Below are positions 1 through 64,000 of a DNA stretch of 64,000 nt, piece by piece; within the stretch, counting starts at the first letter, position 1, and each line of letters opens with the position of its first letter. The notes beneath the pieces were generated by a model, which saw only the letters and a list, made by a program, of their open reading frames with translations, was not told the origin of the DNA and ran no database searches. Both the position numbers and the translations under genes were made by a program. Source of the DNA: Candidatus Binatia bacterium (GTDB lineage: Bacteria; Desulfobacterota; Binatia; UBA12015); NCBI GenBank assembly GCA_046327915.1, contig JAXLXO010000026.1, forward strand, positions 23,069-87,068, in the 5' to 3' direction.

Positions 1-2
1 AC

Positions 3-110
3 GGCTGCAGCGAGGGCGATCTCGGCTGCGTCAAGAACAATCCCCTGCCCCTCGACCCGCTGTCCGGGGGCACCGAAGTGATCTTCGAGGAAGCGAGGGC
101 CCTGTCGTGA
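3..110 (+). CDS. C-terminal end of an unidentified CDS cut by the window edge
   Basis: Frame open from the window edge to TGA 108-110 (...DLGCVKNNPLPLDPLSGGTEVIFEEARALS*). Third positions are G/C-rich. The stop overlaps the GTG start of the next gene (GTGA). Confidence 0.35.
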   Translation, partial: GCSEGDLGCVKNNPLPLDPLSGGTEVIFEEARALS

Positions 111-649
111 TTCGTGCAAGCCTGATCGTCGCCGCGCTCGCGAGCGCGCTCGTCGCCGCGTTCGGACCGCCGGTGCTCGCGCAGCCCAGGGGCGAGCCGC
201 CGATGGGCTTCGGACGGCCGCAGTTCCTCGACGAGCTGTTCCGTCCCGAGCAGCTGATGCGCAGCCAGGGCGAGCTCGAGCTCACCGGCGAGCAGCGCAC
301 GGCGATCACCGACGCCATCCGGGCGACGCAGGACCGGCTCAACACGCTGCAGTGGGACCTCGCCGCGAAGAACGACGCCGTCGCGAAGCTCGTCGCACCC
401 GACCGCATCGACGTCGACGCAGCACTCGCCGCCGCCTCGCAGGGCATCGACCTCGAGGGGCAGATCAAGAAGGAGCATCTGAAGCTCCTGCTGCAGATCA
501 AGAACGTGCTGACGCCGGCGCAGATCGCGAAGCTGCGCGCCCAGAAGAAGGACCGCTGCCGCGACGACCGCCCCGGCCCTCCGGGCGGCCCCGGACACGG
601 CCCGGGCGGTCCGCCGCCGCCGGACGACGGGCCGCTCGGCATGCCCTGA
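107..649 (+). CDS. Exported LTXXQ-motif (Spy/CpxP-like) periplasmic protein with Pro/Gly-rich tail
   Basis: GTG start. Signal peptide (IVAALASALVAAFGPPVLAQP). Two LTxxQ motifs (LTGEQRTAI, LTPAQIAKL). Confidence 0.7.
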   Translation: MIRASLIVAALASALVAAFGPPVLAQPRGEPPMGFGRPQFLDELFRPEQLMRSQGELELTGEQRTAITDAIRATQDRLNTLQWDLAAKNDAVAKLVAPDRIDVDAALAAASQGIDLEGQIKKEHLKLLLQIKNVLTPAQIAKLRAQKKDRCRDDRPGPPGGPGHGPGGPPPPDDGPLGMP

Positions 650-740
650 CGCATCGCGCGACACCACCCGCGCCGGGGCGGCGGAAGCGCTCGACAGGCC
701 ACGCCGACCCCGGTACGACCACCGGATCGGAGGACGGGTC

Positions 741-2438
741 ATGCACGATCTCGTGGTTCGGAACGGTACGGTCATCGACGGCACCGGCAGTGAGCGCAAG
801 CACGCCGACGTCGCGATCGACGACGGGCGCATCAGCGCCGTCGGGAACGTCGGCGGACGCGGCCGGACGGAGATCGACGCGCGCGATCACCTCGTCACGC
901 CCGGCTGGGTCGACGTGCACACGCACTACGACGGCCAGGTGACGTGGGATCCGATCCTCGCGCCGTCGAGCTGGCACGGCGTCACGACGCTCGTCATGGG
1001 CAACTGCGGCGTCGGCTTCGCGCCGCGGCGTCCGGGCGAGGAGGACTTCCTCATCGAGCTCATGGAGGGCGTCGAGGACATCCCCGGCACGGCGCTGCAC
1101 GAGGGCATCGACTGGCAGTGGGAGACCTTCCCCGAGTACATGGACGCGCTCGACCGCATGCCGCGCGTGCTCGACGTCGCGGCACAGGTCCCGCACTGCG
1201 CGCTGCGCGCCTACGTGCTCGGCAAGCGCGCGCACGACGTCGACGTCACCGACGACGAGATCTCCGAGATGTCGCGCTTGACGCGCGAGGCGCTGCAGGC
1301 GGGAGCGATCGGCTTCTCGACCTCGCGCACGATCCTGCACCGCTCGAAGCACGGCCTCGTGCCGGGCACGTCGTCGACGGCGGAAGAGCTGCTCGGCATC
1401 GGCCGCGCGCTCGGCGACGCGGGACACGGCGTGTTCGAGATGGTCGCCGATCTGCAGGGCCAGGAGCCGGATCTCAGCTGGATGCGCGAGTTCTGCACCA
1501 CGACGAATCGCGCGATCACGTTCGCGCTCGCGCAGCTGCCGTACGCGCCGCACCAGTGGCGCGACACGCTGGCAAAGGTGGACGAGCTGTCGGCGCGCGG
1601 CATGAAGATCGTGCCGCAGGTGCCGTGCCGTCCGACCGGCATGCTGTTCGGGCTGCAGAGCTCGTTCCACCCGTTCTTCTTCCACCCGACCTACGCGCGC
1701 GAGCTGGCAGCACTGCCGCTCGACCAGCGCACAGCAAGCATGCGCACGCCGGAGATGCGCGCCCGGCTGCTGTCCGAGGAGCTGACGCACGAGAGCCCGA
1801 TCGTGCGCGCCCTGGCATCCAACTGGGCGCAGATGTTCCCGCTCGGCGAGCCGCCCGACTACGAGCCGGCGCCCGAAACCAGCGTCGCCGCAACCGCGGC
1901 GCGCACCGGCAAGCGTCCCGAGGAGATCGCGTACGACCTGCTGCTCGAGGGCGATGGCAAGCGCTTCCTGTTCGCGCCGCTCGCGAACTACGTCGACTGC
2001 GACTTCGAGGCGCTGCGCGAGATGATGCTGCACCCGCGGACCGTTCTCGGACTCTCCGACGGCGGCGCACACTGCGGGCTGATCTGCGACGCGAGCATGC
2101 CGACGTTCCTGCTGACGCACTGGGCGCGCGACCGGAAGCGCGGTGCGACGATCCCGCTCGAGCAGGTGGTGCGCCTGCAGACCGGCAACACCGCGAGCGT
2201 CTACGGCTTGACGGACCGCGGCACCCTCGAGGTCGGCAGGAAGGCCGACCTGAACGTCATCGACTTCGACCGCCTGCACCTCTACGGGCCGGAGATGGTG
2301 TTCGACCTGCCGGCGAAGGGGCGGCGCCTGATCCAGCGCGTCGACGGCTACCGCGCGACGGTGGTGTCGGGCGCGGTCACCTTCGAGAACGGCGAGTCGA
2401 CGGGCGCCATGCCGGGCAAGCTCGTGCGCGCATCGTAG
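741..2438 (+). CDS. N-acyl-D-amino-acid deacylase (D-aminoacylase) family amidohydrolase
   Basis: 565-aa ORF. N-terminus [14 protein letters not shown]...[12 protein letters not shown] and metal-binding [13 protein letters not shown]-terminal [14 protein letters not shown]. Confidence 0.8.
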
Positions 2439-2512
2439 TGGAAGAGTTTGCGCGCGACGACTCCTTCAGGAATTGCTTGCGCGCAAACCCGGCCGGCGCG
2501 TAGACGACGGCG

Positions 2513-3991
2513 ATGACATCCTCGCGATCGTCATGGCGTCGCCTCGCCGCGCCGGCCGTCGTGCTGCTCACGCTGCTCGTCGTCTACGGTCCGGCGCTGC
2601 GCGGCGCGTTCGTCTGGGACGACATCGACTTCATCGTCGAGACCAGCTGGTATCGCGCCGACGACGGGCTGCGCCAGATCTGGCTCGAGCCCAGCACGAC
2701 CAGCCAGTACTACCCGCTGACGTACTCGAGCCACTGGATCGAGCAGCGGCTCTTCGGCAGCGACACGCTCGGCTACCACGTCGTGAACGTCGTCCTGCAC
2801 GCCGCCAACGCCCTGCTCCTGTGGCTCGTGCTGCGCGCCCTCGGGGTTCCCGGCGCATCGCTCGCGGCCGCGATCTTCGCGCTGCACCCGGTGCACGCCG
2901 AATCGGTCGCATGGATCAGCGAGCGCAAGAACGTCCTGTCCGGGTTCTTCTTCCTGTCCGCCGTTCTCGCCTGGCTCCGCGCGAGCCCGCCGACCCAGGA
3001 CCGGATGGTGCATCGCGGCTGGTACGGGGCGTGCCTCGCGTTCTTCGTCATGGCGCTGCTCGCGAAGACGGTGGCCTGCTCGCTGCCCGCGGTCATCCTG
3101 CTGCTGGTCTGGTGGAAGCGCGGCCACGTGGACCGCGGGATCGTCGCGTGGCTGGCGCCGCTGTTCGTGATCGGGGTCGCGTTCGCGGCGCTGACCGTCT
3201 GGCTCGAGGTCCACACGGTGGGCGCCAAGGGCGACGAGTTCACTCTGCAGCCGCTCGACCGCATCGCCATCGCCGGACGCGCAGTCTGGTTCTACGCGGG
3301 AAAGCTCGCGTGGCCCGAGCGCCTCGTCTTCATCTACCCGCGCTGGCCCTCCGCCAGGTCGGCCCCGTGGCAGCTGCTCTTCGCCGGGGCGCTGCTCGTC
3401 GTGGTCGCGGTACTGTGGCGGGCACGCGACGCGATCGGGAGGGGCCCGCTCACCGCCGTGCTGCTGTTCGCCGGGATTCTCGTCCCCGCGCTCGGCTTCT
3501 TCGACGTCTACCCGATGCGCTACTCGTTCGTCGCGGACCACTTCCAGTACCTGGCGAGCACGGTCGCGATCGCGCTCGGGGCCGCGATCGCGACCGTCGG
3601 CGCGCGCCGACTCGGCACCTCTTGGCGACGGCCGGCGACGGCGCTCGCCGTCGCCGTGTGCGTCCTGCTCGCCGTCCTCACGTGGCGGCGAAGCCACGTG
3701 TTCGCGAACCCGGAGAACCTGTGGCGCGACACCGTCGCGGGCAACCCGACCGCGTGGATGGCCATGAACAACCTCGCGTACGAGCTGCGCCGCCAGGGGC
3801 GCTCGGGCGAATCGGTCCCGCTCGTCCGACGCGCGATCCAGCTCAACCCCGACTGCCTGGAGTGCTACGGCAATCTCGCCGACGCGCACCGCGACCTGGG
3901 CGACGAGGTCAGCCGGAAGGCGGTGTTCGGCCAGGTCACGGCGCACCTCCTGCGGCAGCTCGCCCGGAAGAACGCCGCGGCCGCGCGGTGA
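2513..3991 (+). CDS. Polytopic membrane protein with C-terminal TPR repeats (PMT/TMTC-like architecture)
   Basis: Many hydrophobic segments. N-terminal FVWDDIDFI region. C-terminal TPR-like AMNNLAYELRRQGR...AIQLNPDCLECYGNLADAH. Confidence 0.65.
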   Translation: MTSSRSSWRRLAAPAVVLLTLLVVYGPALRGAFVWDDIDFIVETSWYRADDGLRQIWLEPSTTSQYYPLTYSSHWIEQRLFGSDTLGYHVVNVVLHAANALLLWLVLRALGVPGASLAAAIFALHPVHAESVAWISERKNVLSGFFFLSAVLAWLRASPPTQDRMVHRGWYGACLAFFVMALLAKTVACSLPAVILLLVWWKRGHVDRGIVAWLAPLFVIGVAFAALTVWLEVHTVGAKGDEFTLQPLDRIAIAGRAVWFYAGKLAWPERLVFIYPRWPSARSAPWQLLFAGALLVVVAVLWRARDAIGRGPLTAVLLFAGILVPALGFFDVYPMRYSFVADHFQYLASTVAIALGAAIATVGARRLGTSWRRPATALAVAVCVLLAVLTWRRSHVFANPENLWRDTVAGNPTAWMAMNNLAYELRRQGRSGESVPLVRRAIQLNPDCLECYGNLADAHRDLGDEVSRKAVFGQVTAHLLRQLARKNAAAAR

Positions 3992-3998
3992 CGGGACC

Positions 3999-4604
3999 TC
4001 AGGCGCTGCCGCCGGCGGCGCGCATGTCGGGCGGCGGCGCGTCCTCCTCGGCCAGCTTCACCGTGCCCTGCTGCTCGGGATAGAGCCCGCGGATGCCGTC
4101 GTAGACCGCGCGCAGGCGGTCCATGTCGGCGCGCAGGTCGCCGCTCGGCGTGATCGGCGGACCGAAGCCGGCGATCTTGCGCGACCAGTCGAGGAAGCTC
4201 GGCACGATCGGCACGCGCGCGGTGTGCGCGATCCAGTAGAAGCCCGACTTCCACGCCTTGCCGTGCGCGCGCGTTCCTTCCGGCGCGATCACGAGGATCA
4301 GGCTCTTCTCGCGCGCGAAGTGCGCCGCCATCTGCGCGACCGCGTCCTGGCGCGAGCGCCGGTCGACCGGCATGCCGCCGAGAAAGCGCATCATGATGCC
4401 GAGCGGGAAGCGGAACAGCGTGTGCTTTCCGACCCAGCGCACGCGCAGCTCGAAGGCCATCGCGAACGCGAGCATGAAGAACAGGTCGAGGTTGCTCGTG
4501 TGCGGGGCCGCGACGAGCACGCAGCGCTCGCAGCCGGGTGGAAAGCTGCCCTGCGTGCGCCAGCCGAGCACGCGCAGGACCCAGAAGCCGAGACGTCTTC
4601 GCAT
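3999..4604 (-). CDS. 1-acyl-sn-glycerol-3-phosphate acyltransferase family (PlsC-like)
   Basis: HxxxxD (HTSNLD) and PEGTR (APEGTR) acyltransferase motifs. ATG 4604 (MRRRLGFWVL...) chosen over the longer ORF running to 4697. Confidence 0.75.
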   Translation of the reverse strand: MRRRLGFWVLRVLGWRTQGSFPPGCERCVLVAAPHTSNLDLFFMLAFAMAFELRVRWVGKHTLFRFPLGIMMRFLGGMPVDRRSRQDAVAQMAAHFAREKSLILVIAPEGTRAHGKAWKSGFYWIAHTARVPIVPSFLDWSRKIAGFGPPITPSGDLRADMDRLRAVYDGIRGLYPEQQGTVKLAEEDAPPPDMRAAGGSA

Positions 4605-4755
4605 GGTGGGGATTCTCGTCGGATTTCGACGTCGGGCGGCCCCGGGGACGCCCGCGCCGGCCGGATGCTTGAACGTGAAAAGCCGACCGATGTCCAATCG
4701 GCCGATTACCCCGGACGCATGAGCGCAGGCGCGACGGGTGTCGCTCTGGCCTGCG

Positions 4756-5484
4756 TCAGCCGGCGTCGCCGGTGTCCGCGACGTCCGCCGGTTGGCCCCC
4801 CGCCGCGAGCAGCCGCAGCACGATCGACTCGCGCAGCAGGCCCATCATCTCGTTCACCCGGTCGATGCCCTCGCGCGCGAGCCGCCGCGCGGTGTCGGCG
4901 TCGACCTTCGCCGGGATGCGCGCGCCGAAGCGGCGCAGCTCCTCGCGCGCGAGCCCGGTGAGCGTCTCGACGTAGAGCGCCGTCTCGCTCGGGGAGAAGC
5001 CCATCTCCTCGGTGAAGCCGGCCTCGCGGAGGCGCGCCCAGCTCTCGACGATCGCCACCGACGTGCCCTCCAGCGACGGCTTTCCGTCGCGCACCACGAC
5101 CTCGACCGCCCCCGCGTCGGCGAGCTCGCGGATCTCCTTCACCGGCAGCCCGACGCGCTTCGCGAGGCGCGTCAGGGTCTCGGCCGGGTGCGGCCCGGCC
5201 TCCGCGCGCGCGGCGGCCGGCGCGATCTGCCCGTCGAGCGCGTGCAGCGCGCGCGCTTCCATCTCGGTCAGCTCGCGGGCGTCGCCGACGATGCCCTTGA
5301 TGACCGAGAGCGGCAGGAAGCGCTCGCTCTGCAGGCGCTTGATGAGCAGGATGCGCTCGACGAACGACGCGTCGTACCAGGCCACGTTCCGGTCGGGGCG
5401 CTCCGGCTCCGGCAGCAGCCCCTCGCGGATGTAGTAGCGGATCGTCTCGCGCGAGACTCCGGTCGCGCGCTCGAGATCCTTCAT
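4756..5484 (-). CDS. MerR-family transcriptional regulator
   Basis: Internal ATG 5484 gives MKDLERATGVSRETIRYYIREGLLP, a MerR-type N-terminal HTH. The upstream part of the 352-aa ORF is Arg/Gly-rich and overlaps the neighbouring gene. Confidence 0.85.
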   Translation of the reverse strand: MKDLERATGVSRETIRYYIREGLLPEPERPDRNVAWYDASFVERILLIKRLQSERFLPLSVIKGIVGDARELTEMEARALHALDGQIAPAAARAEAGPHPAETLTRLAKRVGLPVKEIRELADAGAVEVVVRDGKPSLEGTSVAIVESWARLREAGFTEEMGFSPSETALYVETLTGLAREELRRFGARIPAKVDADTARRLAREGIDRVNEMMGLLRESIVLRLLAAGGQPADVADTGDAG

Positions 5485-5528
5485 CTTGACGTGCCGCGGA
5501 CGCGGCGCGTGCGGTGCCGGGTCGCGCG

Positions 5529-6638
5529 TCACTGCAGCGCGGCCTCCGCCAGATCCGCCGCCGTGGCACCCGCGCCGAGTGCTGCGACGCGCTCGACCTC
5601 GCGCCTGCGGTCGAAGTCGATCGCGACCGCCTCGTCGTGCGCCGCGAGCGCCTCGACGTCGGTGTCGGCGAAGCCGATGATGCCCATGTCGGCGTACGCC
5701 TTCTGGATGCGCGGGCCCCAGAGCCCGATCTCCTTCATCGCCGGCACGATGCGCGAGAACAGGCCCGAGCGATAGACCTTCATCATCTCCGAGCGCTCGA
5801 CGAACTGCTTGCACTCCTCCACCGGCAGCCCGAGCGTCTCCCAGACGTCCTCACCGAGGAAGCGGTCGCGCAGCAGGTAGCAGCCCTCGACCGCGAACTC
5901 CTCGCGCTCGTCGCGCTCCTTCTGGGTGAGCTGCGGGTAGTAGTCGCGCAGCGCGAGCCGTCCGAAGGCGACGTGCCGCGCCTCGTCCTGCATGACGTAC
6001 GCGTTCACCGACGCGGCGAGCGGGTTCTGCGCGTAGTCGCGGATCACGCCGAAGGCGGCGAGCGCGACGCCTTCGATGAGCACCTGCATGCCCAGATACG
6101 TGAAGTCCCAGCGCGACTCGGACAGCGTGTCGCCGATCAGCGACTGCAGGTGCTTGTTGATCGGGTAGATCAGGTCGTACTTCTCGTGCAGCAGCCGCGA
6201 GTACGCCTCGACGTGGCGCGCCTCGTCCATCACCTGCGTCGCGGCGTAGAACTTGGCGTCCATGCTCGGCACCTGCTGGACGATCTTCGCGGTGCAGATC
6301 AGCGCGCCCTGCTCGCCGTGCAGGAACTGCGACAGCTGCCACGACTGGAAGTGGCGACGCAGATTCGCCCGCTCGCCGTCGGTCATCCGGCTCCACATGT
6401 CGGAGCCGTGGATCGGGATCATCTCGTCGGGCAGCTGCGCCGGGTTGTCGTGGTCGAGCTCGGCCGACCAGTCGATGCGCTCCGCCGCGTCCCACTGCAG
6501 GGATTTGCCCTTCGCGTAGAGGTTGAGGAGCTTGTCGCGGCCGTCGTCGTACTCCCAGCGGAAGGTGGTCGCGTAGTCCTGCTTCACGTCCCACTCGATC
6601 GGGCCCCGGTCCGCTGCGTAGCGCTCTTCGGTCGACAT
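5529..6638 (-). CDS. Ferritin-like di-iron carboxylate protein (AurF/N-oxygenase-like family, tentative)
   Basis: Two ExxH motifs (MDEARHVE, QDEARHVA) with spaced acidic residues in a 369-aa protein. SD GGAGGAG lies upstream of the ATG. Confidence 0.7.
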   Translation of the reverse strand: MSTEERYAADRGPIEWDVKQDYATTFRWEYDDGRDKLLNLYAKGKSLQWDAAERIDWSAELDHDNPAQLPDEMIPIHGSDMWSRMTDGERANLRRHFQSWQLSQFLHGEQGALICTAKIVQQVPSMDAKFYAATQVMDEARHVEAYSRLLHEKYDLIYPINKHLQSLIGDTLSESRWDFTYLGMQVLIEGVALAAFGVIRDYAQNPLAASVNAYVMQDEARHVAFGRLALRDYYPQLTQKERDEREEFAVEGCYLLRDRFLGEDVWETLGLPVEECKQFVERSEMMKVYRSGLFSRIVPAMKEIGLWGPRIQKAYADMGIIGFADTDVEALAAHDEAVAIDFDRRREVERVAALGAGATAADLAEAALQ

Positions 6639-6679
6639 GCTCGGCTCTCCTCCCCGGCCTTCGCGGCCGGCTGCATTTT

Positions 6680-6703
6680 GCGTAGTACGTACTGCTATTA
6701 CGC
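6680..6703. promoter_or_regulatory. Palindromic candidate operator in the AT-richer di-iron/MerR promoter region
   Basis: Perfect 10-bp palindrome AGTACGTACT (6684-6693) nested in GCGTA...TACGC (6680-6703). A TTGACT -35-like hexamer lies upstream on the minus strand. Confidence 0.3.
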
Positions 6704-6739
6704 ATTCTGCCGTGGAGTCAAGCCTCGCATTTCCCTGGC

Positions 6740-7963
6740 CTACGCGAGCGATTCCCGGGCTGCGCTCTCGAAGCCACGGCTCGCGGCCCAGGTCAGCCGC
6801 CAGCCGCCGGCGACCGCCAGCATCAGGCTCATGCCCCAGAAGCAGAGCACCGCCAGCACCACGAAGCCCCCGGCGTAGGTCCCGGTGACCTCACGCACGA
6901 GGCCGAGCAGCGACGGCAGGAAGAAGCCGCCGAGCCCGCCCGCCGCGCCGACGAGCCCGGTCACGACGCCGATCTCGCGCTGGAAGCGCAGCGGCACCAG
7001 CTGGAAGACCGAGCCGTTGCCGGCGCCGAGGAGCGCCAGCGCCACCGCGAACAGGGGCGTCGCGAGCCACACCGCCGGCAGCGTCGCGATCGCGAGCAGC
7101 AGCGCCCCGACCAGACCGTAGAGCAGCGACAGCATGCGGATGCCGCCGTGGCGATCGGCGAGCAGGCCGCCGACCGGACGCATGAAGCTGCCGGCGAACA
7201 CGCACAGCGCCGTCAAGTCGCCGGCGACGACCTTGTCGACGCCGTACTGGTCGTGGAAGAAGACGCCGAGGAAGCTCGCGAGGCCGACGAAGCCGCCGAA
7301 GGTGATGCCGTAGAACAGGCAGAACCACAGCGTGTCGATCTCGCGCAGCACCTGCACGTAGTCGCGCAGCGCCTTCGGCGCCGGCTGGCTCGGGCTGTCC
7401 TTCGCGCACAGCAGGAACACGGCTCCGGCCGCCGCCATCGGCAGCATCGCGAGCCCCATCGCCGCGTGCCAGCCCCACGCCGCGGCGAGCCGCGGCATGA
7501 AGAGCGACGCCAGCACCGTTCCCGAGTTGCCCGCACCCGCGATGCCCATGACGAGCCCCTGATGGCGCGGCGGGTACCAGCGCGACGCGAGCGGAAGCGC
7601 CACCGCGAAGCTCGCGCCCGGCACGCCCAGCAGCAGTGCGACCAGCAGCAGGCGCGGCAGCGTGTCGGCGAACTGCCAGCCCAGCAGCAGCGGCACGAAC
7701 GTGAGCGCGATGCCGACGAGGCCCGTCCGGCGCGGCCCGAGATGGTCCGCGAGCGCGCCCAGCACGATGCGGAAGATCGAGCCGCCGAGCAGCGGCGTCG
7801 CGATCAGGAACCCCTTCTGCGTGGCGCTCAGCTGCAGGTCGTCGGCGATGAAGTTGCCGAGCGGCCCGAGCAAGTACCAAATACAGAAGCTGACGTCGAA
7901 GTAGACGAACGCGGCCAGCAGCGTCGGCCAGTGGCCGCTCCTGCGGAATTCGCTGAAGCTCAT
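6740..7963 (-). CDS. narK: MFS nitrate/nitrite transporter (NNP family)
   Basis: 407 aa from ATG 7963 (MSFSEFRRSGHWPTLL...). About 12 hydrophobic segments. Gly/Asn signatures (GIAGAGNSGT, LGAGNGSVFQ). ATGA overlap with the upstream stop. Confidence 0.85.
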   Translation of the reverse strand: MSFSEFRRSGHWPTLLAAFVYFDVSFCIWYLLGPLGNFIADDLQLSATQKGFLIATPLLGGSIFRIVLGALADHLGPRRTGLVGIALTFVPLLLGWQFADTLPRLLLVALLLGVPGASFAVALPLASRWYPPRHQGLVMGIAGAGNSGTVLASLFMPRLAAAWGWHAAMGLAMLPMAAAGAVFLLCAKDSPSQPAPKALRDYVQVLREIDTLWFCLFYGITFGGFVGLASFLGVFFHDQYGVDKVVAGDLTALCVFAGSFMRPVGGLLADRHGGIRMLSLLYGLVGALLLAIATLPAVWLATPLFAVALALLGAGNGSVFQLVPLRFQREIGVVTGLVGAAGGLGGFFLPSLLGLVREVTGTYAGGFVVLAVLCFWGMSLMLAVAGGWRLTWAASRGFESAARESLA

Positions 7964-8433
7964 GCTCTCCTCACGATCGCCGGTGCGAGGCCGCGCCGCG
8001 GCGGTCCGAACAGGACCTCGCCGGTGCGCGCGTCGAATGCGGCATGGTGGCAGGGACACTCGAAACGGGTGCGCTCGGCCGACCACAGAACGGGGCAGCC
8101 GAGGTGCGGACACCTGCGGTCGAACGCGATGGTCGCATCGTCGCCGACGCGCAGCAGCAGAGCCTCGCGGCCGTCGGCGGCGCGCAGCGTGCGCGCCTCG
8201 CCGACCGCCGGCACGTCGCCGTCGTCGAGAACGACCTCGAGCGGCGGCTCGGCGCGCGAGAGTACCCGGCGCGCCGACCACTCACCCCCGACCGCCAGCA
8301 CGGCGGCCGAACCGGCGGCGCAGAGGAAGCGCCGCCGGTCGAGCCGCTGCTCGTCCGCCGCCGCGACGGGAAACGCATCGCCGGTCCGCGGCGGACGCGA
8401 GTCGTCGCCGCCGGTCTTCGTCCTCAGTCGCAC
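7960..8433 (-). CDS. Rieske [2Fe-2S] protein with twin-arginine N-terminus
   Basis: CPHLGC...CPCHHAAF cluster boxes. DRRRFLCAAGSAAVLAVGG Tat-like motif. GTG 8433 is preceded by GGAGGAGG at 4 nt. The start is not certain. Confidence 0.7.
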   Translation of the reverse strand: MRLRTKTGGDDSRPPRTGDAFPVAAADEQRLDRRRFLCAAGSAAVLAVGGEWSARRVLSRAEPPLEVVLDDGDVPAVGEARTLRAADGREALLLRVGDDATIAFDRRCPHLGCPVLWSAERTRFECPCHHAAFDARTGEVLFGPPRRGLAPAIVRRA

Positions 8434-9026
8434 AACGCCTCCTCCAGCTGCAGCTCGGCGCGCGAGCGTGCCGGCACGCTCCACGCGCCGACCTCGATGC
8501 GCGCCGTCGGCGCCGGCACCATGACCGCGTTGCGGGTGGCGACGACGTGCTCGCCGAATGCAAACACGTCGAGCGGACGCGCACGCCGGCGGTCCTGGAC
8601 GTCCTCGTGGGTGCCGTAGAAGAGCGCGCCCGAGGGACACACCGTCGCGCACATCGGCGCGAGCCCGACCGACGTGCGGTCGTGGCAGAGGTCGCACTTC
8701 ATCATCAGCTCGCGCTCGACGTCGATCTTCGGGACGCCGAACGGACACGCGAGCGCGCAGCTGCCGCAACCGATGCAGCGCTCGACCGCCGCCGACAGCA
8801 CGACGCCGTCGGGGTCGGTCTTGATCGCGTCCGCCGGGCAGACGCTCGCGCACGCCGGATCCTCGCAGTGCATGCAGACCGTCGGCGACGTCTGCACGGT
8901 GGTCGCACGCTCGAGGCTGTCGAGGTGGATCATCGAGAAGCCGCCGTGGCCGGGGCACTCGCTGCACGCCTCGACGCAGGCCCGGCAGCCGATGCACCGG
9001 TTGCCGTCAATGAAAAGCTGCTGCAC
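8424..9026 (-). CDS. Four-cluster [4Fe-4S] ferredoxin-type subunit (DmsB/NrfC/HybA-like)
   Basis: Four Cys groups: [43 protein letters not shown]...CATVCP. No signal peptide. Confidence 0.85.
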
Positions 9027-11199
9027 GGGGGGCCTCCAGCTTGTCGATGCGCACCGCTGCCACCTTGAACTCCGGGATGCCGGCGACCGGGTCGTACGCG
9101 CGGTTCGTGAGCAGGTTGGCCGACTGCGCGCCGGGCCAGTGATAGGGAATGAACACGGTGTCGGGGCGGATCGTCGCCACGACGAGAGCGGTGAGCTCCA
9201 GCGCGCCGCGCCGGCTCGACACGCGCACGCGGTCGCCGTCGCGCACGCCCAGCTTCGCGGCGAGCTTCGGGTGCAGCTCGACCTTCGGCTCCGGGTACTG
9301 CTCGACCAGCGGGCCGATGCGGCGCGTCTGCGTGCCCGACAGGAACTGCGAGACCACGCGTCCCGTCGTGAGGAGGATCGGATACTCGTCGTCGGTGGTC
9401 TCGGCGGGCGGCCGGTACTCGACCGCGTGGAACCGCGCGCGTCCGTCGCGGTGCGCGAAGCGGCCGCCCTCGAAGAGCCGCGGCGTGCCCGGATGATCCG
9501 GCGTCGGGCACGGCCAGAACACGCCCATCTGCCGCTCGATGCGCTCCCAGGTGATACCCGCGTAGTCGGCGACGCCGCCCGCCGACACGCGCGCGAGCTC
9601 GGTGAAGATCTCCTCGGGTCCCGCGAAGGCGAAGCGCTCGCCCTGTCCGAGACGGCGCGCGAGATCGCACACGATGCGCCAGTCGGCGCGCGCCTCCCCG
9701 GGCGGGTCGACCGCCTTGCGGATGCGGATCACCCTGCCCTCCGCGCTGGTGACGGTGCCCTCGTCCTCCTCCTGCAGCGAGCCCGGCAGGACGAGGTCCG
9801 CGTGGCGTGCGGTCTCGGACAGGAAGAAGTCGATCGCGGTGTAGAACTCGAGCCGCTCGAGCGCCTCGCGCGTGAACGTCGCGTCGGGCAGCGAGACCAG
9901 CGGGTTGAAGCAGAGCGAGATCAGTCCCCGGATCTCGCCGCGGTGGATCGCCTCCACGATCTGCGGCGCGGTGTAGCCCTTGCCGGGCAGCACGTCGGGC
10001 TCGACGCCCCACATCGCGGCGACGTGCGCACGGTGCGCTGGATTCTCGATGTCGCGCGCGCCGGGCAGCTGGTTGCAGCGCTGTCCGTGCTCGCGTCCGC
10101 CCTGCCCGTTGCCCTGTCCGGTGATCGTCGCGTAGCCGCAGCCGGGCTTGCCGATCCTGCCGGTCGCGAGGACGAGGTTGATGCACGCGAGGACGTTCTC
10201 GACGCCCTTGGTGTGGTGCTCGATGCCGCGCGCGTGCAGCAGAAACGTCCGCGGCGCCTGCACCCACATCGTCGCCGCCTCGACGATGCGCTCGGCCGGA
10301 ATGCCGACCTCGCGCGCGACGCTCTCCGGCGTGTAGCGCTCGACGGTGCGCAGCACCTCGTCGAAGCCGGTGGTGTGCGCGGCGACGAAGGCGTGATCGA
10401 CGCCGCCGAGCCGGATCACGACGTTCAGGATCGCGTTCAGCAGCGCCGAGTCGCGTCCCGGACGCACCGGGAGGTAGAGGTCCGCGGTGCGCGCGATCGG
10501 CGTCAGGCGCGGATCGACGACGACCAGCTTCGCGCCGCGGTCGCGCGCGCGCCAGATGTAGTCGGTGGTGATCGGGCTGCACTCGGAGACGTTCGCGCCC
10601 AGCACCAGGACCAGATCCGTGGACGGGATGTCCGCCCACGGGTTCGCAGCCCGGTCGATGCCGAAGGCCTTCAGGTTCGCGGCCCCGGCCGCGACCATGC
10701 AGAGGCGCCCGTTGTAGTCGATGTGCCGCGTGCCGACCGCGAGGCGCGCGAACTTGCCCATGAGGTACGCCTTCTCGTTGGTGAGCGACGCGCCGGACAG
10801 GACGGCGACCGAGTCCGGTCCGTGACGGTCCTGCAGCCGGCGCACGCGCTCGGCCACGAGGTCGAGCGCCTCGTCCCACGGGATGCGGCCGAAGCCGCCG
10901 CCGGTGCGCACCATCGGCTGCAGCAGGCGGTCCGGATGGTTGTTCTGCAGGTAGCGCTTGACGCCCTTCGGGCAGAGCTTGCCGCCGTTGAACGGAAACT
11001 CCTCCCACGGCTCGACGCCGACCACGCGCTCGTCCCGGACGAGCAGCTTGACGCCGCACTGCTGGCCGCAGAAGCAGCAGTGCGTCTGCACCTTGCGGTC
11101 CGCGTGGGCGCGCGCCGCGAAGCCGCCGGGCGGCTCGTAGGAGCGGTGCGGTCCGTAGCGGTCGACGAGCTCTTCCAGCGGTGCGGTCGGCTTCGCCAT
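9007..11199 (-). CDS. Molybdopterin oxidoreductase, NasA/NarB-type (assimilatory-nitrate-reductase-like catalytic subunit)
   Basis: 730 aa from ATG 11199. N-terminal CxxCxxxC..C motif ([10 protein letters not shown]...KLCPKG). MGD core ([15 protein letters not shown]). No Tat signal and no in-frame TGA. Confidence 0.85.
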
Positions 11200-12233
11200 C
11201 ACGCAGCCCTCCGTGCCGGGTCCGACTCGGCGTGCGTGCCGAGAACGTGCGGGTGGAAGCGCGCGCCGACCAGCGCCGCCTGCGTGGTCGCGAGCCGACG
11301 ACGACGGCAGGCCGGGCACCAGTCGAGCGCGTCCAGCGCAAGGCCGCGCGCCGCGAGCATCGCGCGCACCGCGTCGTGCTGGACGCGCGGCGCGAGCGAT
11401 GCTCCGCAGCCGACGCACCCGACGCGGTCGTCCGAGCGCCGCACCGCGCGCGCACCGAGCTGCAGCGGCCGGATCAGTACGTGATGCAGCTTCGAGAACG
11501 GGATCGCCGCCAGCAGCACGATCACCGCGACCTCGTGCGCGGCGGACGCCACGTCGAAGAGCCGCGGCGCGTGCCGCGTCGCCGGCAAAGCGAGACCGGT
11601 CGCCGCGACGACGAGGAGCAGCACGAGGGGTGCCAGGTGGAACGACGACGTCTCTCCCGGAAGGGCGCGGATGCGAACGCGCCGCACGAGGAAGATCGAG
11701 GCACCGAGCAGCACCGCCACGCCGGCGAGCGCGAGCCCGTGGAACGCGAGCCAGCCGATCGCGCCGTCCACCGCGAAGCGCGCGGCCGGGACGCCGAGCA
11801 CGACGGCGCGGTAGTGCGCAGGACCGTCGGCCGCGAACCTCAGCCAGCCGAACACCAGCGGAACCGTGATCGCGAAGCTCGCGAGCGTGCCGAGCGAGAG
11901 CAGCAGGTGCGCGACCCAGCGCACGCGGGAGCGCCGTGCGACGAAGCGCTGCGCCACCAGGTCCGACGTCGCGGAGCGCAGCACCGCGCGCAGCTCGGCG
12001 GGATGCCGAAGTGCACGCAGGAGCGCGCCGGCGAGAGCGCGCGCGTGGAACGCCGACGGAGGACGCCGCCAGAACGCGCTTGCCCGGAACGCCGCTCCCG
12101 CGAACGCCGCCACGGTCGCACCGAGATAGCCCAGCAGCGCCGGATCGAGTGCCGCGCCGCGCTCCGAGCCGAAGAAGATCGCGAGCAGCAGCAGCGCCGT
12201 CGCGAGCGACGCGTCCCGCACCGGCGCGCTCAT
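11199..12233 (-). CDS. NarI/DsrM-like polytopic membrane protein with C-terminal CxxC..CxxC tail
   Basis: 344 aa from ATG 12233. Six to seven hydrophobic helices carrying His residues. [13 protein letters not shown] motif as in nitrate-reductase-gamma-like cytochromes b. Tail CVGCG...CPAC. ATGA and TGATG overlaps with the neighbours. Confidence 0.6.
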
Positions 12234-15200
12234 GCGCCACCGCCCGGGGCCGTCGCGGCCTCCGCCGCGGTGCAGGCCGACGCGCACGAGCCCGCACGCT
12301 GCAGCTGCTCCGGGGGCGGCAGCTCGACCCAGACGTCGTCGCCACGGAGCTCGACCGGAAACGTGCGGATCGCGTACTGAGGGTCCGCGAGCCCCGCTCC
12401 CGTCCGCAGCGAGAAGGTCTTCTTGTGCATGGGACACGCCACCTTGGGCTCGCCGTCCTGCGTGCCGAGCAGCCCGCGTGCGAGAACCGCGTCGCCGCGG
12501 TGCGGACACGTCGCCTGCGTCGCGTACCAGGCGCCGGCGCTCGCGAAGCGGAAGACGGCGATCTGCACGCCGCCGTGATCGTGATTGACGCCGCCGTCGG
12601 GCGGTACGTCTTCGGCGCGCGCGACGCGCACCCACGTGCGTCCGCCCGCGGGCGGCGCGAGCATGGCGGGACCGGCCGGCGGCGCGGACGGCCAATCCGC
12701 GGGGCGCCGCTGGCCGCGCTCGCGCACGAACGCGACGCGCGGATCCGGCGCGTTGCCGTCCGCGAAGTGCCGGAACGCGGCCCGCTTCGCGGGGTCGCGC
12801 ACGACCTCCGCCCACTCGCACGAGTAGGCGTCGACCAGCAGCTGCATGTCGCGCTCGAGATCCGCGCAGAGTCCGAGCGCGTCGTCGACGATGACGCTCC
12901 TCAGGTACTCGATGCCGCCGTCCATGCGCTCGATCCAGCGCGCGGTCCGCTCGAGCGGGTTCGCGGTCTGGACGTAGTACATGAGGAAGCGGTCGATCAG
13001 CCGGATCAGCGTGTCCTCGTCGAGGTCGGACGCGACCAGATCCGCGTGTCGCGGCTGCGCGCCGCCGTTGCCGCCAAGGTAGAGGTTCCAGCCGGTCTCG
13101 GTCGCGATGACGCCGAAGTCCTTGCTCTGCGCCTCGGCGCACTCGCGGATGCACCCCGACACGGCCGACTTGAGCTTGTGCGGCGCGCGGATGCCGCGGT
13201 ACCGCTCCTCGATGCGGATCGCGAGCGTGGTCGAGTCCTGCACGCCGAAGCGGCACCACGTCGAGCCGACGCAGCTCTTCACCGTCCGCATCGCCTTGCC
13301 GTAGGCGTGTCCGCTCTCGAAGCCGGCCTCGACCAGCGCCTCCCAGATCTCCGGCAGCTGCTCGACGCGCGCACCGAGCAGGTCGATGCGCTGCCCGCCG
13401 GTGATCTTGCAGGCGAGGTCGAACCTCTTCGCGACCTCTGCGATCACCATGAGCTTGTCGGGCGTGATCTCGCCGCCCGGAATGCGCGGAATCACCGAGT
13501 ACGTCCCGCCGCGCTGGATGTTGGCGAGGAAACGGTCGTTGGTGTCCTGGATCGACGCGTGCTGCAGGACGAAGTCGTTCCAGCTGCTGGCGAGGATCGA
13601 CGCGATCGCGGGACGGCACACCTCGCAGCCGGCCCCCGTGCCGTGGCTCGCGAGCAGCTGCTGGAAGCTGCGCACGCGCTTCAACTTGACGATCTGGAAC
13701 AGCTCCTGGCGCGTGAACGCGAAGTGCTCGCACAGGTCGCGGTTGGGCTCGCGCCCCGCACGCGCGAGCTCGGCGTCGAGGATCTGCGCGACCAGGGGGA
13801 CGCAGCCGCCGCAGCCCGTGCCGGCCTTCGTGCACGACTTGACGCCGCCGACGGTCGTCAGCTCCTGCTCCGCGATCGCGGCGCGGATCCGTCCCTTGCT
13901 CACGTTGTTGCACGAGCAGACCTGGGCGTCGTCGCCGAGGCTGCCCGCGACGCCCGCCGCGCCGACGCCCCCGCTGCTGCCGAACAGCAGCTCGTGCGAG
14001 CGCTCGGGCAGCGGCATGCCGCTCTTCGACAGCGCCAGCAGCGATGCGTACGGCCCCGCGTCGCCGACGAGAATGCCGCCCAGCAGCCGCTGCCGGTCGT
14101 CGCTGAGGATCAGCTTCTGGTAGACGCCGCGCGCGCGGTCCTCGTAGACCACGCGGTGCACGCTGGTGCCCGCCGACTCGTCGGCGAAGCAGCCGCCGAA
14201 GCTCGCGACGTCGACGCCGAGCAGCTTGAGCTTCGTCGACAGGTCGGCGCCGGTGAAGCGGCGGTCCTCGCCGCAGAAGCGCGCGGCGAGCGTCTCCGCC
14301 ATCTCGTAGCCGGGTCCGACGAGGCCGTAGATCATGCCGCCGACCAGCGCACACTCGCCGATCGCGAAGATGCGCGGGTCCGCGGTCGCGAGCGTCGGAT
14401 CGACGACGATGCCACCGCGCTCGCCGACCGCGAGGCCGGCGCCGCGCGCGAGCTCGTCGCGCGGCGTGATGCCGGCCGAGACGACGACCATGTCGACCGC
14501 GATCGTGACGCCGTCACGGAAGCGCAGCGCCGCGACCGGTGAGGCGGCATCGCTCGCGACGGCGCCGTCGATCGCCTCGGTCTGCGCCGCGACGTGAACG
14601 TGCACGCCGAGGCTCTCGATCGCGCGGCGCAGCACGTCGCCGCCGCCGCCGTCCACCTGACGCGGCATGAGGCGCGGCGCCGCCTCGACGACGTGCGTCT
14701 CGATGCCCATGTCGAGCAGCGCCTTCGCCGCCTCGAGCCCGAGCAGCCCGCCGCCGATCACCGCGGCGCTGCGAGCACGCGCGCCCCACGCGCGAATCGC
14801 CTCGAGATCCTCGATCGTGCGGTACGCGAACACGCCCGGTCGCGCGATTCCGGGCAGCGGTGGCACGAACGGCGCGGAGCCGGTCGCGAGCACGAGCGCG
14901 TCGTAGCGCCGGGTGCGCCCCGTCGCGGTGACCACCGTGCGCGCCGCGCGGTCGATCTCCGTCACGCGCTCCGCGAGGTGAAGCGCGATGCCCTGCTCCG
15001 CGTACCAGCCGCGCGTCTCGAGCTGCAGGTCGTCGGCGGTCTTGCCCGCGAAGAAGGCGCTCAGGTGCACGCGGTCGTACGCCGGCCGCGGCTCCTCGCC
15101 GATGCAGACGAGGCGGAAGCTCTCGCCGCTGTCGCGCTCGGTGAGCAGCTCGCAGAAGCGATGCCCGACCATGCCGTCGCCGACCACGACCACCGTGCGC

Positions 15201-15241
15201 CGTTCGTCGCCGTCGCCGTCGTCCCGCTCGCTCATCGTCAC
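12230..15241 (-). CDS. nirB: NAD(P)H nitrite reductase large subunit fused to a NirD-like Rieske domain (NirB-NirD)
   Basis: Rossmann motifs ([26 protein letters not shown]). BFD-like Cys pairs. Sirohaem/FeS motifs ([22 protein letters not shown]). C-terminal CPHRG...CPMHKK domain. Start is GTG 15241 or ATG 15235. Confidence 0.9.
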
Positions 15242-15246
15242 CCCGG

Positions 15247-15291
15247 AAAAAAGAAACGGCGCCCCTGGCGCGACGAGGAGGCCGTTCGTCG
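15247..15291 (-). terminator. Terminator/attenuator-like element immediately 5' of nirBD
   Basis: Minus-strand GC-rich alternative pairings (CGACGA/TCGTCG, GCGCC-AGG-GGCGC, AACGGC/GCCGTT) are followed by TTTCTTTTTT (15247-15256), 6-12 nt before the start codon. Confidence 0.45.
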
Positions 15292-15360
15292 TGCCGGGGA
15301 CGCCGTTGTCCCGTCACCGGGCCGTCGAGGACCGGTGATCGTCTATGTCGTTCGAGAACG

Positions 15361-15440
15361 CGGTCGCGGTCGACCGCCGCCAGGGGGAGACGGTCGTCGT
15401 TGACCGCCACCCCGCGAGGCGGTCGCAATCGACCGCCGCC
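15361..15440. repeat. Three tandem 21-nt units, each containing a CGGTCG-N4/5-CGACCG inverted repeat
   Basis: Copies at 15361-15381, 15391-15411 and 15420-15440 (period 29-30 nt). Stems are conserved and loops vary (CGGT / TCGTT / CAAT on the plus strand). Confidence 0.85.
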
Positions 15441-15587
15441 GCGCAGGCACGCAAACGGGGGGCCACGATCGCGTTCGCCGCGACGCCCGTCCTCGCGAGG
15501 TTTTTTCGTCGCGGTCAGCGCCGCGATCTGCGCGCTGCCGATCGCGCGGGCAGCGATCGCAGGCAGCTGCCCATCACGACGGCACGA

Positions 15588-17162
15588 TCAGAACGAGAGG
15601 ATGCCCTCCAGATACCCGTAGTTGCCGTCGCTGCCGACGAAGTTCTGATCGATCACGCCCTGTCCCCACGCGTGCGCGTAGAAGGCGTTCATCTTGAAGA
15701 ACGACGTCGGCCGGATCTCGAAGTTGACGTGCGCCAGGTAGGCCAGCTCGTAGCGGCCCTTCGCCGGGACGCCGCCGAAGCCGAAGAAGTCGTTCTTCGT
15801 GGCGCCGCCGCCGAAGTACGCGAGGTCCTGCGAGCTGTTGACGCGCAGCCAGTGGAAGTCCGTGCGCACCGTGACCATCGGCAGCGGGTCCATCAGCGCC
15901 TGCACGAAGACGTCCTGGTTGTTCATCATGTTGTAGAACGGGAACTGCGCGTACAGCCACGCCGTCGGCAGCATCTGGAAGAACGTCTGATGCCGGTCGT
16001 CGTTCGGGTTCGGGTCACCCGACGCGCTGTCGATGCCGAGCCGCAGCCACGGCCGCGACCACAGCTCGGCGAGCTGGTAGCCCGCCTCGACGCCGTAGGC
16101 CCACGCGGTGTGGTCCTGGTTCTGGTAGTTGCCCATCTGGCCGTAGCCGTACGCCAGGCCGTCGGCGAAGCCCGGGCCGAGCTCCTCGACGTGGATCACG
16201 TTCGCGCCGACGGTGTGGATCGTCGACGACTCGCCCTTCGCCGCTTGACGCACGGGCAGCGGACGATTGTCGGTGTAAACGACGTCGCGGTAGTCGTGGT
16301 AGACGAACCAGAACAGGCGTCCGATCGTGTTGCCGAGCTGCGGTGAGTCGGGCAGGTTCAGCGCGACGCCGCCGAGGTCGATGTCGAGCTCGCGGTTCGC
16401 GTCGACCTCGTAGCCGCCGTAGGTCGGGCGGAAGCCGAAGCCGGTGACGTTGATCAGGTCGTTGCCGAAGCCGACCTGGCCGCCGTCGAAGCTGCGGCCG
16501 ACGTGCGTGTAGTCGAACGGCCCGATCAGGCGCTGCCCGATGCGGTTCGCCTGCAGCCACTTCAGGTTGGGCTGCTTCGCCGCCACGTCGACGCCGTCGT
16601 AGTAGAGCTGGCGCCCGCCCTTGAGGAACAGGCCGTCGAGACCGAACAGGCTCTTCGTCTGCGCCCACGCATTGCGCAGGATCACGCCGTTCTGCGTGTG
16701 GCTCATCGTGTTGGCGTAGTACGTCCCGCCGACGCCGACCGCGCCCGACGGCACGTTGCCGAGCGTCGAGTCCTGCACCTGGACGAACATCTCGTAGGGC
16801 GCGCGCGTGACGCGGACGCCGACCTGCAGCTTGTTGCCGACGAAGTTGTAGCGCGAGTCCGGCGTCGGCGAGTCGGAAGGCGGCTGGAACCAGTCGACGA
16901 ACTCGGCGCGGAAGCGGTCGAAGATCTCGAGCCGGATCCTGCTGTCCCACGGACCGTCGGTCTCGATCCGCGGCGCCGCCGACGCCGCAGCCGGCGCCGC
17001 CGGCGCTGCGGCTGGCGCTGCCGCCCCGGCCCCGGAGCTCTGCGCCGACGAAACCGGCGGCAGCACGAGCAACGACAGCGACGTCAAGCACACAGCGGAA
17101 ACGATCGCGCGACGCCGCGGCGACGCTCCCATGAGGACACCTCCTCCCCTTCGGCGAATCAT
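15588..17162 (-). CDS. Outer-membrane beta-barrel porin, alginate-export (AlgE-like) family
   Basis: Signal peptide (...LVLPPVSSAQS), Ala/Pro linker, alternating beta-strand pattern and aromatic C-terminus (...GYLEGILSF). An alternative start at 17132 is possible. Confidence 0.7.
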   Translation of the reverse strand: MIRRRGGGVLMGASPRRRAIVSAVCLTSLSLLVLPPVSSAQSSGAGAAAPAAAPAAPAAASAAPRIETDGPWDSRIRLEIFDRFRAEFVDWFQPPSDSPTPDSRYNFVGNKLQVGVRVTRAPYEMFVQVQDSTLGNVPSGAVGVGGTYYANTMSHTQNGVILRNAWAQTKSLFGLDGLFLKGGRQLYYDGVDVAAKQPNLKWLQANRIGQRLIGPFDYTHVGRSFDGGQVGFGNDLINVTGFGFRPTYGGYEVDANRELDIDLGGVALNLPDSPQLGNTIGRLFWFVYHDYRDVVYTDNRPLPVRQAAKGESSTIHTVGANVIHVEELGPGFADGLAYGYGQMGNYQNQDHTAWAYGVEAGYQLAELWSRPWLRLGIDSASGDPNPNDDRHQTFFQMLPTAWLYAQFPFYNMMNNQDVFVQALMDPLPMVTVRTDFHWLRVNSSQDLAYFGGGATKNDFFGFGGVPAKGRYELAYLAHVNFEIRPTSFFKMNAFYAHAWGQGVIDQNFVGSDGNYGYLEGILSF

Positions 17163-17187
17163 CGTCTGCTCCCTCCCTCGGATCGGC

Positions 17188-18873
17188 TCAAGGGGCCTTG
17201 TGATCGCTCTCCTCGGCCGTCTGCCCCGCAGCGCGCGCGCCCGAGCTGCCGTAGCGCTCCGCCATCGACCGCTTGATCGCCTGCATCTGCTCCTCGGCGC
17301 CCTTCTGGAACCAGGCGTGCTCGGGTCGCGCGAGGATCTCGTCGATCACCGCGTTCGCACGCGCAGCGGCCTCGCCCTGCCCGTTCTCGGCGGCGTGCTT
17401 CGTGATCTCGCGCGCCTGCGGGATCAGCCCCATGTAGAAGCGGTCGGCGACCTCGAACATGCCGTGCCACTGCGTGTAGTCGGGTGCCATCATCGAGGCA
17501 CCCATGCGGGCGCGGCGTCCCTCGTGATGCCAGAGGTAGAACCACGTCCACTCGATCTCCTCGTCGTACTGCGTCGGCGTGAGGAGCTTCTCCTTCGCGA
17601 GCGTGCTCATGATCTGCTGGCCCGGCTTGGCGAACTTCTCGTTGTAGAGCAGCAGCAGACTGTCGTACTGCGAGTAGAACGCGTTGACGTAATCCGGGGT
17701 GTGGCAGTGACCGCACACCTCCTTCATCCGCGTGCGCTTCTGCTCCCAGGTGTCGGTGATCTTCTCCCGACGCTCGGCGGGATCGGTCGCGGTCACGATC
17801 TTGCCGCTGGCGTCGGTGTCCATGAGCAGGCTGACCGGCGGACGGTTGGTCCACGACAGCCGGCTGCCGGGATCGTGCGTGATCTTCCGTCCGTTGCGCG
17901 TGTTCGCCGACATGTGACAGGTCGCGCACGTCGGGGCCGCGGAGTAGTCCTCGCCGAGCACCCACTTCTCCGCGTTCAGGTTCATCTTGTCGTGCAGGTC
18001 GCGGAAGGCGACGCCGTGCTTCGACTCCTCGTAGATCTCCTTCTGCGGATGATCCGGACCGAGGTGGCACTTGCCGCAGTTCTCGGGCTGGCGCGCGCGC
18101 CGCGGCGAGAAGTCGTGGCGGCTGTGGCACGCCGAGCACGAGCCGCGCGAGCCGTCGAGGTTCAGGCGCCCGATGCCGGTGTTCGGCCACGTCTCGCGGT
18201 CGAAGAGCGGACGGCCCTTGTCGTCGCGCAGGATGTTCGCCGCGGCGTCCTTGTCGGTCGGGATGCCCTCGGCGTTCGGCTTGAGCTGGTCCACGTTGAT
18301 CGAGCCGCCGTTCTTCGAGCGCAACGCGACCTTGCTGCCGTGACACTGCTGGCAGCCCGAGAACGCGGCGGCGAGCCCGTTGACCTGGGTTACCTCCATG
18401 CCGGGAGTCTGCCCGTGCGGATTGAACGGCTGCCGCGCCCCCTCGACGTTCTCGGCGAGGAAGTTGTCGAGCGAGGCGAGGATGTTGCCCGCCGCCGCAT
18501 GATGGCTGCGCTCGAACTCCTGCGACACGTCGGCGTGACAGCGCGCGCAATCACGCGGCGTCGTGACGGTCGCGATCAGCTGCCCGTAGTGCTCGAAGGC
18601 GTCGGCGTCCTCCTTCGACGCCTGATGACACTCGACGCACGCGACGCCGCTGCGCGCGTGCTTGCTGCCCTCCCACTGCGCGACGATGCCGGGGTTGCTC
18701 TCGTTGTGGCAGCGGACGCACTCCTGCGACGCCGCCGGCACGGCGATGTGCGGACTCTCGAGCCCGGCCTCCTCGGCGCGGCGGATGACTTCCCGGCGCT
18801 GCACGTAGACGAGGGAAAGAAGAAAGATCAGCGAGGCGCCGATCAGCACCCAGCGCTTCTGGTTCAGCGTCAT
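17188..18873 (-). CDS. Octahaem hydroxylamine-oxidoreductase (HAO)-family cytochrome c with N-terminal membrane anchor
   Basis: Eight CxxCH motifs (CVRCH, CVECH, CARCH, CQQCH, CSACH, CGKCH, CATCH, CGHCH). HAO-like CGKCHLGPDHPQKEIYEESKHG and WHHEGRRARMGASMMAPDYTQWHG. ATG 18873 lies 1 nt after the cytochrome b stop. Confidence 0.85.
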   Translation of the reverse strand: MTLNQKRWVLIGASLIFLLSLVYVQRREVIRRAEEAGLESPHIAVPAASQECVRCHNESNPGIVAQWEGSKHARSGVACVECHQASKEDADAFEHYGQLIATVTTPRDCARCHADVSQEFERSHHAAAGNILASLDNFLAENVEGARQPFNPHGQTPGMEVTQVNGLAAAFSGCQQCHGSKVALRSKNGGSINVDQLKPNAEGIPTDKDAAANILRDDKGRPLFDRETWPNTGIGRLNLDGSRGSCSACHSRHDFSPRRARQPENCGKCHLGPDHPQKEIYEESKHGVAFRDLHDKMNLNAEKWVLGEDYSAAPTCATCHMSANTRNGRKITHDPGSRLSWTNRPPVSLLMDTDASGKIVTATDPAERREKITDTWEQKRTRMKEVCGHCHTPDYVNAFYSQYDSLLLLYNEKFAKPGQQIMSTLAKEKLLTPTQYDEEIEWTWFYLWHHEGRRARMGASMMAPDYTQWHGMFEVADRFYMGLIPQAREITKHAAENGQGEAAARANAVIDEILARPEHAWFQKGAEEQMQAIKRSMAERYGSSGARAAGQTAEESDHKAP

Positions 18874-18874
18874 G

Positions 18875-19927
18875 TCAATGCTCCACCGCGGCTTCCCAGA
18901 TCGTGAGGGCCACGATCGCGAGCACGCCCAACATTCCGATCCACACGCTCGCTTCGCTGAAGCGCGTGTGGCGTCGGATCCACGCATCGATGAACGGCCA
19001 GGCGAACATCACGAACACGATGAACCCGGTCGAGAGGACCGCGACGGTCCCGGAGAAGAGCTTCAGCCAGCGAAAGGCGACGTAGAAGAACCACTCCGGC
19101 TTGATCACCTCGGGCGTCGAGAGCGGGTCCGCCTGCGGCCCGAGGTGCGCCGGCAGCGCCGTCGCGAGCACCGACAGCAGCACCATGAGCAGGATGCCGA
19201 TGGTGAGCTCGGTCATGAGGTGGTCCGGCACGAAGTTGAAGTGTCCGCTCGCGGTCCTGTCGTCGTCGCCCTCGAAGCGGAACTCGGTCACGCCCTGGAT
19301 GCGGATGATCGCGATGTGGATCGCGAGCAGCAGCACCAGCAGGACGGGCAGCACCGCCGCGTGCAGCACGAAGAAGCGCGGCAGCGTGTGCTCGTTGTAG
19401 ACCTCGCCGCCGAGCAGCATCTCCTTCATCGGCTCGCCCACGATCGGCACGCTGGCCGCGATGTTCGCGCCGACCGTGGCGCCCCAGTAGCTGAGCTGCT
19501 CGAAGACCAGGCTGTAGCCGGTGAAGCCGAGCACCAGCGTGCACAGCAGGATGCACATGCCGACCATCCAGTTGATCTCGCGCGGCTTGCGGTACGCGCC
19601 GGTGAAGAAGACGCGCATCTGGTGCAGGATCACCGCGGCGATCATCAGCGTCGCGCCCCACTTGTGGACGCTGCGGATGAACCAGCCGTACGCGGCTTCC
19701 TCGCTGATGTAGCGCACCGACTGGTACGCGCTGGTCGACGACGGCTGGTAGTAGACCGCGAGCAGGATGCCGGTCGCGATCTGGACGATGAAGAGGTAGG
19801 CCGGCGTGCCGCCGAGCGCGAACCACCAGCGCTTCAGGTGATTCGGCACCGGCTCGTTGGTGAGCTCGCGAAGCTCCGCGCCCGAGACCGGAACCCGTTC
19901 CTGGAACCACGCGGCGACGCGGCTCAT
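18875..19927 (-). CDS. Cytochrome b (fused b6/subunit IV type), Rieske/cyt b module 2
   Basis: 350 aa from ATG 19927. His-bearing helices (HKWGATLMIAAVILHQMRVFFTGAYRKPRE; FFVLHAAVLPVLLVLLLAIHI). PEWFFY motif. Confidence 0.85.
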   Translation of the reverse strand: MSRVAAWFQERVPVSGAELRELTNEPVPNHLKRWWFALGGTPAYLFIVQIATGILLAVYYQPSSTSAYQSVRYISEEAAYGWFIRSVHKWGATLMIAAVILHQMRVFFTGAYRKPREINWMVGMCILLCTLVLGFTGYSLVFEQLSYWGATVGANIAASVPIVGEPMKEMLLGGEVYNEHTLPRFFVLHAAVLPVLLVLLLAIHIAIIRIQGVTEFRFEGDDDRTASGHFNFVPDHLMTELTIGILLMVLLSVLATALPAHLGPQADPLSTPEVIKPEWFFYVAFRWLKLFSGTVAVLSTGFIVFVMFAWPFIDAWIRRHTRFSEASVWIGMLGVLAIVALTIWEAAVEH

Positions 19928-20460
19928 CACACGCCCTGCGTGCGGCCGGGACGCGAGACCAGCGCCTCGGTCGGCACGTTGATGAACACCAGCTGGCCGC
20001 GTACCTCGAGCGGATAGCGCGGCAGCGGCGTGTTGCCTTCCTTCGGAGGTCCGCCGGTGGGCTGGCCCTCGGGGTTGAACGTGCCGTTGTGGCACGGGCA
20101 GACGTACTGGTCGCGGTGCGCTTCCCAGTGCACCTGACAGCCGAGGTGCGGACACGTGCTCGACAGCGCGACGAAGTCGGCCGCGGTGGAGCCCTGACCG
20201 AGCCGCGTCACGTTGATGGTCTGGCCGGTCGGCGCCGTCCAGCGCAGCGAGCCTCCCGCGGGCAGCTGGTCGAGCCGCGCGACGTACGTCCACGCGCGGC
20301 GCGCCGGTCCGGCCGGGTAGAGAAAGCGCCCTGCGTAGGCGGCGAACGTGCCGTACGCGGCGGCGAGCGCACCCACCAGGCCGAGGTTCAGCATGCGCGC
20401 GAGCAGATCGCGGCGCTCCGGCACGGGCGCTGCCGGCCCTTCGACGAGTCCCTCCTCCAT
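19927..20460 (-). CDS. Rieske [2Fe-2S] subunit, module 2
   Basis: CPHLGCQVHW...CPCHNGTF boxes. N-terminal hydrophobic anchor. ATG 20460 with SD GAGAGGGGGAA. TGATG overlap with the cytochrome b gene. Confidence 0.8.
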   Translation of the reverse strand: MEEGLVEGPAAPVPERRDLLARMLNLGLVGALAAAYGTFAAYAGRFLYPAGPARRAWTYVARLDQLPAGGSLRWTAPTGQTINVTRLGQGSTAADFVALSSTCPHLGCQVHWEAHRDQYVCPCHNGTFNPEGQPTGGPPKEGNTPLPRYPLEVRGQLVFINVPTEALVSRPGRTQGV

Positions 20461-20532
20461 CGTTCCCCCTCTCGCCTGATGGCGATCCGTGTGCGCACGA
20501 GCCGCACCACGAATCATGCTCTCGCCGTCACA

Positions 20533-21117
20533 TCAAGAATGGACGCGCTCCCGAAGCAGATCGACGGCCAGCGCGACGTGCGAATCCGGTGCGAGATCCG
20601 CGGCTTCGCCGAGGCGCGCGACCAGCGGAGCGAGGTGCGCAGCCACGAACGCGGCACGCGCCGCCGCAACGGTGTGCGCCGCCTCCGCGTCCCCGTTCGC
20701 CCAGGCGAGCGACTCCTTGAGCTCCAGAAATCCGACGAACCCCGCCTCCACGGCCACGTGGTCGGGCGGGTCCTCGGCACGGGGAGCGTAGCCGAACGCC
20801 TCGTAGAAGCGCGCCAGCTCCGAGAACATCCAGCCCGGATCGCCGAACCCCAGCGCACTCGCCTCGCGCGGCGACAGCGGCGCGCCCGGACCGAGCAGCG
20901 CGTGGTACTCGCCCTCGGTGATGCCGCGCGCGGCGGCGACGACCGCGCGCAGCGGCGGATCGTCGATCTCGTCCGCGAGGCGGTCGATCTCGGTGCTCCA
21001 GCCCGCGCGCGGACGCTCGAGGAGAAGTCCGAGCAGGCGCCAGTGCGCCGCGCGGGCGATTCCGTCGGCGACGCGGGTGGTGGCGCCCGCGTCGTGTCCG
21101 TTGCCTGCCGTGCTCAT
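20533..21117 (-). CDS. TorD/NarJ-family redox-enzyme maturation chaperone (delta)
   Basis: 194 aa. Core FYEAFGYAPRAEDPPDHVAVEAGFVGFL is typical of the family. ATGA overlap with the gamma gene. Confidence 0.7.
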   Translation of the reverse strand: MSTAGNGHDAGATTRVADGIARAAHWRLLGLLLERPRAGWSTEIDRLADEIDDPPLRAVVAAARGITEGEYHALLGPGAPLSPREASALGFGDPGWMFSELARFYEAFGYAPRAEDPPDHVAVEAGFVGFLELKESLAWANGDAEAAHTVAAARAAFVAAHLAPLVARLGEAADLAPDSHVALAVDLLRERVHS

Positions 21118-21968
21118 GGTGCCTCCGTCACACGCAGCGGCACCCAGCCGGTGCGCATCTTGCGCGCGCCGACCTCGCCGTGCTCGCCCGACCAGATCGC
21201 GAACGCGATCACGTCCGGAGTGTCGCCGCCGCCTCCGGCGAGCGGCCGCACGAGAACCACCGACCATCCCGACGGCGTGCGCACGCCGCGGCCCGTGGAC
21301 CGTGCGTGCTCCGCCGGGCGCAACGTGCCGGGCCCCTCGCCGACGAGGTCCTGCACCGGCTCGCTGCGCGGCCCCGCGACGTCGTTGCCGACCGCGCGCG
21401 CCGGTGCGTAGCGCTTCGCCATCGCCACCTGCTCGGGCGATCCCTTGACGAGGCTCGCCGCGTCGAACGGATAGCCGTCGACTCCCGCCGCGGGATAGAG
21501 CGCGCGGATGTCGTCCGGGCGTCCGTCGACGTTCGCCTGCCACGAGGCGCGCCAGTAGGTGATCTCGACCGGGCGTCCCGGCTCGCCCATCTGCGGCGCG
21601 GGAGCGTCGGGCGAGCGCTTCGCCGGCGTCTGCAGCGCGCAGGCGTCGGCGAACTTCGCCGGCCCCGGCACGTCGTTCGGGCTCGCATCGGACCAGTCGA
21701 GGCGGACGGCGAGCTTCGTGCCGTCGGTCAGGGCGCGCACGCGGACCTCCGGCGTCGACGGCGCGAGCAGGCGCGGCTCGACGATGTCCTGCAGTTGCAG
21801 CGCGGCGCGGTACTCCGGCGCGTCCTGCCAGGCGGCGTCGGCGGGATCGGTCGCGATCGCGGCGCGCCGCACGGCGCGGACCTCGGTCGCGGGCGTGTCC
21901 TGCGCCGGCTTGCCGCCGCAGCCGGCGAGCAGAAGGAAGATCGGGAGAAGCCGATGCCAGCGTCTCAT
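21114..21968 (-). CDS. EbdC/NxrC-like gamma subunit with lipoprotein-type signal peptide
   Basis: 284 aa. MRRWHRLLPIFLLLAGCGG lipobox. Resembles the ethylbenzene-dehydrogenase-gamma/DOMON-like fold family. SD GAGGAGG. Confidence 0.65.
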   Translation of the reverse strand: MRRWHRLLPIFLLLAGCGGKPAQDTPATEVRAVRRAAIATDPADAAWQDAPEYRAALQLQDIVEPRLLAPSTPEVRVRALTDGTKLAVRLDWSDASPNDVPGPAKFADACALQTPAKRSPDAPAPQMGEPGRPVEITYWRASWQANVDGRPDDIRALYPAAGVDGYPFDAASLVKGSPEQVAMAKRYAPARAVGNDVAGPRSEPVQDLVGEGPGTLRPAEHARSTGRGVRTPSGWSVVLVRPLAGGGGDTPDVIAFAIWSGEHGEVGARKMRTGWVPLRVTEAP

Positions 21969-21979
21969 GGCACACCTCC

Positions 21980-23109
<1,130 letters not shown>

Positions 23110-23110
<1 letters not shown>

Positions 23111-26100
23111 CAGACGTTCTCCTTCTTCGCGTCCGCCGCATCCTGCGGAGCGAGCTCGCCCGCGAGGTAACGCTTCATCACGTCGCTCTCGGTGCCCGGA
23201 CGGAGCCCGAGCTTCGCGGGACGCCACAGCCCCTCGCCGCCCATGCCGCCGGCCTCGGCCCTGGTGATCTTGACGATCGACTCGCGTGGCGCGCCGGTCG
23301 GGCAGTGCACGTCGGGCAGGAAGCCCTTGCCGATCTGCTGGCCGAAGAGCTCCTTGCGCACCAGCGAGTCGGTCATCCACGTCGGCTTCAGCCAGCCGCG
23401 CGTCGCCGCCTGGTGCGATCCGGAGCGGAACATCGCCTGGTAGTTGGTGCGCGGGTTCTTCGCGAGACCGTCGGGACGGCTCTTCGCTCCCTCGACCGAG
23501 CCGGGCGTCGCGCCGTACATGTTGAACCACATCCGCGTCACGCCGCGCGGCGTGCCCGGGTAGGCGCGCGCGCGGCACAGCAGCCGCGAGAACTCGTAGT
23601 CCTTCGCGTTGTTCTGCCACCCGCGGAACGGACGATCGGCGGGATCGGAGTCGATCCACACGTAGTCGCCGTCCGCGACGCCGAGGGCGCGGGCGTCCTC
23701 GGGATTGATGTCGACGTAGCCTTCGGCGACGAACGGCGCGCGCGTGTCGTGCCGGTACATGTCGCCGAACGGGCCGAACAGCATCGCGACGAAGTCGGTG
23801 TCGATCGGCATGGTGTGCGCGCCGTGCCGGTACTTGGGCGTGTGGAAGACGAAGCGGTAGCCGTCGTCGGCGAGCGGATGCTTCGTCGCGCGGGTCTCGG
23901 CCCACGTCAGCACCACGTTGCGGCCCTGCCGGGTCTCGCAGTCGAGCGCGTCCCGCGACACGCCGTAGTCCTCGGGCCCCTTCGGACGCAGCGCCTCGTG
24001 GCGCGGCGCGACGATCACGTTCGGCTGGTAGAACGTGGAGTCGATCGGCTCGCGATGCACGGGCAGGTTCTCGCCCGCCTCGATGAACTCGTCCTCGTCG
24101 CGGTAGAACTCGAGCCGTCCGGTCTTCGTGTACCAGGGCCGGTTCTCCTCGACCTGCTCCCAGCCGACGGCCTTCGGATAGGTGCGCGACATGAGCAGCG
24201 CGGGAATGCCGTTCTTCGCCTTCTCGTGCAGGTCGTCGATGTCGTAGCCCGCCGCGCAGGACGAGCCGTCGAGGATGCGCTGCAGGTAGGTCTGCACGCG
24301 CTTCTCGCGCACGAACTTCCAGCAGTCGTCGAAGCGCTTGTCGCCGGTGCGCTCGGCGAGCGCGTGGCCGACGTTCGCGAGCACCTCGATGTCGCCGCGC
24401 GTGTCGAAGAGGCGCGGCATCGGCGTCTCGGGGAAGACCGTGATGAACGGGTTGGTGACCGAGGCGCAGATGTCCGGGTACTTGAGCTCGGCCCAGGAGT
24501 CGACGGCGAACACGACGTCGGCCCACTCGCACGACGTCGACCACCACCACTCGTTGACGCAGATCATCTCGATCGTCGGCAGGACGTTGACGACCGTGTT
24601 GTAGTGCCACTTGACGTTGCCGAGGATCGAGTTCGCGTTCGCGAACCACATCGACTTCGTCGGCGTCGGGATGTGGCCCTTTCCGGTCAGCGTGCGGTTA
24701 CCGACCTTCAGGATGTGGTGCTCGTGGTTGTAGTAGTGCGCCGACTCGGGCTTCCAGTACTGCTTGACGCGCGCCGGCTTCGACGGATCGAGCTCGAGGT
24801 CGAACGGGTTCTCGTTGATGTACTGCGGCACGCCGTTGAACAGCGAGACGCGGTAGTTGCCGGCGAACGAGCCGACGTTGCCGGCGAAGCGGCCGACGTT
24901 GCCGGTCAGCGCCGCGAGCAGGAAGATGTCGCGGTCCTTGTTGTCGTTGTTGAAGAACTGGTTCGGTCCCATGCCGACCGCGAACAGCGTCGTGCCGGGG
25001 TGGGCCGCGATGTCGCGCGCGAGGCGCTGCACCGCGTCCGCCGGCGCCCACGTCATGTCCTCGACGGTCTTCGGATCGAAGTGCGCGGCGTACTCCTTGA
25101 CCAGGTCGAAGACCGGACGGCAGCGCACCTTGCTCCCGTCCTGCAGCGTGACCTCGACCGAGCCCTCGAGCAGCGCGTCCCTGGTCACGTCGGACTGCGC
25201 TCCCACGGCGTCGCGCACCAGGCGGCGCGGCGCCTTCGCCGCGGCGTCCCACCAGACGTAATCGCCCCACTCGGCGCGCAGCGCCGCGGGCAGGATCTGG
25301 TCGTTCTGCTTGCCCGGCGGCGGCGCCTTCTCGCCGGCGGGCAGGATCTTCGTCTGGTTCGTTAGCGTTGCCGGATCGCCGCCGAAGACGTCCTTCGCGC
25401 TCAGGTTCTTCAGCGTGTCCATGCGGACCAGGACCGGCAGGTCGGTCCACTGGCGCACGTAGTCGGCGTCGTAGAGCTTCTCCTGCAGCACGACGTTGGC
25501 GAGGCCGAGCGCCAGGGCCGGCGTCGTGCCGGGCCGAACGACGATCGCGTCGTCGGCCTTCGACGAGGTCGACGAGTACTCGCACGCGATGTTGACGATG
25601 CGCGTGCCCTTGAGGCGCGCCTCCGTCATCCAGTGCGCGTCGGGCATCTTGGTCGTCACCCAGTTCATGCCCCAGATGACGAGCGTGCGGCACAGCTCGA
25701 CCGAGCTGAGATCGAACTCGACCGTCTGCTGGCCGGTCACCATCGGGTGACCCGGCGGCAGGTCGGTGTGCCAGGAGTAGTTGTCGAAGCCGCGCGCGCC
25801 CATCGCCTTGTCCGGCTCGACGCCGCGGATCTTCGCGTCGAGCAGCGCCATCGAGTTCGCGAGCCGGTACATGCCGAACACGCGCGTCAAGCCAAGAAGG
25901 GGCATGCCGCCGCGGAACTTGAGCACCTGCGTGCCGACGCCCTGCGTCGCCGCGACCACCTCGTCCTGGTAGCCCTGCGCGTGCAGCAGCCTCTGGCCCG
26001 CCTCGCCGTTGTAGGTCTCGGTGATGTTGACCAGCGCCGCGGCGACGATCGCCGCCGCCTCCTCGTGCGTGACGCGCAGCCACTCGTCGCGCGCGCGCTG

Positions 26101-26580
26101 GAACATCTCCTTCGGCGGACGTCCGTTCTCGTCGCGCGGGAAGCCCGCGTCGACCCACTGCTTGAAGCCCTTGCGCACCATCGGGTGGCGCACGCGCCGG
26201 TCGCCGTAGAAGCGGCGCGTGAGCGCGAGCCCCTTCTGGCAGACGCGCGGATCCCAGCGGTGCGACGCCTTGTTGCCGTCGAGATCGGTCGCCTCGCCGT
26301 AGCGCATGGTCGGCCCGATGCGCGTCACCACCCCCGAGCGCACGTACGCGTTCAGGATGCAGTTGTGCGTGTCGTTGGGCGCGCACAGGAAGGTGAATTT
26401 CGAGTCCGTCTTCCAGAGATCGCGGTAGGCGTTCTCCCAGTCGCGGCTCGGGTAGCGCGCGAGGGGGTTCTCGACCGCGTCGAGGCCCCACGCCCGCGTC
26501 GCCGACTGCACGAACGCTCCGAAGCCGAGCGCGCTCGCCCCCTCGAGGAACTGGCGCCGCGACAGGCCGTTGGATTTCAT
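23110..26580 (-). CDS. Tat-exported type II DMSO-reductase-family catalytic alpha subunit (NarG/NxrA-like)
   Basis: 1156 aa. Twin-arginine signal [24 protein letters not shown]-x3-D-x3-C-x39-C FeS motif. [11 protein letters not shown] contains the Asp that ligates Mo in NarG-type enzymes. SD GGGAGGA. Confidence 0.9.
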
Positions 26581-28247
26581 CTCGGGTCCTCCCAGCTGCG
26601 CAGGTACGTCGCGATCGCGACGATCTCGTCGTCGGCGAGCACGCGGTGCGCGGGCGATGCCGAGCCGAAGGCCGGCATCGAGGTGCCGCGGCGGCCGCGG
26701 CGGATCGTCTCGACGAGGTAGGTGTCGCTCGCGGCGGCGAGGAAGCGGCGGTTGGCGAGCGCCGGGCCTTCCTTGCCCTCGCCGTTCGCGCCGTGACACG
26801 ACGCGCACGACTCCGCGTACAGGCGCGCGCCGGTGGTCGCGTCACCGCCGAGCCAGCGCAGCGGCTGCGCGTCGACCGGGGCGTCGACGCCACCGGCGAG
26901 CGTCCGCAGGTGCGCGATCACCGCGTCGATCTCCTCCGGACGCAGGCCACCGGATCCCTCGCCCCACGCCGGCATGCGCCGTCCCGGACGTCCGTGCGTG
27001 ATGGTCTCGCGCAGGAAGCGGTCGGACGCGACGGCGAGGAAGTCGGGATTCGCGACGGCCGGGAACGCCGCCGCGCCGCCGTAGCGCATGCCCTCGCCCG
27101 ACGGACCGTGGCAGGCCGCGCAGAACGTGCCCCAGAGGGTCGCGCCGTCGGCCGCGAACTCGCGCTCGCCGAAGCGCTCGGCGCGGATGCGGTCGCGCGG
27201 CCAGAACTTCTCCGGCCGGTCGCTGCGGCGCAGCGACAGCATGTAGAACGTCAGCAGGTCGACCTGCCTGTCGTCGAGGCCGAGGACCGGCATCCGCGAG
27301 CCCGGCACCACCGCCGCGGGATCGCGGAAGTGCGCGCCGAACCAGCTCGACAGCGTGTGCTCGGGCACGCCGTGGAAGCTCGTCTGTCCGGGGTCCTTGT
27401 CGCCGACGTGCGTGAGATCCGGACCGTCGTCGCCGCCGACGCCGGCGATCTTGTGGCAGCCCCGGCAGCCGAGCTCGTGAAAGGCCGCCTTCGCGGCGAC
27501 GAGATCGGGCGCGCCGACGCGCGAGTCGAGGTAGGCGCGGATGACGTCGCGATCGTGCGCCGGGATCGGACCGAACGACGAGCGCCACGGCCCCTCGGTC
27601 GCGGCCTCGTGCCGCGCGAGATGCTCGTCGTACCAGCGCGGATCGACGCCGCGCGCCCCCACGCGGGACAGGTCGGGCGAAGGGATGCCGGCGGTGCCGG
27701 GACGCGTGGTGCCGCCGCGTCCGTCGAGCGCATGGCAGGCGAGGCAGTCGTTGCGCTCGAGCACGGCGAGGCCCTGCGCGAGATCGGCGCGCCGCGGCAC
27801 GGCGACGTGCGTGTGGCAGCTGCCGCAGCCCGCCCACGCGTAGCGTGCCGGCAGCATCGGCTCCGGCCAGTGCGGCACGGTGCCGTGCGCATCGCCGGTC
27901 TCGGTCGCGCGCCCCTGACCGCCGTGGCAGGCGACGCAGCCGAAGTCCGCCGGATCGTGCGCGACGTCCGGGTGCGGACCGAGCACCGGGTCGCCCGCGA
28001 TGCCGTGCTCGCCGGGCGCCATGCCGACGTGGCAGCTGATGCAGCGGTCGGTCGCGCCCAGCGCGGGCACGTAGCTCTGCCGCAGCTGCACCGCGAACGC
28101 GGCCGCCTGCTCGGGCGCGAGCCGGGCCTGGTAGCCGCGCTGGATGCGGCGCCAGTCGCGGTCGACGTTCTCGCGCCAGATCGCGACCAGCAGCAACGCG
28201 AGCGTTCCGAGGCTCGCGACGAGGAGGAGGATCTTGTTCGCGCGCAC
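26577..28247 (-). CDS. Membrane-anchored heptahaem cytochrome c
   Basis: N-terminal TM helix. Seven CxxCH motifs (CISCH, CVACH, CGSCH, CLACH, CRGCH, CAACH, CASCH). ATGA overlap with the alpha gene. Confidence 0.85.
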
Positions 28248-28257
28248 GGCCGTTCCC

Positions 28258-29796
28258 TCAGTGCGCCGGCCAGTCCGCGGGCGACCAGAAGAAGTGCCAG
28301 TTCGGTCCGCGGAAGTGGACGCCGACGATGGTCAGCACGATGAAGCCGCACAGGAAGCAGGTGAAGAGCGCGAGCGCGCCGGCGCGCGTCGAGTCGTAGC
28401 GCTTGACGCACCAGAGCGACCAGACGGCGTACGCGAAGGCGAGCAGCGTTCCCGGATTGACGAACGTCACGACCAGCTGCGGGATGTCGGGGAACCACTC
28501 GCGCAGCCAGCCGAAGCGGATCGCCAGCGCCTCGATGCCGATCACCGTCGCGAGCCCGAAGACGGCCGAGCGCAGCACCAGCGGCAGGCCGCCCGGGCCG
28601 CCGAACCACTCGCCGGTGCCCTCGGTCTCGCGGTCGAGCAGCGGGATCAGCGTCAATCCCAGGATGACCAGCGTGGGCAGGCCCATGCCGCCCATGAACG
28701 CCGAGTACGCGACCAGCTCCTGCAGGCCGAGGAAGTACCAGGGCGCCTTGGCGGGATTCTCCGGCACGGCCGGATTGGCGAGCTCCTTGAGCGGCGCGTC
28801 GGAGTACAGCGCCAGCGCGAGGCACACCAGCACCGTGAGCATGAAGACCGCGAGCTCGGCGTAGAACAGGTGCGGCATCGCGGGCACGGTCTTCTCCGGC
28901 GCGCGCCCGACCGCCGGCGACGTGCCGCGCACCAGGGCCGCGAGCTGGTAGGTCTTGCGAGGCGCGTCGGTGAACACCGGCTGCACCGGAACCGGCGAGT
29001 CCGCGACGCGCAGGTCCGCGTCCGCGGGCCGCGCGAGCCCGCCGTCCTTGCGGATGCGCCAGAAGTGCACGCCGAGCAGCACGCCGAGCAGCAGAGGCAG
29101 CACCATCACGTGCAGCAGGTAGAAGCGGATCAGCGCCTCTTCGCCGATCTCCTCCGAGCCGAGCAGGATGAACTTCACCATGCCGCCGGGATCGAAGTGC
29201 GACGTCCAGCCGAGCGCGTCGGTGATCTCGCGCGGCGACTGCGCGATGTTCGCGCCGATGGTGATCGCCCAGTACGCGAGCTGGTCCCACGGCAGCAGGT
29301 AGCCGGTGAACGAGAGGCCGAGAGTCAGGACCAGCAGACCCATCCCGATCACCCAGTTGAACTCGCGCGGCTTGCGGTACGACGCCGTGTAGAAGATGCG
29401 CGCCATGTGGGCGAACACGACGAACACCATCACCTGCGCCGCCCAGCGGTGGATGTTGCGGATGAGCTTGCCGGTCGGGACGACGAAGTGGATGTCCTTG
29501 ACGGACCAGTACGCCACCTCGGGGTACGGCTTGTAGTAGAACATCAGCAGGATCCCGGTGCCGAGCGTCACCAGGAACGCGGACAGCGCCGCGATGCCGA
29601 GCCCCCACGTGGTGCTCCAGCGGAACGTCCACAGGTGGACGCGCACGCTGTGCAGGTGCAGGAAGAGGTTGCCGAACACGAACGACGAGCGCGCGCGGTC
29701 GGTGGTCGGCGCACCGGTGCGCGACACCGCGCCGCGCAGCGTCTGCGGCAGCGTGCGCAGGTTGGTGCCGAAGCGCTGCAGGCCGGTGGCGCTCAC
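28258..29796 (-). CDS. Cytochrome b (long, fused type with extra C-terminal helices), Rieske/cyt b module 1
   Basis: 512 aa from GTG 29796 (GTGA overlap). HRWAAQVMVFVVFAHMARIFYTASYRKPRE and FYLLHVMVLPLLLGVLLGVHF His pairs. PWYFLG motif. Confidence 0.8.
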   Translation of the reverse strand: MSATGLQRFGTNLRTLPQTLRGAVSRTGAPTTDRARSSFVFGNLFLHLHSVRVHLWTFRWSTTWGLGIAALSAFLVTLGTGILLMFYYKPYPEVAYWSVKDIHFVVPTGKLIRNIHRWAAQVMVFVVFAHMARIFYTASYRKPREFNWVIGMGLLVLTLGLSFTGYLLPWDQLAYWAITIGANIAQSPREITDALGWTSHFDPGGMVKFILLGSEEIGEEALIRFYLLHVMVLPLLLGVLLGVHFWRIRKDGGLARPADADLRVADSPVPVQPVFTDAPRKTYQLAALVRGTSPAVGRAPEKTVPAMPHLFYAELAVFMLTVLVCLALALYSDAPLKELANPAVPENPAKAPWYFLGLQELVAYSAFMGGMGLPTLVILGLTLIPLLDRETEGTGEWFGGPGGLPLVLRSAVFGLATVIGIEALAIRFGWLREWFPDIPQLVVTFVNPGTLLAFAYAVWSLWCVKRYDSTRAGALALFTCFLCGFIVLTIVGVHFRGPNWHFFWSPADWPAH

Positions 29797-30299
29797 GTCG
29801 TCACCTTCGTTCCCGGCGCGACGGTCTGGCTCTCGTCGACGAGGTAGCTGCCGCCTCCCGCGGACGATACCGCGAGCCACGGCAGCGCCTTCGGCGCCGG
29901 CCCCTTCGTCACCGCGCCGTCGAGCTTGAACTGCGAGCCGTGGCACGGGCACGCGAAGCCCGCGCCCTCCTGCTTGACGATGCAGCCGAGGTGCGTGCAG
30001 ACGGTCGACAGCGCCCACACGCCGCTCGCGTCGCGGAACACCGCGACCGAGCGGCCCTGCGGCACGAACGGCTCGCCGGCGGCCAGCGTCTCCGGCAGCG
30101 TGACGCGGAACTTGCGCGACGGCACCGGCACCACCGCGGCGCGCGGCAGGCGAAGGGCGCCGACCGCGGCGACCGCGAGCGCCGCGACCGCCGACCACAG
30201 CGCGGCGAGGCCCAGGAAGTCGCGGCGCGCCACCGGTGGTGGCGCGAGGCGCGAGCCGGCCGCTGCGGGAGCGTCGTCTGCCGATCGGGTCTGGCTCAT
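29793..30299 (-). CDS. Rieske [2Fe-2S] subunit with Tat motif, module 1
   Basis: 168 aa. RRDFLGLAAL Tat motif. CTHLGC...CPCHGSQF boxes. ATGA overlap with the upstream gene. Confidence 0.8.
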   Translation of the reverse strand: MSQTRSADDAPAAAGSRLAPPPVARRDFLGLAALWSAVAALAVAAVGALRLPRAAVVPVPSRKFRVTLPETLAAGEPFVPQGRSVAVFRDASGVWALSTVCTHLGCIVKQEGAGFACPCHGSQFKLDGAVTKGPAPKALPWLAVSSAGGGSYLVDESQTVAPGTKVTT

Positions 30300-32266
30300 G
30301 CGTGGCTCCACTCGGTCGTGAAGCGGACGCGCTCCATCTCGATCGCGTCCGCGGGACAGCGCATCGCGCACAGGGCGCAGCGGATGCAGCGGTCCTCGTC
30401 CTTCAGGATGGCGGTGATCTCGAGAGCGTCGTCCGCGCACGGCGCACCGTCGTGCGCGAGGCTCGCCGCGAGCACGGCATCGATCTCGGGAGTCGGCTCG
30501 AGGTCGGCGAGACGCGCGAGCTTCAGGCAGGACGTGGGGCAGACGTCGACGCATCCGCCGCACAGCACGCAGCGCGTGCCGTCGAACACCGGCGCGACGC
30601 CGCAATCGAGACAGCGCGACGCTTCGCGCCGTGCGAGCGCCTCGTCGAAGCCGCGCTCGACGGACGTTCCCGGCTCGCCGAGCCGCTCCGCGACCGACCG
30701 CGTCGGGACCTCCTGGCGCGGCACCGACTCGTACTGCTGCTCGCGCCGGTACCGTTCGAGCGGCACGTGCACCTCGACGGCGCGCGGCTGCAGCCGGCTT
30801 CCGGTGACGAACTCGTAGACCGAGCGCGCCGCACGCTTGCCGGACGCGACCGCATCGATGAGCAGCCGCGTGCCGTGCGCGAGATCGCCGGCGACGAACA
30901 CGCCCGGCGCGCTGCTGGCGAGCGTCGCGGCGTCGACCTTCGGCCAGCCGGGGCGGAGCTCCTCGACGTCGCCGCCGCCGTCGGCGAGGAACGACAGGTC
31001 CGGCGCCTGCCCCGCCGCGATCAGCACCGTGTCGCACGGGATCACGTGGCGATCGGCGTCGTCGAAGACCGGCGAGAAGCGGCGCTGCTCGTCGTACACG
31101 CGCAGGCAGCGGCGGACCTCGACCCCGGTCACGCGACCGTCCTCGTCGCGCCGGATCTCGACCGGGCCGAAGCCGCTCCAGCGCTCGATGCCCTCCTCGT
31201 CGCCCTCGACGATCTCGACGGTGTCGGCCGGCATCTCCTCGAGCGTCTCGAGCGACACGAGGTGCACGCGGCGTCCGCCGATCAGGCGTGCCGCCGTGCG
31301 TGCGGCGTCGAGCGCCGCCTGCCGCACGACGGTGCGCGCGACGTCGTAGGCGACGTTGCCGCCACCGATCACGACCGCCTCCCGGCCGAGGTCGAACGGC
31401 TCGTCGAGAGCGACCGCGCGCAGGAGGTCGACGCCACCGTACACGCGGGGACCGCTCTCCCCGGGCAGGCCGAGCGCGCGCGGACGCTTCGCGCCGACGG
31501 CGATGACGACCGCGGCGAAGTCGCGGCGCAGCGCGGCGAACGAGACGTCACGCCCGATCGCGACCCCGGTGCGGATCTCGACCCCGAGGGCCTCGATCAC
31601 CGCGACCTCCTCGCGGATCACCTCGCGCGGCAGGCGGTACGACGGAACGCCGAGCGCCAGCATCCCGGCCGCGATGCGCTCGATCTCGAACACCACCGGA
31701 CGGAAGCCCATCAGCGCGAGGTCGTGCGCCGCCGAAAGACCTGCCGGTCCGGCGCCGACGATCGCCACCGGCGTCCCGTCCACGGGACGGAAGCCGCCGC
31801 GCGCGCACGCACGCACCAGCGCCGCCATCTCTTCGGGTCCGGCGCACACCTTCGGGTCGTGGCCGTGCAGGGCGTCGAGCGTCGCGCGCGCGCCGCGCGC
31901 CTCGGCGCCGAAGCTCTCGCAGGCGAAGCGCTTCAGCGCGCGGATCGCGATCGGCTGATCGGTGCCGAGATACGATCCGTCCGGCGCGATGCGCGGGATG
32001 CGGCCGCGCCGGCAGGCGGCCTCGCACGGCGCACCGCAGATCCGCCCGCAGATCGAGGCGAACGGATTCGGGCCGCGGGCGATGAGATACGCCTCCGCGA
32101 TCCGCCCCTCCGCGATCGCGCGCACGTAGCCGCGCGCGTCGGTGTGCACGGGGCACGCGACCTGACAGGAGATCAGCTGCCGATGGTGGCTCTCGTCGGG
32201 AACGTCGACGTCCAGACGAGGGGTTCCGGGAATGGCGGCCACGGCGTCTGCCAGAGCAACGCTCAT
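30296..32266 (-). CDS. GltD-like NAD(P)H-dependent FAD/Fe-S oxidoreductase with C-terminal 2x[4Fe-4S] ferredoxin domain
   Basis: N-terminal Cys region (CQVACPV, NPFASICGRICGAPCEAAC). Rossmann motifs (VAIVGAGPAGLSAA, VVIGGGNVAYDVA). C-terminal CVLCGGCVDVCP and CIRCALCAMRCP. Confidence 0.85.
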   Translation of the reverse strand: MSVALADAVAAIPGTPRLDVDVPDESHHRQLISCQVACPVHTDARGYVRAIAEGRIAEAYLIARGPNPFASICGRICGAPCEAACRRGRIPRIAPDGSYLGTDQPIAIRALKRFACESFGAEARGARATLDALHGHDPKVCAGPEEMAALVRACARGGFRPVDGTPVAIVGAGPAGLSAAHDLALMGFRPVVFEIERIAAGMLALGVPSYRLPREVIREEVAVIEALGVEIRTGVAIGRDVSFAALRRDFAAVVIAVGAKRPRALGLPGESGPRVYGGVDLLRAVALDEPFDLGREAVVIGGGNVAYDVARTVVRQAALDAARTAARLIGGRRVHLVSLETLEEMPADTVEIVEGDEEGIERWSGFGPVEIRRDEDGRVTGVEVRRCLRVYDEQRRFSPVFDDADRHVIPCDTVLIAAGQAPDLSFLADGGGDVEELRPGWPKVDAATLASSAPGVFVAGDLAHGTRLLIDAVASGKRAARSVYEFVTGSRLQPRAVEVHVPLERYRREQQYESVPRQEVPTRSVAERLGEPGTSVERGFDEALARREASRCLDCGVAPVFDGTRCVLCGGCVDVCPTSCLKLARLADLEPTPEIDAVLAASLAHDGAPCADDALEITAILKDEDRCIRCALCAMRCPADAIEMERVRFTTEWSHA

Positions 32267-32474
32267 GCCCCGACGAACCGCCGATCATCGCCGCTTATGC
32301 GCCCGATTTGTCGCTTCCAAATAGCGACATTGAGAACCCGGCCGGCTCGCGTTCCCGCGGCTGGGAACTCCGGGCGCCGGGAGTCTGCCCGTCATCTGGA
32401 CCGTCGTCGGCCCGTCAGAGGACGACGCCCGCCGCGTCTTCCTCCCGTCGTGATCGGCGAAGCCGGTGCGGACG

Positions 32475-33758
32475 TCAGTGCCTCGCGTGGCTGCAGATCC
32501 CGGCCCCGCCGAGCGCCGCGAGATAGGCGAGCGGCTGGTCGGGATCGAACGTGCGTCCGTCGAGGAACGCGTCCGCACCCATCACGATCGGTGACGTCGC
32601 CGCGCCGAGCAGCCACGGACCGTCGTGGACGCCCTCGTCCTTCGCGTCGATCAGCGGCACCGGAATCCCGAGCGGGGCCGCGGCCTCGCGGTACACGTCG
32701 CAGCGGTAGACGGCGGCACTCACCGCGGCGAAGTCGACGGGCGACTCGATCTGTCCCCAGCGCAGCATCTGGGTCAGGAACCAGACCGCGTGCGAGCGCC
32801 ACGGAAAGGTCGCGGCACCGCGAAAGAAGGTACCCGCGCGCGACGACGGCTCGTCCCCGGGACGCACGGCACCCGCGAGCGCGCGTTCGATGACCTCGAC
32901 CGGGGCGTCGACGTGGCTCTCGCCGGCGATCACGTGCAGCGTCTCGAGGTGGTTCTCGGGTCGGTCGATCCAGCGCGCGGCGTCGACGATCGCACGCACC
33001 AGCGCGCGATGCGTGTGCGGGTGGCGCTCGGCCCAGGCGCGCGTGACGCCGAGGACCTTCTCCGGCGCGTTGTTCCAGACGTCGTACGAACGCACGACGG
33101 TGTTCCCGCAGCCGAGGTGGGCCGCGTGCGCGCCCCACGGCTCGCCGACGCAGTAGCCGTCGATCGTGCCGTCGGCGAGCGCCGCGACCATGGCGCTCGG
33201 CGGCAGGATGCGGATCTCGACGTCGCGGTCCGGGTCGATGCCGCCGGTCGCGAGCCAGTAGCGGAGCTCGTAGTTGTGCGCCGAGAACGGGTACACCACC
33301 GCGAACACGAGCGGCGGCCGCCCGCGACGGCGCCCCTCCTCGATCACCGCCTGCAGCGCGCGTGCCGGCATGGGGTCCTGCCGCGCCGCCTGCGAATCGG
33401 CCTCGCGCATGCGGCGGTGCAGGTCGGTCGACACCGTGATCGCGTTGCCGTTGAGACCGAGCGACAGCGCGGTCACCATCGGCACCGCGCGTGCGCCCGC
33501 GCCGAGCGTCGCCGCGAGCGTCATCGGCGCGAGCATCTGCGCCGCGTCGAGCAGGCCGGCCTCCAGATTGTCGCGCACGTTCGCCCACGAGCGCTCGCGC
33601 GACAGCGTGACGTCGAGGCCGTGCCTGCGGAAGAAGCCGCGCTCCTTCGCGACGACCAGCGGTGCCGCGTCGAGCAGCGGGACGAAGCCGAGCCGGAGCG
33701 TGCTCTTCTCGAGATCCTCGTCGGCAGCCGCCCAGTCGGCGGATCGGATCGTCAGCAT
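32475..33758 (-). CDS. nasS: Cytoplasmic NrtA-like nitrate/nitrite-binding sensor protein NasS
   Basis: 427 aa with no signal peptide. LRLGFVPLLDAAPLVVAKERGFF binding-protein fold. Lies directly downstream of the ANTAR regulator. Confidence 0.8.
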   Translation of the reverse strand: MLTIRSADWAAADEDLEKSTLRLGFVPLLDAAPLVVAKERGFFRRHGLDVTLSRERSWANVRDNLEAGLLDAAQMLAPMTLAATLGAGARAVPMVTALSLGLNGNAITVSTDLHRRMREADSQAARQDPMPARALQAVIEEGRRRGRPPLVFAVVYPFSAHNYELRYWLATGGIDPDRDVEIRILPPSAMVAALADGTIDGYCVGEPWGAHAAHLGCGNTVVRSYDVWNNAPEKVLGVTRAWAERHPHTHRALVRAIVDAARWIDRPENHLETLHVIAGESHVDAPVEVIERALAGAVRPGDEPSSRAGTFFRGAATFPWRSHAVWFLTQMLRWGQIESPVDFAAVSAAVYRCDVYREAAAPLGIPVPLIDAKDEGVHDGPWLLGAATSPIVMGADAFLDGRTFDPDQPLAYLAALGGAGICSHARH

Positions 33759-33771
33759 GCGCGTGTCCTCT

Positions 33772-34389
33772 TCACAGGAGCGTCGCCATCTCGATGACGT
33801 TGCGCGCCACGTCGGCGAGGCGCTGGCCGCGGCTCATCGCCATCTGCCGCAGCATCCGGTACGCGTCGTCCTCGCTGCAGCCGCGGCGCTGCATCAGGAT
33901 GCCCTTCGCGCGCTCGACGAGCTTGCGCTCCGCGAGCGAGTTGCGCGCCTCGTCGAGCTCGATCCTGAGGCTCTGAAAGGCGCGGAAGCGCGCCAGCGCG
34001 ACCTCGACCACCGGACGAACGCGCTCCGGGCTGGCGCCCTTGACGACGTACGACGCGACGCCGGCCTCGACCGCCGCGCGGATCGACGCGCTGTCGCTCT
34101 CGTCGACGAACATCACGATCGGCCGCGGCTGCTCGAGGAACACGCGGCGCGAGTCCTCGAGGATGTCGCGGTCGGGCGAGTCCATGTCGACGATGATGAC
34201 GTCGGGCTCGAGCTCGCGGACGCAGCGCAGCAGGTCGAAGCTTCCGGACGGCGGCGTCAGCGCGACGTACCCCTCGCGCTCGAGTGCCTCGCGCAGCGCG
34301 TGCGACCGGTCGACGGTGCGGTCGACGATCAGGACGCGGAGGTCTCGCGGCGACGGAGAGGGCGGGACCTTCTGTGTGACCTGGGACAA
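33772..34389 (-). CDS. nasT: Response-regulator/ANTAR antiterminator NasT
   Basis: REC domain (LRVLIVDR...DVIIVDMDSPD) plus ANTAR domain (ERKLVERAKGILMQRRGCSEDDAYRMLRQMAMSRGQRLADVA). TTG 34389 with GGAAGG SD at 6 nt is proposed, but the start is uncertain. Confidence 0.8.
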   Translation of the reverse strand: MSQVTQKVPPSPSPRDLRVLIVDRTVDRSHALREALEREGYVALTPPSGSFDLLRCVRELEPDVIIVDMDSPDRDILEDSRRVFLEQPRPIVMFVDESDSASIRAAVEAGVASYVVKGASPERVRPVVEVALARFRAFQSLRIELDEARNSLAERKLVERAKGILMQRRGCSEDDAYRMLRQMAMSRGQRLADVARNVIEMATLL

Positions 34390-34603
34390 ATGGTGCCTTC
34401 CCGCGACGTCCTGCGACCGGCTCGACGCCAGCGACACCCCGTCCTTTGCAAGGCTTGCGCCACCGGCACGCAGCCGCGAAGCGCCGTCGCCCGAGCGCGC
34501 GGCGCGCGCGCGAGCGCCTCCGAGCCCAAACGGTGAGCACGCGGTGCCTGCTTCTCGCGCGCCGGTTCGCCCGTCCGGAATCGGCGCGCTATACGCGGTC
34601 GCC

Positions 34604-35689
34604 ATGCAGAGCGGGTCGCGGCCGGTGGCAACGGAGGTGCGCGCGCTCGCGCTGCCGGACGTCGCCGCGTGGTCCACGGCGGTGCTCGCGCCGTGGCTGC
34701 TCGGACGCGGCATGCTGCTGCTCGTCGCGTCGAGCGCGGCACGCTACCGCGGCAAGACGTTTCTCGCCGGCTACGCGGTCTGGGACGGCGCCTGGTACGC
34801 GCAGATCGCGCGCGACGGCTACGGCTTCACCTCGGTGCGCGGCGAGATGCCGTGGCCGTTCTTCCCGCTGTTCCCGGCGGTCCTGAACGTCGGCGAGCGG
34901 CTCGGCGTTCCGGCCGCGGCGACCGGATTGATCGTCAATCACCTGGTCCTGCTGCTGGCGATGACCGGCGTGTGGGCGATCACGGCCGCGCACGGCACGC
35001 GCCGCGAGGCGGCTCTGGCGTCGTGGTCGCTGGGGCTCTTCCCGGGCACGGTCGCGCTCACCCTGCTCTATCCCGACGCGCTCTTCCTCGCGTGCGGCGT
35101 GTGGGCCTTCCTCGCGATCGAGCGCGGACGCGACACGACCGCGGCGCTGCTCGGTGCGGTCGCCGCACTCGTCCGGCCGAACGGCGCGGTGCTCGCGGCG
35201 AGCCTCGGCGCCGCCGTCCTGCTCGCGGGCGGGTCCTGGCGGCGCGCGGCGGGCGTGGTCGTGCCGGCCGCCGCCTGCGTCGCCGCGTGGCTCGCCTTCC
35301 TCTGGCTGCGCGCCGGCGACCCGCTCGCCTTCGTGCACGCCAAGGCCGCGTGGCACGAGGTCACGCTGGTGTCGCTGCTCTCGGGCGCCGACTCGCTGCC
35401 GAAGCTCGACGCGGCCCCGCTCGTTCTCGCCGTGCTCGTCATCGGGCTCGCGTGGCGGCGCCTGCCCGCCGGCTGGCTGGTGCTCGCGGCGCTCACGCTG
35501 CTGCCGTCGCTCGGGCTCGGCATCCTCGGCATGCCGCGCTACACCGCCGCCTGCTTCGTGGTCTTCGTCGCGGGCGGCATGGCGCTCGCGCGTCTGCCGC
35601 GCGGCGCCGTCGCCGCGATCCTCGCGGCGTTCGCCTTCGGGCTGCTGTCGCTCGGCGTGCGCGTGCTGCGCTCGGAGCACATGCCGTGA
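34604..35689 (+). CDS. Polytopic membrane glycosyl(mannosyl)transferase-like protein (PIG-V/GT-C-like)
   Basis: 361 aa from ATG 34604. About 9 TM segments. WDGAWYAQIARDGY motif. Confidence 0.6.
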   Translation: MQSGSRPVATEVRALALPDVAAWSTAVLAPWLLGRGMLLLVASSAARYRGKTFLAGYAVWDGAWYAQIARDGYGFTSVRGEMPWPFFPLFPAVLNVGERLGVPAAATGLIVNHLVLLLAMTGVWAITAAHGTRREAALASWSLGLFPGTVALTLLYPDALFLACGVWAFLAIERGRDTTAALLGAVAALVRPNGAVLAASLGAAVLLAGGSWRRAAGVVVPAAACVAAWLAFLWLRAGDPLAFVHAKAAWHEVTLVSLLSGADSLPKLDAAPLVLAVLVIGLAWRRLPAGWLVLAALTLLPSLGLGILGMPRYTAACFVVFVAGGMALARLPRGAVAAILAAFAFGLLSLGVRVLRSEHMP

Positions 35690-36732
35690 CGCAGGAGGGA
35701 CGCGCAGGAGATCCATCCTCGACGCCCGACGCGGACTTCACGGCCTGCGCCGCGCGCTTCGCCGGACGCCGCTGCCTCGTCACCGGCGGGCTCGGCTTCA
35801 TCGGCTCGAACCTCGCGCTGGCGCTCGCGTCGGCGGGCGCGCACGTGAGCGTCGTCGACGCGCTGATCCCGTCGCACGGCGGCAACCCGCACAACATCGC
35901 CGACGCCGCACGGCCGATCGAGCTCGTGGTCAGCGACATCGCGGACGCGACGCGCACGGCACCGCTGCTGCGCGACGTCGACTACGTCTTCAACCTCGCC
36001 GGCCAGATCAGCCACCTCGACTCGATGGAGGACCCGCTCACCGACTTCGACCTGAACGCACGCGCGCACCTCGCGTTCCTCGAGACGCTGCGCGCGGTCG
36101 GCGGCAATCCGGTCGTGGTCTACTCGTCGACGCGCCAGCTCTACGGGCGTCCGCGCTATCTGCCGGTCGACGAGGAGCACCCGGTGCAGGCGGTCGACGT
36201 CAACGGCATCTCGCAGTACGCCGGCGAGCAGTTCCACCTGCTCTACGCGCGCGTGTACGGGCTGCGCGCCTGCTCGCTGCGCCTGACGAACGTCTACGGG
36301 CCGCGCATCCGCATCTCGCCGAGCCGCCAGGGCGTGCTGGGCGTGTTCCTGCGCCGCGTGCTCGACGACCAGGCGATCACGGTCTACGGCGACGGCGCGC
36401 AGGTGCGCGACTTCCTCTACGTCGACGACGTCGTGGAAGCGCTGCTGCGCGCCGCGCTGTGCGAGGCGGCGGTCGGCGCGGTGTTCAACGTCGGACACCA
36501 CGAGACGCTGTCGCTGCGCGAGACCGCGGAGATCATGACGCGCGTCGCCGGCAGCGGACGCGTCGAGCTGGTGCCGTGGCCGCGCGAGCGCGCCGCGATC
36601 GACATCGGCGACTTCGTGAGTGACTTCGGCGCGGCGCGCCGGGTGCTCGGCTGGGAGCCGCGCACCGCATTCGCCGACGGCATGCGGCAGACGATCGACT
36701 TCTTCCGCGCACACCGGGAATGGTACCGATGA
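35686..36732 (+). CDS. Extended-SDR NAD-dependent epimerase/dehydratase homologue with atypical active-site residues
   Basis: GTG start (GTGA overlap). VTGGLGFIGSNL Rossmann motif. VVYSSTRQLYG. The position of the usual YxxxK reads NGISQ (aa 173-177). Confidence 0.85.
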   Translation: MTQEGRAGDPSSTPDADFTACAARFAGRRCLVTGGLGFIGSNLALALASAGAHVSVVDALIPSHGGNPHNIADAARPIELVVSDIADATRTAPLLRDVDYVFNLAGQISHLDSMEDPLTDFDLNARAHLAFLETLRAVGGNPVVVYSSTRQLYGRPRYLPVDEEHPVQAVDVNGISQYAGEQFHLLYARVYGLRACSLRLTNVYGPRIRISPSRQGVLGVFLRRVLDDQAITVYGDGAQVRDFLYVDDVVEALLRAALCEAAVGAVFNVGHHETLSLRETAEIMTRVAGSGRVELVPWPRERAAIDIGDFVSDFGAARRVLGWEPRTAFADGMRQTIDFFRAHREWYR

Positions 36733-36801
36733 CGCCGACGCTCTCGCACGAGTGGTACCGATGACGCCGACGCTCTCGCACGAGTGGTACCGATGACGCC
36801 G
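36721..36801 (+). repeat. 32-bp tandem duplication (2.5 copies) of the epimerase-stop/aminotransferase-start junction
   Basis: TGGTACCGATGACGCCGACGCTCTCGCACGAG at 36721-36752 and 36753-36784, identical. Partial third copy at 36785-36801. Confidence 0.95.
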
Positions 36802-37863
36802 GCCATCCCGATCGTCGATCTCGCACGGCGGCACGCGGCGCACGCGCACGAGTTCGACGCCGCGATCGCGCGCGCGCTGCACTCCGGACGCTGGCTGCTC
36901 GGCCCCGAGGTCGAAGCGCTCGAGGCGGAGCTCGCGGCGTGGTCCGGCTACGCGCACGCGGTCGGCGTCGGCTCGGGCACCGACGCCCTGGTGCTCGCGC
37001 TGCGCGCGGCGGGCATCGGCCCCGGCGACGAGGTGCTGGTGCCCGCGTTCACCGCGGTGCCGACGGTCGCCGCGGTCTGCACCGCTGGCGCGACCCCGGT
37101 GCCGGTGGATGTGGATGCCGCCACCGCGGCGATCGATGCAGACGCGGCGCGCTCCGCGTGCACGCCGCGCACGCGCGCCGTGATCCCGGTGCACCTCTAC
37201 GGACGCCCGTGCGACGTCGAGCCGCTGCGCGCGCTCGGACTCGTCGTCATCGAGGACGCGGCGCAGGCGCACGGTGCGCTCGAGCACGGCAGCAGTCGCG
37301 CGGTCGCGACCAGCTTCTACCCGACCAAGAACCTCGGCGGCATCGGCGACGGCGGCGCCGTCCTCACCGACGACGCGCAGCTCGCCGCGGACATCCGGCT
37401 GCTGCGCCACCACGGCATGCGCGAGCTGTACGTCCACGAGAGGGTCGCCACGAACTCGCGCATGTCGGAGGTCGAGGCGGCGGTGCTGCGCGTCGGGCTC
37501 GCACACCTGCCCGCGTGGAACGAGCGCCGCCGCGACGTCGCGCGACGCTACCGCGAGGCCGCACCGCACCTCGCCTGGCACGCGGATCATCCGCGCCACG
37601 TGCACCACCTGTGCGTGCTGCGCATCGCCGACCGCGCGGCCTTCGCGCGATCGCTTCCCGCGGCGACCGCCGTCCACTACCCGCTCGCGGTCACGCAGCA
37701 GCCGGCCTACCGGCACTTCACGCGCACCGCGTGCCCGCGCGCCGAAGCATGGGCCACCGAGTGCTTGACGCTGCCCTGCTTCCCCGAGCTGCGCGACGAC
37801 GAGGTCGATCGCGTGTGCGAGGCGCTGGCCGCCGTTCCGTCCGATCGCGAGCCCCTGTCGTGA
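36793..37863 (+). CDS. DegT/DnrJ/EryC1/StrS-family PLP-dependent sugar aminotransferase
   Basis: 356 aa. DAAQAHGA motif. SFYPTKNLGGIGDGGAV with the Schiff-base Lys. Confidence 0.85.
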   Translation: MTPAIPIVDLARRHAAHAHEFDAAIARALHSGRWLLGPEVEALEAELAAWSGYAHAVGVGSGTDALVLALRAAGIGPGDEVLVPAFTAVPTVAAVCTAGATPVPVDVDAATAAIDADAARSACTPRTRAVIPVHLYGRPCDVEPLRALGLVVIEDAAQAHGALEHGSSRAVATSFYPTKNLGGIGDGGAVLTDDAQLAADIRLLRHHGMRELYVHERVATNSRMSEVEAAVLRVGLAHLPAWNERRRDVARRYREAAPHLAWHADHPRHVHHLCVLRIADRAAFARSLPAATAVHYPLAVTQQPAYRHFTRTACPRAEAWATECLTLPCFPELRDDEVDRVCEALAAVPSDREPLS

Positions 37864-37898
37864 CCGGGCGCGACCGCTGAGCCGATCGCGAGCGAACG

Positions 37899-38618
37899 AT
37901 GCGGCGTGACGAGTACGAGCGCATCGCGGCCGTCGAGGCCGCGCACTGGTGGTACGCGGCGACGCGCGCGCTGCTCGAGCAGACGCTCGCACCGCTGCTG
38001 CCGCCGGGCGCGCGCGTGCTCGACGCGGGCTGCGGACCGGGCGCCACCGGCAGCTGGCTCGCGCGCCACGGACGCCTCGTCGCGGCCGACGTCGAGCCGC
38101 TGGCGCTGCAGCTGCACCGCGCGCAGGGCCACGAGGCGCTGCTCGCCGCCGCGACGCTCGAGCACCTGCCGTTCGCCGACGCGAGCTTCGACGCGGCGCT
38201 GTGCGTGACCGTGCTCTACCACGAGCAGATCGCCGATCCGCGCGTCGCCGTGCGCGAGCTGGCACGCGTCGTCAAGCCGGGCGGCGTGCTGTGCCTGCTG
38301 GAGCCCGGCGTGCGCCGGCTGCGGCGCGCGCACGACCGGATCACGCACACCGCGCGCCGCTTCGCGCGCGCCGACCTCGCGGCCCTGCTCATCGACGCGG
38401 GGCTTCGTCCGCGGCGCGTGACCGGCGCCTACGCGTTCCTCGTGCCGCCGGCGCTGGTGAAGGCCGCGCTCGAGCGCGAGGAGACCGCGAGCGATCTCGA
38501 CACCGGACAGGGCCTCGCCGGAACGATCCTCGGCGGCGTCGCGGCGCTCGAGCGGCGCTGGCTGCGCACGCACGATCTCCCGGGCGGCCTGTCGATCCTC
38601 GCGCTCGGCGTCAAGTAA
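37899..38618 (+). CDS. Class I SAM-dependent methyltransferase
   Basis: Motif I VLDAGCGPG. VVKPGGVLCLLEP. Confidence 0.8.
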   Translation: MRRDEYERIAAVEAAHWWYAATRALLEQTLAPLLPPGARVLDAGCGPGATGSWLARHGRLVAADVEPLALQLHRAQGHEALLAAATLEHLPFADASFDAALCVTVLYHEQIADPRVAVRELARVVKPGGVLCLLEPGVRRLRRAHDRITHTARRFARADLAALLIDAGLRPRRVTGAYAFLVPPALVKAALEREETASDLDTGQGLAGTILGGVAALERRWLRTHDLPGGLSILALGVK

Positions 38619-38636
38619 CGCGCCGCGCGACCACCC

Positions 38637-39863
38637 TCACGGCGTCGGGGTCGGCTCTTCGGTCGGCGTCGGATCCGGCGTCGGATCGGGGCTCGGCGTG
38701 GGATCCGGCGTGGGGTCGGGACTCGGTGTCGGATCGGGCGTCGGGTCCGGGCTCGGCGTGGGATCGGGCGTCGGGTCGGGCGACGCCGTGGGATCCGGCG
38801 TCGGAGCCGGCGTCGGATCCGGGCTCGGCGTCGGACCGGGGGTCGCGGTCGGCTCGTCCGTCGGCGTCGGATCGGGTGTCGCGGTCGGCTCGAGCGTGGG
38901 CGTCGGCGCGGGAGATTCGGTCGGATCGTAGGTCGGCGTGACCTCGGGCGTCTGCGTCGGCGACGGAGTGGGCGTCGGCGTCGGGTGGTACGTGATCGTC
39001 GGGGTCGGCGACGGGCTCGGGCTCGGCGTGGGCGACGGCGTCGGGACGAGCGTCGGCACGCTCTCGAGGTAGTGGCCCTGGTTGCCCATGCGGACGCCCA
39101 TCGTCGCGAACTTGCGCCCGCCCGAGTCGAGCACGTCGACGCGACGCACCTCGACGTGGTCGGTGGACAGGATCGCGAGCTGCTTGCCGGGACGTCCGTT
39201 GGGACGCGACTTGCCGCTCTGCACGTCGAACGACACCGTGTCGACCAGCCACGGACCGCCGTTCACGGAATACTCGATCTCGGCGCGGTTGGCGGCGTTG
39301 TTGAGGCGCGAGTTGGTCGCGCGCGAGCGGAGCGCGTCGAAGCCGATGGTCCACTTGCCGCTGCGCGACAGGATGGTGTCGCCGCCGCGCGTGAAGCCGA
39401 CGTCGCTCAGCGTGTCGACCACCCACACCAGCGGCGAGGAGAACACGTCGCGGCCGCGCGCGCCGATGTCGCTGCCGAGGACGGCGTAGGTCTGTCCGTT
39501 GCCGTCGAGGACGCGGACGTTCGAGATCTCGAGCTTGTCCTGGTCGCGCACGCCGAAGGCGAGGCGCCAGACCTCCTTGTCGCTGTCGATCGGGTAGACG
39601 ACGCCGATCGTCGGGACCCCGTTGATGCGGAAGTCCATGCTCAGCTTGCCGTTCTGCGGATGGCCGGGGAAGTCGAGCTCGACCCAGCCGCCGCGGCTCG
39701 GCCGCACGTTCAGGTAGCCGCCGCCGGTGCCGACGACCCGCACGAGGTTCGCCTTGACGTTCGAGCGGTGCGCGCGCGCCGCCGACGGCACGAGAACCAC
39801 GGCCGCGGCGAGCGCGAGCCAGACGAAGCGGCGGCCCAGTCTGCGGCAAGACATCGACCGCAT
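38637..39863 (-). CDS. Secreted protein of unknown function with about 140-aa C-terminal Pro/Thr/Asp-rich tail
   Basis: Signal peptide ([19 protein letters not shown]). About 260-aa beta-rich-looking domain without recognisable motifs. Tail of [15 protein letters not shown] repeats runs to the stop. Confidence 0.6.
38640..39060 (-). repeat. Coding low-complexity Pro/Thr/Asp repeat tract
   Basis: Reiterated GGATC(G/C)GG(C/T)GT(C/G)GG-type units on the plus strand encode (PDPTPSPD)n in the minus-strand CDS. Confidence 0.7.
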
Positions 39864-39932
39864 GGTTACGTCAGCGGACCGACGCCACGCAACCGAGTTT
39901 TGCGCTCTACGAGGAGCTTGCGCTGGCGGACG

Positions 39933-40832
39933 TCAGCGAGCGCCGTCGCGTTCGGCGCGCCGGCGCTCGGCATCACGATATGCGGTCTCGGCGAACCGTT
40001 CGCCGAATGCGACCTCGCCGGGGCTCCGTCCGTCGACGTGCCCCATGATGCCCTTGTAGAGCCGGTAGCCCAGCAGGCCGAGCACGCGGTCCGGCAGCCG
40101 GGCCGCGACCTCGCGCGGGATGCCGAGGTACGGGTTCTGCTGCTGCCGGACGAAGCCCGGGCAGTACTGCACGTTCACGCCGCAGCGCCACTCGTCGGCC
40201 GTCGTGTTGGCGCCGCCGCCATGCCACAGGCTGCCGTGGAACACCATCACGCTGCCGGCCGGCATCTCGAGCTTGCGCACGTCCACGTCCTCCGGCGCGT
40301 CCGGATCGCCGGGCGCCTGCGGCCACAGGTGCGAGCCCGGCACGTACCACGTGCCGCCGTTGGCCGCGGTGAAGTCGGTGAGCGCCCACATCGACGTGAC
40401 CATCATCGGCGCGTGCGGACGCTTGAGGTGCCGCGACATCACGATGTCGTCGCCGTGCAGCGGCTGCGGATCCTCGCCCGGTCCGATGTCGATCGCGGTC
40501 ATGCCCGAGAGCAGGCAGCCGCGGTCGAGCAGGCGCTCGACGATCGGCAGGATCGACGGGTGCGCCGGCATCTCCGCGAAGATCGGGTCCTTCGCGAGCA
40601 GGTTGTACATGCGGCGCGTGGCCTTGCCCTCGGCCGCGGTGTTGCGCGGCTCGACGCCGAGCTCGCGCTCGAGGCGGCGGATCGCGTCGCGCAGCGCCGC
40701 CGTCAAGTCGGGATCGACCGCGTCGCGGACGACCGTGTAGCCGTCGCGCGCAATGCGCTCGAGATGCGCTTCGAGGCCGTCGTCGTCGGTCGCTGCCGTC
40801 TGCACCGTTCCTCCTCGCGAGAACGCGACCAT
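39933..40832 (-). CDS. Phytanoyl-CoA dioxygenase (PhyH) family Fe(II)/2-oxoglutarate oxygenase
   Basis: 299 aa from ATG 40832. LHGDD (HxD) and FHGSLWHGGGAN facial-triad pattern. Confidence 0.8.
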   Translation of the reverse strand: MVAFSRGGTVQTAATDDDGLEAHLERIARDGYTVVRDAVDPDLTAALRDAIRRLERELGVEPRNTAAEGKATRRMYNLLAKDPIFAEMPAHPSILPIVERLLDRGCLLSGMTAIDIGPGEDPQPLHGDDIVMSRHLKRPHAPMMVTSMWALTDFTAANGGTWYVPGSHLWPQAPGDPDAPEDVDVRKLEMPAGSVMVFHGSLWHGGGANTTADEWRCGVNVQYCPGFVRQQQNPYLGIPREVAARLPDRVLGLLGYRLYKGIMGHVDGRSPGEVAFGERFAETAYRDAERRRAERDGAR

Positions 40833-40934
40833 GCCGCCGCGGCCCGTCCGGCGCAAGCCACGGCGCCGGATCGACGCTCCGGCCGCAGGCACGGGCTCGC
40901 ATCCGCGCGCGCGATCGCGCATGGTGCGAGGTCG

Positions 40935-41636
40935 ATGTCCGAGCCGCTCGATGCTCTCCTCGACAACGCCGTCTGGCACGCGCTGACCGGTCCCCTCGCC
41001 CGCTTCGCGACGGGAACGCCGCCGGCGCTGCGCTTCCCCGACGACGTCGCACCGTTCGGCGCGCTGCCGGACACGGTGAACGACGCGGCGTGGGACGCGG
41101 CGCGCGTGGCCGCAGGACCGGGAGGCATCGCGGTTCTCTTCCGGCATCCGCTCGACGCGCCGCCGGGGTGGGAGGTCGTCGCGCGGATGCCGTGCGCGCA
41201 GATGACGTACGACCGTCCAGCACCGCCCGCCGGCCCGGAGCTCGACGCACCGCCGGTCACGCTCGGCGCGGACGACGCGGCGGAGATGCAGGGACTGGTC
41301 GCGGCGACGCGCCCCGGCCCGTTCGGACCGCGCACGCACCAGCTCGGACGCTATGTCGGCGTGCGCGACGGCGGACGTCTGGTCGCGATGGCGGGCGAGC
41401 GCCTGCGCGTCCCGGGCGCCACCGAGATCAGCGCCGTGTGCACCGATCCCGCGTACCAGCGGCGCGGGCTGGCGGCGGCGCTCGTCCGCGGGCTCGTCGG
41501 CGAGATCCTCTCGCGCGGCGAGCGTCCGTTCCTGCACGTCGCCGACGACAATCACGGCGCACGTCGCGTGTACGAGGCGCTCGGCTTCACGGTGCGCGCA
41601 CGCATCGACGCGCTGATCCTGCGCACGCCGGGCTGA
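40935..41636 (+). CDS. GNAT-family N-acetyltransferase
   Basis: 233 aa. Acetyl-CoA motif VCTDPAYQRRGLAAALV. Confidence 0.75.
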   Translation: MSEPLDALLDNAVWHALTGPLARFATGTPPALRFPDDVAPFGALPDTVNDAAWDAARVAAGPGGIAVLFRHPLDAPPGWEVVARMPCAQMTYDRPAPPAGPELDAPPVTLGADDAAEMQGLVAATRPGPFGPRTHQLGRYVGVRDGGRLVAMAGERLRVPGATEISAVCTDPAYQRRGLAAALVRGLVGEILSRGERPFLHVADDNHGARRVYEALGFTVRARIDALILRTPG

Positions 41637-41726
41637 AGCCGCGGAGTGCGGCTACTGCCGCGCGCCGCTTGACGCGACCGGTTTCCGGCTTGGGTCCGGC
41701 CGATCGTCGATGATAAGCCCGGCGCC

Positions 41727-43133
41727 ATGTCGTCCTCGCTGTCGCGCCGTGCGCTTCTCCGTCTGCTGAGCCTCGGCCCCGTCGCGTCGGCCCTGCCCGC
41801 CTGCGGCGGCGGCGGCGGCGCGAGCGGTGGCGAGGGGAGCGGCGGTGACGCCGGACGCGTGCTGGTGATCGGCGCCGGCGTGTCGGGACTCGCGGCCGCG
41901 AGCGCTCTGCGCGCGGCGGGACGCGAAGTGGTCGTGATCGAGGCGCGCGACCGCATCGGCGGCCGCACCTGGACCACGGACTTCGGCGGCGCGCCGGTCG
42001 ACCTCGGTGCCGCCTGGATGCACAGCACCGACGGCAACCCGGTCGCCGACTTCGCGCGCCGCAACGACATCGGGTGGCGTCCCGCCGAGGTGATCGACGA
42101 GACCATCGCGGCGTACGACCCGCACGAGGGCTTCGTGTCGCTCACCGACCTGGTCGAGTACGTCGCGGCGACACAGAGCGGCTTCGAGGAGTCGGTCGGC
42201 GATCTGCGCAGGGCGCTCGGACCGGGCGCGAGCCTCGCCCCCGCGATCGACCTGTACCTCGATCGCATCGGGCTCTCCGGTGCGCGCCGCCGCTGGGCCG
42301 ACTTCGGCATCCGTCAGGGCATCGTCGAGCTCTTCTACGGCGGCCCCGCCGACCTCACCTCGCTCGACGCGATCTTCGAGGACTCGGAGTTCGAGGGCGG
42401 CAACCAGTTCCCCGACGGCGGCTACACGCGCGTCGTCGCGGCACTCGCGAGCGGGCTCGACGTGCGCACCGGCGAGGTCGTCGAGACCATCCGCCGCGAC
42501 GAGCGCGGCGTCACCGTCGAGACGTCACGCGCGACCCACCGCGGCACGCACGCGATCGTGACGCTGCCGCTCGGCGTGCTGAAGTCGGGCACGATCCGCT
42601 TCGAGCCCGAGCTCCCCGAGCGCAAGAGCAGCGCGATCGCGCGCCTCGACATGGGCAACTTCGAGAAGGTCGTGCTGCGCTTCCCGCGTCCGTTCTGGCT
42701 CGACGCCGGCAACCACACGACGGTCTGGTTCTCGGACACCTACGGCGAGTTCCCGATCCAGTTCGACCTGTCGCGCTTCACCGGACGGTCCGACCTGCTG
42801 TGCTTCTCCGGCGGACGTTTCGCACGCTCGCTGGCCGACCGCAGCGACGACGAGGTCTTCGCGCGCGTGCTCGCGATCCTGCGCGAGGTGCGCGGCGCGT
42901 CGGTCCCCGATCCGGAGCTCGCGGTGCGCACGCGCTGGCTCGCCGATCCGTTCGCGCGCGGCTCGTACTCGTACATTCCGGTCGGCGCGACCCCGGACGA
43001 CATGGTGGCACTCGGCGAGCCCGCGGACGCGCGCCTGCTCTTCGCCGGCGAGGCGACGGTGCCCGCCTACTACGGCACCGTCGCCGCCGCGATGATCTCG
43101 GGCCTCCGCGAAGCGGACCGGCTGCTGTCGTAA
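41727..43133 (+). CDS. Flavin-containing amine oxidase with Tat/lipoprotein-type signal
   Basis: SRRALLRLL...LPACGG signal. VLVIGAGVSGLAAA dinucleotide motif. IGGR. C-terminal LLFAGEAT. Confidence 0.85.
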   Translation: MSSSLSRRALLRLLSLGPVASALPACGGGGGASGGEGSGGDAGRVLVIGAGVSGLAAASALRAAGREVVVIEARDRIGGRTWTTDFGGAPVDLGAAWMHSTDGNPVADFARRNDIGWRPAEVIDETIAAYDPHEGFVSLTDLVEYVAATQSGFEESVGDLRRALGPGASLAPAIDLYLDRIGLSGARRRWADFGIRQGIVELFYGGPADLTSLDAIFEDSEFEGGNQFPDGGYTRVVAALASGLDVRTGEVVETIRRDERGVTVETSRATHRGTHAIVTLPLGVLKSGTIRFEPELPERKSSAIARLDMGNFEKVVLRFPRPFWLDAGNHTTVWFSDTYGEFPIQFDLSRFTGRSDLLCFSGGRFARSLADRSDDEVFARVLAILREVRGASVPDPELAVRTRWLADPFARGSYSYIPVGATPDDMVALGEPADARLLFAGEATVPAYYGTVAAAMISGLREADRLLS

Positions 43134-43155
43134 CGAGGGGGCACGCGCCCCCTCG
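43134..43155. terminator. Perfect 9-bp GC hairpin between convergent genes
   Basis: CGAGGGGGC-ACGC-GCCCCCTCG starts 1 nt after the amine oxidase TAA. No clear U-tract on either strand. Confidence 0.35.
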
Positions 43156-43242
43156 CCCCGTCAAGCAAAGCTCGCCGGGGCCGCACTCCCCGCGCTCGCT
43201 GCGCTCGGCCGCACGCTTCGCGTGCGGAGGCGGTTCACGCGC

Positions 43243-44031
43243 CTACCACAACTGGTCCGTGTACGTGTCGGTGCCGATGACGGTCGGCAGCCAGGGCGAC
43301 GCGAACACGACCTTCGCGAGCCCCGTCGCCTCGACCTGCTTCGCGTAGTCGCGAAAGCGCTGCCAGCCGTTCGCGGCGGCCTCGTCGAGGAACCAGAGCT
43401 GCATGTCGAGGCGGTCGGTGTTCTCGACCTTCGGGATCGCCATCGGCGCCTCGCCCTGCGGGATCGGCGACCACGTCGAGCAGATCGCGGCCGGCGAGCC
43501 CTTCATGAACTTCGGCAGGATCTCGCCGCGCAGCTTCGCGTCGAGCGTCTCCTGCGCGACGCCCTCGTTGCGCAGGACGGCGATCATCGCGAGCCCCGGG
43601 AAGCGATGGTCGAGCGCCAGCGGCAGCGGCACCGGATCGTCGTCGCGGTAGTACGCCCAGTCGACGTTGTACATCAGCGTGTGCACGTGCGTGCGCTCGT
43701 TGAAGCCGCGGTCGTTCTTGTAGAGCCAGTGCGCCTGCGTGTTGCCCCACGCGCGCTGCTCGTCGAGCTTGCCCTCGTGGATCCAGTAGATCGCGACGTA
43801 CGAGCCGGCCTTGACGCTCGGCTTCGCGAGCGGGCTGTCCTCGGGGAAGCGCAGCGCCTTCAGGTCGCGCGTCGCGACCCAGCGCGAGCCGGCGAAGAGC
43901 CACGGTCCGACCATGCAGCCGGCGTAAAAGTGGTCGCGCTCGTACCAGCGATTGTACGCCACCTCGTGTCCGGGCAGCGGATCGACCATCGTGAGCAGCA
44001 TGCTGCCGACCTGGACCGGATAGTCCTTCAT
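43243..44031 (-). CDS. Hypothetical protein (coding-like, family not recognised)
   Basis: 262-aa ORF with strong G/C third-position bias and balanced composition. No motif recognised. Confidence 0.6.
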   Translation of the reverse strand: MKDYPVQVGSMLLTMVDPLPGHEVAYNRWYERDHFYAGCMVGPWLFAGSRWVATRDLKALRFPEDSPLAKPSVKAGSYVAIYWIHEGKLDEQRAWGNTQAHWLYKNDRGFNERTHVHTLMYNVDWAYYRDDDPVPLPLALDHRFPGLAMIAVLRNEGVAQETLDAKLRGEILPKFMKGSPAAICSTWSPIPQGEAPMAIPKVENTDRLDMQLWFLDEAAANGWQRFRDYAKQVEATGLAKVVFASPWLPTVIGTDTYTDQLW

Positions 44032-44071
44032 CTCTTCTCGACCTCTCTCGTTGGATTGACGCCGCGCGCGA

Positions 44072-44713
44072 TCAGCGCAGCATGCGGCGGATGCCCGGGA
44101 TGCCGAACGTCGCCTCGAACGGCGTCGAGGTCTTCTCGTCCACGACGCGGAAGCCGACGCCCTCGTAAGCGCGCTGTGCGGCGGTGTTGCCGATCAGCAC
44201 CGCGATCTGGCTCTGCGCGTGGCCGCGCTCGGCGCCGCGCGCGAGGATCGCCTCGAGCAGCTGCTTCATGATCCCCCTGCCGCGGTATCGAGGCTTCGTC
44301 GCGACCCACTCGACGATCCAGTCCTCCTCCGCGGCCTCGGGAACGCAGGTGAGGAACGGCAGGATGCGCTCCTGCAGGGCACCCGCCTGAAGGTCGGTCC
44401 AGCCGATGGCGCGGAACGCCTCGTTCATCGCCGCGAACAGCAGCTCGCCCGCGGTGACGGACGGGTTCTCGTAGCCCGACAGTCCCGCCGCCGGCTCGCC
44501 GTCGACCTCCGCGATCAGGAAGTTCGACCAGTGGCAGAAGGAGCGCGCGTCCGCGCGGACGATCTTCTCGATCTGCGAGAGGCGCCACGCGTCGGAGCCG
44601 AGGAACACGAGATCCCAGAAGCCGTACGGCAGGTGCGAGCGCGCGGCCTCCTGCTGGACCCACGCGACCAACGGTGCGTCGGACTCGGTCGCGGGGCGGA
44701 TGGTGGTGCTCAT
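44072..44713 (-). CDS. GNAT-family N-acetyltransferase
   Basis: 213 aa from ATG 44713. WVATKPRYRGRGIMKQLLEAIL acetyl-CoA motif. Confidence 0.7.
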   Translation of the reverse strand: MSTTIRPATESDAPLVAWVQQEAARSHLPYGFWDLVFLGSDAWRLSQIEKIVRADARSFCHWSNFLIAEVDGEPAAGLSGYENPSVTAGELLFAAMNEAFRAIGWTDLQAGALQERILPFLTCVPEAAEEDWIVEWVATKPRYRGRGIMKQLLEAILARGAERGHAQSQIAVLIGNTAAQRAYEGVGFRVVDEKTSTPFEATFGIPGIRRMLR

Positions 44714-44792
44714 CCGCGGGATCATGCATGAGGCCGCGCCCGCCGCCAACCGCCCGCCGCCGGACACGACGGCTGGTTTGAACGGCCCCGCG

Positions 44793-45395
44793 TTACTGAA
44801 GGACGCCGAGCAGCGTCGCGTTGTCGCAGTCGGCGATGGCGGGGGCGTCGGCATCGCGTGCCACGAAGTGGTGGGTGTCGTTGAAGCGCACCGCGGCGCC
44901 GTCGAAGAGCGCACACACGCGTACCGAGCCCCACGTGAGCCGGACCGCGACCGCACCCTCGGGCGGGACCAGGTTCAGCAGCGACGACGCGATGCGCAGC
45001 TTCAAGACCGGTCCCGTGCGCAACACGACGGTGCGCACCCCATCCCCGGCTGCCGCCGTAGCGTGGTAGTTGAACACGACGGACTTCGGCGAGACCCGCG
45101 GCGTCAGCCAGCCCCCCGGCAGACGGCCGGGGAGCGCACCACTCGGGACGATGTCGCCCTGGCCGCCACCGAACACCGTGATGCCCAGCCCGGCGAGGGA
45201 CGGGTCATCGGGTCCATCGACGGCCGGTACGGGGATCGCCGGGTCGCGCAGCTCGATCGTGAGCGCACCGCTTCCGGCTTCGTTGTGGCGCAGCGTGAGC
45301 AGCTTGCCGGCAACCGGATAGTCGGTCGCAGAAGCCCGAGCCGCGCTCGCGACAACGGCTGTCGAGAGAACCAAGATCGCAATCCGTCGCGTCAT
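44793..45395 (-). CDS. Exported hypothetical protein
   Basis: Signal peptide MTRRIAILVLSTAVVASAARA. 200 aa. No motif recognised. Confidence 0.55.
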   Translation of the reverse strand: MTRRIAILVLSTAVVASAARASATDYPVAGKLLTLRHNEAGSGALTIELRDPAIPVPAVDGPDDPSLAGLGITVFGGGQGDIVPSGALPGRLPGGWLTPRVSPKSVVFNYHATAAAGDGVRTVVLRTGPVLKLRIASSLLNLVPPEGAVAVRLTWGSVRVCALFDGAAVRFNDTHHFVARDADAPAIADCDNATLLGVLQ

Positions 45396-45501
45396 CGTGC
45401 GCCCCTCCTGGACTTCCGGATTGTCAGAGCGCGCTCCTCGCTGTCAAGAAGATTGTCCCGCGCAGCCGAGAGAGAACGACCGCCGACCCGGCCAGCCGAT
45501 C

Positions 45502-46350
45502 TCAGTCGAGCAGCGCGCCGCTCTCCACCCAGGTCTTCTCCAGACGCTCGAGGCGTCGCATCGCCTGCGACCGCAGCGCGTCGCCGACACCGGCGACGAA
45601 CGCGTTCAGGAGTGCCACGATGCCGACGCTGCTGTCGAACGGACCGGCGGCGTCGGCGGCGACGGTGAAGACGTGCTGCGCACCGTCGGCGAGCGCCGAC
45701 AGCGGACCGTCGCACAGCACGACGGCGCGCGCACCCGTCGCGGCGACGCGCCGCGACGCCGCGACGATCCAGCGCTCGTGGCGCTGCAGGTCGACGAGCA
45801 GCACCACGTCGCCGCGCCGGACGCGTGCCAGCTGGCTCACGACGCGGAACTCCGAGCCACCGATCAGGCGCACGCCATCGCGGATCAAGCCGAGGTCGAC
45901 GGCGAACGAGGTCCCGACCGGCCGGCACTGCTCGCTCGGCAGGACGAACACGTCGCGGCGCAGGTCGGCGAGCAAGGCGACGGTCGCGGCGAAGGCTCGC
46001 GCGTCGACCGCCTCCAGCGTGCGCCGCACGTTGGCGAGCTCGACCTCGAGCACACGGGCGAGCACCGGCGCGGGCGACGCGCCGCGGATGCGCTCCACGG
46101 CCGGACGCAGGCGCTGCGACAGCCCGTCCCGCACGGCCGCCTGCAGTCCGACGAAGCCCGCGAAGCCGAGCCGCGTCGCGAGGCGCAGCACGGTCGGGCC
46201 GCTGGTGCCGGCCCGCGCCGCGACCGACGCGACGGTGCCGAAGGCGACCGCCTCCGGATCGGACGCGACCACGTCGGCGACGCGCCGCTCGCCGGGGCTT
46301 AGTCGCACCGACGCCGCGCGGATCCGTTCCGTAACGTTCATTCCGCTCAT
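45502..46350 (-). CDS. MurR/RpiR-family transcriptional regulator (HTH + SIS domain)
   Basis: 282 aa from ATG 46350. N-terminal HTH (LSPGERRVADVV...TVASVAARAGTSGPTVLRLATRLGF). C-terminal SIS-like domain. Confidence 0.8.
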   Translation of the reverse strand: MSGMNVTERIRAASVRLSPGERRVADVVASDPEAVAFGTVASVAARAGTSGPTVLRLATRLGFAGFVGLQAAVRDGLSQRLRPAVERIRGASPAPVLARVLEVELANVRRTLEAVDARAFAATVALLADLRRDVFVLPSEQCRPVGTSFAVDLGLIRDGVRLIGGSEFRVVSQLARVRRGDVVLLVDLQRHERWIVAASRRVAATGARAVVLCDGPLSALADGAQHVFTVAADAAGPFDSSVGIVALLNAFVAGVGDALRSQAMRRLERLEKTWVESGALLD

Positions 46351-46422
46351 GTCGCTTGACTGGAACGCACGATACGATAGCTTTCGGCGCGCGGCAAACG
46401 GATCGGTGCCGCGAACTCCCGC

Positions 46423-47598
46423 ATGTCCGCCACGCCGACCATCGAACGCATCGAGCTCCACGCGCTGCACGTGCCGTTTCACGCCGCCGTGCGCGAGACC
46501 ATGGCGGCCGCCGCGGGCGGGCTCGGCATGGCGATCGCCGCCGAGGAGCCGTGGACCGGCGGCGACTTCGTGATCGCGCGGCTGGTCGCCGACGACGGCA
46601 GCGAAGGACTCGGCGAGGCGTTCGTGTGGCTGCCCGAGACCGGTGTCTCGCCCGCGCAGATCGTCGACGCGGTGCAGGGGGCGCTCGGCCGCTACGTGCT
46701 CGGCGCTTCGCCGTTCGCGGTCGGCGCGCTGCGCGACCGCATGGACGCCAACGTCGCGCGCAGCGAGGTCGCGAAGGGCCTGCTCGACATGGCGTGCTGG
46801 GACCTCATGGGCCGCATCGCGGGACGGCGTGCGTGCGACCTGATGGGCGGTGCGGCCGCGGACGAGCTGCCGCTCGCGGCGCTGATCCCGCTCGCGGGTC
46901 CGCAGTTCATGGTCGATCTCGCGCTCGCGTTCCGGCGCGGCGGCACCGCGAGCTTCCGGCTGAAGCTCGGCGAGAGCATCGTCCGCGACCGCGAGATCGT
47001 GGCGCTCGCGCGCGAGGCGCTGGGCGCCGACGCGCGACTCCGCGTCGACTACAACCAGGCCTACACCGCCGACGAGGCGGTGCGCGCGATCGACGCGATC
47101 GCCCCGTACGGCATCGATTGCGCCGAGCAGCCGGTGCGTGCCGACGACTGGCTCGGCATGGCGCGCGTGCAGCGCGCGATGAAGGTCCCGCTGATGGCGC
47201 ACGAGGGCTGCTTCTCGCTCACCGACGTGACGGCCCTGGTCGAGCTCGGCGCGATCGGCGTGCTCGGCGTGAACGGCGAGCGCCCCGGCGGCATCACGCA
47301 CGCGCTGCGCGCGATCGACTACTGCGCCCGGCGCGGCATGGGCACCGTGCTGCACAACCAGCCGCTCGGCATCGGCTCGGCGGCGCAGATCCACCTCGGC
47401 GCGGCGCGCGCGTCCGTGCTCGGTCACGCGATGGAGCTCTTCGGGCATGTCATGCTCGAGGACGACCTCGTCACGACGGCGATCGACTACTCCGGCGGGC
47501 GCGTGCGCGTGCCGGACGCGCCCGGCTTCGGCGTGACGCTCGACGAGGCGGCGCTCGAGCGCTACCGCGTCGCGGCGCCGGTGGTGCTGCGGCGATGA
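46423..47598 (+). CDS. Enolase-superfamily enzyme (mandelate racemase/muconate lactonizing/dipeptide-epimerase-like)
   Basis: 391 aa. N-terminal capping domain. FRLKLG...LRVDYNQAYT...CAEQP barrel metal-ligand pattern. Confidence 0.85.
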   Translation: MSATPTIERIELHALHVPFHAAVRETMAAAAGGLGMAIAAEEPWTGGDFVIARLVADDGSEGLGEAFVWLPETGVSPAQIVDAVQGALGRYVLGASPFAVGALRDRMDANVARSEVAKGLLDMACWDLMGRIAGRRACDLMGGAAADELPLAALIPLAGPQFMVDLALAFRRGGTASFRLKLGESIVRDREIVALAREALGADARLRVDYNQAYTADEAVRAIDAIAPYGIDCAEQPVRADDWLGMARVQRAMKVPLMAHEGCFSLTDVTALVELGAIGVLGVNGERPGGITHALRAIDYCARRGMGTVLHNQPLGIGSAAQIHLGAARASVLGHAMELFGHVMLEDDLVTTAIDYSGGRVRVPDAPGFGVTLDEAALERYRVAAPVVLRR

Positions 47599-49265
47599 GT
47601 GCCGCAGCGGGTGCGGGCCGCGACGCCAGCGGCGACGCCGGCGTCCTCTACCGCGGCGGCGACGTGGTCACGATGGACGCCGCGCGTCCGCACGCGACGG
47701 CGCTCGCGACTCGTGCCGGACGCATCGTCGCGGTCGGCACGGAGGACGAGTGCCGCGCCGCGCTCGCGCTGGCCGGCACCGGCGAGCGCTCCGTCGAGGA
47801 GATCGACCTCGCCGGCCGCTGCGTCGTGCCGGGCTTCATCGACACGCACCTGCACCCGGTCGGGCTGCTGTACTTCGACCTGCACGCGGACCTGAGCCGC
47901 GTCGCGAGCATCGCGGAGATGCAGGACGTGCTGCGCGCGGCGGCGGCTGCGCATCCGGACGATCCCTGCGTGGTCGGTCTGCGCCTGCAGGACGAGAGCC
48001 TCGCCGAGCGGCGCCTGCCGACGCGCGGCGAGCTCGACGCGGTGTGCAGCGATCGCCCGGTCGTGGTCCTCGAGCACGACGGGCACAGCGCCGCGGGCAA
48101 CTCGGTGGCGCTGGCGGCCGCGGGCCTCGACCGGATGACGAGCGATCCGCCGGGTGGACGTCTCGCGCGCGACGCGAGCGGACGCCCGTCGGGCGCGGCC
48201 TTCGAGAGCGCGGCGCAGATGCTGCTCGGCGCCGCGCCGTCGCCGTCGCTCGAGCGCTTCCGCGACACCGCGCGGACGACCTTCGCGCGCATGAGCGCGC
48301 ACGGCATCACCAGCGCCGGCGTCGTCCTGCAGACCGACGAGGAAGGGCCCGGCGGCGCCGGAGCCGCGCTCGAGTCGCTCGGCTTCCTGATGCTGCTCGA
48401 CGAGGTTCCGTTCGCGACCTACGCGATCCTCATCGGTCGCACCGTCGAGGCCGCGGTCGCGGCACGCGCGAGCGCGCTGCACGATCCGGCGGCGGGACGC
48501 CGCGTCGGCGGCTTCAAGATCTTCGCCGACGGCACCTTCGGCAGCTGCACCGCCTGCATGCGCGATCCGTTCTCTGACCGCCCCGGCGAGCGCGGCTTCC
48601 TGACGCTGCCCGAGGACGAGATCGAAGCCCGCATGCGCGCGGCGCACGACGCCGGGCTGCAGGTGTGCGTGCACGCGATCGGCGACGCGGCGGTCGAGCG
48701 CTGCGTCGATCTGTACGAGCGGCTGCTCGCCGAGGCACCGCGCCCGGACCATCGCCATCGCATCGAGCACGCGTCGATCGCCGATCCCGCGCTGATCGCG
48801 CGCATCGCGCGGCTCGGCATCGCGGTCTCGACGCAGCCGCTGTTCATCCACTCGGAGAAGAGCTGGCTCGAGCGGCGGCTCGGCGCCGAGCGTGCGCGGC
48901 ACGTCTATCCGCTGCGCGCGTTCGCCGACGCGGGCGTGCTGGTCGGCGGGGCGTCGGACGCGCCGGTCGAGTCGACCGACGTGCTGCACGCGATCGCCTG
49001 CTGCGTGACGCGCGAGGGCTTCGTGCCGAGCCAGGCGCTGACGCCGCACGAGGCGCTCGCGCTGTTCACGCGCGACGCGGCCCGCGTGCAGTTCGAGGAG
49101 AACGAGAAGGGCACGCTGACACCCGGCAAGCGCGCCGACCTCGTCGTGCTCGAGGCGAATCCGCTCGCGGTCGCGCCGCACGAGATCGCCGCGATCCGGG
49201 TGCTGCGCACGGTCGTCGCAGGCCGCGTCGTGCACGACGTCGCGGCACGAGGAGAATCCCGGTGA
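47595..49265 (+). CDS. Metal-dependent amidohydrolase (Amidohydro_3/YtcJ-like)
   Basis: 556 aa from ATG 47595 (ATGA overlap). PGFIDTHLHP HxH motif. VHAIGD. IEHAS. Confidence 0.85.
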   Translation: MSAAAGAGRDASGDAGVLYRGGDVVTMDAARPHATALATRAGRIVAVGTEDECRAALALAGTGERSVEEIDLAGRCVVPGFIDTHLHPVGLLYFDLHADLSRVASIAEMQDVLRAAAAAHPDDPCVVGLRLQDESLAERRLPTRGELDAVCSDRPVVVLEHDGHSAAGNSVALAAAGLDRMTSDPPGGRLARDASGRPSGAAFESAAQMLLGAAPSPSLERFRDTARTTFARMSAHGITSAGVVLQTDEEGPGGAGAALESLGFLMLLDEVPFATYAILIGRTVEAAVAARASALHDPAAGRRVGGFKIFADGTFGSCTACMRDPFSDRPGERGFLTLPEDEIEARMRAAHDAGLQVCVHAIGDAAVERCVDLYERLLAEAPRPDHRHRIEHASIADPALIARIARLGIAVSTQPLFIHSEKSWLERRLGAERARHVYPLRAFADAGVLVGGASDAPVESTDVLHAIACCVTREGFVPSQALTPHEALALFTRDAARVQFEENEKGTLTPGKRADLVVLEANPLAVAPHEIAAIRVLRTVVAGRVVHDVAARGESR

Positions 49266-50377
49266 GCACCTCGACCATCGCAGAGTCGTTCCGCGCGTCG
49301 TACGGCGACGCGCGCGGTCTCTTTCTCGAGAGCTGCGCGGCCTCCGGTGCGCGCGTCGCGTCGCACGCGCATCCCCTGCCCGGCCCGGACGGCGCCGCGC
49401 TGTCTCTCGACGAGGCGCGCTTCGGGCCCGACGACGCGCGCCGCGTGCTCTTCGTCGCGTCGGGCACGCACGGCGTCGAGGGCTACTGCGGCTCGGGAAT
49501 CCAGAGCTTCCTGCTCGCCGACGGGCTCGCGTCGCGGCTGCCCGAAGGCGTCGCGCTGGTCCTCGTGCACGCGGTCAATCCGTGGGGCTTCGCGTGGACG
49601 AGGCGCGTGAACGAGGACAACGTCGACCTGAACCGCAACTTCCTCGACCACGACGCGCCGCACCCCGACAACCCCGACTACGATCGCCTGTACGACGTGC
49701 TCAACCTGCCGTCGCTCGATCCGGCCGCGATCGCCGACGGCATGGCGCAGCTGAAGCGCTTCGAGGACGAGCACGGCTGGGCCGCGATGTACCGCGCGCT
49801 GTCCGGCGGCCAGTACCGGCACCCGCGCGGCGTGCAGTTCGGCGGCACCGCGCCGACGTGGTCGAACCGCACCCTGCGCGCGCTGTGGCAGCGGCACGCC
49901 GGCGCGGCCGAGGTCGCGGCGTTCGTCGACCTGCACTCGGGTCTCGGACCGCGCGCGATGGGCATGCTGCTGCAGACCGCGCGCGAGGGCAGCACGGCGG
50001 ACCTGCTCGCGCGCGCGTGCTGGCCGGACGTGATCCGCGCCGAGCCCGCGCAGGGCGGCGACGCGGCACTGGTGTCGGGGCTGATCGGACCGGCGTTCGT
50101 CGCGGCATTGCCGCACGTGGCGGCGGTCGGGCTGGTGCTGGAGTTCGGCACGCGCGAGCTCACCGAGGTCCTGCAGGCGGTGCAGGCCGACCACTGGCTC
50201 GACGCGCACGGCGTGCGCGACTCGGATCAGGGCCGCGCGATCGCGCGCCGCATGCGCGACGCCTTCTTCCTCGACGACGCCGACTGGCAGGAGGCCGTCT
50301 GCCTGCGCGCTCGCGAGGTCGTCGATCGCGCGCTCGCCGGCGTGCACGCATACGCGGCGCCTGCGGAGGGACGATGA
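49262..50377 (+). CDS. M14-type metallocarboxypeptidase-like protein (DUF2817-like)
   Basis: GTG start (GTGA overlap). SGTHGVEG (HxxE). VHAVNPWGFAWTRRVNEDNVDLNRNF. Confidence 0.7.
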   Translation: MSTSTIAESFRASYGDARGLFLESCAASGARVASHAHPLPGPDGAALSLDEARFGPDDARRVLFVASGTHGVEGYCGSGIQSFLLADGLASRLPEGVALVLVHAVNPWGFAWTRRVNEDNVDLNRNFLDHDAPHPDNPDYDRLYDVLNLPSLDPAAIADGMAQLKRFEDEHGWAAMYRALSGGQYRHPRGVQFGGTAPTWSNRTLRALWQRHAGAAEVAAFVDLHSGLGPRAMGMLLQTAREGSTADLLARACWPDVIRAEPAQGGDAALVSGLIGPAFVAALPHVAAVGLVLEFGTRELTEVLQAVQADHWLDAHGVRDSDQGRAIARRMRDAFFLDDADWQEAVCLRAREVVDRALAGVHAYAAPAEGR

Positions 50378-50844
50378 CCGGGCATGCTGCACACGTTCGC
50401 GAGGCGACACCCGCGGATCGCGACTTCCTCGTCGACTGCGCGAGCGCGATGGCGCTCGAGACCGAGCACAAGGAGCTCGACCTGCCGACGCTCCGCGCGG
50501 GTGTCGCGGCCCTGCTCGACGATGCGACGCGCGGTCGCGTGCTCGTCGCCGAGGTCGGCGGTGCCCCGGCCGCGACGCTGATGCTCACCTACGAGTGGAG
50601 TGACTGGCGCAACGGCTTCTTCTGGTGGATCCAGAGCGTCTACGTCGTCCCGGCGCAGCGCCGGCGCGGGCTCTACCGGCTGCTGCACGAGCACGTGCGC
50701 GAGCTGGCCGCACGCACCGACGGCGTGTACGGGCTGCGGCTCTACGTCGAGCGCGACAACGCCGACGCGCAGCAGACGTACCGCCGGATGGGCATGGAGG
50801 AGACCGCGTACCGCATCTACGAGGAGCCGGTGCGCCGCGGCTGA
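50374..50844 (+). CDS. GNAT-family N-acetyltransferase
   Basis: 156 aa from ATG 50374 (ATGA overlap). VVPAQRRRGLYRLLHEHV acetyl-CoA motif. Confidence 0.8.
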   Translation: MTGHAAHVREATPADRDFLVDCASAMALETEHKELDLPTLRAGVAALLDDATRGRVLVAEVGGAPAATLMLTYEWSDWRNGFFWWIQSVYVVPAQRRRGLYRLLHEHVRELAARTDGVYGLRLYVERDNADAQQTYRRMGMEETAYRIYEEPVRRG

Positions 50845-50904
50845 GGTCGGCGACGCGCGCGTCCGTGGCAGACCGCACCGCTTCCGTGCGAGGATGCGGC
50901 CGTC

Positions 50905-51585
50905 ATGCAGCCCGCGCCGAAGTCCCCGGCGACCACGCCGTCTCCCGGCAAGCGCGTCCTCGACCCGATGGAGCGCCTCTCCGAGGTACTGTTCGGGCTC
51001 ATCATGGTCTTGACGTTCACCGGCTCGCTCGGCGCGGCGACCGCGGGACGCGAGGAGATCCGCACGATGCTCATCGGAGCGATCGGCTGCAATCTCGCCT
51101 GGGGGGTCGTCGACGCAGCGATGTTCCTGATGGCGCAGCTGGCCGAGCGCGGACGCGGCCTCCTCGCCTACCGCACCGCGCGGCACTCCGGCGACCCGGA
51201 GCGCGCGCGCCGGGCGATCGCGGAAGCGCTGCCACCGATCGTGGCCGCGGTGATGACACCGGGCGAGCTCGACGCGATCCGGGAGCGGCTGCGGAGCCAG
51301 CCAGAGCCGCCGCCGACACCGCGACTCGTCGCCAGGGACTTCCGCGGTGCGCTCGGCGTCTTCCTGCTGGTCTTCCTCTCGACCTTCCCGGTCGCGGTCC
51401 CGTTCCTGCTGATGCACGAGGCGCAGACGGCGCTGCGCGTCTCGAACGCGATCGCGCTGGCGATGCTGTTCCTCACCGGACACGCGCTCGGACGCCTCGC
51501 GGGACGGCATGCGATCGGCACCGGCCTGATCATGATGCTGATCGGCATCGCGCTGGTCGCGATCACGATCGCGCTCGGCGGCTGA
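50905..51585 (+). CDS. Membrane protein, VIT1/CCC1-like (tentative)
   Basis: 226 aa. LSEVLFGLIMVLTFTGSLGAA resembles the VIT-family first helix. Four to five TM segments. The family call is weak. Confidence 0.55.
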   Translation: MQPAPKSPATTPSPGKRVLDPMERLSEVLFGLIMVLTFTGSLGAATAGREEIRTMLIGAIGCNLAWGVVDAAMFLMAQLAERGRGLLAYRTARHSGDPERARRAIAEALPPIVAAVMTPGELDAIRERLRSQPEPPPTPRLVARDFRGALGVFLLVFLSTFPVAVPFLLMHEAQTALRVSNAIALAMLFLTGHALGRLAGRHAIGTGLIMMLIGIALVAITIALGG

Positions 51586-52464
51586 CTACTCCTCCTGCCG
51601 GCGCCCCGTGAACCAGAACGCGACGCCGAAGGCGAGCAGCAGCGTGATGCCGAGCGCCGAGCCGAACGGCCAGTTGCGCGCGTTTCCCTTGAACTGGTTC
51701 TCGATGATGTTGCCGATCATGTCGACCTTGCCGCCACCCAGGATGTCGTTGACGGCGTAGAGGCCGAGCGCCGGAATGAACACCAGCAGGATGCCCGCGG
51801 TGATGCCCGGCGACGTCATCGGCACGATGACGCGCGAGAACGCGCGCACCGGTCCGGCGCCGAGGTCGAACGCAGCCTCGACGAGCGCGTTGTCGAGCTT
51901 CTCGACGCTGGTGTAGATCGGCAGGATCATGAACGGCAGGAACGTGTAGACCAGCCCGAGGATCACGGCGGCCGGCGTGTACAGCATCTCGAACGGCTGC
52001 GTGATCAGCTGCCACTGGATCAGCAGGCCGTTCAGCAGGCCCTCGTTCTTCAGGATGGTCACCCACGCGTAGGTCCGGATGAGGAAGCTCGTCCAGAACG
52101 GGATCATGACCATCATCAGGAGCAGGTTTCGCCAGCGCGCGTCGGCGCGGCCGATGTAGTACGCGACCGGGTAGCCCATCACGAGGCAGATGATCGTCGT
52201 GAGCCCGGAGTACAGGATCGAGCGCACGACGATCTTCAGGTACGTCGGATCGAGGACCGCGGCGTAGTTGTCCATCGTGAAGTCGAGCACCACGCCGCCG
52301 AGCGTGCCGCGGCGTCCGAAGCTGTAGACCAGCATGATCGCGGTCGGCGCGACCACGAAGAGCGCGACCCACAGCAGCAGCGGCGACAGCAGCAGCCACC
52401 CGGTGAGCCCGGGTGGCCGCTGGTAGCCGGTCGGCGCTGCGACGCTGGTGTTTCCCGTGCGCAT
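51586..52464 (-). CDS. potB: Spermidine/putrescine ABC transporter permease (PotB-like)
   Basis: 292 aa, six TM segments, EAA-type loop (VEAAFDLGAGPVRAFSRVIVP). Confidence 0.85.
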   Translation of the reverse strand: MRTGNTSVAAPTGYQRPPGLTGWLLLSPLLLWVALFVVAPTAIMLVYSFGRRGTLGGVVLDFTMDNYAAVLDPTYLKIVVRSILYSGLTTIICLVMGYPVAYYIGRADARWRNLLLMMVMIPFWTSFLIRTYAWVTILKNEGLLNGLLIQWQLITQPFEMLYTPAAVILGLVYTFLPFMILPIYTSVEKLDNALVEAAFDLGAGPVRAFSRVIVPMTSPGITAGILLVFIPALGLYAVNDILGGGKVDMIGNIIENQFKGNARNWPFGSALGITLLLAFGVAFWFTGRRQEE

Positions 52465-52471
52465 TGCGCGA

Positions 52472-53626
52472 TCAGCTGTCCGCCTTGAGGTCCGTGACCA
52501 TCTTGTCGATGGGGACCGCGCGGTCGCCGATGTCGCGGAAGGTCTCGAGCTTCGGGTTGCCGGGCGGGTAGCTCGCGGGGTTGGCGAGTTCCTCGGGCGT
52601 GAGCTCCTTGCGCGCCGCGAGATTGGGATTCGTGTACGGGAAGTCCGCCGAGATCAGCTTCGAGACCTCGGGGCGCAGGATGTAGTTCATGAACAGCATC
52701 GCGGCCTCGGGGCTGTTGGCGTTGGCCGGGATCGCGAGGCTGTCGATGAACTGGTGCGCGCCCTCGGCGGGCAGAACGTAGGCGAACTTCTCGTTCTCGT
52801 TGAACAGCATCGCGGCCTCGCCCGACCACACGACGCCGAGGTCGACGTCGCCGTTGAGCAGCGCGGTCTTCGGGCTGTCGGAGTCGTAGACCTTGACCAG
52901 CGGCAGCCACTTCTGGAGCACGGGCTTCACCTTCTCGAGGTTCTCCGGCGTCACGTCGTTGGCCGGGATGCCCTTGGTCGCCATCGCCCAGGTCACGATC
53001 TCGCGCGGGTCGTCGAGCACGACGATGCGGCCCCTGTACTTGTCCTGGAAGACGTCGCCGTAGCCCTTGACCGTGCCGGCCGGGATCTTCTCGGTGTTGA
53101 CGACGATGCCGACCGTGCCGGCCATCCACGGCACCGTGTACTTGTTCTGCGGATCGTGCGGCAGGCCGCGGTACTCGGGCGCGATGTTCTTCGCGTTCGG
53201 CACCTTCGACCAGTCGATCTCGTGCAGCTGCTTCTCGTTGACCAGCGCCTCGATGGTGTACTCGGACGGCTGGATCAGGTCGTAGCGCGTGGCACCCGAG
53301 ACCAGCTTCGCGAGCATCTCCTCGTTCGAGGCGTAGGTCTCGTAGTTGACCTTGATCCCGGTCTCCTTCTGAAAACCGTCGATCACGCCCTGCGGCACGT
53401 ACTCCGACCACGCGAAGAGGTTCAGCTCCTTCGGCAGCGGCTTCGCCGCCTCGGCCTTCGCCGCCGCAGCCGGTGCCGCCGCGGGTGCGGCGGGTGCGGC
53501 CGTCTCGGGCTTCTTCTCCTCGCTCGGGCTCTTGCTGCACGCACCGATCAGCGCCACCGCGCCGACGACGGCGAGCACGAGTCCACGCTGCCCCGCGATC
53601 GAGAACGACTTGCTTCGCTTCATCAT
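52472..53626 (-). CDS. Polyamine ABC transporter periplasmic substrate-binding protein (PotD/PotF-like)
   Basis: Lipobox/signal (VGAVALIGAC). LNLFAWSEYVPQGVIDGFQKETGIKV start is typical of the PotD/F family. Confidence 0.85.
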   Translation of the reverse strand: MMKRSKSFSIAGQRGLVLAVVGAVALIGACSKSPSEEKKPETAAPAAPAAAPAAAAKAEAAKPLPKELNLFAWSEYVPQGVIDGFQKETGIKVNYETYASNEEMLAKLVSGATRYDLIQPSEYTIEALVNEKQLHEIDWSKVPNAKNIAPEYRGLPHDPQNKYTVPWMAGTVGIVVNTEKIPAGTVKGYGDVFQDKYRGRIVVLDDPREIVTWAMATKGIPANDVTPENLEKVKPVLQKWLPLVKVYDSDSPKTALLNGDVDLGVVWSGEAAMLFNENEKFAYVLPAEGAHQFIDSLAIPANANSPEAAMLFMNYILRPEVSKLISADFPYTNPNLAARKELTPEELANPASYPPGNPKLETFRDIGDRAVPIDKMVTDLKADS

Positions 53627-53672
53627 GCCTCCGTCCGGCGCCGGCCCGCGGCCGCGCGCGGATGATCCCTCC

Positions 53673-54446
53673 TCAGTGCTCCCGCTTCTTCAGCAGCTCG
53701 GTGACGATCACCAGCACGACCGTCGACAGGATGAACACCGTCGAGATCGCGTTCAGCGTCGGATCGAGACCCTTCTTGACGCGCCCGAAGATCTCGAGCG
53801 GCAGGGTGCGCGTGCCGGCGCTGGCCGTGAAATACGTCACGATGAGCTCGTCGAGCGAGAGCGTGAACGACATCAGCGCGCCCGAGACGATCGCGGGCGC
53901 GAGATAGGGAACGAGAATCTTGCGGAACGCCTGCCAGGGCGTGGCGCCGAGGTCCTGCGCCGCCTCCTCGAGCGACGGGTCGAGGCCGGCGAGGCGCGCC
54001 TGCACCGCGACCATCACGAACGGGAAGCAGAACGTGACGTGGCTGATGATGATCGTCGAGTAGCCCAGCTCGAGGTGCACGGCGACGAAGAAGATCAGCA
54101 GGCTGACGCCCATGATCACCTCGGGGATGATCATCGGGATGAAGATCAGCGTGCTCAGCATGCGCACGCCGGGGAAGCGGTAGCGGAACAGCAGCCACGC
54201 GCCCGCGGTGCCGAGCGCCACCGACAGCACGGTCGTGACCACCGCGACGTAGAGGCTGCTGTACAGCGACTGCACCAGCACCTGGTCGCGCCAGATCGCG
54301 GCGTACCAGTCGAGCGTGAAGCCCTGCCAGACGATGTTGAGGCGCGAGGAGTTGAACGAGTAGCCGATCAGGATGACGATCGGCAGGTAGAAGAAGATCA
54401 TCACCAGCACGGTCCAGAAGCCGAGCAGGCGCTGGACCGTCTTCAC
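53673..54446 (-). CDS. potC: Spermidine/putrescine ABC transporter permease (PotC-like)
   Basis: 257 aa, six TM segments, EAA loop (EEAAQDLGATPWQAFRKILVP). Confidence 0.85.
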   Translation of the reverse strand: MKTVQRLLGFWTVLVMIFFYLPIVILIGYSFNSSRLNIVWQGFTLDWYAAIWRDQVLVQSLYSSLYVAVVTTVLSVALGTAGAWLLFRYRFPGVRMLSTLIFIPMIIPEVIMGVSLLIFFVAVHLELGYSTIIISHVTFCFPFVMVAVQARLAGLDPSLEEAAQDLGATPWQAFRKILVPYLAPAIVSGALMSFTLSLDELIVTYFTASAGTRTLPLEIFGRVKKGLDPTLNAISTVFILSTVVLVIVTELLKKREH

Positions 54447-54577
54447 GCCGCCTCCTCGCGCAGAGCCGCGTGGTCTCGCTCGCGATCGGCGATCGCGCTG
54501 CGTCGCTTCCGCCCGTCCGGCACGAGCCGGGCTTACAATCGCGGCGGCCGCGTCGTCAAATCAAAGCCGCGGTCCGG

Positions 54578-54985
54578 CTACTGAGCGCCCTGCTGCGCCA
54601 CCTTCTTCGCCACCGCGTCCTCGAACTTCTGCTTCAGCTCGTCCTTCGAGGCGTCGTAGGCCTGGTACTGCTCGGGCGACAGCGCGGTCTTCAGCTCGGC
54701 GTCCTTCTCGGCCTGGATCGCCTTCATCTGGCGCGCCTTGGAGAACATGCCGTCGTCGCCCTTGATGACGGGCTCGGTCTTCTCGGCGTACTTCAGGTTG
54801 ATCGCGCCGATCTTCGCGCTCTCCTCCGGCGAGAGCCCGAGCTTCTTCACGAGGAATTCGGTCTGGATGCCGGCGCGCTCCTGCGGCGTGGTCTTCTGCA
54901 GCAGGCTCATCAGGTCGGCACGGGCCGCGGTCGCCGTCAGCAACACAGCCGCGATGAGAACCATGAACCGTCTCTGCTTCACCAT
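54578..54985 (-). CDS. Small exported helical protein, unknown function
   Basis: Signal peptide (FMVLIAAVLLTATAARA). Lys/Glu-rich helical repeats. The start (54985 or 54997) is uncertain. Confidence 0.55.
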   Translation of the reverse strand: MVKQRRFMVLIAAVLLTATAARADLMSLLQKTTPQERAGIQTEFLVKKLGLSPEESAKIGAINLKYAEKTEPVIKGDDGMFSKARQMKAIQAEKDAELKTALSPEQYQAYDASKDELKQKFEDAVAKKVAQQGAQ

Positions 54986-55037
54986 TCCCCCTGACATCCG
55001 GCAGTCGCCGCCCAGGGCCCATCGGGAGACAACGCCA

Positions 55038-56015
55038 CTACCCGACCTTCTTCGACTGTCCGAGCCATTGATGCAACTCGGTCGCGTGCTCCGCAATGTC
55101 CTGGGCCTCTTCAGCGAGGTACTCCGTATAGTGGTCGTACGTCCCGGCCGTGCGGTCGACGGCGGCGAAGTGCGCCATGACCACGGCCTGCCAAACGATC
55201 GCGCAGGAGTGGATGGAGAGGAGTTCGTCTTCGAGAATGGTGCGTCGTCGCGTGATCCGCAGGGTTCTGACGACGATCAGAACGAACGTCGATGACAAGA
55301 TGGAAATAGGGATCAGGGCGGGACACGAGAGCGTCTGCAGGAAGAGGGGCAGGAGCATCAGCAACTGAGTGAACGCGAGCACCGAAAGGATCGTCCTGAG
55401 ATAGCTTCCTGCGTAATACACCGCGTTCGGCCGCCCTTGACGATTGACCGAACTCGCGAGTCGTTGAGGGAGAAACCAGGGGTATCCGGAGTTCGATCCG
55501 CACCGAGGAGCGAGGCAAGCCGCGACGCTCGGGTGAAGGTGGTAGAGTCCACCCCGAAACCAGTTGACCCACCCGAGGTGGTTTTCCTCGAGCCATCGTC
55601 CGACGAGGGTCCCCTCGGGCGTCCGGTAGATCGCGCGGAAGAGAGTCGGCTGAACCACCCGCCACGCACGCACCGCCTCTTCCCAAGCAAGTTCCCGCAT
55701 CTCGGATCGCCAGCGGGGCTTTTCACCGCGCAAGAACGCGTAGTTGAGTCGCTCCGTGCGAGCCAAGTGCAGTTCGTATCCACAGTTTCGATTGGCGGTT
55801 GCGTACTTGAAGATGCTCATCCGGCTTACCGCCATCAAAAGCGCGATGGCGGGCAGAGGGGCGTACGCGGCACCTGGAACGCGCCCCATCGCGCCGAGGC
55901 TGATTCCGAGAACGGTCGAAGCGATGGCGAGCGACTGAAACGAATACTGCGTGAAACATTGCTTGGCGCCGGACGCTTCGGACCGAATCGCATCGATCAC
56001 ATCGATTTCTCTCAT
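55038..56015 (-). CDS. Orphan four-TM membrane protein in a low-GC patch
   Basis: 325 aa from ATG 56015 with strong SD AAGGAGAGG. Two TM pairs separated by a soluble stretch of about 130 aa. Three 60-nt lines counted by hand gave 52%, 62% and 57% GC, against about 70% around it. Confidence 0.6.
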   Translation of the reverse strand: MREIDVIDAIRSEASGAKQCFTQYSFQSLAIASTVLGISLGAMGRVPGAAYAPLPAIALLMAVSRMSIFKYATANRNCGYELHLARTERLNYAFLRGEKPRWRSEMRELAWEEAVRAWRVVQPTLFRAIYRTPEGTLVGRWLEENHLGWVNWFRGGLYHLHPSVAACLAPRCGSNSGYPWFLPQRLASSVNRQGRPNAVYYAGSYLRTILSVLAFTQLLMLLPLFLQTLSCPALIPISILSSTFVLIVVRTLRITRRRTILEDELLSIHSCAIVWQAVVMAHFAAVDRTAGTYDHYTEYLAEEAQDIAEHATELHQWLGQSKKVG

Positions 56016-56273
56016 GTCCTCTCCTTCAGGATTGGCGGGATTCGGAGTGGGATGGCCGGGGCTCGGTATCCGAGCACGGCAATACGGAGAACGCGCAAGG
56101 CAGCGGGATCCCCGTGCAAAACGCGAACCGGTCGCCAACCGAGCGAATACCCGGGCGATGGCGGCGAAACCGTGCGCTCATACGGACACCCGTCCGAAGG
56201 TTCGGACTTGCCCGAGCCGAACGGTGCCCGCCGGAGAAATGTCGGGCCCGCGAACCGACTGCGTGACTCGAGG

Positions 56274-57200
56274 TTATGCCCCGAACACGTCCAGCGCGGC
56301 GTCGAAGGTGTTGAGGTGCACCTGCACGACCTTTCGCGTGTCCTCGGTGTACCCGCCGGCCAGCACCCACGCGATCGGCAGGCCCTCGGCCTTCGCGAAC
56401 GCGAACACCAGACGGTCGCGCTCGCGCAGGTCGTCGTGGTCGAGGTCGAGCGGCGAGTACGGATCCTCGCGGTACGGATCGGCTCCGGCCTGGTAGATCA
56501 CGAGGTCCGGCCTGCCCTGCTCGAGCAGCAGCGGCAGCCCCTGCTCCATCACGGCGAGCATGCCGTCGCGCCTGCAGCCGTTGGGCAGCGCGATCGAGCG
56601 GTGGTTCGGGCCGTCGGCGTGGTGCAGGACCGTGACGTCGGAGTACGGCTTGTTCTGGTGATAGTCGTTGCCGTAGAGCGACACGTTCACCAGCCACGGA
56701 CGCGTCGTCGCGAGTGCCGCGGTGCCGTTGCCGTAGTGCAGGTCCATGTCGAAGACCGCGACGGTCGACAGCTCGCCCGCCGTACGCAGCGCCTCCGCCG
56801 CGACCACGAGCCCGTTGAACGTGCAGAAGCCCTCGCCGTGATCGGCGTGGCTGTGGTGGAAGCCGCTCGCGACGGCCGCCGCAGCGCCATCGCGCAGCGC
56901 ACGACGCGACGCCGCGATCACACCGCCGTTCGTCAAGCACACCGACGGATACAGCTCCGGCGTCCACGGGAACTTCTGCGACTCGGCGAGCGCGCGCGGC
57001 TCGCCGGTGCGCACCGCGTCGACGTACTCCTTCGTGTGCACGCGCAGCAGGTCGGCTTCGGACGCGGGCTCGGGACGCTCGAGCCGGATCCCCGGGCGCT
57101 CGCGCAGCCCGTCGGCGACCATCGAGAACTTGGTGATCGGCATCACGTGCTTGCCGATCGGCGCGGCGTACCCGGGGTCGTAGTAGGCGGTGATCGTCAC
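56274..57200 (-). CDS. Histone-deacetylase-family amidohydrolase (acetylpolyamine/acetoin AcuC-like)
   Basis: GFHHSHADHGEGFCTFNG and DMDLHYGNGT zinc/active-site motifs. Confidence 0.85.
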   Translation of the reverse strand: MTITAYYDPGYAAPIGKHVMPITKFSMVADGLRERPGIRLERPEPASEADLLRVHTKEYVDAVRTGEPRALAESQKFPWTPELYPSVCLTNGGVIAASRRALRDGAAAAVASGFHHSHADHGEGFCTFNGLVVAAEALRTAGELSTVAVFDMDLHYGNGTAALATTRPWLVNVSLYGNDYHQNKPYSDVTVLHHADGPNHRSIALPNGCRRDGMLAVMEQGLPLLLEQGRPDLVIYQAGADPYREDPYSPLDLDHDDLRERDRLVFAFAKAEGLPIAWVLAGGYTEDTRKVVQVHLNTFDAALDVFGA

Positions 57201-57283
57201 GGCGGTCTCCTCGGCGTTTCGACGCCCGGTGTATCACCCGCAGCACGATCGACCCACCCCGGCGAGCGTGCTTTACAGGGCGC

Positions 57284-58630
57284 ATGGAGCCGCTGAGCCT
57301 CGAGACGCTGCGCCGCATCGACCAGGCGCACCATCTGCACCCCTTCACCGACCATGGCGACCTGCACCGGCAGGGCACGCGCATCATCCGATCGGCGTCG
57401 GGCTGCACCGTCATCGACGAGAACGACCGTCCGCTGATCGACGCGCTGGCCGGACTCTGGTGCGTCAACGTCGGCTACGGGCGCCGCGAGATCGCCGACG
57501 CCGTGTACGAGCAGATGACCGCGGTCGCGTACTACCCGTCGTTCTTCAACACGACGACGGAGCCGACGATCCTGCTCGCCGGCAAGCTCGCGCAGCTCGC
57601 ACCGAAGGGACTCGGGCACGTCTTCTTCTCGAACTCCGGATCGGAAGCGAACGAGTCGGCACTGAAGCTGATCCGCGGCTACCAGAAGCTGCGCGGCAAG
57701 CGCGCCAAGCAGAAGATCGTGACGCGCTCGTTCGCGTACCACGGCGTCACGCTCGCGACGACGAGCATGACCGGACTGCCGTCGTGCACCGACCCGTTCG
57801 ACCTGCCGCTGCCCGGCTTCGTCCAGGTGCCCGGGCCGTACACGTACGGCGCGAACAACGGCATGACACCCGAGCAGTACGGCGACTGGTGCCTCTCCGA
57901 GACCGAGCGCATCATCCTGAAGGAAGGTCCGGACACGATCGCCGCATTCTTCGCGGAGCCGATCCAGGGCGCGGGCGGCGTCATCGTCCCGCCGCCCGGC
58001 TACCTGCGCGCGCTGCGCGACCTGTGCCGCAGGCACGACATCCTGTTCGTCGCCGACGAGGTCATCACCGCGTTCGGACGCCTCGGCACGTGGTTCGCGT
58101 CGGAGCTGTGGAACCTCGAGCCCGACCTGATCGTCACCGCGAAGGGCATCACCAGCGGCTACCTGCCGCTCGGCGCGACGCTGGTGCGCGACGAGATCGC
58201 CGAGGCGCTCACCAAGGGCGGCTACCTCGCGCACGGCTACACGTACTCGGGACACCCCGCCGCGACCGCCGCCGCGCTCGCCAACCTCGAGATCCTCGAG
58301 AAGGAGAAGCTCGTCGAGCGCGTGCGCGACGACGTGGGTCCCTACTTCCAGAAGAAGCTGCAGTCGCTCGCGGGACACCGCGCGGTCGGCGAGGCGCGCG
58401 GCTTCGGACTCATCGGCGCACTCGAGTGCCTGCCGCGCGGCGGACGCGCCGAGCTCACCCCGACGACGCTGCTCGGCGTCAAGGCCGCGGCGCTGGTCCG
58501 CGAGGAAGGCGTGATCGTGCGCGGCATCCGCGATCTGGTCGCCCTGGCGCCGCCGCTCGTCGTGACGCACGAGGAGGTCGACCGGATCTTCGCCGCGGTC
58601 GAGGAGGGTCTCGACCGGCTCTGGGATTGA
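57284..58630 (+). CDS. Class III PLP aminotransferase (omega-/putrescine-pyruvate transaminase-like)
   Basis: SGSEANESALKL, DEVITAFGRLG, and TAKGITSGYLPLG with the PLP Lys. Confidence 0.9.
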   Translation: MEPLSLETLRRIDQAHHLHPFTDHGDLHRQGTRIIRSASGCTVIDENDRPLIDALAGLWCVNVGYGRREIADAVYEQMTAVAYYPSFFNTTTEPTILLAGKLAQLAPKGLGHVFFSNSGSEANESALKLIRGYQKLRGKRAKQKIVTRSFAYHGVTLATTSMTGLPSCTDPFDLPLPGFVQVPGPYTYGANNGMTPEQYGDWCLSETERIILKEGPDTIAAFFAEPIQGAGGVIVPPPGYLRALRDLCRRHDILFVADEVITAFGRLGTWFASELWNLEPDLIVTAKGITSGYLPLGATLVRDEIAEALTKGGYLAHGYTYSGHPAATAAALANLEILEKEKLVERVRDDVGPYFQKKLQSLAGHRAVGEARGFGLIGALECLPRGGRAELTPTTLLGVKAAALVREEGVIVRGIRDLVALAPPLVVTHEEVDRIFAAVEEGLDRLWD

Positions 58631-58690
58631 CGGCGATCGCGGGCCCGCGCGAGCGCGCATGCACCCGCCGGGCCTCGCTCGCGATCGCCG
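58631..58690. terminator. Long inverted repeat between convergent aminotransferase and MCP genes
   Basis: 11-bp arms CGGCGATCGCG / CGCGATCGCCG plus an inner GGCCCG/CGGGCC pairing. No U-tract. Confidence 0.3.
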
Positions 58691-58702
58691 CCTGCGGACC
58701 GC

Positions 58703-60496
58703 TCAGTAGGTGAAGCGCCCCACCAGGCCTTGAAGCTCCGAGGCCATGCGGGCCAGCTCGCCGGCCGCACTCTGGGTGTCGTTGGCACCGGACGTCGTGC
58801 TCTGCGCCGCCTGGGCAACGCCGACGATGTTCTGCGCGATCTCGTGGCTGCCCTGCGCGGCCTCGCCCGCGTTGCGCGAGATCTCGGCGGTCGTCGCCGT
58901 CTGCTCCTCGACCGCGCTCGCGATGGTGGTCGAGATGTCGTTGACCCGGTTGATGATCCCGGTGATCTGCTCGATCGCCTCGACCGCCCCTCGGGTGTCG
59001 ACCTGGATGGCCTCGATCTTCTGCCCGATGTCCTCGGTGGCCTTGGCGGTCTCCTTCGCCAGCTCCTTCACCTCGTTCGCCACCACCGCGAAGCCCTTGC
59101 CCGCCTCCCCCGCGCGCGCAGCCTCGATGGTCGCGTTCAGAGCCAGCAGGTTGGTCTGCTGCGCGATCGACGTGATCACCTTGATGACCTTGCCGATCTC
59201 GCTGCTCGACTCGCCGAGCTTGGCGACGGTGGCGTTGGTATCGGCCGCGACCTTGACCGCCGCCGTCGCGACCTTGGCCGCCTCCGACGCGTTCTTCGCG
59301 ATCTCGCGGATGCTCGCACCCATCTCGTCGGCGCCGGTCGCGACGGTGCCGACGTTCTTGCTGACCTCCTCGGCGGCGGCCGACACGACGCCCGCCTGCG
59401 CGGAGGTCTCCTCCGCGTTGGCGCTCATCTGCTGGCTCACCGACGACAGCTCCTCGGCCGAGTTCGCGAGCGACTGCGCGTTCTGCGCGATGCCCTTCAC
59501 GCTGGTGCGCAGATCCGCCAGGAACGCGGAGAGCCCCTCGCCCATCTGCCCGATCGCGTCGGCGCCGCGCACCGACACCTCGCGCGTGAGGTCGCCGCGC
59601 GTCGCCGCGGTCACGACGTCGAGCATCGCGTCGACCTTGCTGCGCAGCTCCTCGGCCTGCCGGCGCTCGCGCTCGGCGGCGGCGTTGCGCTCGCGCACGC
59701 CCGCAGTGACGTCGATCGCGTACTTCACGACCTTGAACGGCTTGCCGCTCGCGTCGGGGATCGGGTTGTACGACGCCTGGATGAAGACCTCGCGCCCGCC
59801 CTTGCCGATGCGGCGGAACTCGCCGGCCTGGAACTCGCCGCGGTTCAGCGCCGCCCAGAACTCGCGGTACTCGGGGCTGCGCCGGTAGTCGTCGTCGACG
59901 AACATGCCGTGCGGCCGGCCCTTGATCTCGTCGAGCGTGTAGCCGAGCGCGTTCAGGAAGTTCGCGTTCGCGTCGAGCACCGTGCCCTCGAGGTCGAACG
60001 CGATCACGGCCTGCGTGTTGCCGATCGCCTGGATCTGGCCGGCGTAGTCGACGTTCTTCGCCTCGAGCGCGAGCGTCTCGGTGACCACGGCCCACGTCAC
60101 CATCGGACCGAGGTACTCGCCGCGGTCGTCGCGGATCGCGCGCACGTTGAGCTCGAGCTTCTCGGGCCCGAGCGTGATCACCGCCTTGTGCGGCAGATTC
60201 GCCGGGTCCGCGAGCACCTGGCGCGGGTGCTCCGGGTGCTTGTGGAAGATGTCGATCGACTGTCCGACGACCTGGCTCGCCTTCACCGGCAGCAGGTGCT
60301 CGATGGTCTCGAGCGTGCGCACCGACGCCGCGTTGAGGTAGCGGATCACCAGGCTCTTGTCGGCCCAGATCACGTTGATCGGTGCCGCGTCGAGCATCGC
60401 GCGGAGCCGGCCGAGCCCCTCGTCCCCACTCGCCGCTGCGGAACGAAGGTGTGCCGACTGAGGGACGTGCTCGTTGCGCTTCAGCCTGGTGCTCAT
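58703..60496 (-). CDS. Soluble methyl-accepting chemotaxis protein with two PAS domains
   Basis: No TM segment. Two PAS-like repeats, then HAMP-like region, then the signalling hairpin [31 protein letters not shown]. Confidence 0.9.
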
Positions 60497-60744
60497 TCTC
60501 GACTTCTCCCCGGCGATCTCGCCGCTCTCAGGACGATTCGACTCTCCGCGCCGTCGACCTCCGACCGCGTCGTCATGCTAAAATGTCGGATAAGAAACGA
60601 AGGCACTGAAGGCATCTCGAACGGAAAAACGCAGATTGCACCATGCAAATTCTTGCGCGGCGCAACACCGCTCGCGGTCGCGCGTGAGCGAGAAAACCAC
60701 CCGCGCGACTCAAGTGATCGTGCCCTGCGGGCCGAGTCTCATGT

Positions 60745-61116
60745 GTGATCACGGACACCCCTCCCGACGCACTCGACTACGACGAATTGCTCGACGAGCT
60801 CGGCGGAGACCGGCAGCTGCGGCGTCAGCTGCTGGAGCTGATGGTCGAAAGCACCACGCAGTCTGCGGCGCTCGTCCGCACGGCGTACGGCGCACGGGAC
60901 TGCTCGGCGCTCGCGAACTCCGCGCACAAGCTCAAGAGCGCGCTGGTGGCATTCGGAGCGGGCCCGGCTGCCGACGCGGCGTCGCGGCTCGAGGACATCG
61001 GTCGAAACGCGGACCTGACCGCGGCGTCGACCGTACTGGAACTTCTTCTGACCGAGCTGACGCGGCTCCACGCTGCCGTCGCACAGCTCCTGAAGAGCGA
61101 GGACGTGACGCAATGA
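60745..61116 (+). CDS. Stand-alone Hpt (histidine phosphotransfer) domain protein
   Basis: GTG start. 123 aa four-helix-like. SAHKLKSA phosphoacceptor motif. Confidence 0.7.
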   Translation: MITDTPPDALDYDELLDELGGDRQLRRQLLELMVESTTQSAALVRTAYGARDCSALANSAHKLKSALVAFGAGPAADAASRLEDIGRNADLTAASTVLELLLTELTRLHAAVAQLLKSEDVTQ

Positions 61117-61688
61117 AGATCCTGCTGGCCGAGGACGAGCTCGTCAGCCGCACCTACTTGACGAAGCAGCTCGAGAGGCTCGGCTACGAGGTCGTCGCCG
61201 CGGAGGACGGGCTCGAAGCGTGGGAGCAGTTCCAGCGCGAGCCGGCGGAGCTCGTCATCTCCGACATCCTGATGCCGGGCATGGACGGGCTCGACCTCTG
61301 CCGACGCATCCGGACGTCCTCGAGCCCGCCGTTCTACACCGTCGTGATCCTCATCACGACGCTGAAGGGCAAGCAGTGGTACATCAAGGGACTGGAAGCC
61401 GGCGCGGACGACTTTCTCACCAAGCCCGCGACGTTCGACGAGCTGGTCGCCCGGCTGAGCGTCGCCGAGCACACGCTGCACCTCGAGCGCGGCATGAAGC
61501 ACCTCGAGGGCTTCCTCGGCGCCTGCCCTTCCTGCCACTCCGTGCGCAGGCCGGATGGTCGCTGGATGCCGATGCGAAGCTTCGTGGCGACGATGCCGCC
61601 GCCGGAGCGCCCCGACGAATGCCCGTCGTGCTTCGAGGCGCAGGAGCGCGACGGCGGAGTGGATCGGGCCAGCGGATGTCCCGCCTGA
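61113..61688 (+). CDS. Response-regulator receiver domain with C-terminal CxxC..CxxC extension
   Basis: ATGA overlap with the Hpt gene. KILLAEDE...DILMPGMDGLDL...TKP receiver residues. Tail CPSCH-x29-CPSCF. Confidence 0.85.
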   Translation: MKILLAEDELVSRTYLTKQLERLGYEVVAAEDGLEAWEQFQREPAELVISDILMPGMDGLDLCRRIRTSSSPPFYTVVILITTLKGKQWYIKGLEAGADDFLTKPATFDELVARLSVAEHTLHLERGMKHLEGFLGACPSCHSVRRPDGRWMPMRSFVATMPPPERPDECPSCFEAQERDGGVDRASGCPA

Positions 61689-62764
61689 AGGTACTGATCG
61701 TCGACGACGAGGTCGTCTACCGCACGATGCTCGCGACCGCGCTCAAGGACGATCAGGCGTTCGCGCCGGTCCGGATGGCGTCGGAGGGAGCGATGGCGCT
61801 CGCGGCGATCGACGCGGAGAAGCCGGACGTCGTGACGCTCGACCTCGACATGCCGGTGATGAACGGGATGAAGACGCTGGTCGAGATCCGTCGCCGGCAC
61901 CCGGGGCTGCCGGTCGTCGTCCTGAGCGCGTTCGCACGCCCCGGGATGGAGGAGCTCGAGGTCCTCACCATGGGCGCGGACGACTGCGTCACGAAGATTC
62001 CCGCCGGCGGTGCGATGAAGAGCTCGCTCGCCTGGATGCGGGAGCACATCCTCCCGCGCCTGAAGCGCGCGGTCGAGCAGCGCGCGCCGCGACGACCCGC
62101 CGCCGAGGCCGCGCCACCGACCCGGCGAGCCCCGCAGCGCCCCGGCGACGTGGCCGTCGTCGCCATCGCCGCCTCCGCGGGCGGTCCCGATTCGGTGGAG
62201 AAGGTTCTGGCCGCGCTGCCCGCGGATCTGCCCGTGCCGATCGTCGTCGTGCAGCACATGCCGCCGGAGTTCACACGGCTCTACGCAGAGCGTCTCGACC
62301 GCAACACGCCGTTCCGCGTCTGCGAGGGGACGGCGGGCGCCGAGCTCGTTCCCGGAGGAGTCTGGGTCGCGCCCGGCGGGTACCACATGGTGGTGGCGCG
62401 CAACGATCGTCGCGTCGTGCTGGGCATCAACGAGGAGCCGCGGGAGCACGGCTGCCGTCCGGCGGCGGACCCGCTGTTCCGGTCGGTCGCCGACGTGTAC
62501 GGAGCGCGCGCTCTCGCCGTGGTCATCAGCGGCATGGGCGTCGACGGATTGAAGGGAAGCCGCCGGCTCTACGAGGCCGGGGCGCAGATCGTGGTTCAGG
62601 ACGAAGCGACGTCGGTCGTCTGGGGAATGCCCGGAGCCGTCGCCAAGGCCGGCCTCGCGGACGTGATCGCGCCCCTGCCCCGAATCTCCGAGGAGATCGT
62701 CGCACGCACGGTCACGGCGCGACGGGCCGCGACGGAATCGGCCCGCGCGCAGGCCGTCGCCTGA
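61676..62764 (+). CDS. cheB: Chemotaxis response regulator protein-glutamate methylesterase
   Basis: REC domain (VLIVDDE...DLDMPVMNG) plus methylesterase motifs (VVAIAASAGGP, GMGVDG, DEATSVVWGMP). 13-nt overlap with the upstream gene. Confidence 0.9.
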   Translation: MSRLKVLIVDDEVVYRTMLATALKDDQAFAPVRMASEGAMALAAIDAEKPDVVTLDLDMPVMNGMKTLVEIRRRHPGLPVVVLSAFARPGMEELEVLTMGADDCVTKIPAGGAMKSSLAWMREHILPRLKRAVEQRAPRRPAAEAAPPTRRAPQRPGDVAVVAIAASAGGPDSVEKVLAALPADLPVPIVVVQHMPPEFTRLYAERLDRNTPFRVCEGTAGAELVPGGVWVAPGGYHMVVARNDRRVVLGINEEPREHGCRPAADPLFRSVADVYGARALAVVISGMGVDGLKGSRRLYEAGAQIVVQDEATSVVWGMPGAVAKAGLADVIAPLPRISEEIVARTVTARRAATESARAQAVA

Positions 62765-62815
62765 CGGCGCAGGGGCGTTCGAGATCTTCGCACACCACAC
62801 CCAAACGGGCCTCAT

Positions 62816-64000
62816 ATGGCGAACGAAGATGGTCGAGTTTCGGGCGTGAACGCGCGCATGACGGCAGCTGGCGCCGATCCCACGGGAGCTTCGCGGCGCG
62901 CCCGGAAGGTCGTGCTCGCGGCAGCCATCGGCTGCGTCGCGATCGCACTGTCCGACGTGCCGGGCATCGCGCAGCGTCTTCCGCACCTCGTTGGCGACAT
63001 GGCCGGACGCGTCACCACGCACGCGGCCGTGCCGCTCCTGCTGGCGGCTTCGGGGTTCGCACTGGCGCTTCTGCGGTATCGCCTAACACGTGCGCCGCTC
63101 GTGATCGGCTGCGTCGACGTGGTCGCGTGCGGCCTCTCGCTCGCGCACGCCTTCGCGACGGCCCCGGTCGTCGACCCGACCGCGGCCCCGATCGTGCGCG
63201 TCGACGCGATCGGGGCGTGGCTTCCCGTCAATCTGGCGATCGCGCTGGGCCTCGCCGGCGTCGCGCTGATCCTGCTCTCTCTTCGCCGCGTCGAATGGCT
63301 CGCGGAGGTTGCCGCGGCGTCGCTCGCCACCGCGGCGCTCTTCTCGCTCCGCGATCATGCGCAGGGCCTCGAGTCGGCGATCTTCGCGTCGACGACCCGC
63401 ACGCTGCCGCCCCTCGCGAGCACGGCGCTGCTGCTGCTGTCGGTCGGCATGCTGGCGCTGCGTGTCGAGCGGGCCGTCTCCGCCGGACGAGGCAGGATCG
63501 GTACGCTCGCCTTGCCGCTTGCCGTGCTCGTCGCGTCGACCAGCGTGCTCGTCGCCTCGACGGTGCAGGAGCACGAGCTGGCCCGCACGCTCGAGCGCAG
63601 CTGGTCGCGCTCCGTGGCGATCGACGAGGCCGTCAACCACCAGCTGACGGAGCGGCTCGGGGCACTTCAGCGCATGGCCCGGCGCTGGCAGTACCATCCG
63701 CCGATGGCCGAGTGGCAGGCCGACGCAGGCCGTTATCTCCGGGACATGCACGGCCTGGAGGCGCTGGCCATCGTCCGCGATCGCGGCGCGCAGCCGGACG
63801 TGCTCGCGAGCGCGCCCGACGATCGGATCGATCCGCAGCTGGTCGCCCGGATGACCGGGCAGTGGCCGCCGCCGGACGTGACGTCGCTGCGCTCGACGCA
63901 ACCGGACGACGGCTCGGAGTCCAGCCTGATCGTCATGGTCCCGGTCCCCGATGACGGCGCGCTCCGCGAGTACCTGTTCGCCCAGCTCGACCTCGCCGCG
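62816..64000 (+). CDS. Membrane sensor-like protein, N-terminal part (runs off the window; not in the ORF track because no stop is reached)
   Basis: Frame open from ATG 62816 to the window end (395 codons) with strong G/C third-position bias. Five to six TM helices followed by a soluble domain. The function is inferred only from context. Confidence 0.55.
   Translation, partial: MANEDGRVSGVNARMTAAGADPTGASRRARKVVLAAAIGCVAIALSDVPGIAQRLPHLVGDMAGRVTTHAAVPLLLAASGFALALLRYRLTRAPLVIGCVDVVACGLSLAHAFATAPVVDPTAAPIVRVDAIGAWLPVNLAIALGLAGVALILLSLRRVEWLAEVAAASLATAALFSLRDHAQGLESAIFASTTRTLPPLASTALLLLSVGMLALRVERAVSAGRGRIGTLALPLAVLVASTSVLVASTVQEHELARTLERSWSRSVAIDEAVNHQLTERLGALQRMARRWQYHPPMAEWQADAGRYLRDMHGLEALAIVRDRGAQPDVLASAPDDRIDPQLVARMTGQWPPPDVTSLRSTQPDDGSESSLIVMVPVPDDGALREYLFAQLDLAA

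Follow-up and report, generated by a model that had tools for sequence, protein, structure and literature searches.

[quoted passage not shown] The Kuenenia subunits orthologous to those treated below co-migrate as one complex (de Almeida 2016, cited in PMC12954380), and His43 and Arg247 of Kuste4571 are described at the site of a proposed extra haem b between the monomers (PMC12954380). Bifurcation is biochemically unproven even for the anammox complexes (PMC12954380, PMC12485887). The initial annotation of the present locus had set such complexes apart from canonical bc1/b6f complexes, said to have no pyridine-nucleotide subunit; this holds with the nuance that FNR can be obtained together with b6f purified from plants and cyanobacteria (a finding cited in PMC5600118).

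Related cytochromes b have been noted more widely. In the passages on subfamily G in Dibrova (2013, 2017; PMC5600118), these cytochromes b are described as co-occurring "in many other cases" with large, Cys-rich, NAD(P)-binding oxidoreductases, and the long G' forms as sitting in large conserved operons of unknown function. An uncharacterised clade with the Qo motif APWY, spread over phyla, is described in the corresponding part of Kao and Hunte (2014; PMC4122944).

The window, i.e. the whole stretch of 64,000 nucleotides analysed, contains an operon of eight genes in the order flavoprotein, Rieske protein, fused cytochrome b6/subunit IV, heptahaem cytochrome c, NxrA, NxrB, NxrC and chaperone. 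The flavoprotein encoded by the first gene is very probably a subunit of an anammox-type Rieske/cytochrome b complex.

Operon structure and transcription

All features given here and below lie on the minus strand (-). The flavoprotein gene (30296..32266) has an ATG start and encodes 656 amino acids with Fer4_20, Pyr_redox_2 and Fer4 domains; its codon GC pattern of 0.77/0.53/0.91 is typical of coding sequence in a window of 71% GC. Stop/start overlaps are found along the operon. At the flavoprotein/Rieske-1 junction the sequence, read directly, is gcATGAgc (overlap at 30296..30299), in which 30298-30296 is the TGA that ends the flavoprotein gene and 30299-30297 the ATG that opens Rieske-1, as the initial annotation had it. 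The same 4-bp overlap is present in the homologous loci L070, L071, L072 and L078.

Joint rather than separate transcription, presupposed when the genes were first described as an operon, is borne out by four metatranscriptomes of low RNA depth, in which contigs carrying no strand information bridge the junctions from flavoprotein to Rieske, from Rieske to cytochrome b and from cytochrome b to haem c. Coverage extends from the flavoprotein to the haem c gene and leaves the upstream nasS/nasT genes uncovered. The furthest-upstream contigs end at 32055-32223, still within the flavoprotein gene but close to its 5' end, and in all four metatranscriptomes the bins from 32340 upstream are zero except for one short contig. 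Judged from these contig ends, the intergenic leader of 208 nt 5' of the flavoprotein gene (32267..32474) is the probable promoter region; searches of it gave neither an Rfam match nor a sigma-70 consensus or intrinsic terminator.

Flavoprotein

The Pfam matches and motifs agree with the earlier description of a GltD-like FeS flavoprotein with two dinucleotide folds and a C-terminal 2x[4Fe-4S] domain. Pfam places Fer4_20 at residues 33-119 (E 3.8e-15), Pyr_redox_2 at 166-476 (E 2.4e-22) and 4Fe-4S dicluster models at 559-643. The FAD and NAD(H) dinucleotide folds (residues 166-476; 30839..31771; Pfam Pyr_redox_2 and alignment) carry the two dinucleotide-binding motifs VAIVGAGPAGL (167-177) and VVIGGGNVAYD (298-308), and the C-terminus has two CxxCxxCxxxCP motifs (C566/569/572/576 and C627/630/633/637). 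A phmmer search against the PDB gave NfnB (4ylf_B, E 9e-54) and GltD (2vdc_G, E 2e-37), and the protein scores under the curated cut-off of every NCBIfam family model. The AlphaFold2 monomer model is poor (pLDDT 54).

The glutamate-synthase-small-subunit architecture first assigned to the protein stands for the core fold but not for a standard GltD-type N-terminal FeS domain. The N-terminal FeS region (residues 33-119; 31910..32170) contains C34, C38, C73, C77, C81 and C85, six cysteines that are invariant in 32 homologues, and it lacks the first CxxC of canonical Fer4_20 when aligned with GltD/NfnB-like and Kuenenia proteins. An "EASRCLxC" element is N-terminal in the canonical relatives, whereas in the window protein and in Kuenenia it lies behind the flavin domains. 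In the window it reads "EASRCLDC" and precedes the 2x[4Fe-4S] ferredoxin domain (together 30332..30634, from the alignment); its cysteines C552 and C555 (30602-30613) are invariant among the homologues. As aligned, the FeS domain is circularly permuted with respect to its first Cys pair.

The topology scan found no signal peptide, signal motif or hydrophobic segment in the flavoprotein, while Rieske-1, haem c and NxrA are on the periplasmic side, the first and last with Tat motifs and haem c with an anchor. The flavoprotein is predicted to be cytoplasmic and an N-side subunit of Rieske/cytochrome b module 1, in keeping with the docking on the N-side of cytochrome b that had been anticipated.

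At the NAD(P) site Glu340 (31247-31249) lies in "VSLEtlEEMPA", which is aligned with "VYRRtkEEMPA" in Kuenenia. S338, L339 and E340 do not vary among 32 homologues, and the cbb3-linked clade described below has "VCLESRAEMPA" in this region. In Rossmann folds a Glu at that position usually marks a site for NAD(H) and not for NADP(H), and Glu340 suggests NADH rather than NADPH as the cofactor.

Rieske-1, cytochrome b-1 and heptahaem cytochrome c

Rieske-1 (29793..30299; 168 aa; Pfam Rieske, E 1.9e-12) has a Tat motif, RRDFL (30213-30227), and one membrane anchor. Its top PDB match is 9rk4, the Kuste4569 Rieske protein (E 3.9e-15). The cluster boxes CTHLGC...CPCHGSQF (29928-29999) are of the "SF" type, in contrast to the low-potential "GF" type of the flavoprotein-less module 2 of the window. 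The scale of signatures and potentials is that of PMC3509893, and for the SF-type Rieske protein Kustd1480 a potential of +335 mV has been measured (PMC12954380).

Cytochrome b-1 (28258..29796; 512 aa; Pfam Cytochrome_B) has a GTG start overlapping the Rieske-1 stop. It joins b6-like and subunit-IV-like parts in one protein, which is 46% identical to cytochrome b and 44% identical to subunit IV of Kuenenia, and the haem-ligand histidines are conserved in the alignment. Motif alignment places LHLH at 29650-29661, with His47 corresponding to His43 of Kuste4571, and WRIRKDGG in the Arg247 region of that protein. This histidine and the arginine of WRIRKDGG occur in every flavoprotein-linked cytochrome b examined and are absent from cytochrome b-2 of the window. 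The extra haem b proposed at the His47 site is putative and known from a model of the Kuenenia complex. The Qo motif APWY (residues 351-354; 28735-28746) lies in the segment NPAKAPWYFLGLQE; nearly the same segment, APWY included, recurs in the proteins of Kuenenia, of the cbb3-linked clade and of L075, whereas cytochrome b-2 carries PEWF in place of APWY. The CxGG cysteine is absent from cytochrome b-1 in the alignment, where T(W/F/L/M)GLG in the window (TWGLG) and in all NXR- and cbb3-linked relatives stands against TWCMGG in Kuenenia. No Qi site was identified in window-clade cytochrome b by motif alignment.

The membrane-anchored heptahaem cytochrome c (26577..28247; 556 aa; seven CxxCH; Pfam) has an N-terminal anchor and three class-I cytochrome c domains at the C-terminus. 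A weak match to the Kuenenia kuste4573 orthologue (E 3e-9) covers its N-terminal part.

Nitrite oxidoreductase-type genes

The NxrA-type molybdopterin subunit (23110..26580; 1156 aa) starts with an ATG that overlaps the haem c stop and carries the Tat motif SRRQFL. It matches Kuenenia NxrA (PDB 7B04_B) over residues 6-1148 with E 1.2e-268, and the C-x-PNDTH-x-C motif is common to both. The NxrB-type FeS subunit (21980..23110; 376 aa; Pfam Fer4_11) matches the NCBIfam model DMSO_red_II_bet with E 4.5e-79, under the curated cut-off. The NxrC-type haem b subunit of the EB_dh family (21114..21968; Pfam EB_dh, E 1.4e-16) has a lipoprotein-like signal and also matches DMSO_red_II_gam (NCBIfam). The ATG of the NarJ/TorD-type chaperone gene (20533..21117; Pfam Nitrate_red_del, E 8.5e-6) overlaps the NxrC stop. 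By the features tested, NxrABC would be a periplasmic nitrite oxidoreductase (NXR) of the Nitrospira/anammox type.

Homologous loci

The co-occurrence with Rieske/cytochrome b genes that had been expected across genomes was found in all 13 other loci with a close homologue of the flavoprotein (65-83% identity). The order flavoprotein-Rieske-cytochrome b is the same throughout, followed by haem c and then NxrABC-chaperone where the contig extends. The hosts belong to Binatia, Thermodesulfobacteriota, Limnocylindria and Acidobacteriota, at least four phyla; GC ranges from 54% to 73% and the outer flanks are unrelated. Neither gltB nor nfnA nor fdhA stands beside the flavoprotein gene in these 14 loci (window + 13 others).

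The co-occurrence extends to a sister clade with 41% identity, whose flavoprotein adjoins Rieske/cytochrome b genes and cbb3 oxidase genes, and whose cytochrome b has LH(I/L)H and APWY too. In a neighbour-joining tree, with four outgroups only, the Rieske/cytochrome b-linked flavoproteins form one clade (90/100 bootstraps). LH(L/I)H and WR(I/V)RKDG in cytochrome b co-vary with an N-side FeS or flavoprotein gene, and distant flavoprotein homologues without Rieske/cytochrome b neighbours lack the NAD domain or the permutation. The window clade and its cbb3-linked sister include MAGs labelled Bryobacteraceae, Terriglobales, Pyrinomonadaceae, Bacteroidota and Ignavibacteria, which are mostly organotrophic groups.

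Proposed function and alternatives

The tentatively preferred reading, which falls a little short of probable, is that the flavoprotein, as the N-side, NAD(H)-binding subunit with FAD and four FeS clusters, works in an anammox-type Rieske/cytochrome b complex which is produced along with the periplasmic NXR of the same operon, and that electrons pass from menaquinol to nitrate and NAD+. Menaquinol would presumably be the substrate oxidised at the Qo site, where the APWY motif is present. The first electron would pass through the SF-type Rieske-1 and the anchored heptahaem c to NxrC, NxrB and NxrA, which would reduce nitrate to nitrite in the periplasm, a path drawn from gene content and topology. 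The second, low-potential electron would cross the membrane via the two b haems and reach the extra haem b, which His47 would bind between the two copies of cytochrome b; from there it would travel through the clusters of the ferredoxin domain and then those of the permuted Fer4_20 until it arrives at FAD. After two turnovers NAD+ would be reduced, by homology with the Kuenenia model and with Glu340 suggesting NADH as the product. The net reaction would be 2 MKH2 + NO3- + NAD+ -> 2 MK + NO2- + NADH.

The bifurcating, NAD+-reducing direction is a possible one, to be taken with some reserve. The modules appear to run from quinol to acceptor, because the sister clade is clustered with a cbb3 oxidase, an obligate electron sink. 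The "SF" signature of Rieske-1, set against the "GF" signature of module 2, also speaks for this direction. The nitrate/nitrite couple has a potential of about +430 mV. With MK-7 at -70 mV and NAD(P) at -320 mV, bifurcation is allowed if the acceptor lies at about +380 mV or higher (PMC12954380), and nitrate/nitrite is energetically better still than this threshold. Against a Kuenenia-type working stand the identity of only 34% between the flavoproteins, the different gene order and the absence of the haem cN cysteine; Arg511 of Kuste4570, modelled near the extra haem, is apparently a glycine in the window, from an alignment read by eye. Under a membrane potential, moreover, electrons of the N-side haems may be too weak to reduce NAD+, while NADH oxidation is downhill.

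NADH oxidation as an input, although doubtful in itself, is nearly as plausible as menaquinol bifurcation to nitrate and NAD+. NADH would pass electrons via FAD and the four FeS clusters to the N-side haems, which would reduce menaquinone at or near Qi; the quinol would be oxidised at Qo, and Rieske-1, haem c and NXR would bring its electrons to periplasmic nitrate, with energy conserved by the Q cycle only. The window complex would then work as an NADH:nitrate oxidoreductase, that of the sister clade as an NADH:O2 oxidoreductase. Glu340 in "VSLE" is of the NAD(H) type expected for a catabolic dehydrogenase, the MAG groups named above have no obvious shortage of NADH, and the step from NADH (-320 mV) to menaquinone (-70 mV) is downhill with no special tuning needed. 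The accessible haem cN and nearby histidine, noted by Hauser et al. as compatible with quinone reduction (PMC12954380), would fit as well, but in the window clade the cysteine for haem cN is missing and the alignment shows no recognisable Qi site. Such an input is wasteful compared with complex I according to the same authors (PMC12954380), and it leaves unexplained why high-potential-type Rieske signatures are found in the flavoprotein-linked modules and not in module 2.

Nitrite oxidation is possible in principle because NXR-type enzymes are reversible, but it is improbable here. NXR would oxidise nitrite and the Rieske/cytochrome b complex would run in reverse, lifting electrons to menaquinone, with energy from the proton-motive force and/or from NADH via the flavoprotein (confurcation). 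NxrA is of the type found in NXR of Nitrospira, Nitrospina and anammox bacteria, a related NxrA of the NC10 genome CSP1-5 has been read as that of a nitrite oxidiser (PMC6094997), and Kao and Hunte regard APWY complexes as reverse-running and the motif as their mark (PMC4122944). The sister clade, however, has an APWY cytochrome b wired to a cbb3 oxidase, which is an electron acceptor only. A reversed Q cycle does not need the flavoprotein, and spending NADH to push nitrite electrons to quinone brings no evident gain, the mean donor (estimated at about +55 mV) lying above menaquinone. The operon contains no terminal oxidase gene and is surrounded by nitrate/nitrite assimilation genes, directly downstream of a nasT/nasS-like regulator pair.

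That the flavoprotein is an independent soluble GltD/NfnB-like enzyme, e.g. a ferredoxin- or formate-linked NAD(P) oxidoreductase merely sharing the operon, is very improbable: names such as "glutamate synthase beta subunit-like" or "formate dehydrogenase beta subunit" for its homologues, the solubility of the NfnB, GltD and DPD families and the scores below all curated cut-offs would agree with it, but they are outweighed by the lack of adjacent gltB, nfnA or fdhA in the 14 loci, the invariant position and Rieske overlap, the co-varying cytochrome b motifs, the co-migration in Kuenenia (de Almeida 2016, cited in PMC12954380) and the loss of the NAD domain or permutation in homologues without Rieske/cytochrome b neighbours.

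If menaquinol bifurcation to nitrate and NAD+ is generalised, the operon would be a quinone-based bifurcating machine widespread outside anammox bacteria, splitting menaquinol at an APWY Qo site between nitrate via NXR, or O2 via cbb3 in the sister clade, and cytoplasmic NAD+; this wider reading is unlikely as it stands. If true, soil and sludge bacteria would gain a route from quinol-level substrates to NADH without reverse complex I, and a Rieske/cytochrome b complex would drive the endergonic reduction of a soluble cofactor in place of a Q cycle. Since the operon is found in several non-anammox phyla, the long-debated quinol-driven reduction of NAD(P)+ could be tested outside anammox bacteria.

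Comparison with known systems

NfnB, GltD and the N-terminal part of dihydropyrimidine dehydrogenase share the core fold family (Fer4_20 + Pyr_redox_2) with the window flavoprotein, and in NfnB the flavin of this fold family is the bifurcating one. The window protein differs in its permuted first Cys pair, its extra C-terminal 2x[4Fe-4S] domain, its scores under the curated NCBIfam cut-offs and the lack of a GltB or NfnA partner. Membership of the GltD/NfnB group was considered and rejected: in place of a contiguous eight-Cys N-terminal Fer4_20 the first CxxC is moved to C552/C555, and in place of gltB or nfnA the invariant neighbour in the window and the 13 loci is the Rieske gene.

For the halves of cytochrome b-1 the best NCBIfam matches are ExtP and ExtQ of the Geobacter Ext cluster (NF040969 and NF040970; E 2e-69 and 2e-17), both below cut-offs. 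A similar layout was observed at locus L075, where a 474-aa poly-FeS protein, a Rieske protein and an LHLH/APWY cytochrome b adjoin a molybdoenzyme; the N-side partner there is a poly-ferredoxin, in the window a flavoprotein. By description, cytochrome b-1 resembles the G' and APWY-clade proteins in being long, in having APWY and in lacking CxGG. In the parts of PMC5600118 and PMC4122944 dealing with these groups, the NXR and cbb3 partnerships and the flavoprotein permutation are not described.

In haloarchaeal pNar and in the Methanoperedens model, Rieske/cytochrome b complexes likewise deliver quinol electrons to a periplasm-facing nitrate reductase of the Nar/NXR family (PMC3509893, PMC4683180). 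The haloarchaeal Rieske/cytochrome b and pNar genes form one cluster, while for Methanoperedens the connection of Nar with the Rieske/cytochrome b cluster is a model proposal and not a demonstrated single cluster. Unlike the window complex, these complexes have no flavoprotein; their cytochromes b belong to other clades (actinobacterial/Thermus-like in haloarchaea), and electrons are carried by a b-type cytochrome or by pentahaem cytochromes, where the window has a heptahaem c.

The Kuenenia complexes encoded by Kuste4569-4574 and Kustd1480-1485 are the most similar. There too the Rieske/cytochrome b operon includes a gene for a flavoprotein that has FAD, an NAD(P) fold and four Cys clusters. 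The flavoproteins share the permuted "RCLxC" element and the C-terminal ferredoxin domain; the cytochromes b are b6-like with LHLH, WR(I/V)RKDGG and the APWY Qo motif; the Rieske proteins are of the SY/SF type; and an anchored multihaem c takes the place of cytochrome f/c1. The partner enzyme is NXR in the same operon of the window, whereas it is a HAO-like octahaem protein in Kuenenia. The window cytochrome b and subunit IV are fused, unlike those of Kuenenia, and lack the CxGG cysteine for haem cN that Kuenenia has. The NAD domain has a 12-residue insertion relative to the Kuenenia flavoprotein and reads "SLE" instead of "YRR" at the NAD(P) site, which hints at NADH. In the window the flavoprotein gene comes before the Rieske gene, while in Kuenenia the Rieske gene is first, and the hosts of the window type, unlike Kuenenia, are not anammox bacteria. 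The anammox comparison made in the initial annotation is supported by the signature residues of cytochrome b-1, which are modelled where flavoprotein and haem meet, and by a full-length alignment of the flavoprotein with the kuste4570 orthologue of Kuenenia sp. (34% identity, residues 29-649 against 21-571, E 1e-89). Judged from these alignments, the relation of the window complex to the anammox complex is one of homology, beyond analogy.

Gene organization of the operon

Because the GC content of the window is about 71%, reading frames were selected by third-position GC. The flavoprotein gene (30296-32266, minus strand) has an ATG start, encodes 656 amino acids and has a codon GC pattern of 0.77/0.53/0.91. 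The Pfam domains are Fer4_20 (residues 33-119), Pyr_redox_2 (166-476) and 4Fe-4S dicluster models (559-643), and inspection of the protein sequence shows a pair of glycine-rich dinucleotide motifs together with two CxxCxxCxxxCP motifs. In gcATGAgc the stop codon of the flavoprotein (30298-30296) overlaps the ATG of Rieske-1 (30299-30297). All features listed in the initial annotation, that is an FeS region, two dinucleotide folds, a C-terminal ferredoxin domain and the ATGA overlap, are thus present. Neither a signal motif nor a hydrophobic segment was found in the flavoprotein, consistent with the cytoplasmic location that had been assumed. An AlphaFold2 model built with 32 homologues had a mean pLDDT of 54 and left the FeS domains unresolved. 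The automatic names glutamate synthase small subunit and formate dehydrogenase beta subunit were rejected; the partner genes are absent nearby and every NCBIfam score of the flavoprotein is below the cut-off.

Seven genes follow on the same strand: Rieske-1 (29793-30299; Tat motif RRDFL, single anchor), cytochrome b-1 (28258-29796; 512 amino acids, with a GTG start overlapping the Rieske-1 stop), heptahaem c (26577-28247; seven CxxCH, N-terminal anchor), an NxrA-type subunit (23110-26580; Tat motif SRRQFL), an FeS NxrB-type subunit (21980-23110), an NxrC-type subunit with an EB_dh haem b domain (21114-21968) and, last, a NarJ-type chaperone (20533-21117). Five of the seven junctions are stop/start overlaps of 1-4 bases. 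The NxrA-type molybdenum subunit matches Kuenenia NxrA (PDB 7B04) over the whole length (E 1.2e-268), and both have the C-x-PNDTH-x-C motif. The analysis establishes the content, order, coupling, homology, topology and joint transcription of these genes; from there we infer that the gene products assemble physically and pass electrons between them.

The operon is located within a nitrate-assimilation-like cluster, all on the minus strand. Upstream (32475-34713) are a nasT-like response regulator with an ANTAR domain (33772-34713) and a nasS-like sensor (NrtA/NMT1_2; 32475-33758); downstream (6740-15241) are genes for NirB/NirD-like (12230-15241) and NasC-like (9007-11163) proteins and an MFS transporter (6740-8281). 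This position suggests that the operon may be controlled by nitrate or nitrite. The arrangement is absent around the operon in the other loci.

Module 2 (17188-20517, minus strand) lacks a flavoprotein. It comprises Rieske-2 of the 'GF' type (CPCHNGTF), cytochrome b-2 (350 amino acids, Qo motif PEWF, no LHLH) and an HAO-like octahaem c with eight CxxCH. The same operon of Rieske, split cytochrome b and octahaem genes is found in Nitrospina, Kuenenia and M. oxyfera (Nitrospina genome paper, PMC3578206). In three of the comparison loci (L070, L071 and L078) the NXR operon has no module 2 behind it. An outer-membrane porin of the Alginate_exp family adjoins the NXR operon in three loci, the window (15588-17162, minus strand), L001 (610-1962) and L078 (21726-end); the window and L001 proteins are 43% identical. 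Its substrate may be nitrate/nitrite.

Conservation across genomes

A search of 5.8 billion proteins with the flavoprotein returned 120 clusters with at least 69% identity. Nine close genome loci (65-75% identity to the window flavoprotein) belong to Limnocylindria, Sulfopaludibacter, Bryobacteraceae, Solibacteraceae, other Acidobacteriota and one Clostridia-labelled MAG. The order flavoprotein, Rieske, cytochrome b is kept in all nine, and the haem c and NxrA genes are found in eight, to the contig limits. Four further loci, from Binatia, a Thermodesulfobacteriota MAG (83% identity, 73% GC) and two ENA contigs, have the eight-gene operon with the same 4-bp overlaps, the retrieved flank ending inside the last gene in two of them. 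The flavoprotein therefore adjoins the Rieske gene in all nine close and all four further loci, and the initial concern that the pair might be a peculiarity of this contig did not hold. With a GC content from 54% to 73% and unrelated outer flanks among the loci, the operon behaves as a self-contained module. An exhaustive search (E up to 1e-30, clusters at 50% identity) gave 2,504 clusters; among the best 150 of these, roughly 45 by hand count are proteins of 600-650 amino acids that match the query from end to end.

Expression and leader

Wastewater and sludge metagenomes contain the window sequence in abundance. In one study, four metatranscriptomes (X28, X29, X31 and X34) gave specific coverage of 26.0-32.2 kb, with a depth mostly of 2-18, and zero coverage from 32340 upstream except for one 209-nt contig at 32948-33156. 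Over 34.5-54 kb X28 gave only spurious short matches. Contigs bridge the flavoprotein/Rieske (29985-30809), Rieske/cytochrome b and cytochrome b/haem c junctions, and those reaching furthest upstream stop at 32055-32223, just inside the flavoprotein gene. Low in depth and unstranded as these contigs are, the bridged junctions and the upstream limit support a single transcript that starts in the 208-nt leader, and the flavoprotein/Rieske contigs speak against the separate transcription that had been considered at the outset. Since the module is expressed in sludge, it may contribute to nitrate/nitrite turnover there.

Two sludge libraries labelled 'TRANSCRIPTOMIC RNA-Seq Oligo-dT' (X25 and X27) gave a high depth over 15-50 kb without a gene-specific pattern, in genes of both strands and intergenic sequence alike. 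Because the high depth extends to unrelated genes on both strands, these reads look DNA-derived; both libraries and X26 from the same study (compared over 15-34.5 kb only) were left out of the expression evidence.

The leader (32267-32474) contains no Rfam family, sigma-70 consensus or intrinsic terminator, no ANTAR/NasT target could be demonstrated in it, and the fold z-score of the whole leader is only -2.1. A hairpin, GUCGCU-AUUUGGA-AGCGAC, without an Rfam match is located at 32310-32328 (minus strand), about 45 nt 5' of the flavoprotein ATG.

Relation to the anammox complex

A genome scan with the flavoprotein also gave proteins of 30-35% identity in Planctomycetota and others (L010-L051), with a Brocadiaceae locus (L015) among them. 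Rieske and cytochrome b genes are absent within 8 kb of all of these, and of those aligned, most are either without the NAD domain or GltD/NfnB-like proteins of the ordinary kind. They proved to be paralogues and were rejected as the anammox subunit, which was therefore sought by way of the Rieske protein. Rieske-1 has its best PDB hit in 9rk4 (E 3.9e-15), the Rieske protein Kuste4569 of the Kuenenia complex, and with this sequence as query a Kuenenia sp. locus (L068) was retrieved in which the gene order is Rieske, flavoprotein, cytochrome b, subunit IV, multihaem c and HAO-like protein. Residues 29-649 of the window flavoprotein align with the Kuenenia protein at 34% identity (E 1e-89). In cytochrome b-1, the first half has 46% identity to the Kuenenia cytochrome b and the second half 44% to subunit IV, while the likeness of the haem c proteins is confined to the N-terminal part.

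The ordinary GltD/NfnB-like FeS domain opens with 'EASRCLxC..PxCxxxCP'. In both Kuenenia and the window clade the flavoprotein N-terminus begins at the third cysteine, and 'EA(S/N)RCL(D/K)C' is found behind the flavin domains, directly before the 2x[4Fe-4S] domain; all eight Fer4_20 cysteines are thus kept, in circularly permuted order. Adding the ferredoxin domain brings the predicted clusters to four, the number in the model of the Kuenenia flavoprotein by Hauser et al. (PMC12954380). C116, C387 and C411 are invariant, yet outside these clusters. In the prediction of the same authors, His43 from both Kuste4571 copies holds an extra haem b, with Arg247 close by (PMC12954380). LHLH (His47) and WRIRKDGG are present in every flavoprotein-linked cytochrome b aligned and absent from cytochrome b-2, and the Qo motif is APWY in all of the former. 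As shared derived characters, the permuted FeS motif, LHLH/WRIRKDGG and APWY strengthen the case for kinship with the anammox complexes.

The window differs from Kuenenia in gene order, in the partner enzyme (NXR), in the fusion of cytochrome b with subunit IV and in the lack of the CxGG cysteine for haem cN in cytochrome b-1. The NAD(P) site reads 'VSLE..EMPA' in the window, with an invariant Glu340, and 'VYRR..EMPA' in Kuenenia. By the usual Rossmann-fold rule such a glutamate goes with NADH rather than NADPH, which points to a probable preference for NADH in the window flavoprotein. The NAD domain also has a 12-residue insertion relative to Kuenenia, which is kept throughout the window clade and is longer in the cbb3-linked clade. 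At amino acids 305-328 (31283-31354, minus strand) a helix of this domain appears duplicated compared with Kuenenia, 'VAYDVARTVVRQ' then 'AALDAARTAARL'.

A cbb3-linked sister form

Other loci were found through non-anammox relatives of the Kuste4569 Rieske protein. In three of them, L074 (6812-15700, no taxon label), L076 (9001-19866, a Bacteroidetes-labelled MAG) and L077 (1989-13030, flavoprotein labelled Terriglobales), the genes for a homologous flavoprotein, Rieske, a multihaem c and an LH(I)H/APWY cytochrome b directly adjoin those of cbb3 oxidase (CcoN/O). These clusters also carry FixG; FixS is present in L074 and L076, and an Rrf2 regulator is found upstream in L076 and L077. Identity to the window flavoprotein, measured for L074, is 41% (E 6e-151). 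This clade is likewise large. A simple neighbour-joining tree, with only four outgroups, pairs the NXR-linked with the cbb3-linked flavoproteins as sisters in 100 of 100 bootstraps and groups both with Kuenenia in 90 of 100.

In L075 (1920-10719) the gene of a 474-amino-acid poly-[4Fe-4S] protein overlaps the Rieske start, with an LHLH/APWY cytochrome b and subunit IV next in line; the cluster adjoins a different molybdopterin enzyme that has NrfD and FeS subunits. In this cytochrome b clade the N-side FeS partner is therefore not a flavoprotein in every case. The best NCBIfam matches of cytochrome b-1 are Geobacter ExtP and ExtQ.

Direction of electron flow

Forward operation, from quinol to nitrate, is favoured on three grounds: the sister module feeds an oxidase, which is unable to donate electrons; a reversed Q cycle has no role for the flavoprotein; and NADH spent on lifting nitrite electrons to the quinone pool would gain nothing. 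Tentatively, and with slightly under an even chance of being correct, this operation is read as a bifurcation in which quinol electrons would be split between nitrate and NAD+. Published figures allow such a bifurcation thermodynamically with menaquinone (PMC12954380). It also fits the 'SF' type of Rieske-1 as against the 'GF' type of Rieske-2 in the flavoprotein-less module. Forward operation with NADH as an input is considered somewhat less likely; it would be downhill, and agrees with the NADH-type site and with the mostly organotrophic lifestyle of many of the labelled host lineages. The view that APWY complexes run in reverse (Kao and Hunte, PMC4122944) is weakened by the cbb3-linked sister, which combines an APWY cytochrome b with an oxidase.

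Comparison with known systems

The proposal that Rieske/cytochrome b complexes can pass the low-potential electron to NAD(P)+ was made for anammox bacteria by Kartal 2013 and de Almeida 2016; Rieske potentials and models followed in 2025 (PMC12954380). It rests on gene content, subunit co-migration, Rieske potentials and models. Dibrova et al. point out the co-occurrence of NAD(P)-binding FeS proteins with subfamily G cytochromes b 'in many other cases', and place G' cytochromes in large operons with function unassigned (PMC5600118). A Rieske/cytochrome b tied to a periplasmic Nar is known in haloarchaea (PMC3509893) and proposed for Methanoperedens (PMC4683180). DAMO_0768 and the Nar genes DAMO_0774-0779 of Methylomirabilis oxyfera were not equated with the operon; the NarG there is of the Nitrobacter type (PMC6094997). 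In the part of the literature covered, no description was found of a flavoprotein-Rieske/cytochrome b-NXR operon, the cbb3-linked sister, the permutation or the NADH-type site.

Anammox bacteria grow slowly and, to our knowledge, are not genetically tractable. The NXR-joined module occurs in Binatia, Thermodesulfobacteriota, Chloroflexota and Acidobacteriota, and the cbb3-joined form in Bacteroidota, Acidobacteriota and, by MAG labels, Ignavibacteria. The same flavoprotein/cytochrome b design thus extends beyond anammox bacteria. As a consequence, more organisms, possibly including cultivable aerobes, would be available for testing the mechanism, and the oxidase partner of the sister form provides a comparative argument on the direction in which electrons flow. 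A further consequence is that the 'NXR' genes of MAGs of this kind should not by default be taken to indicate nitrite oxidation.
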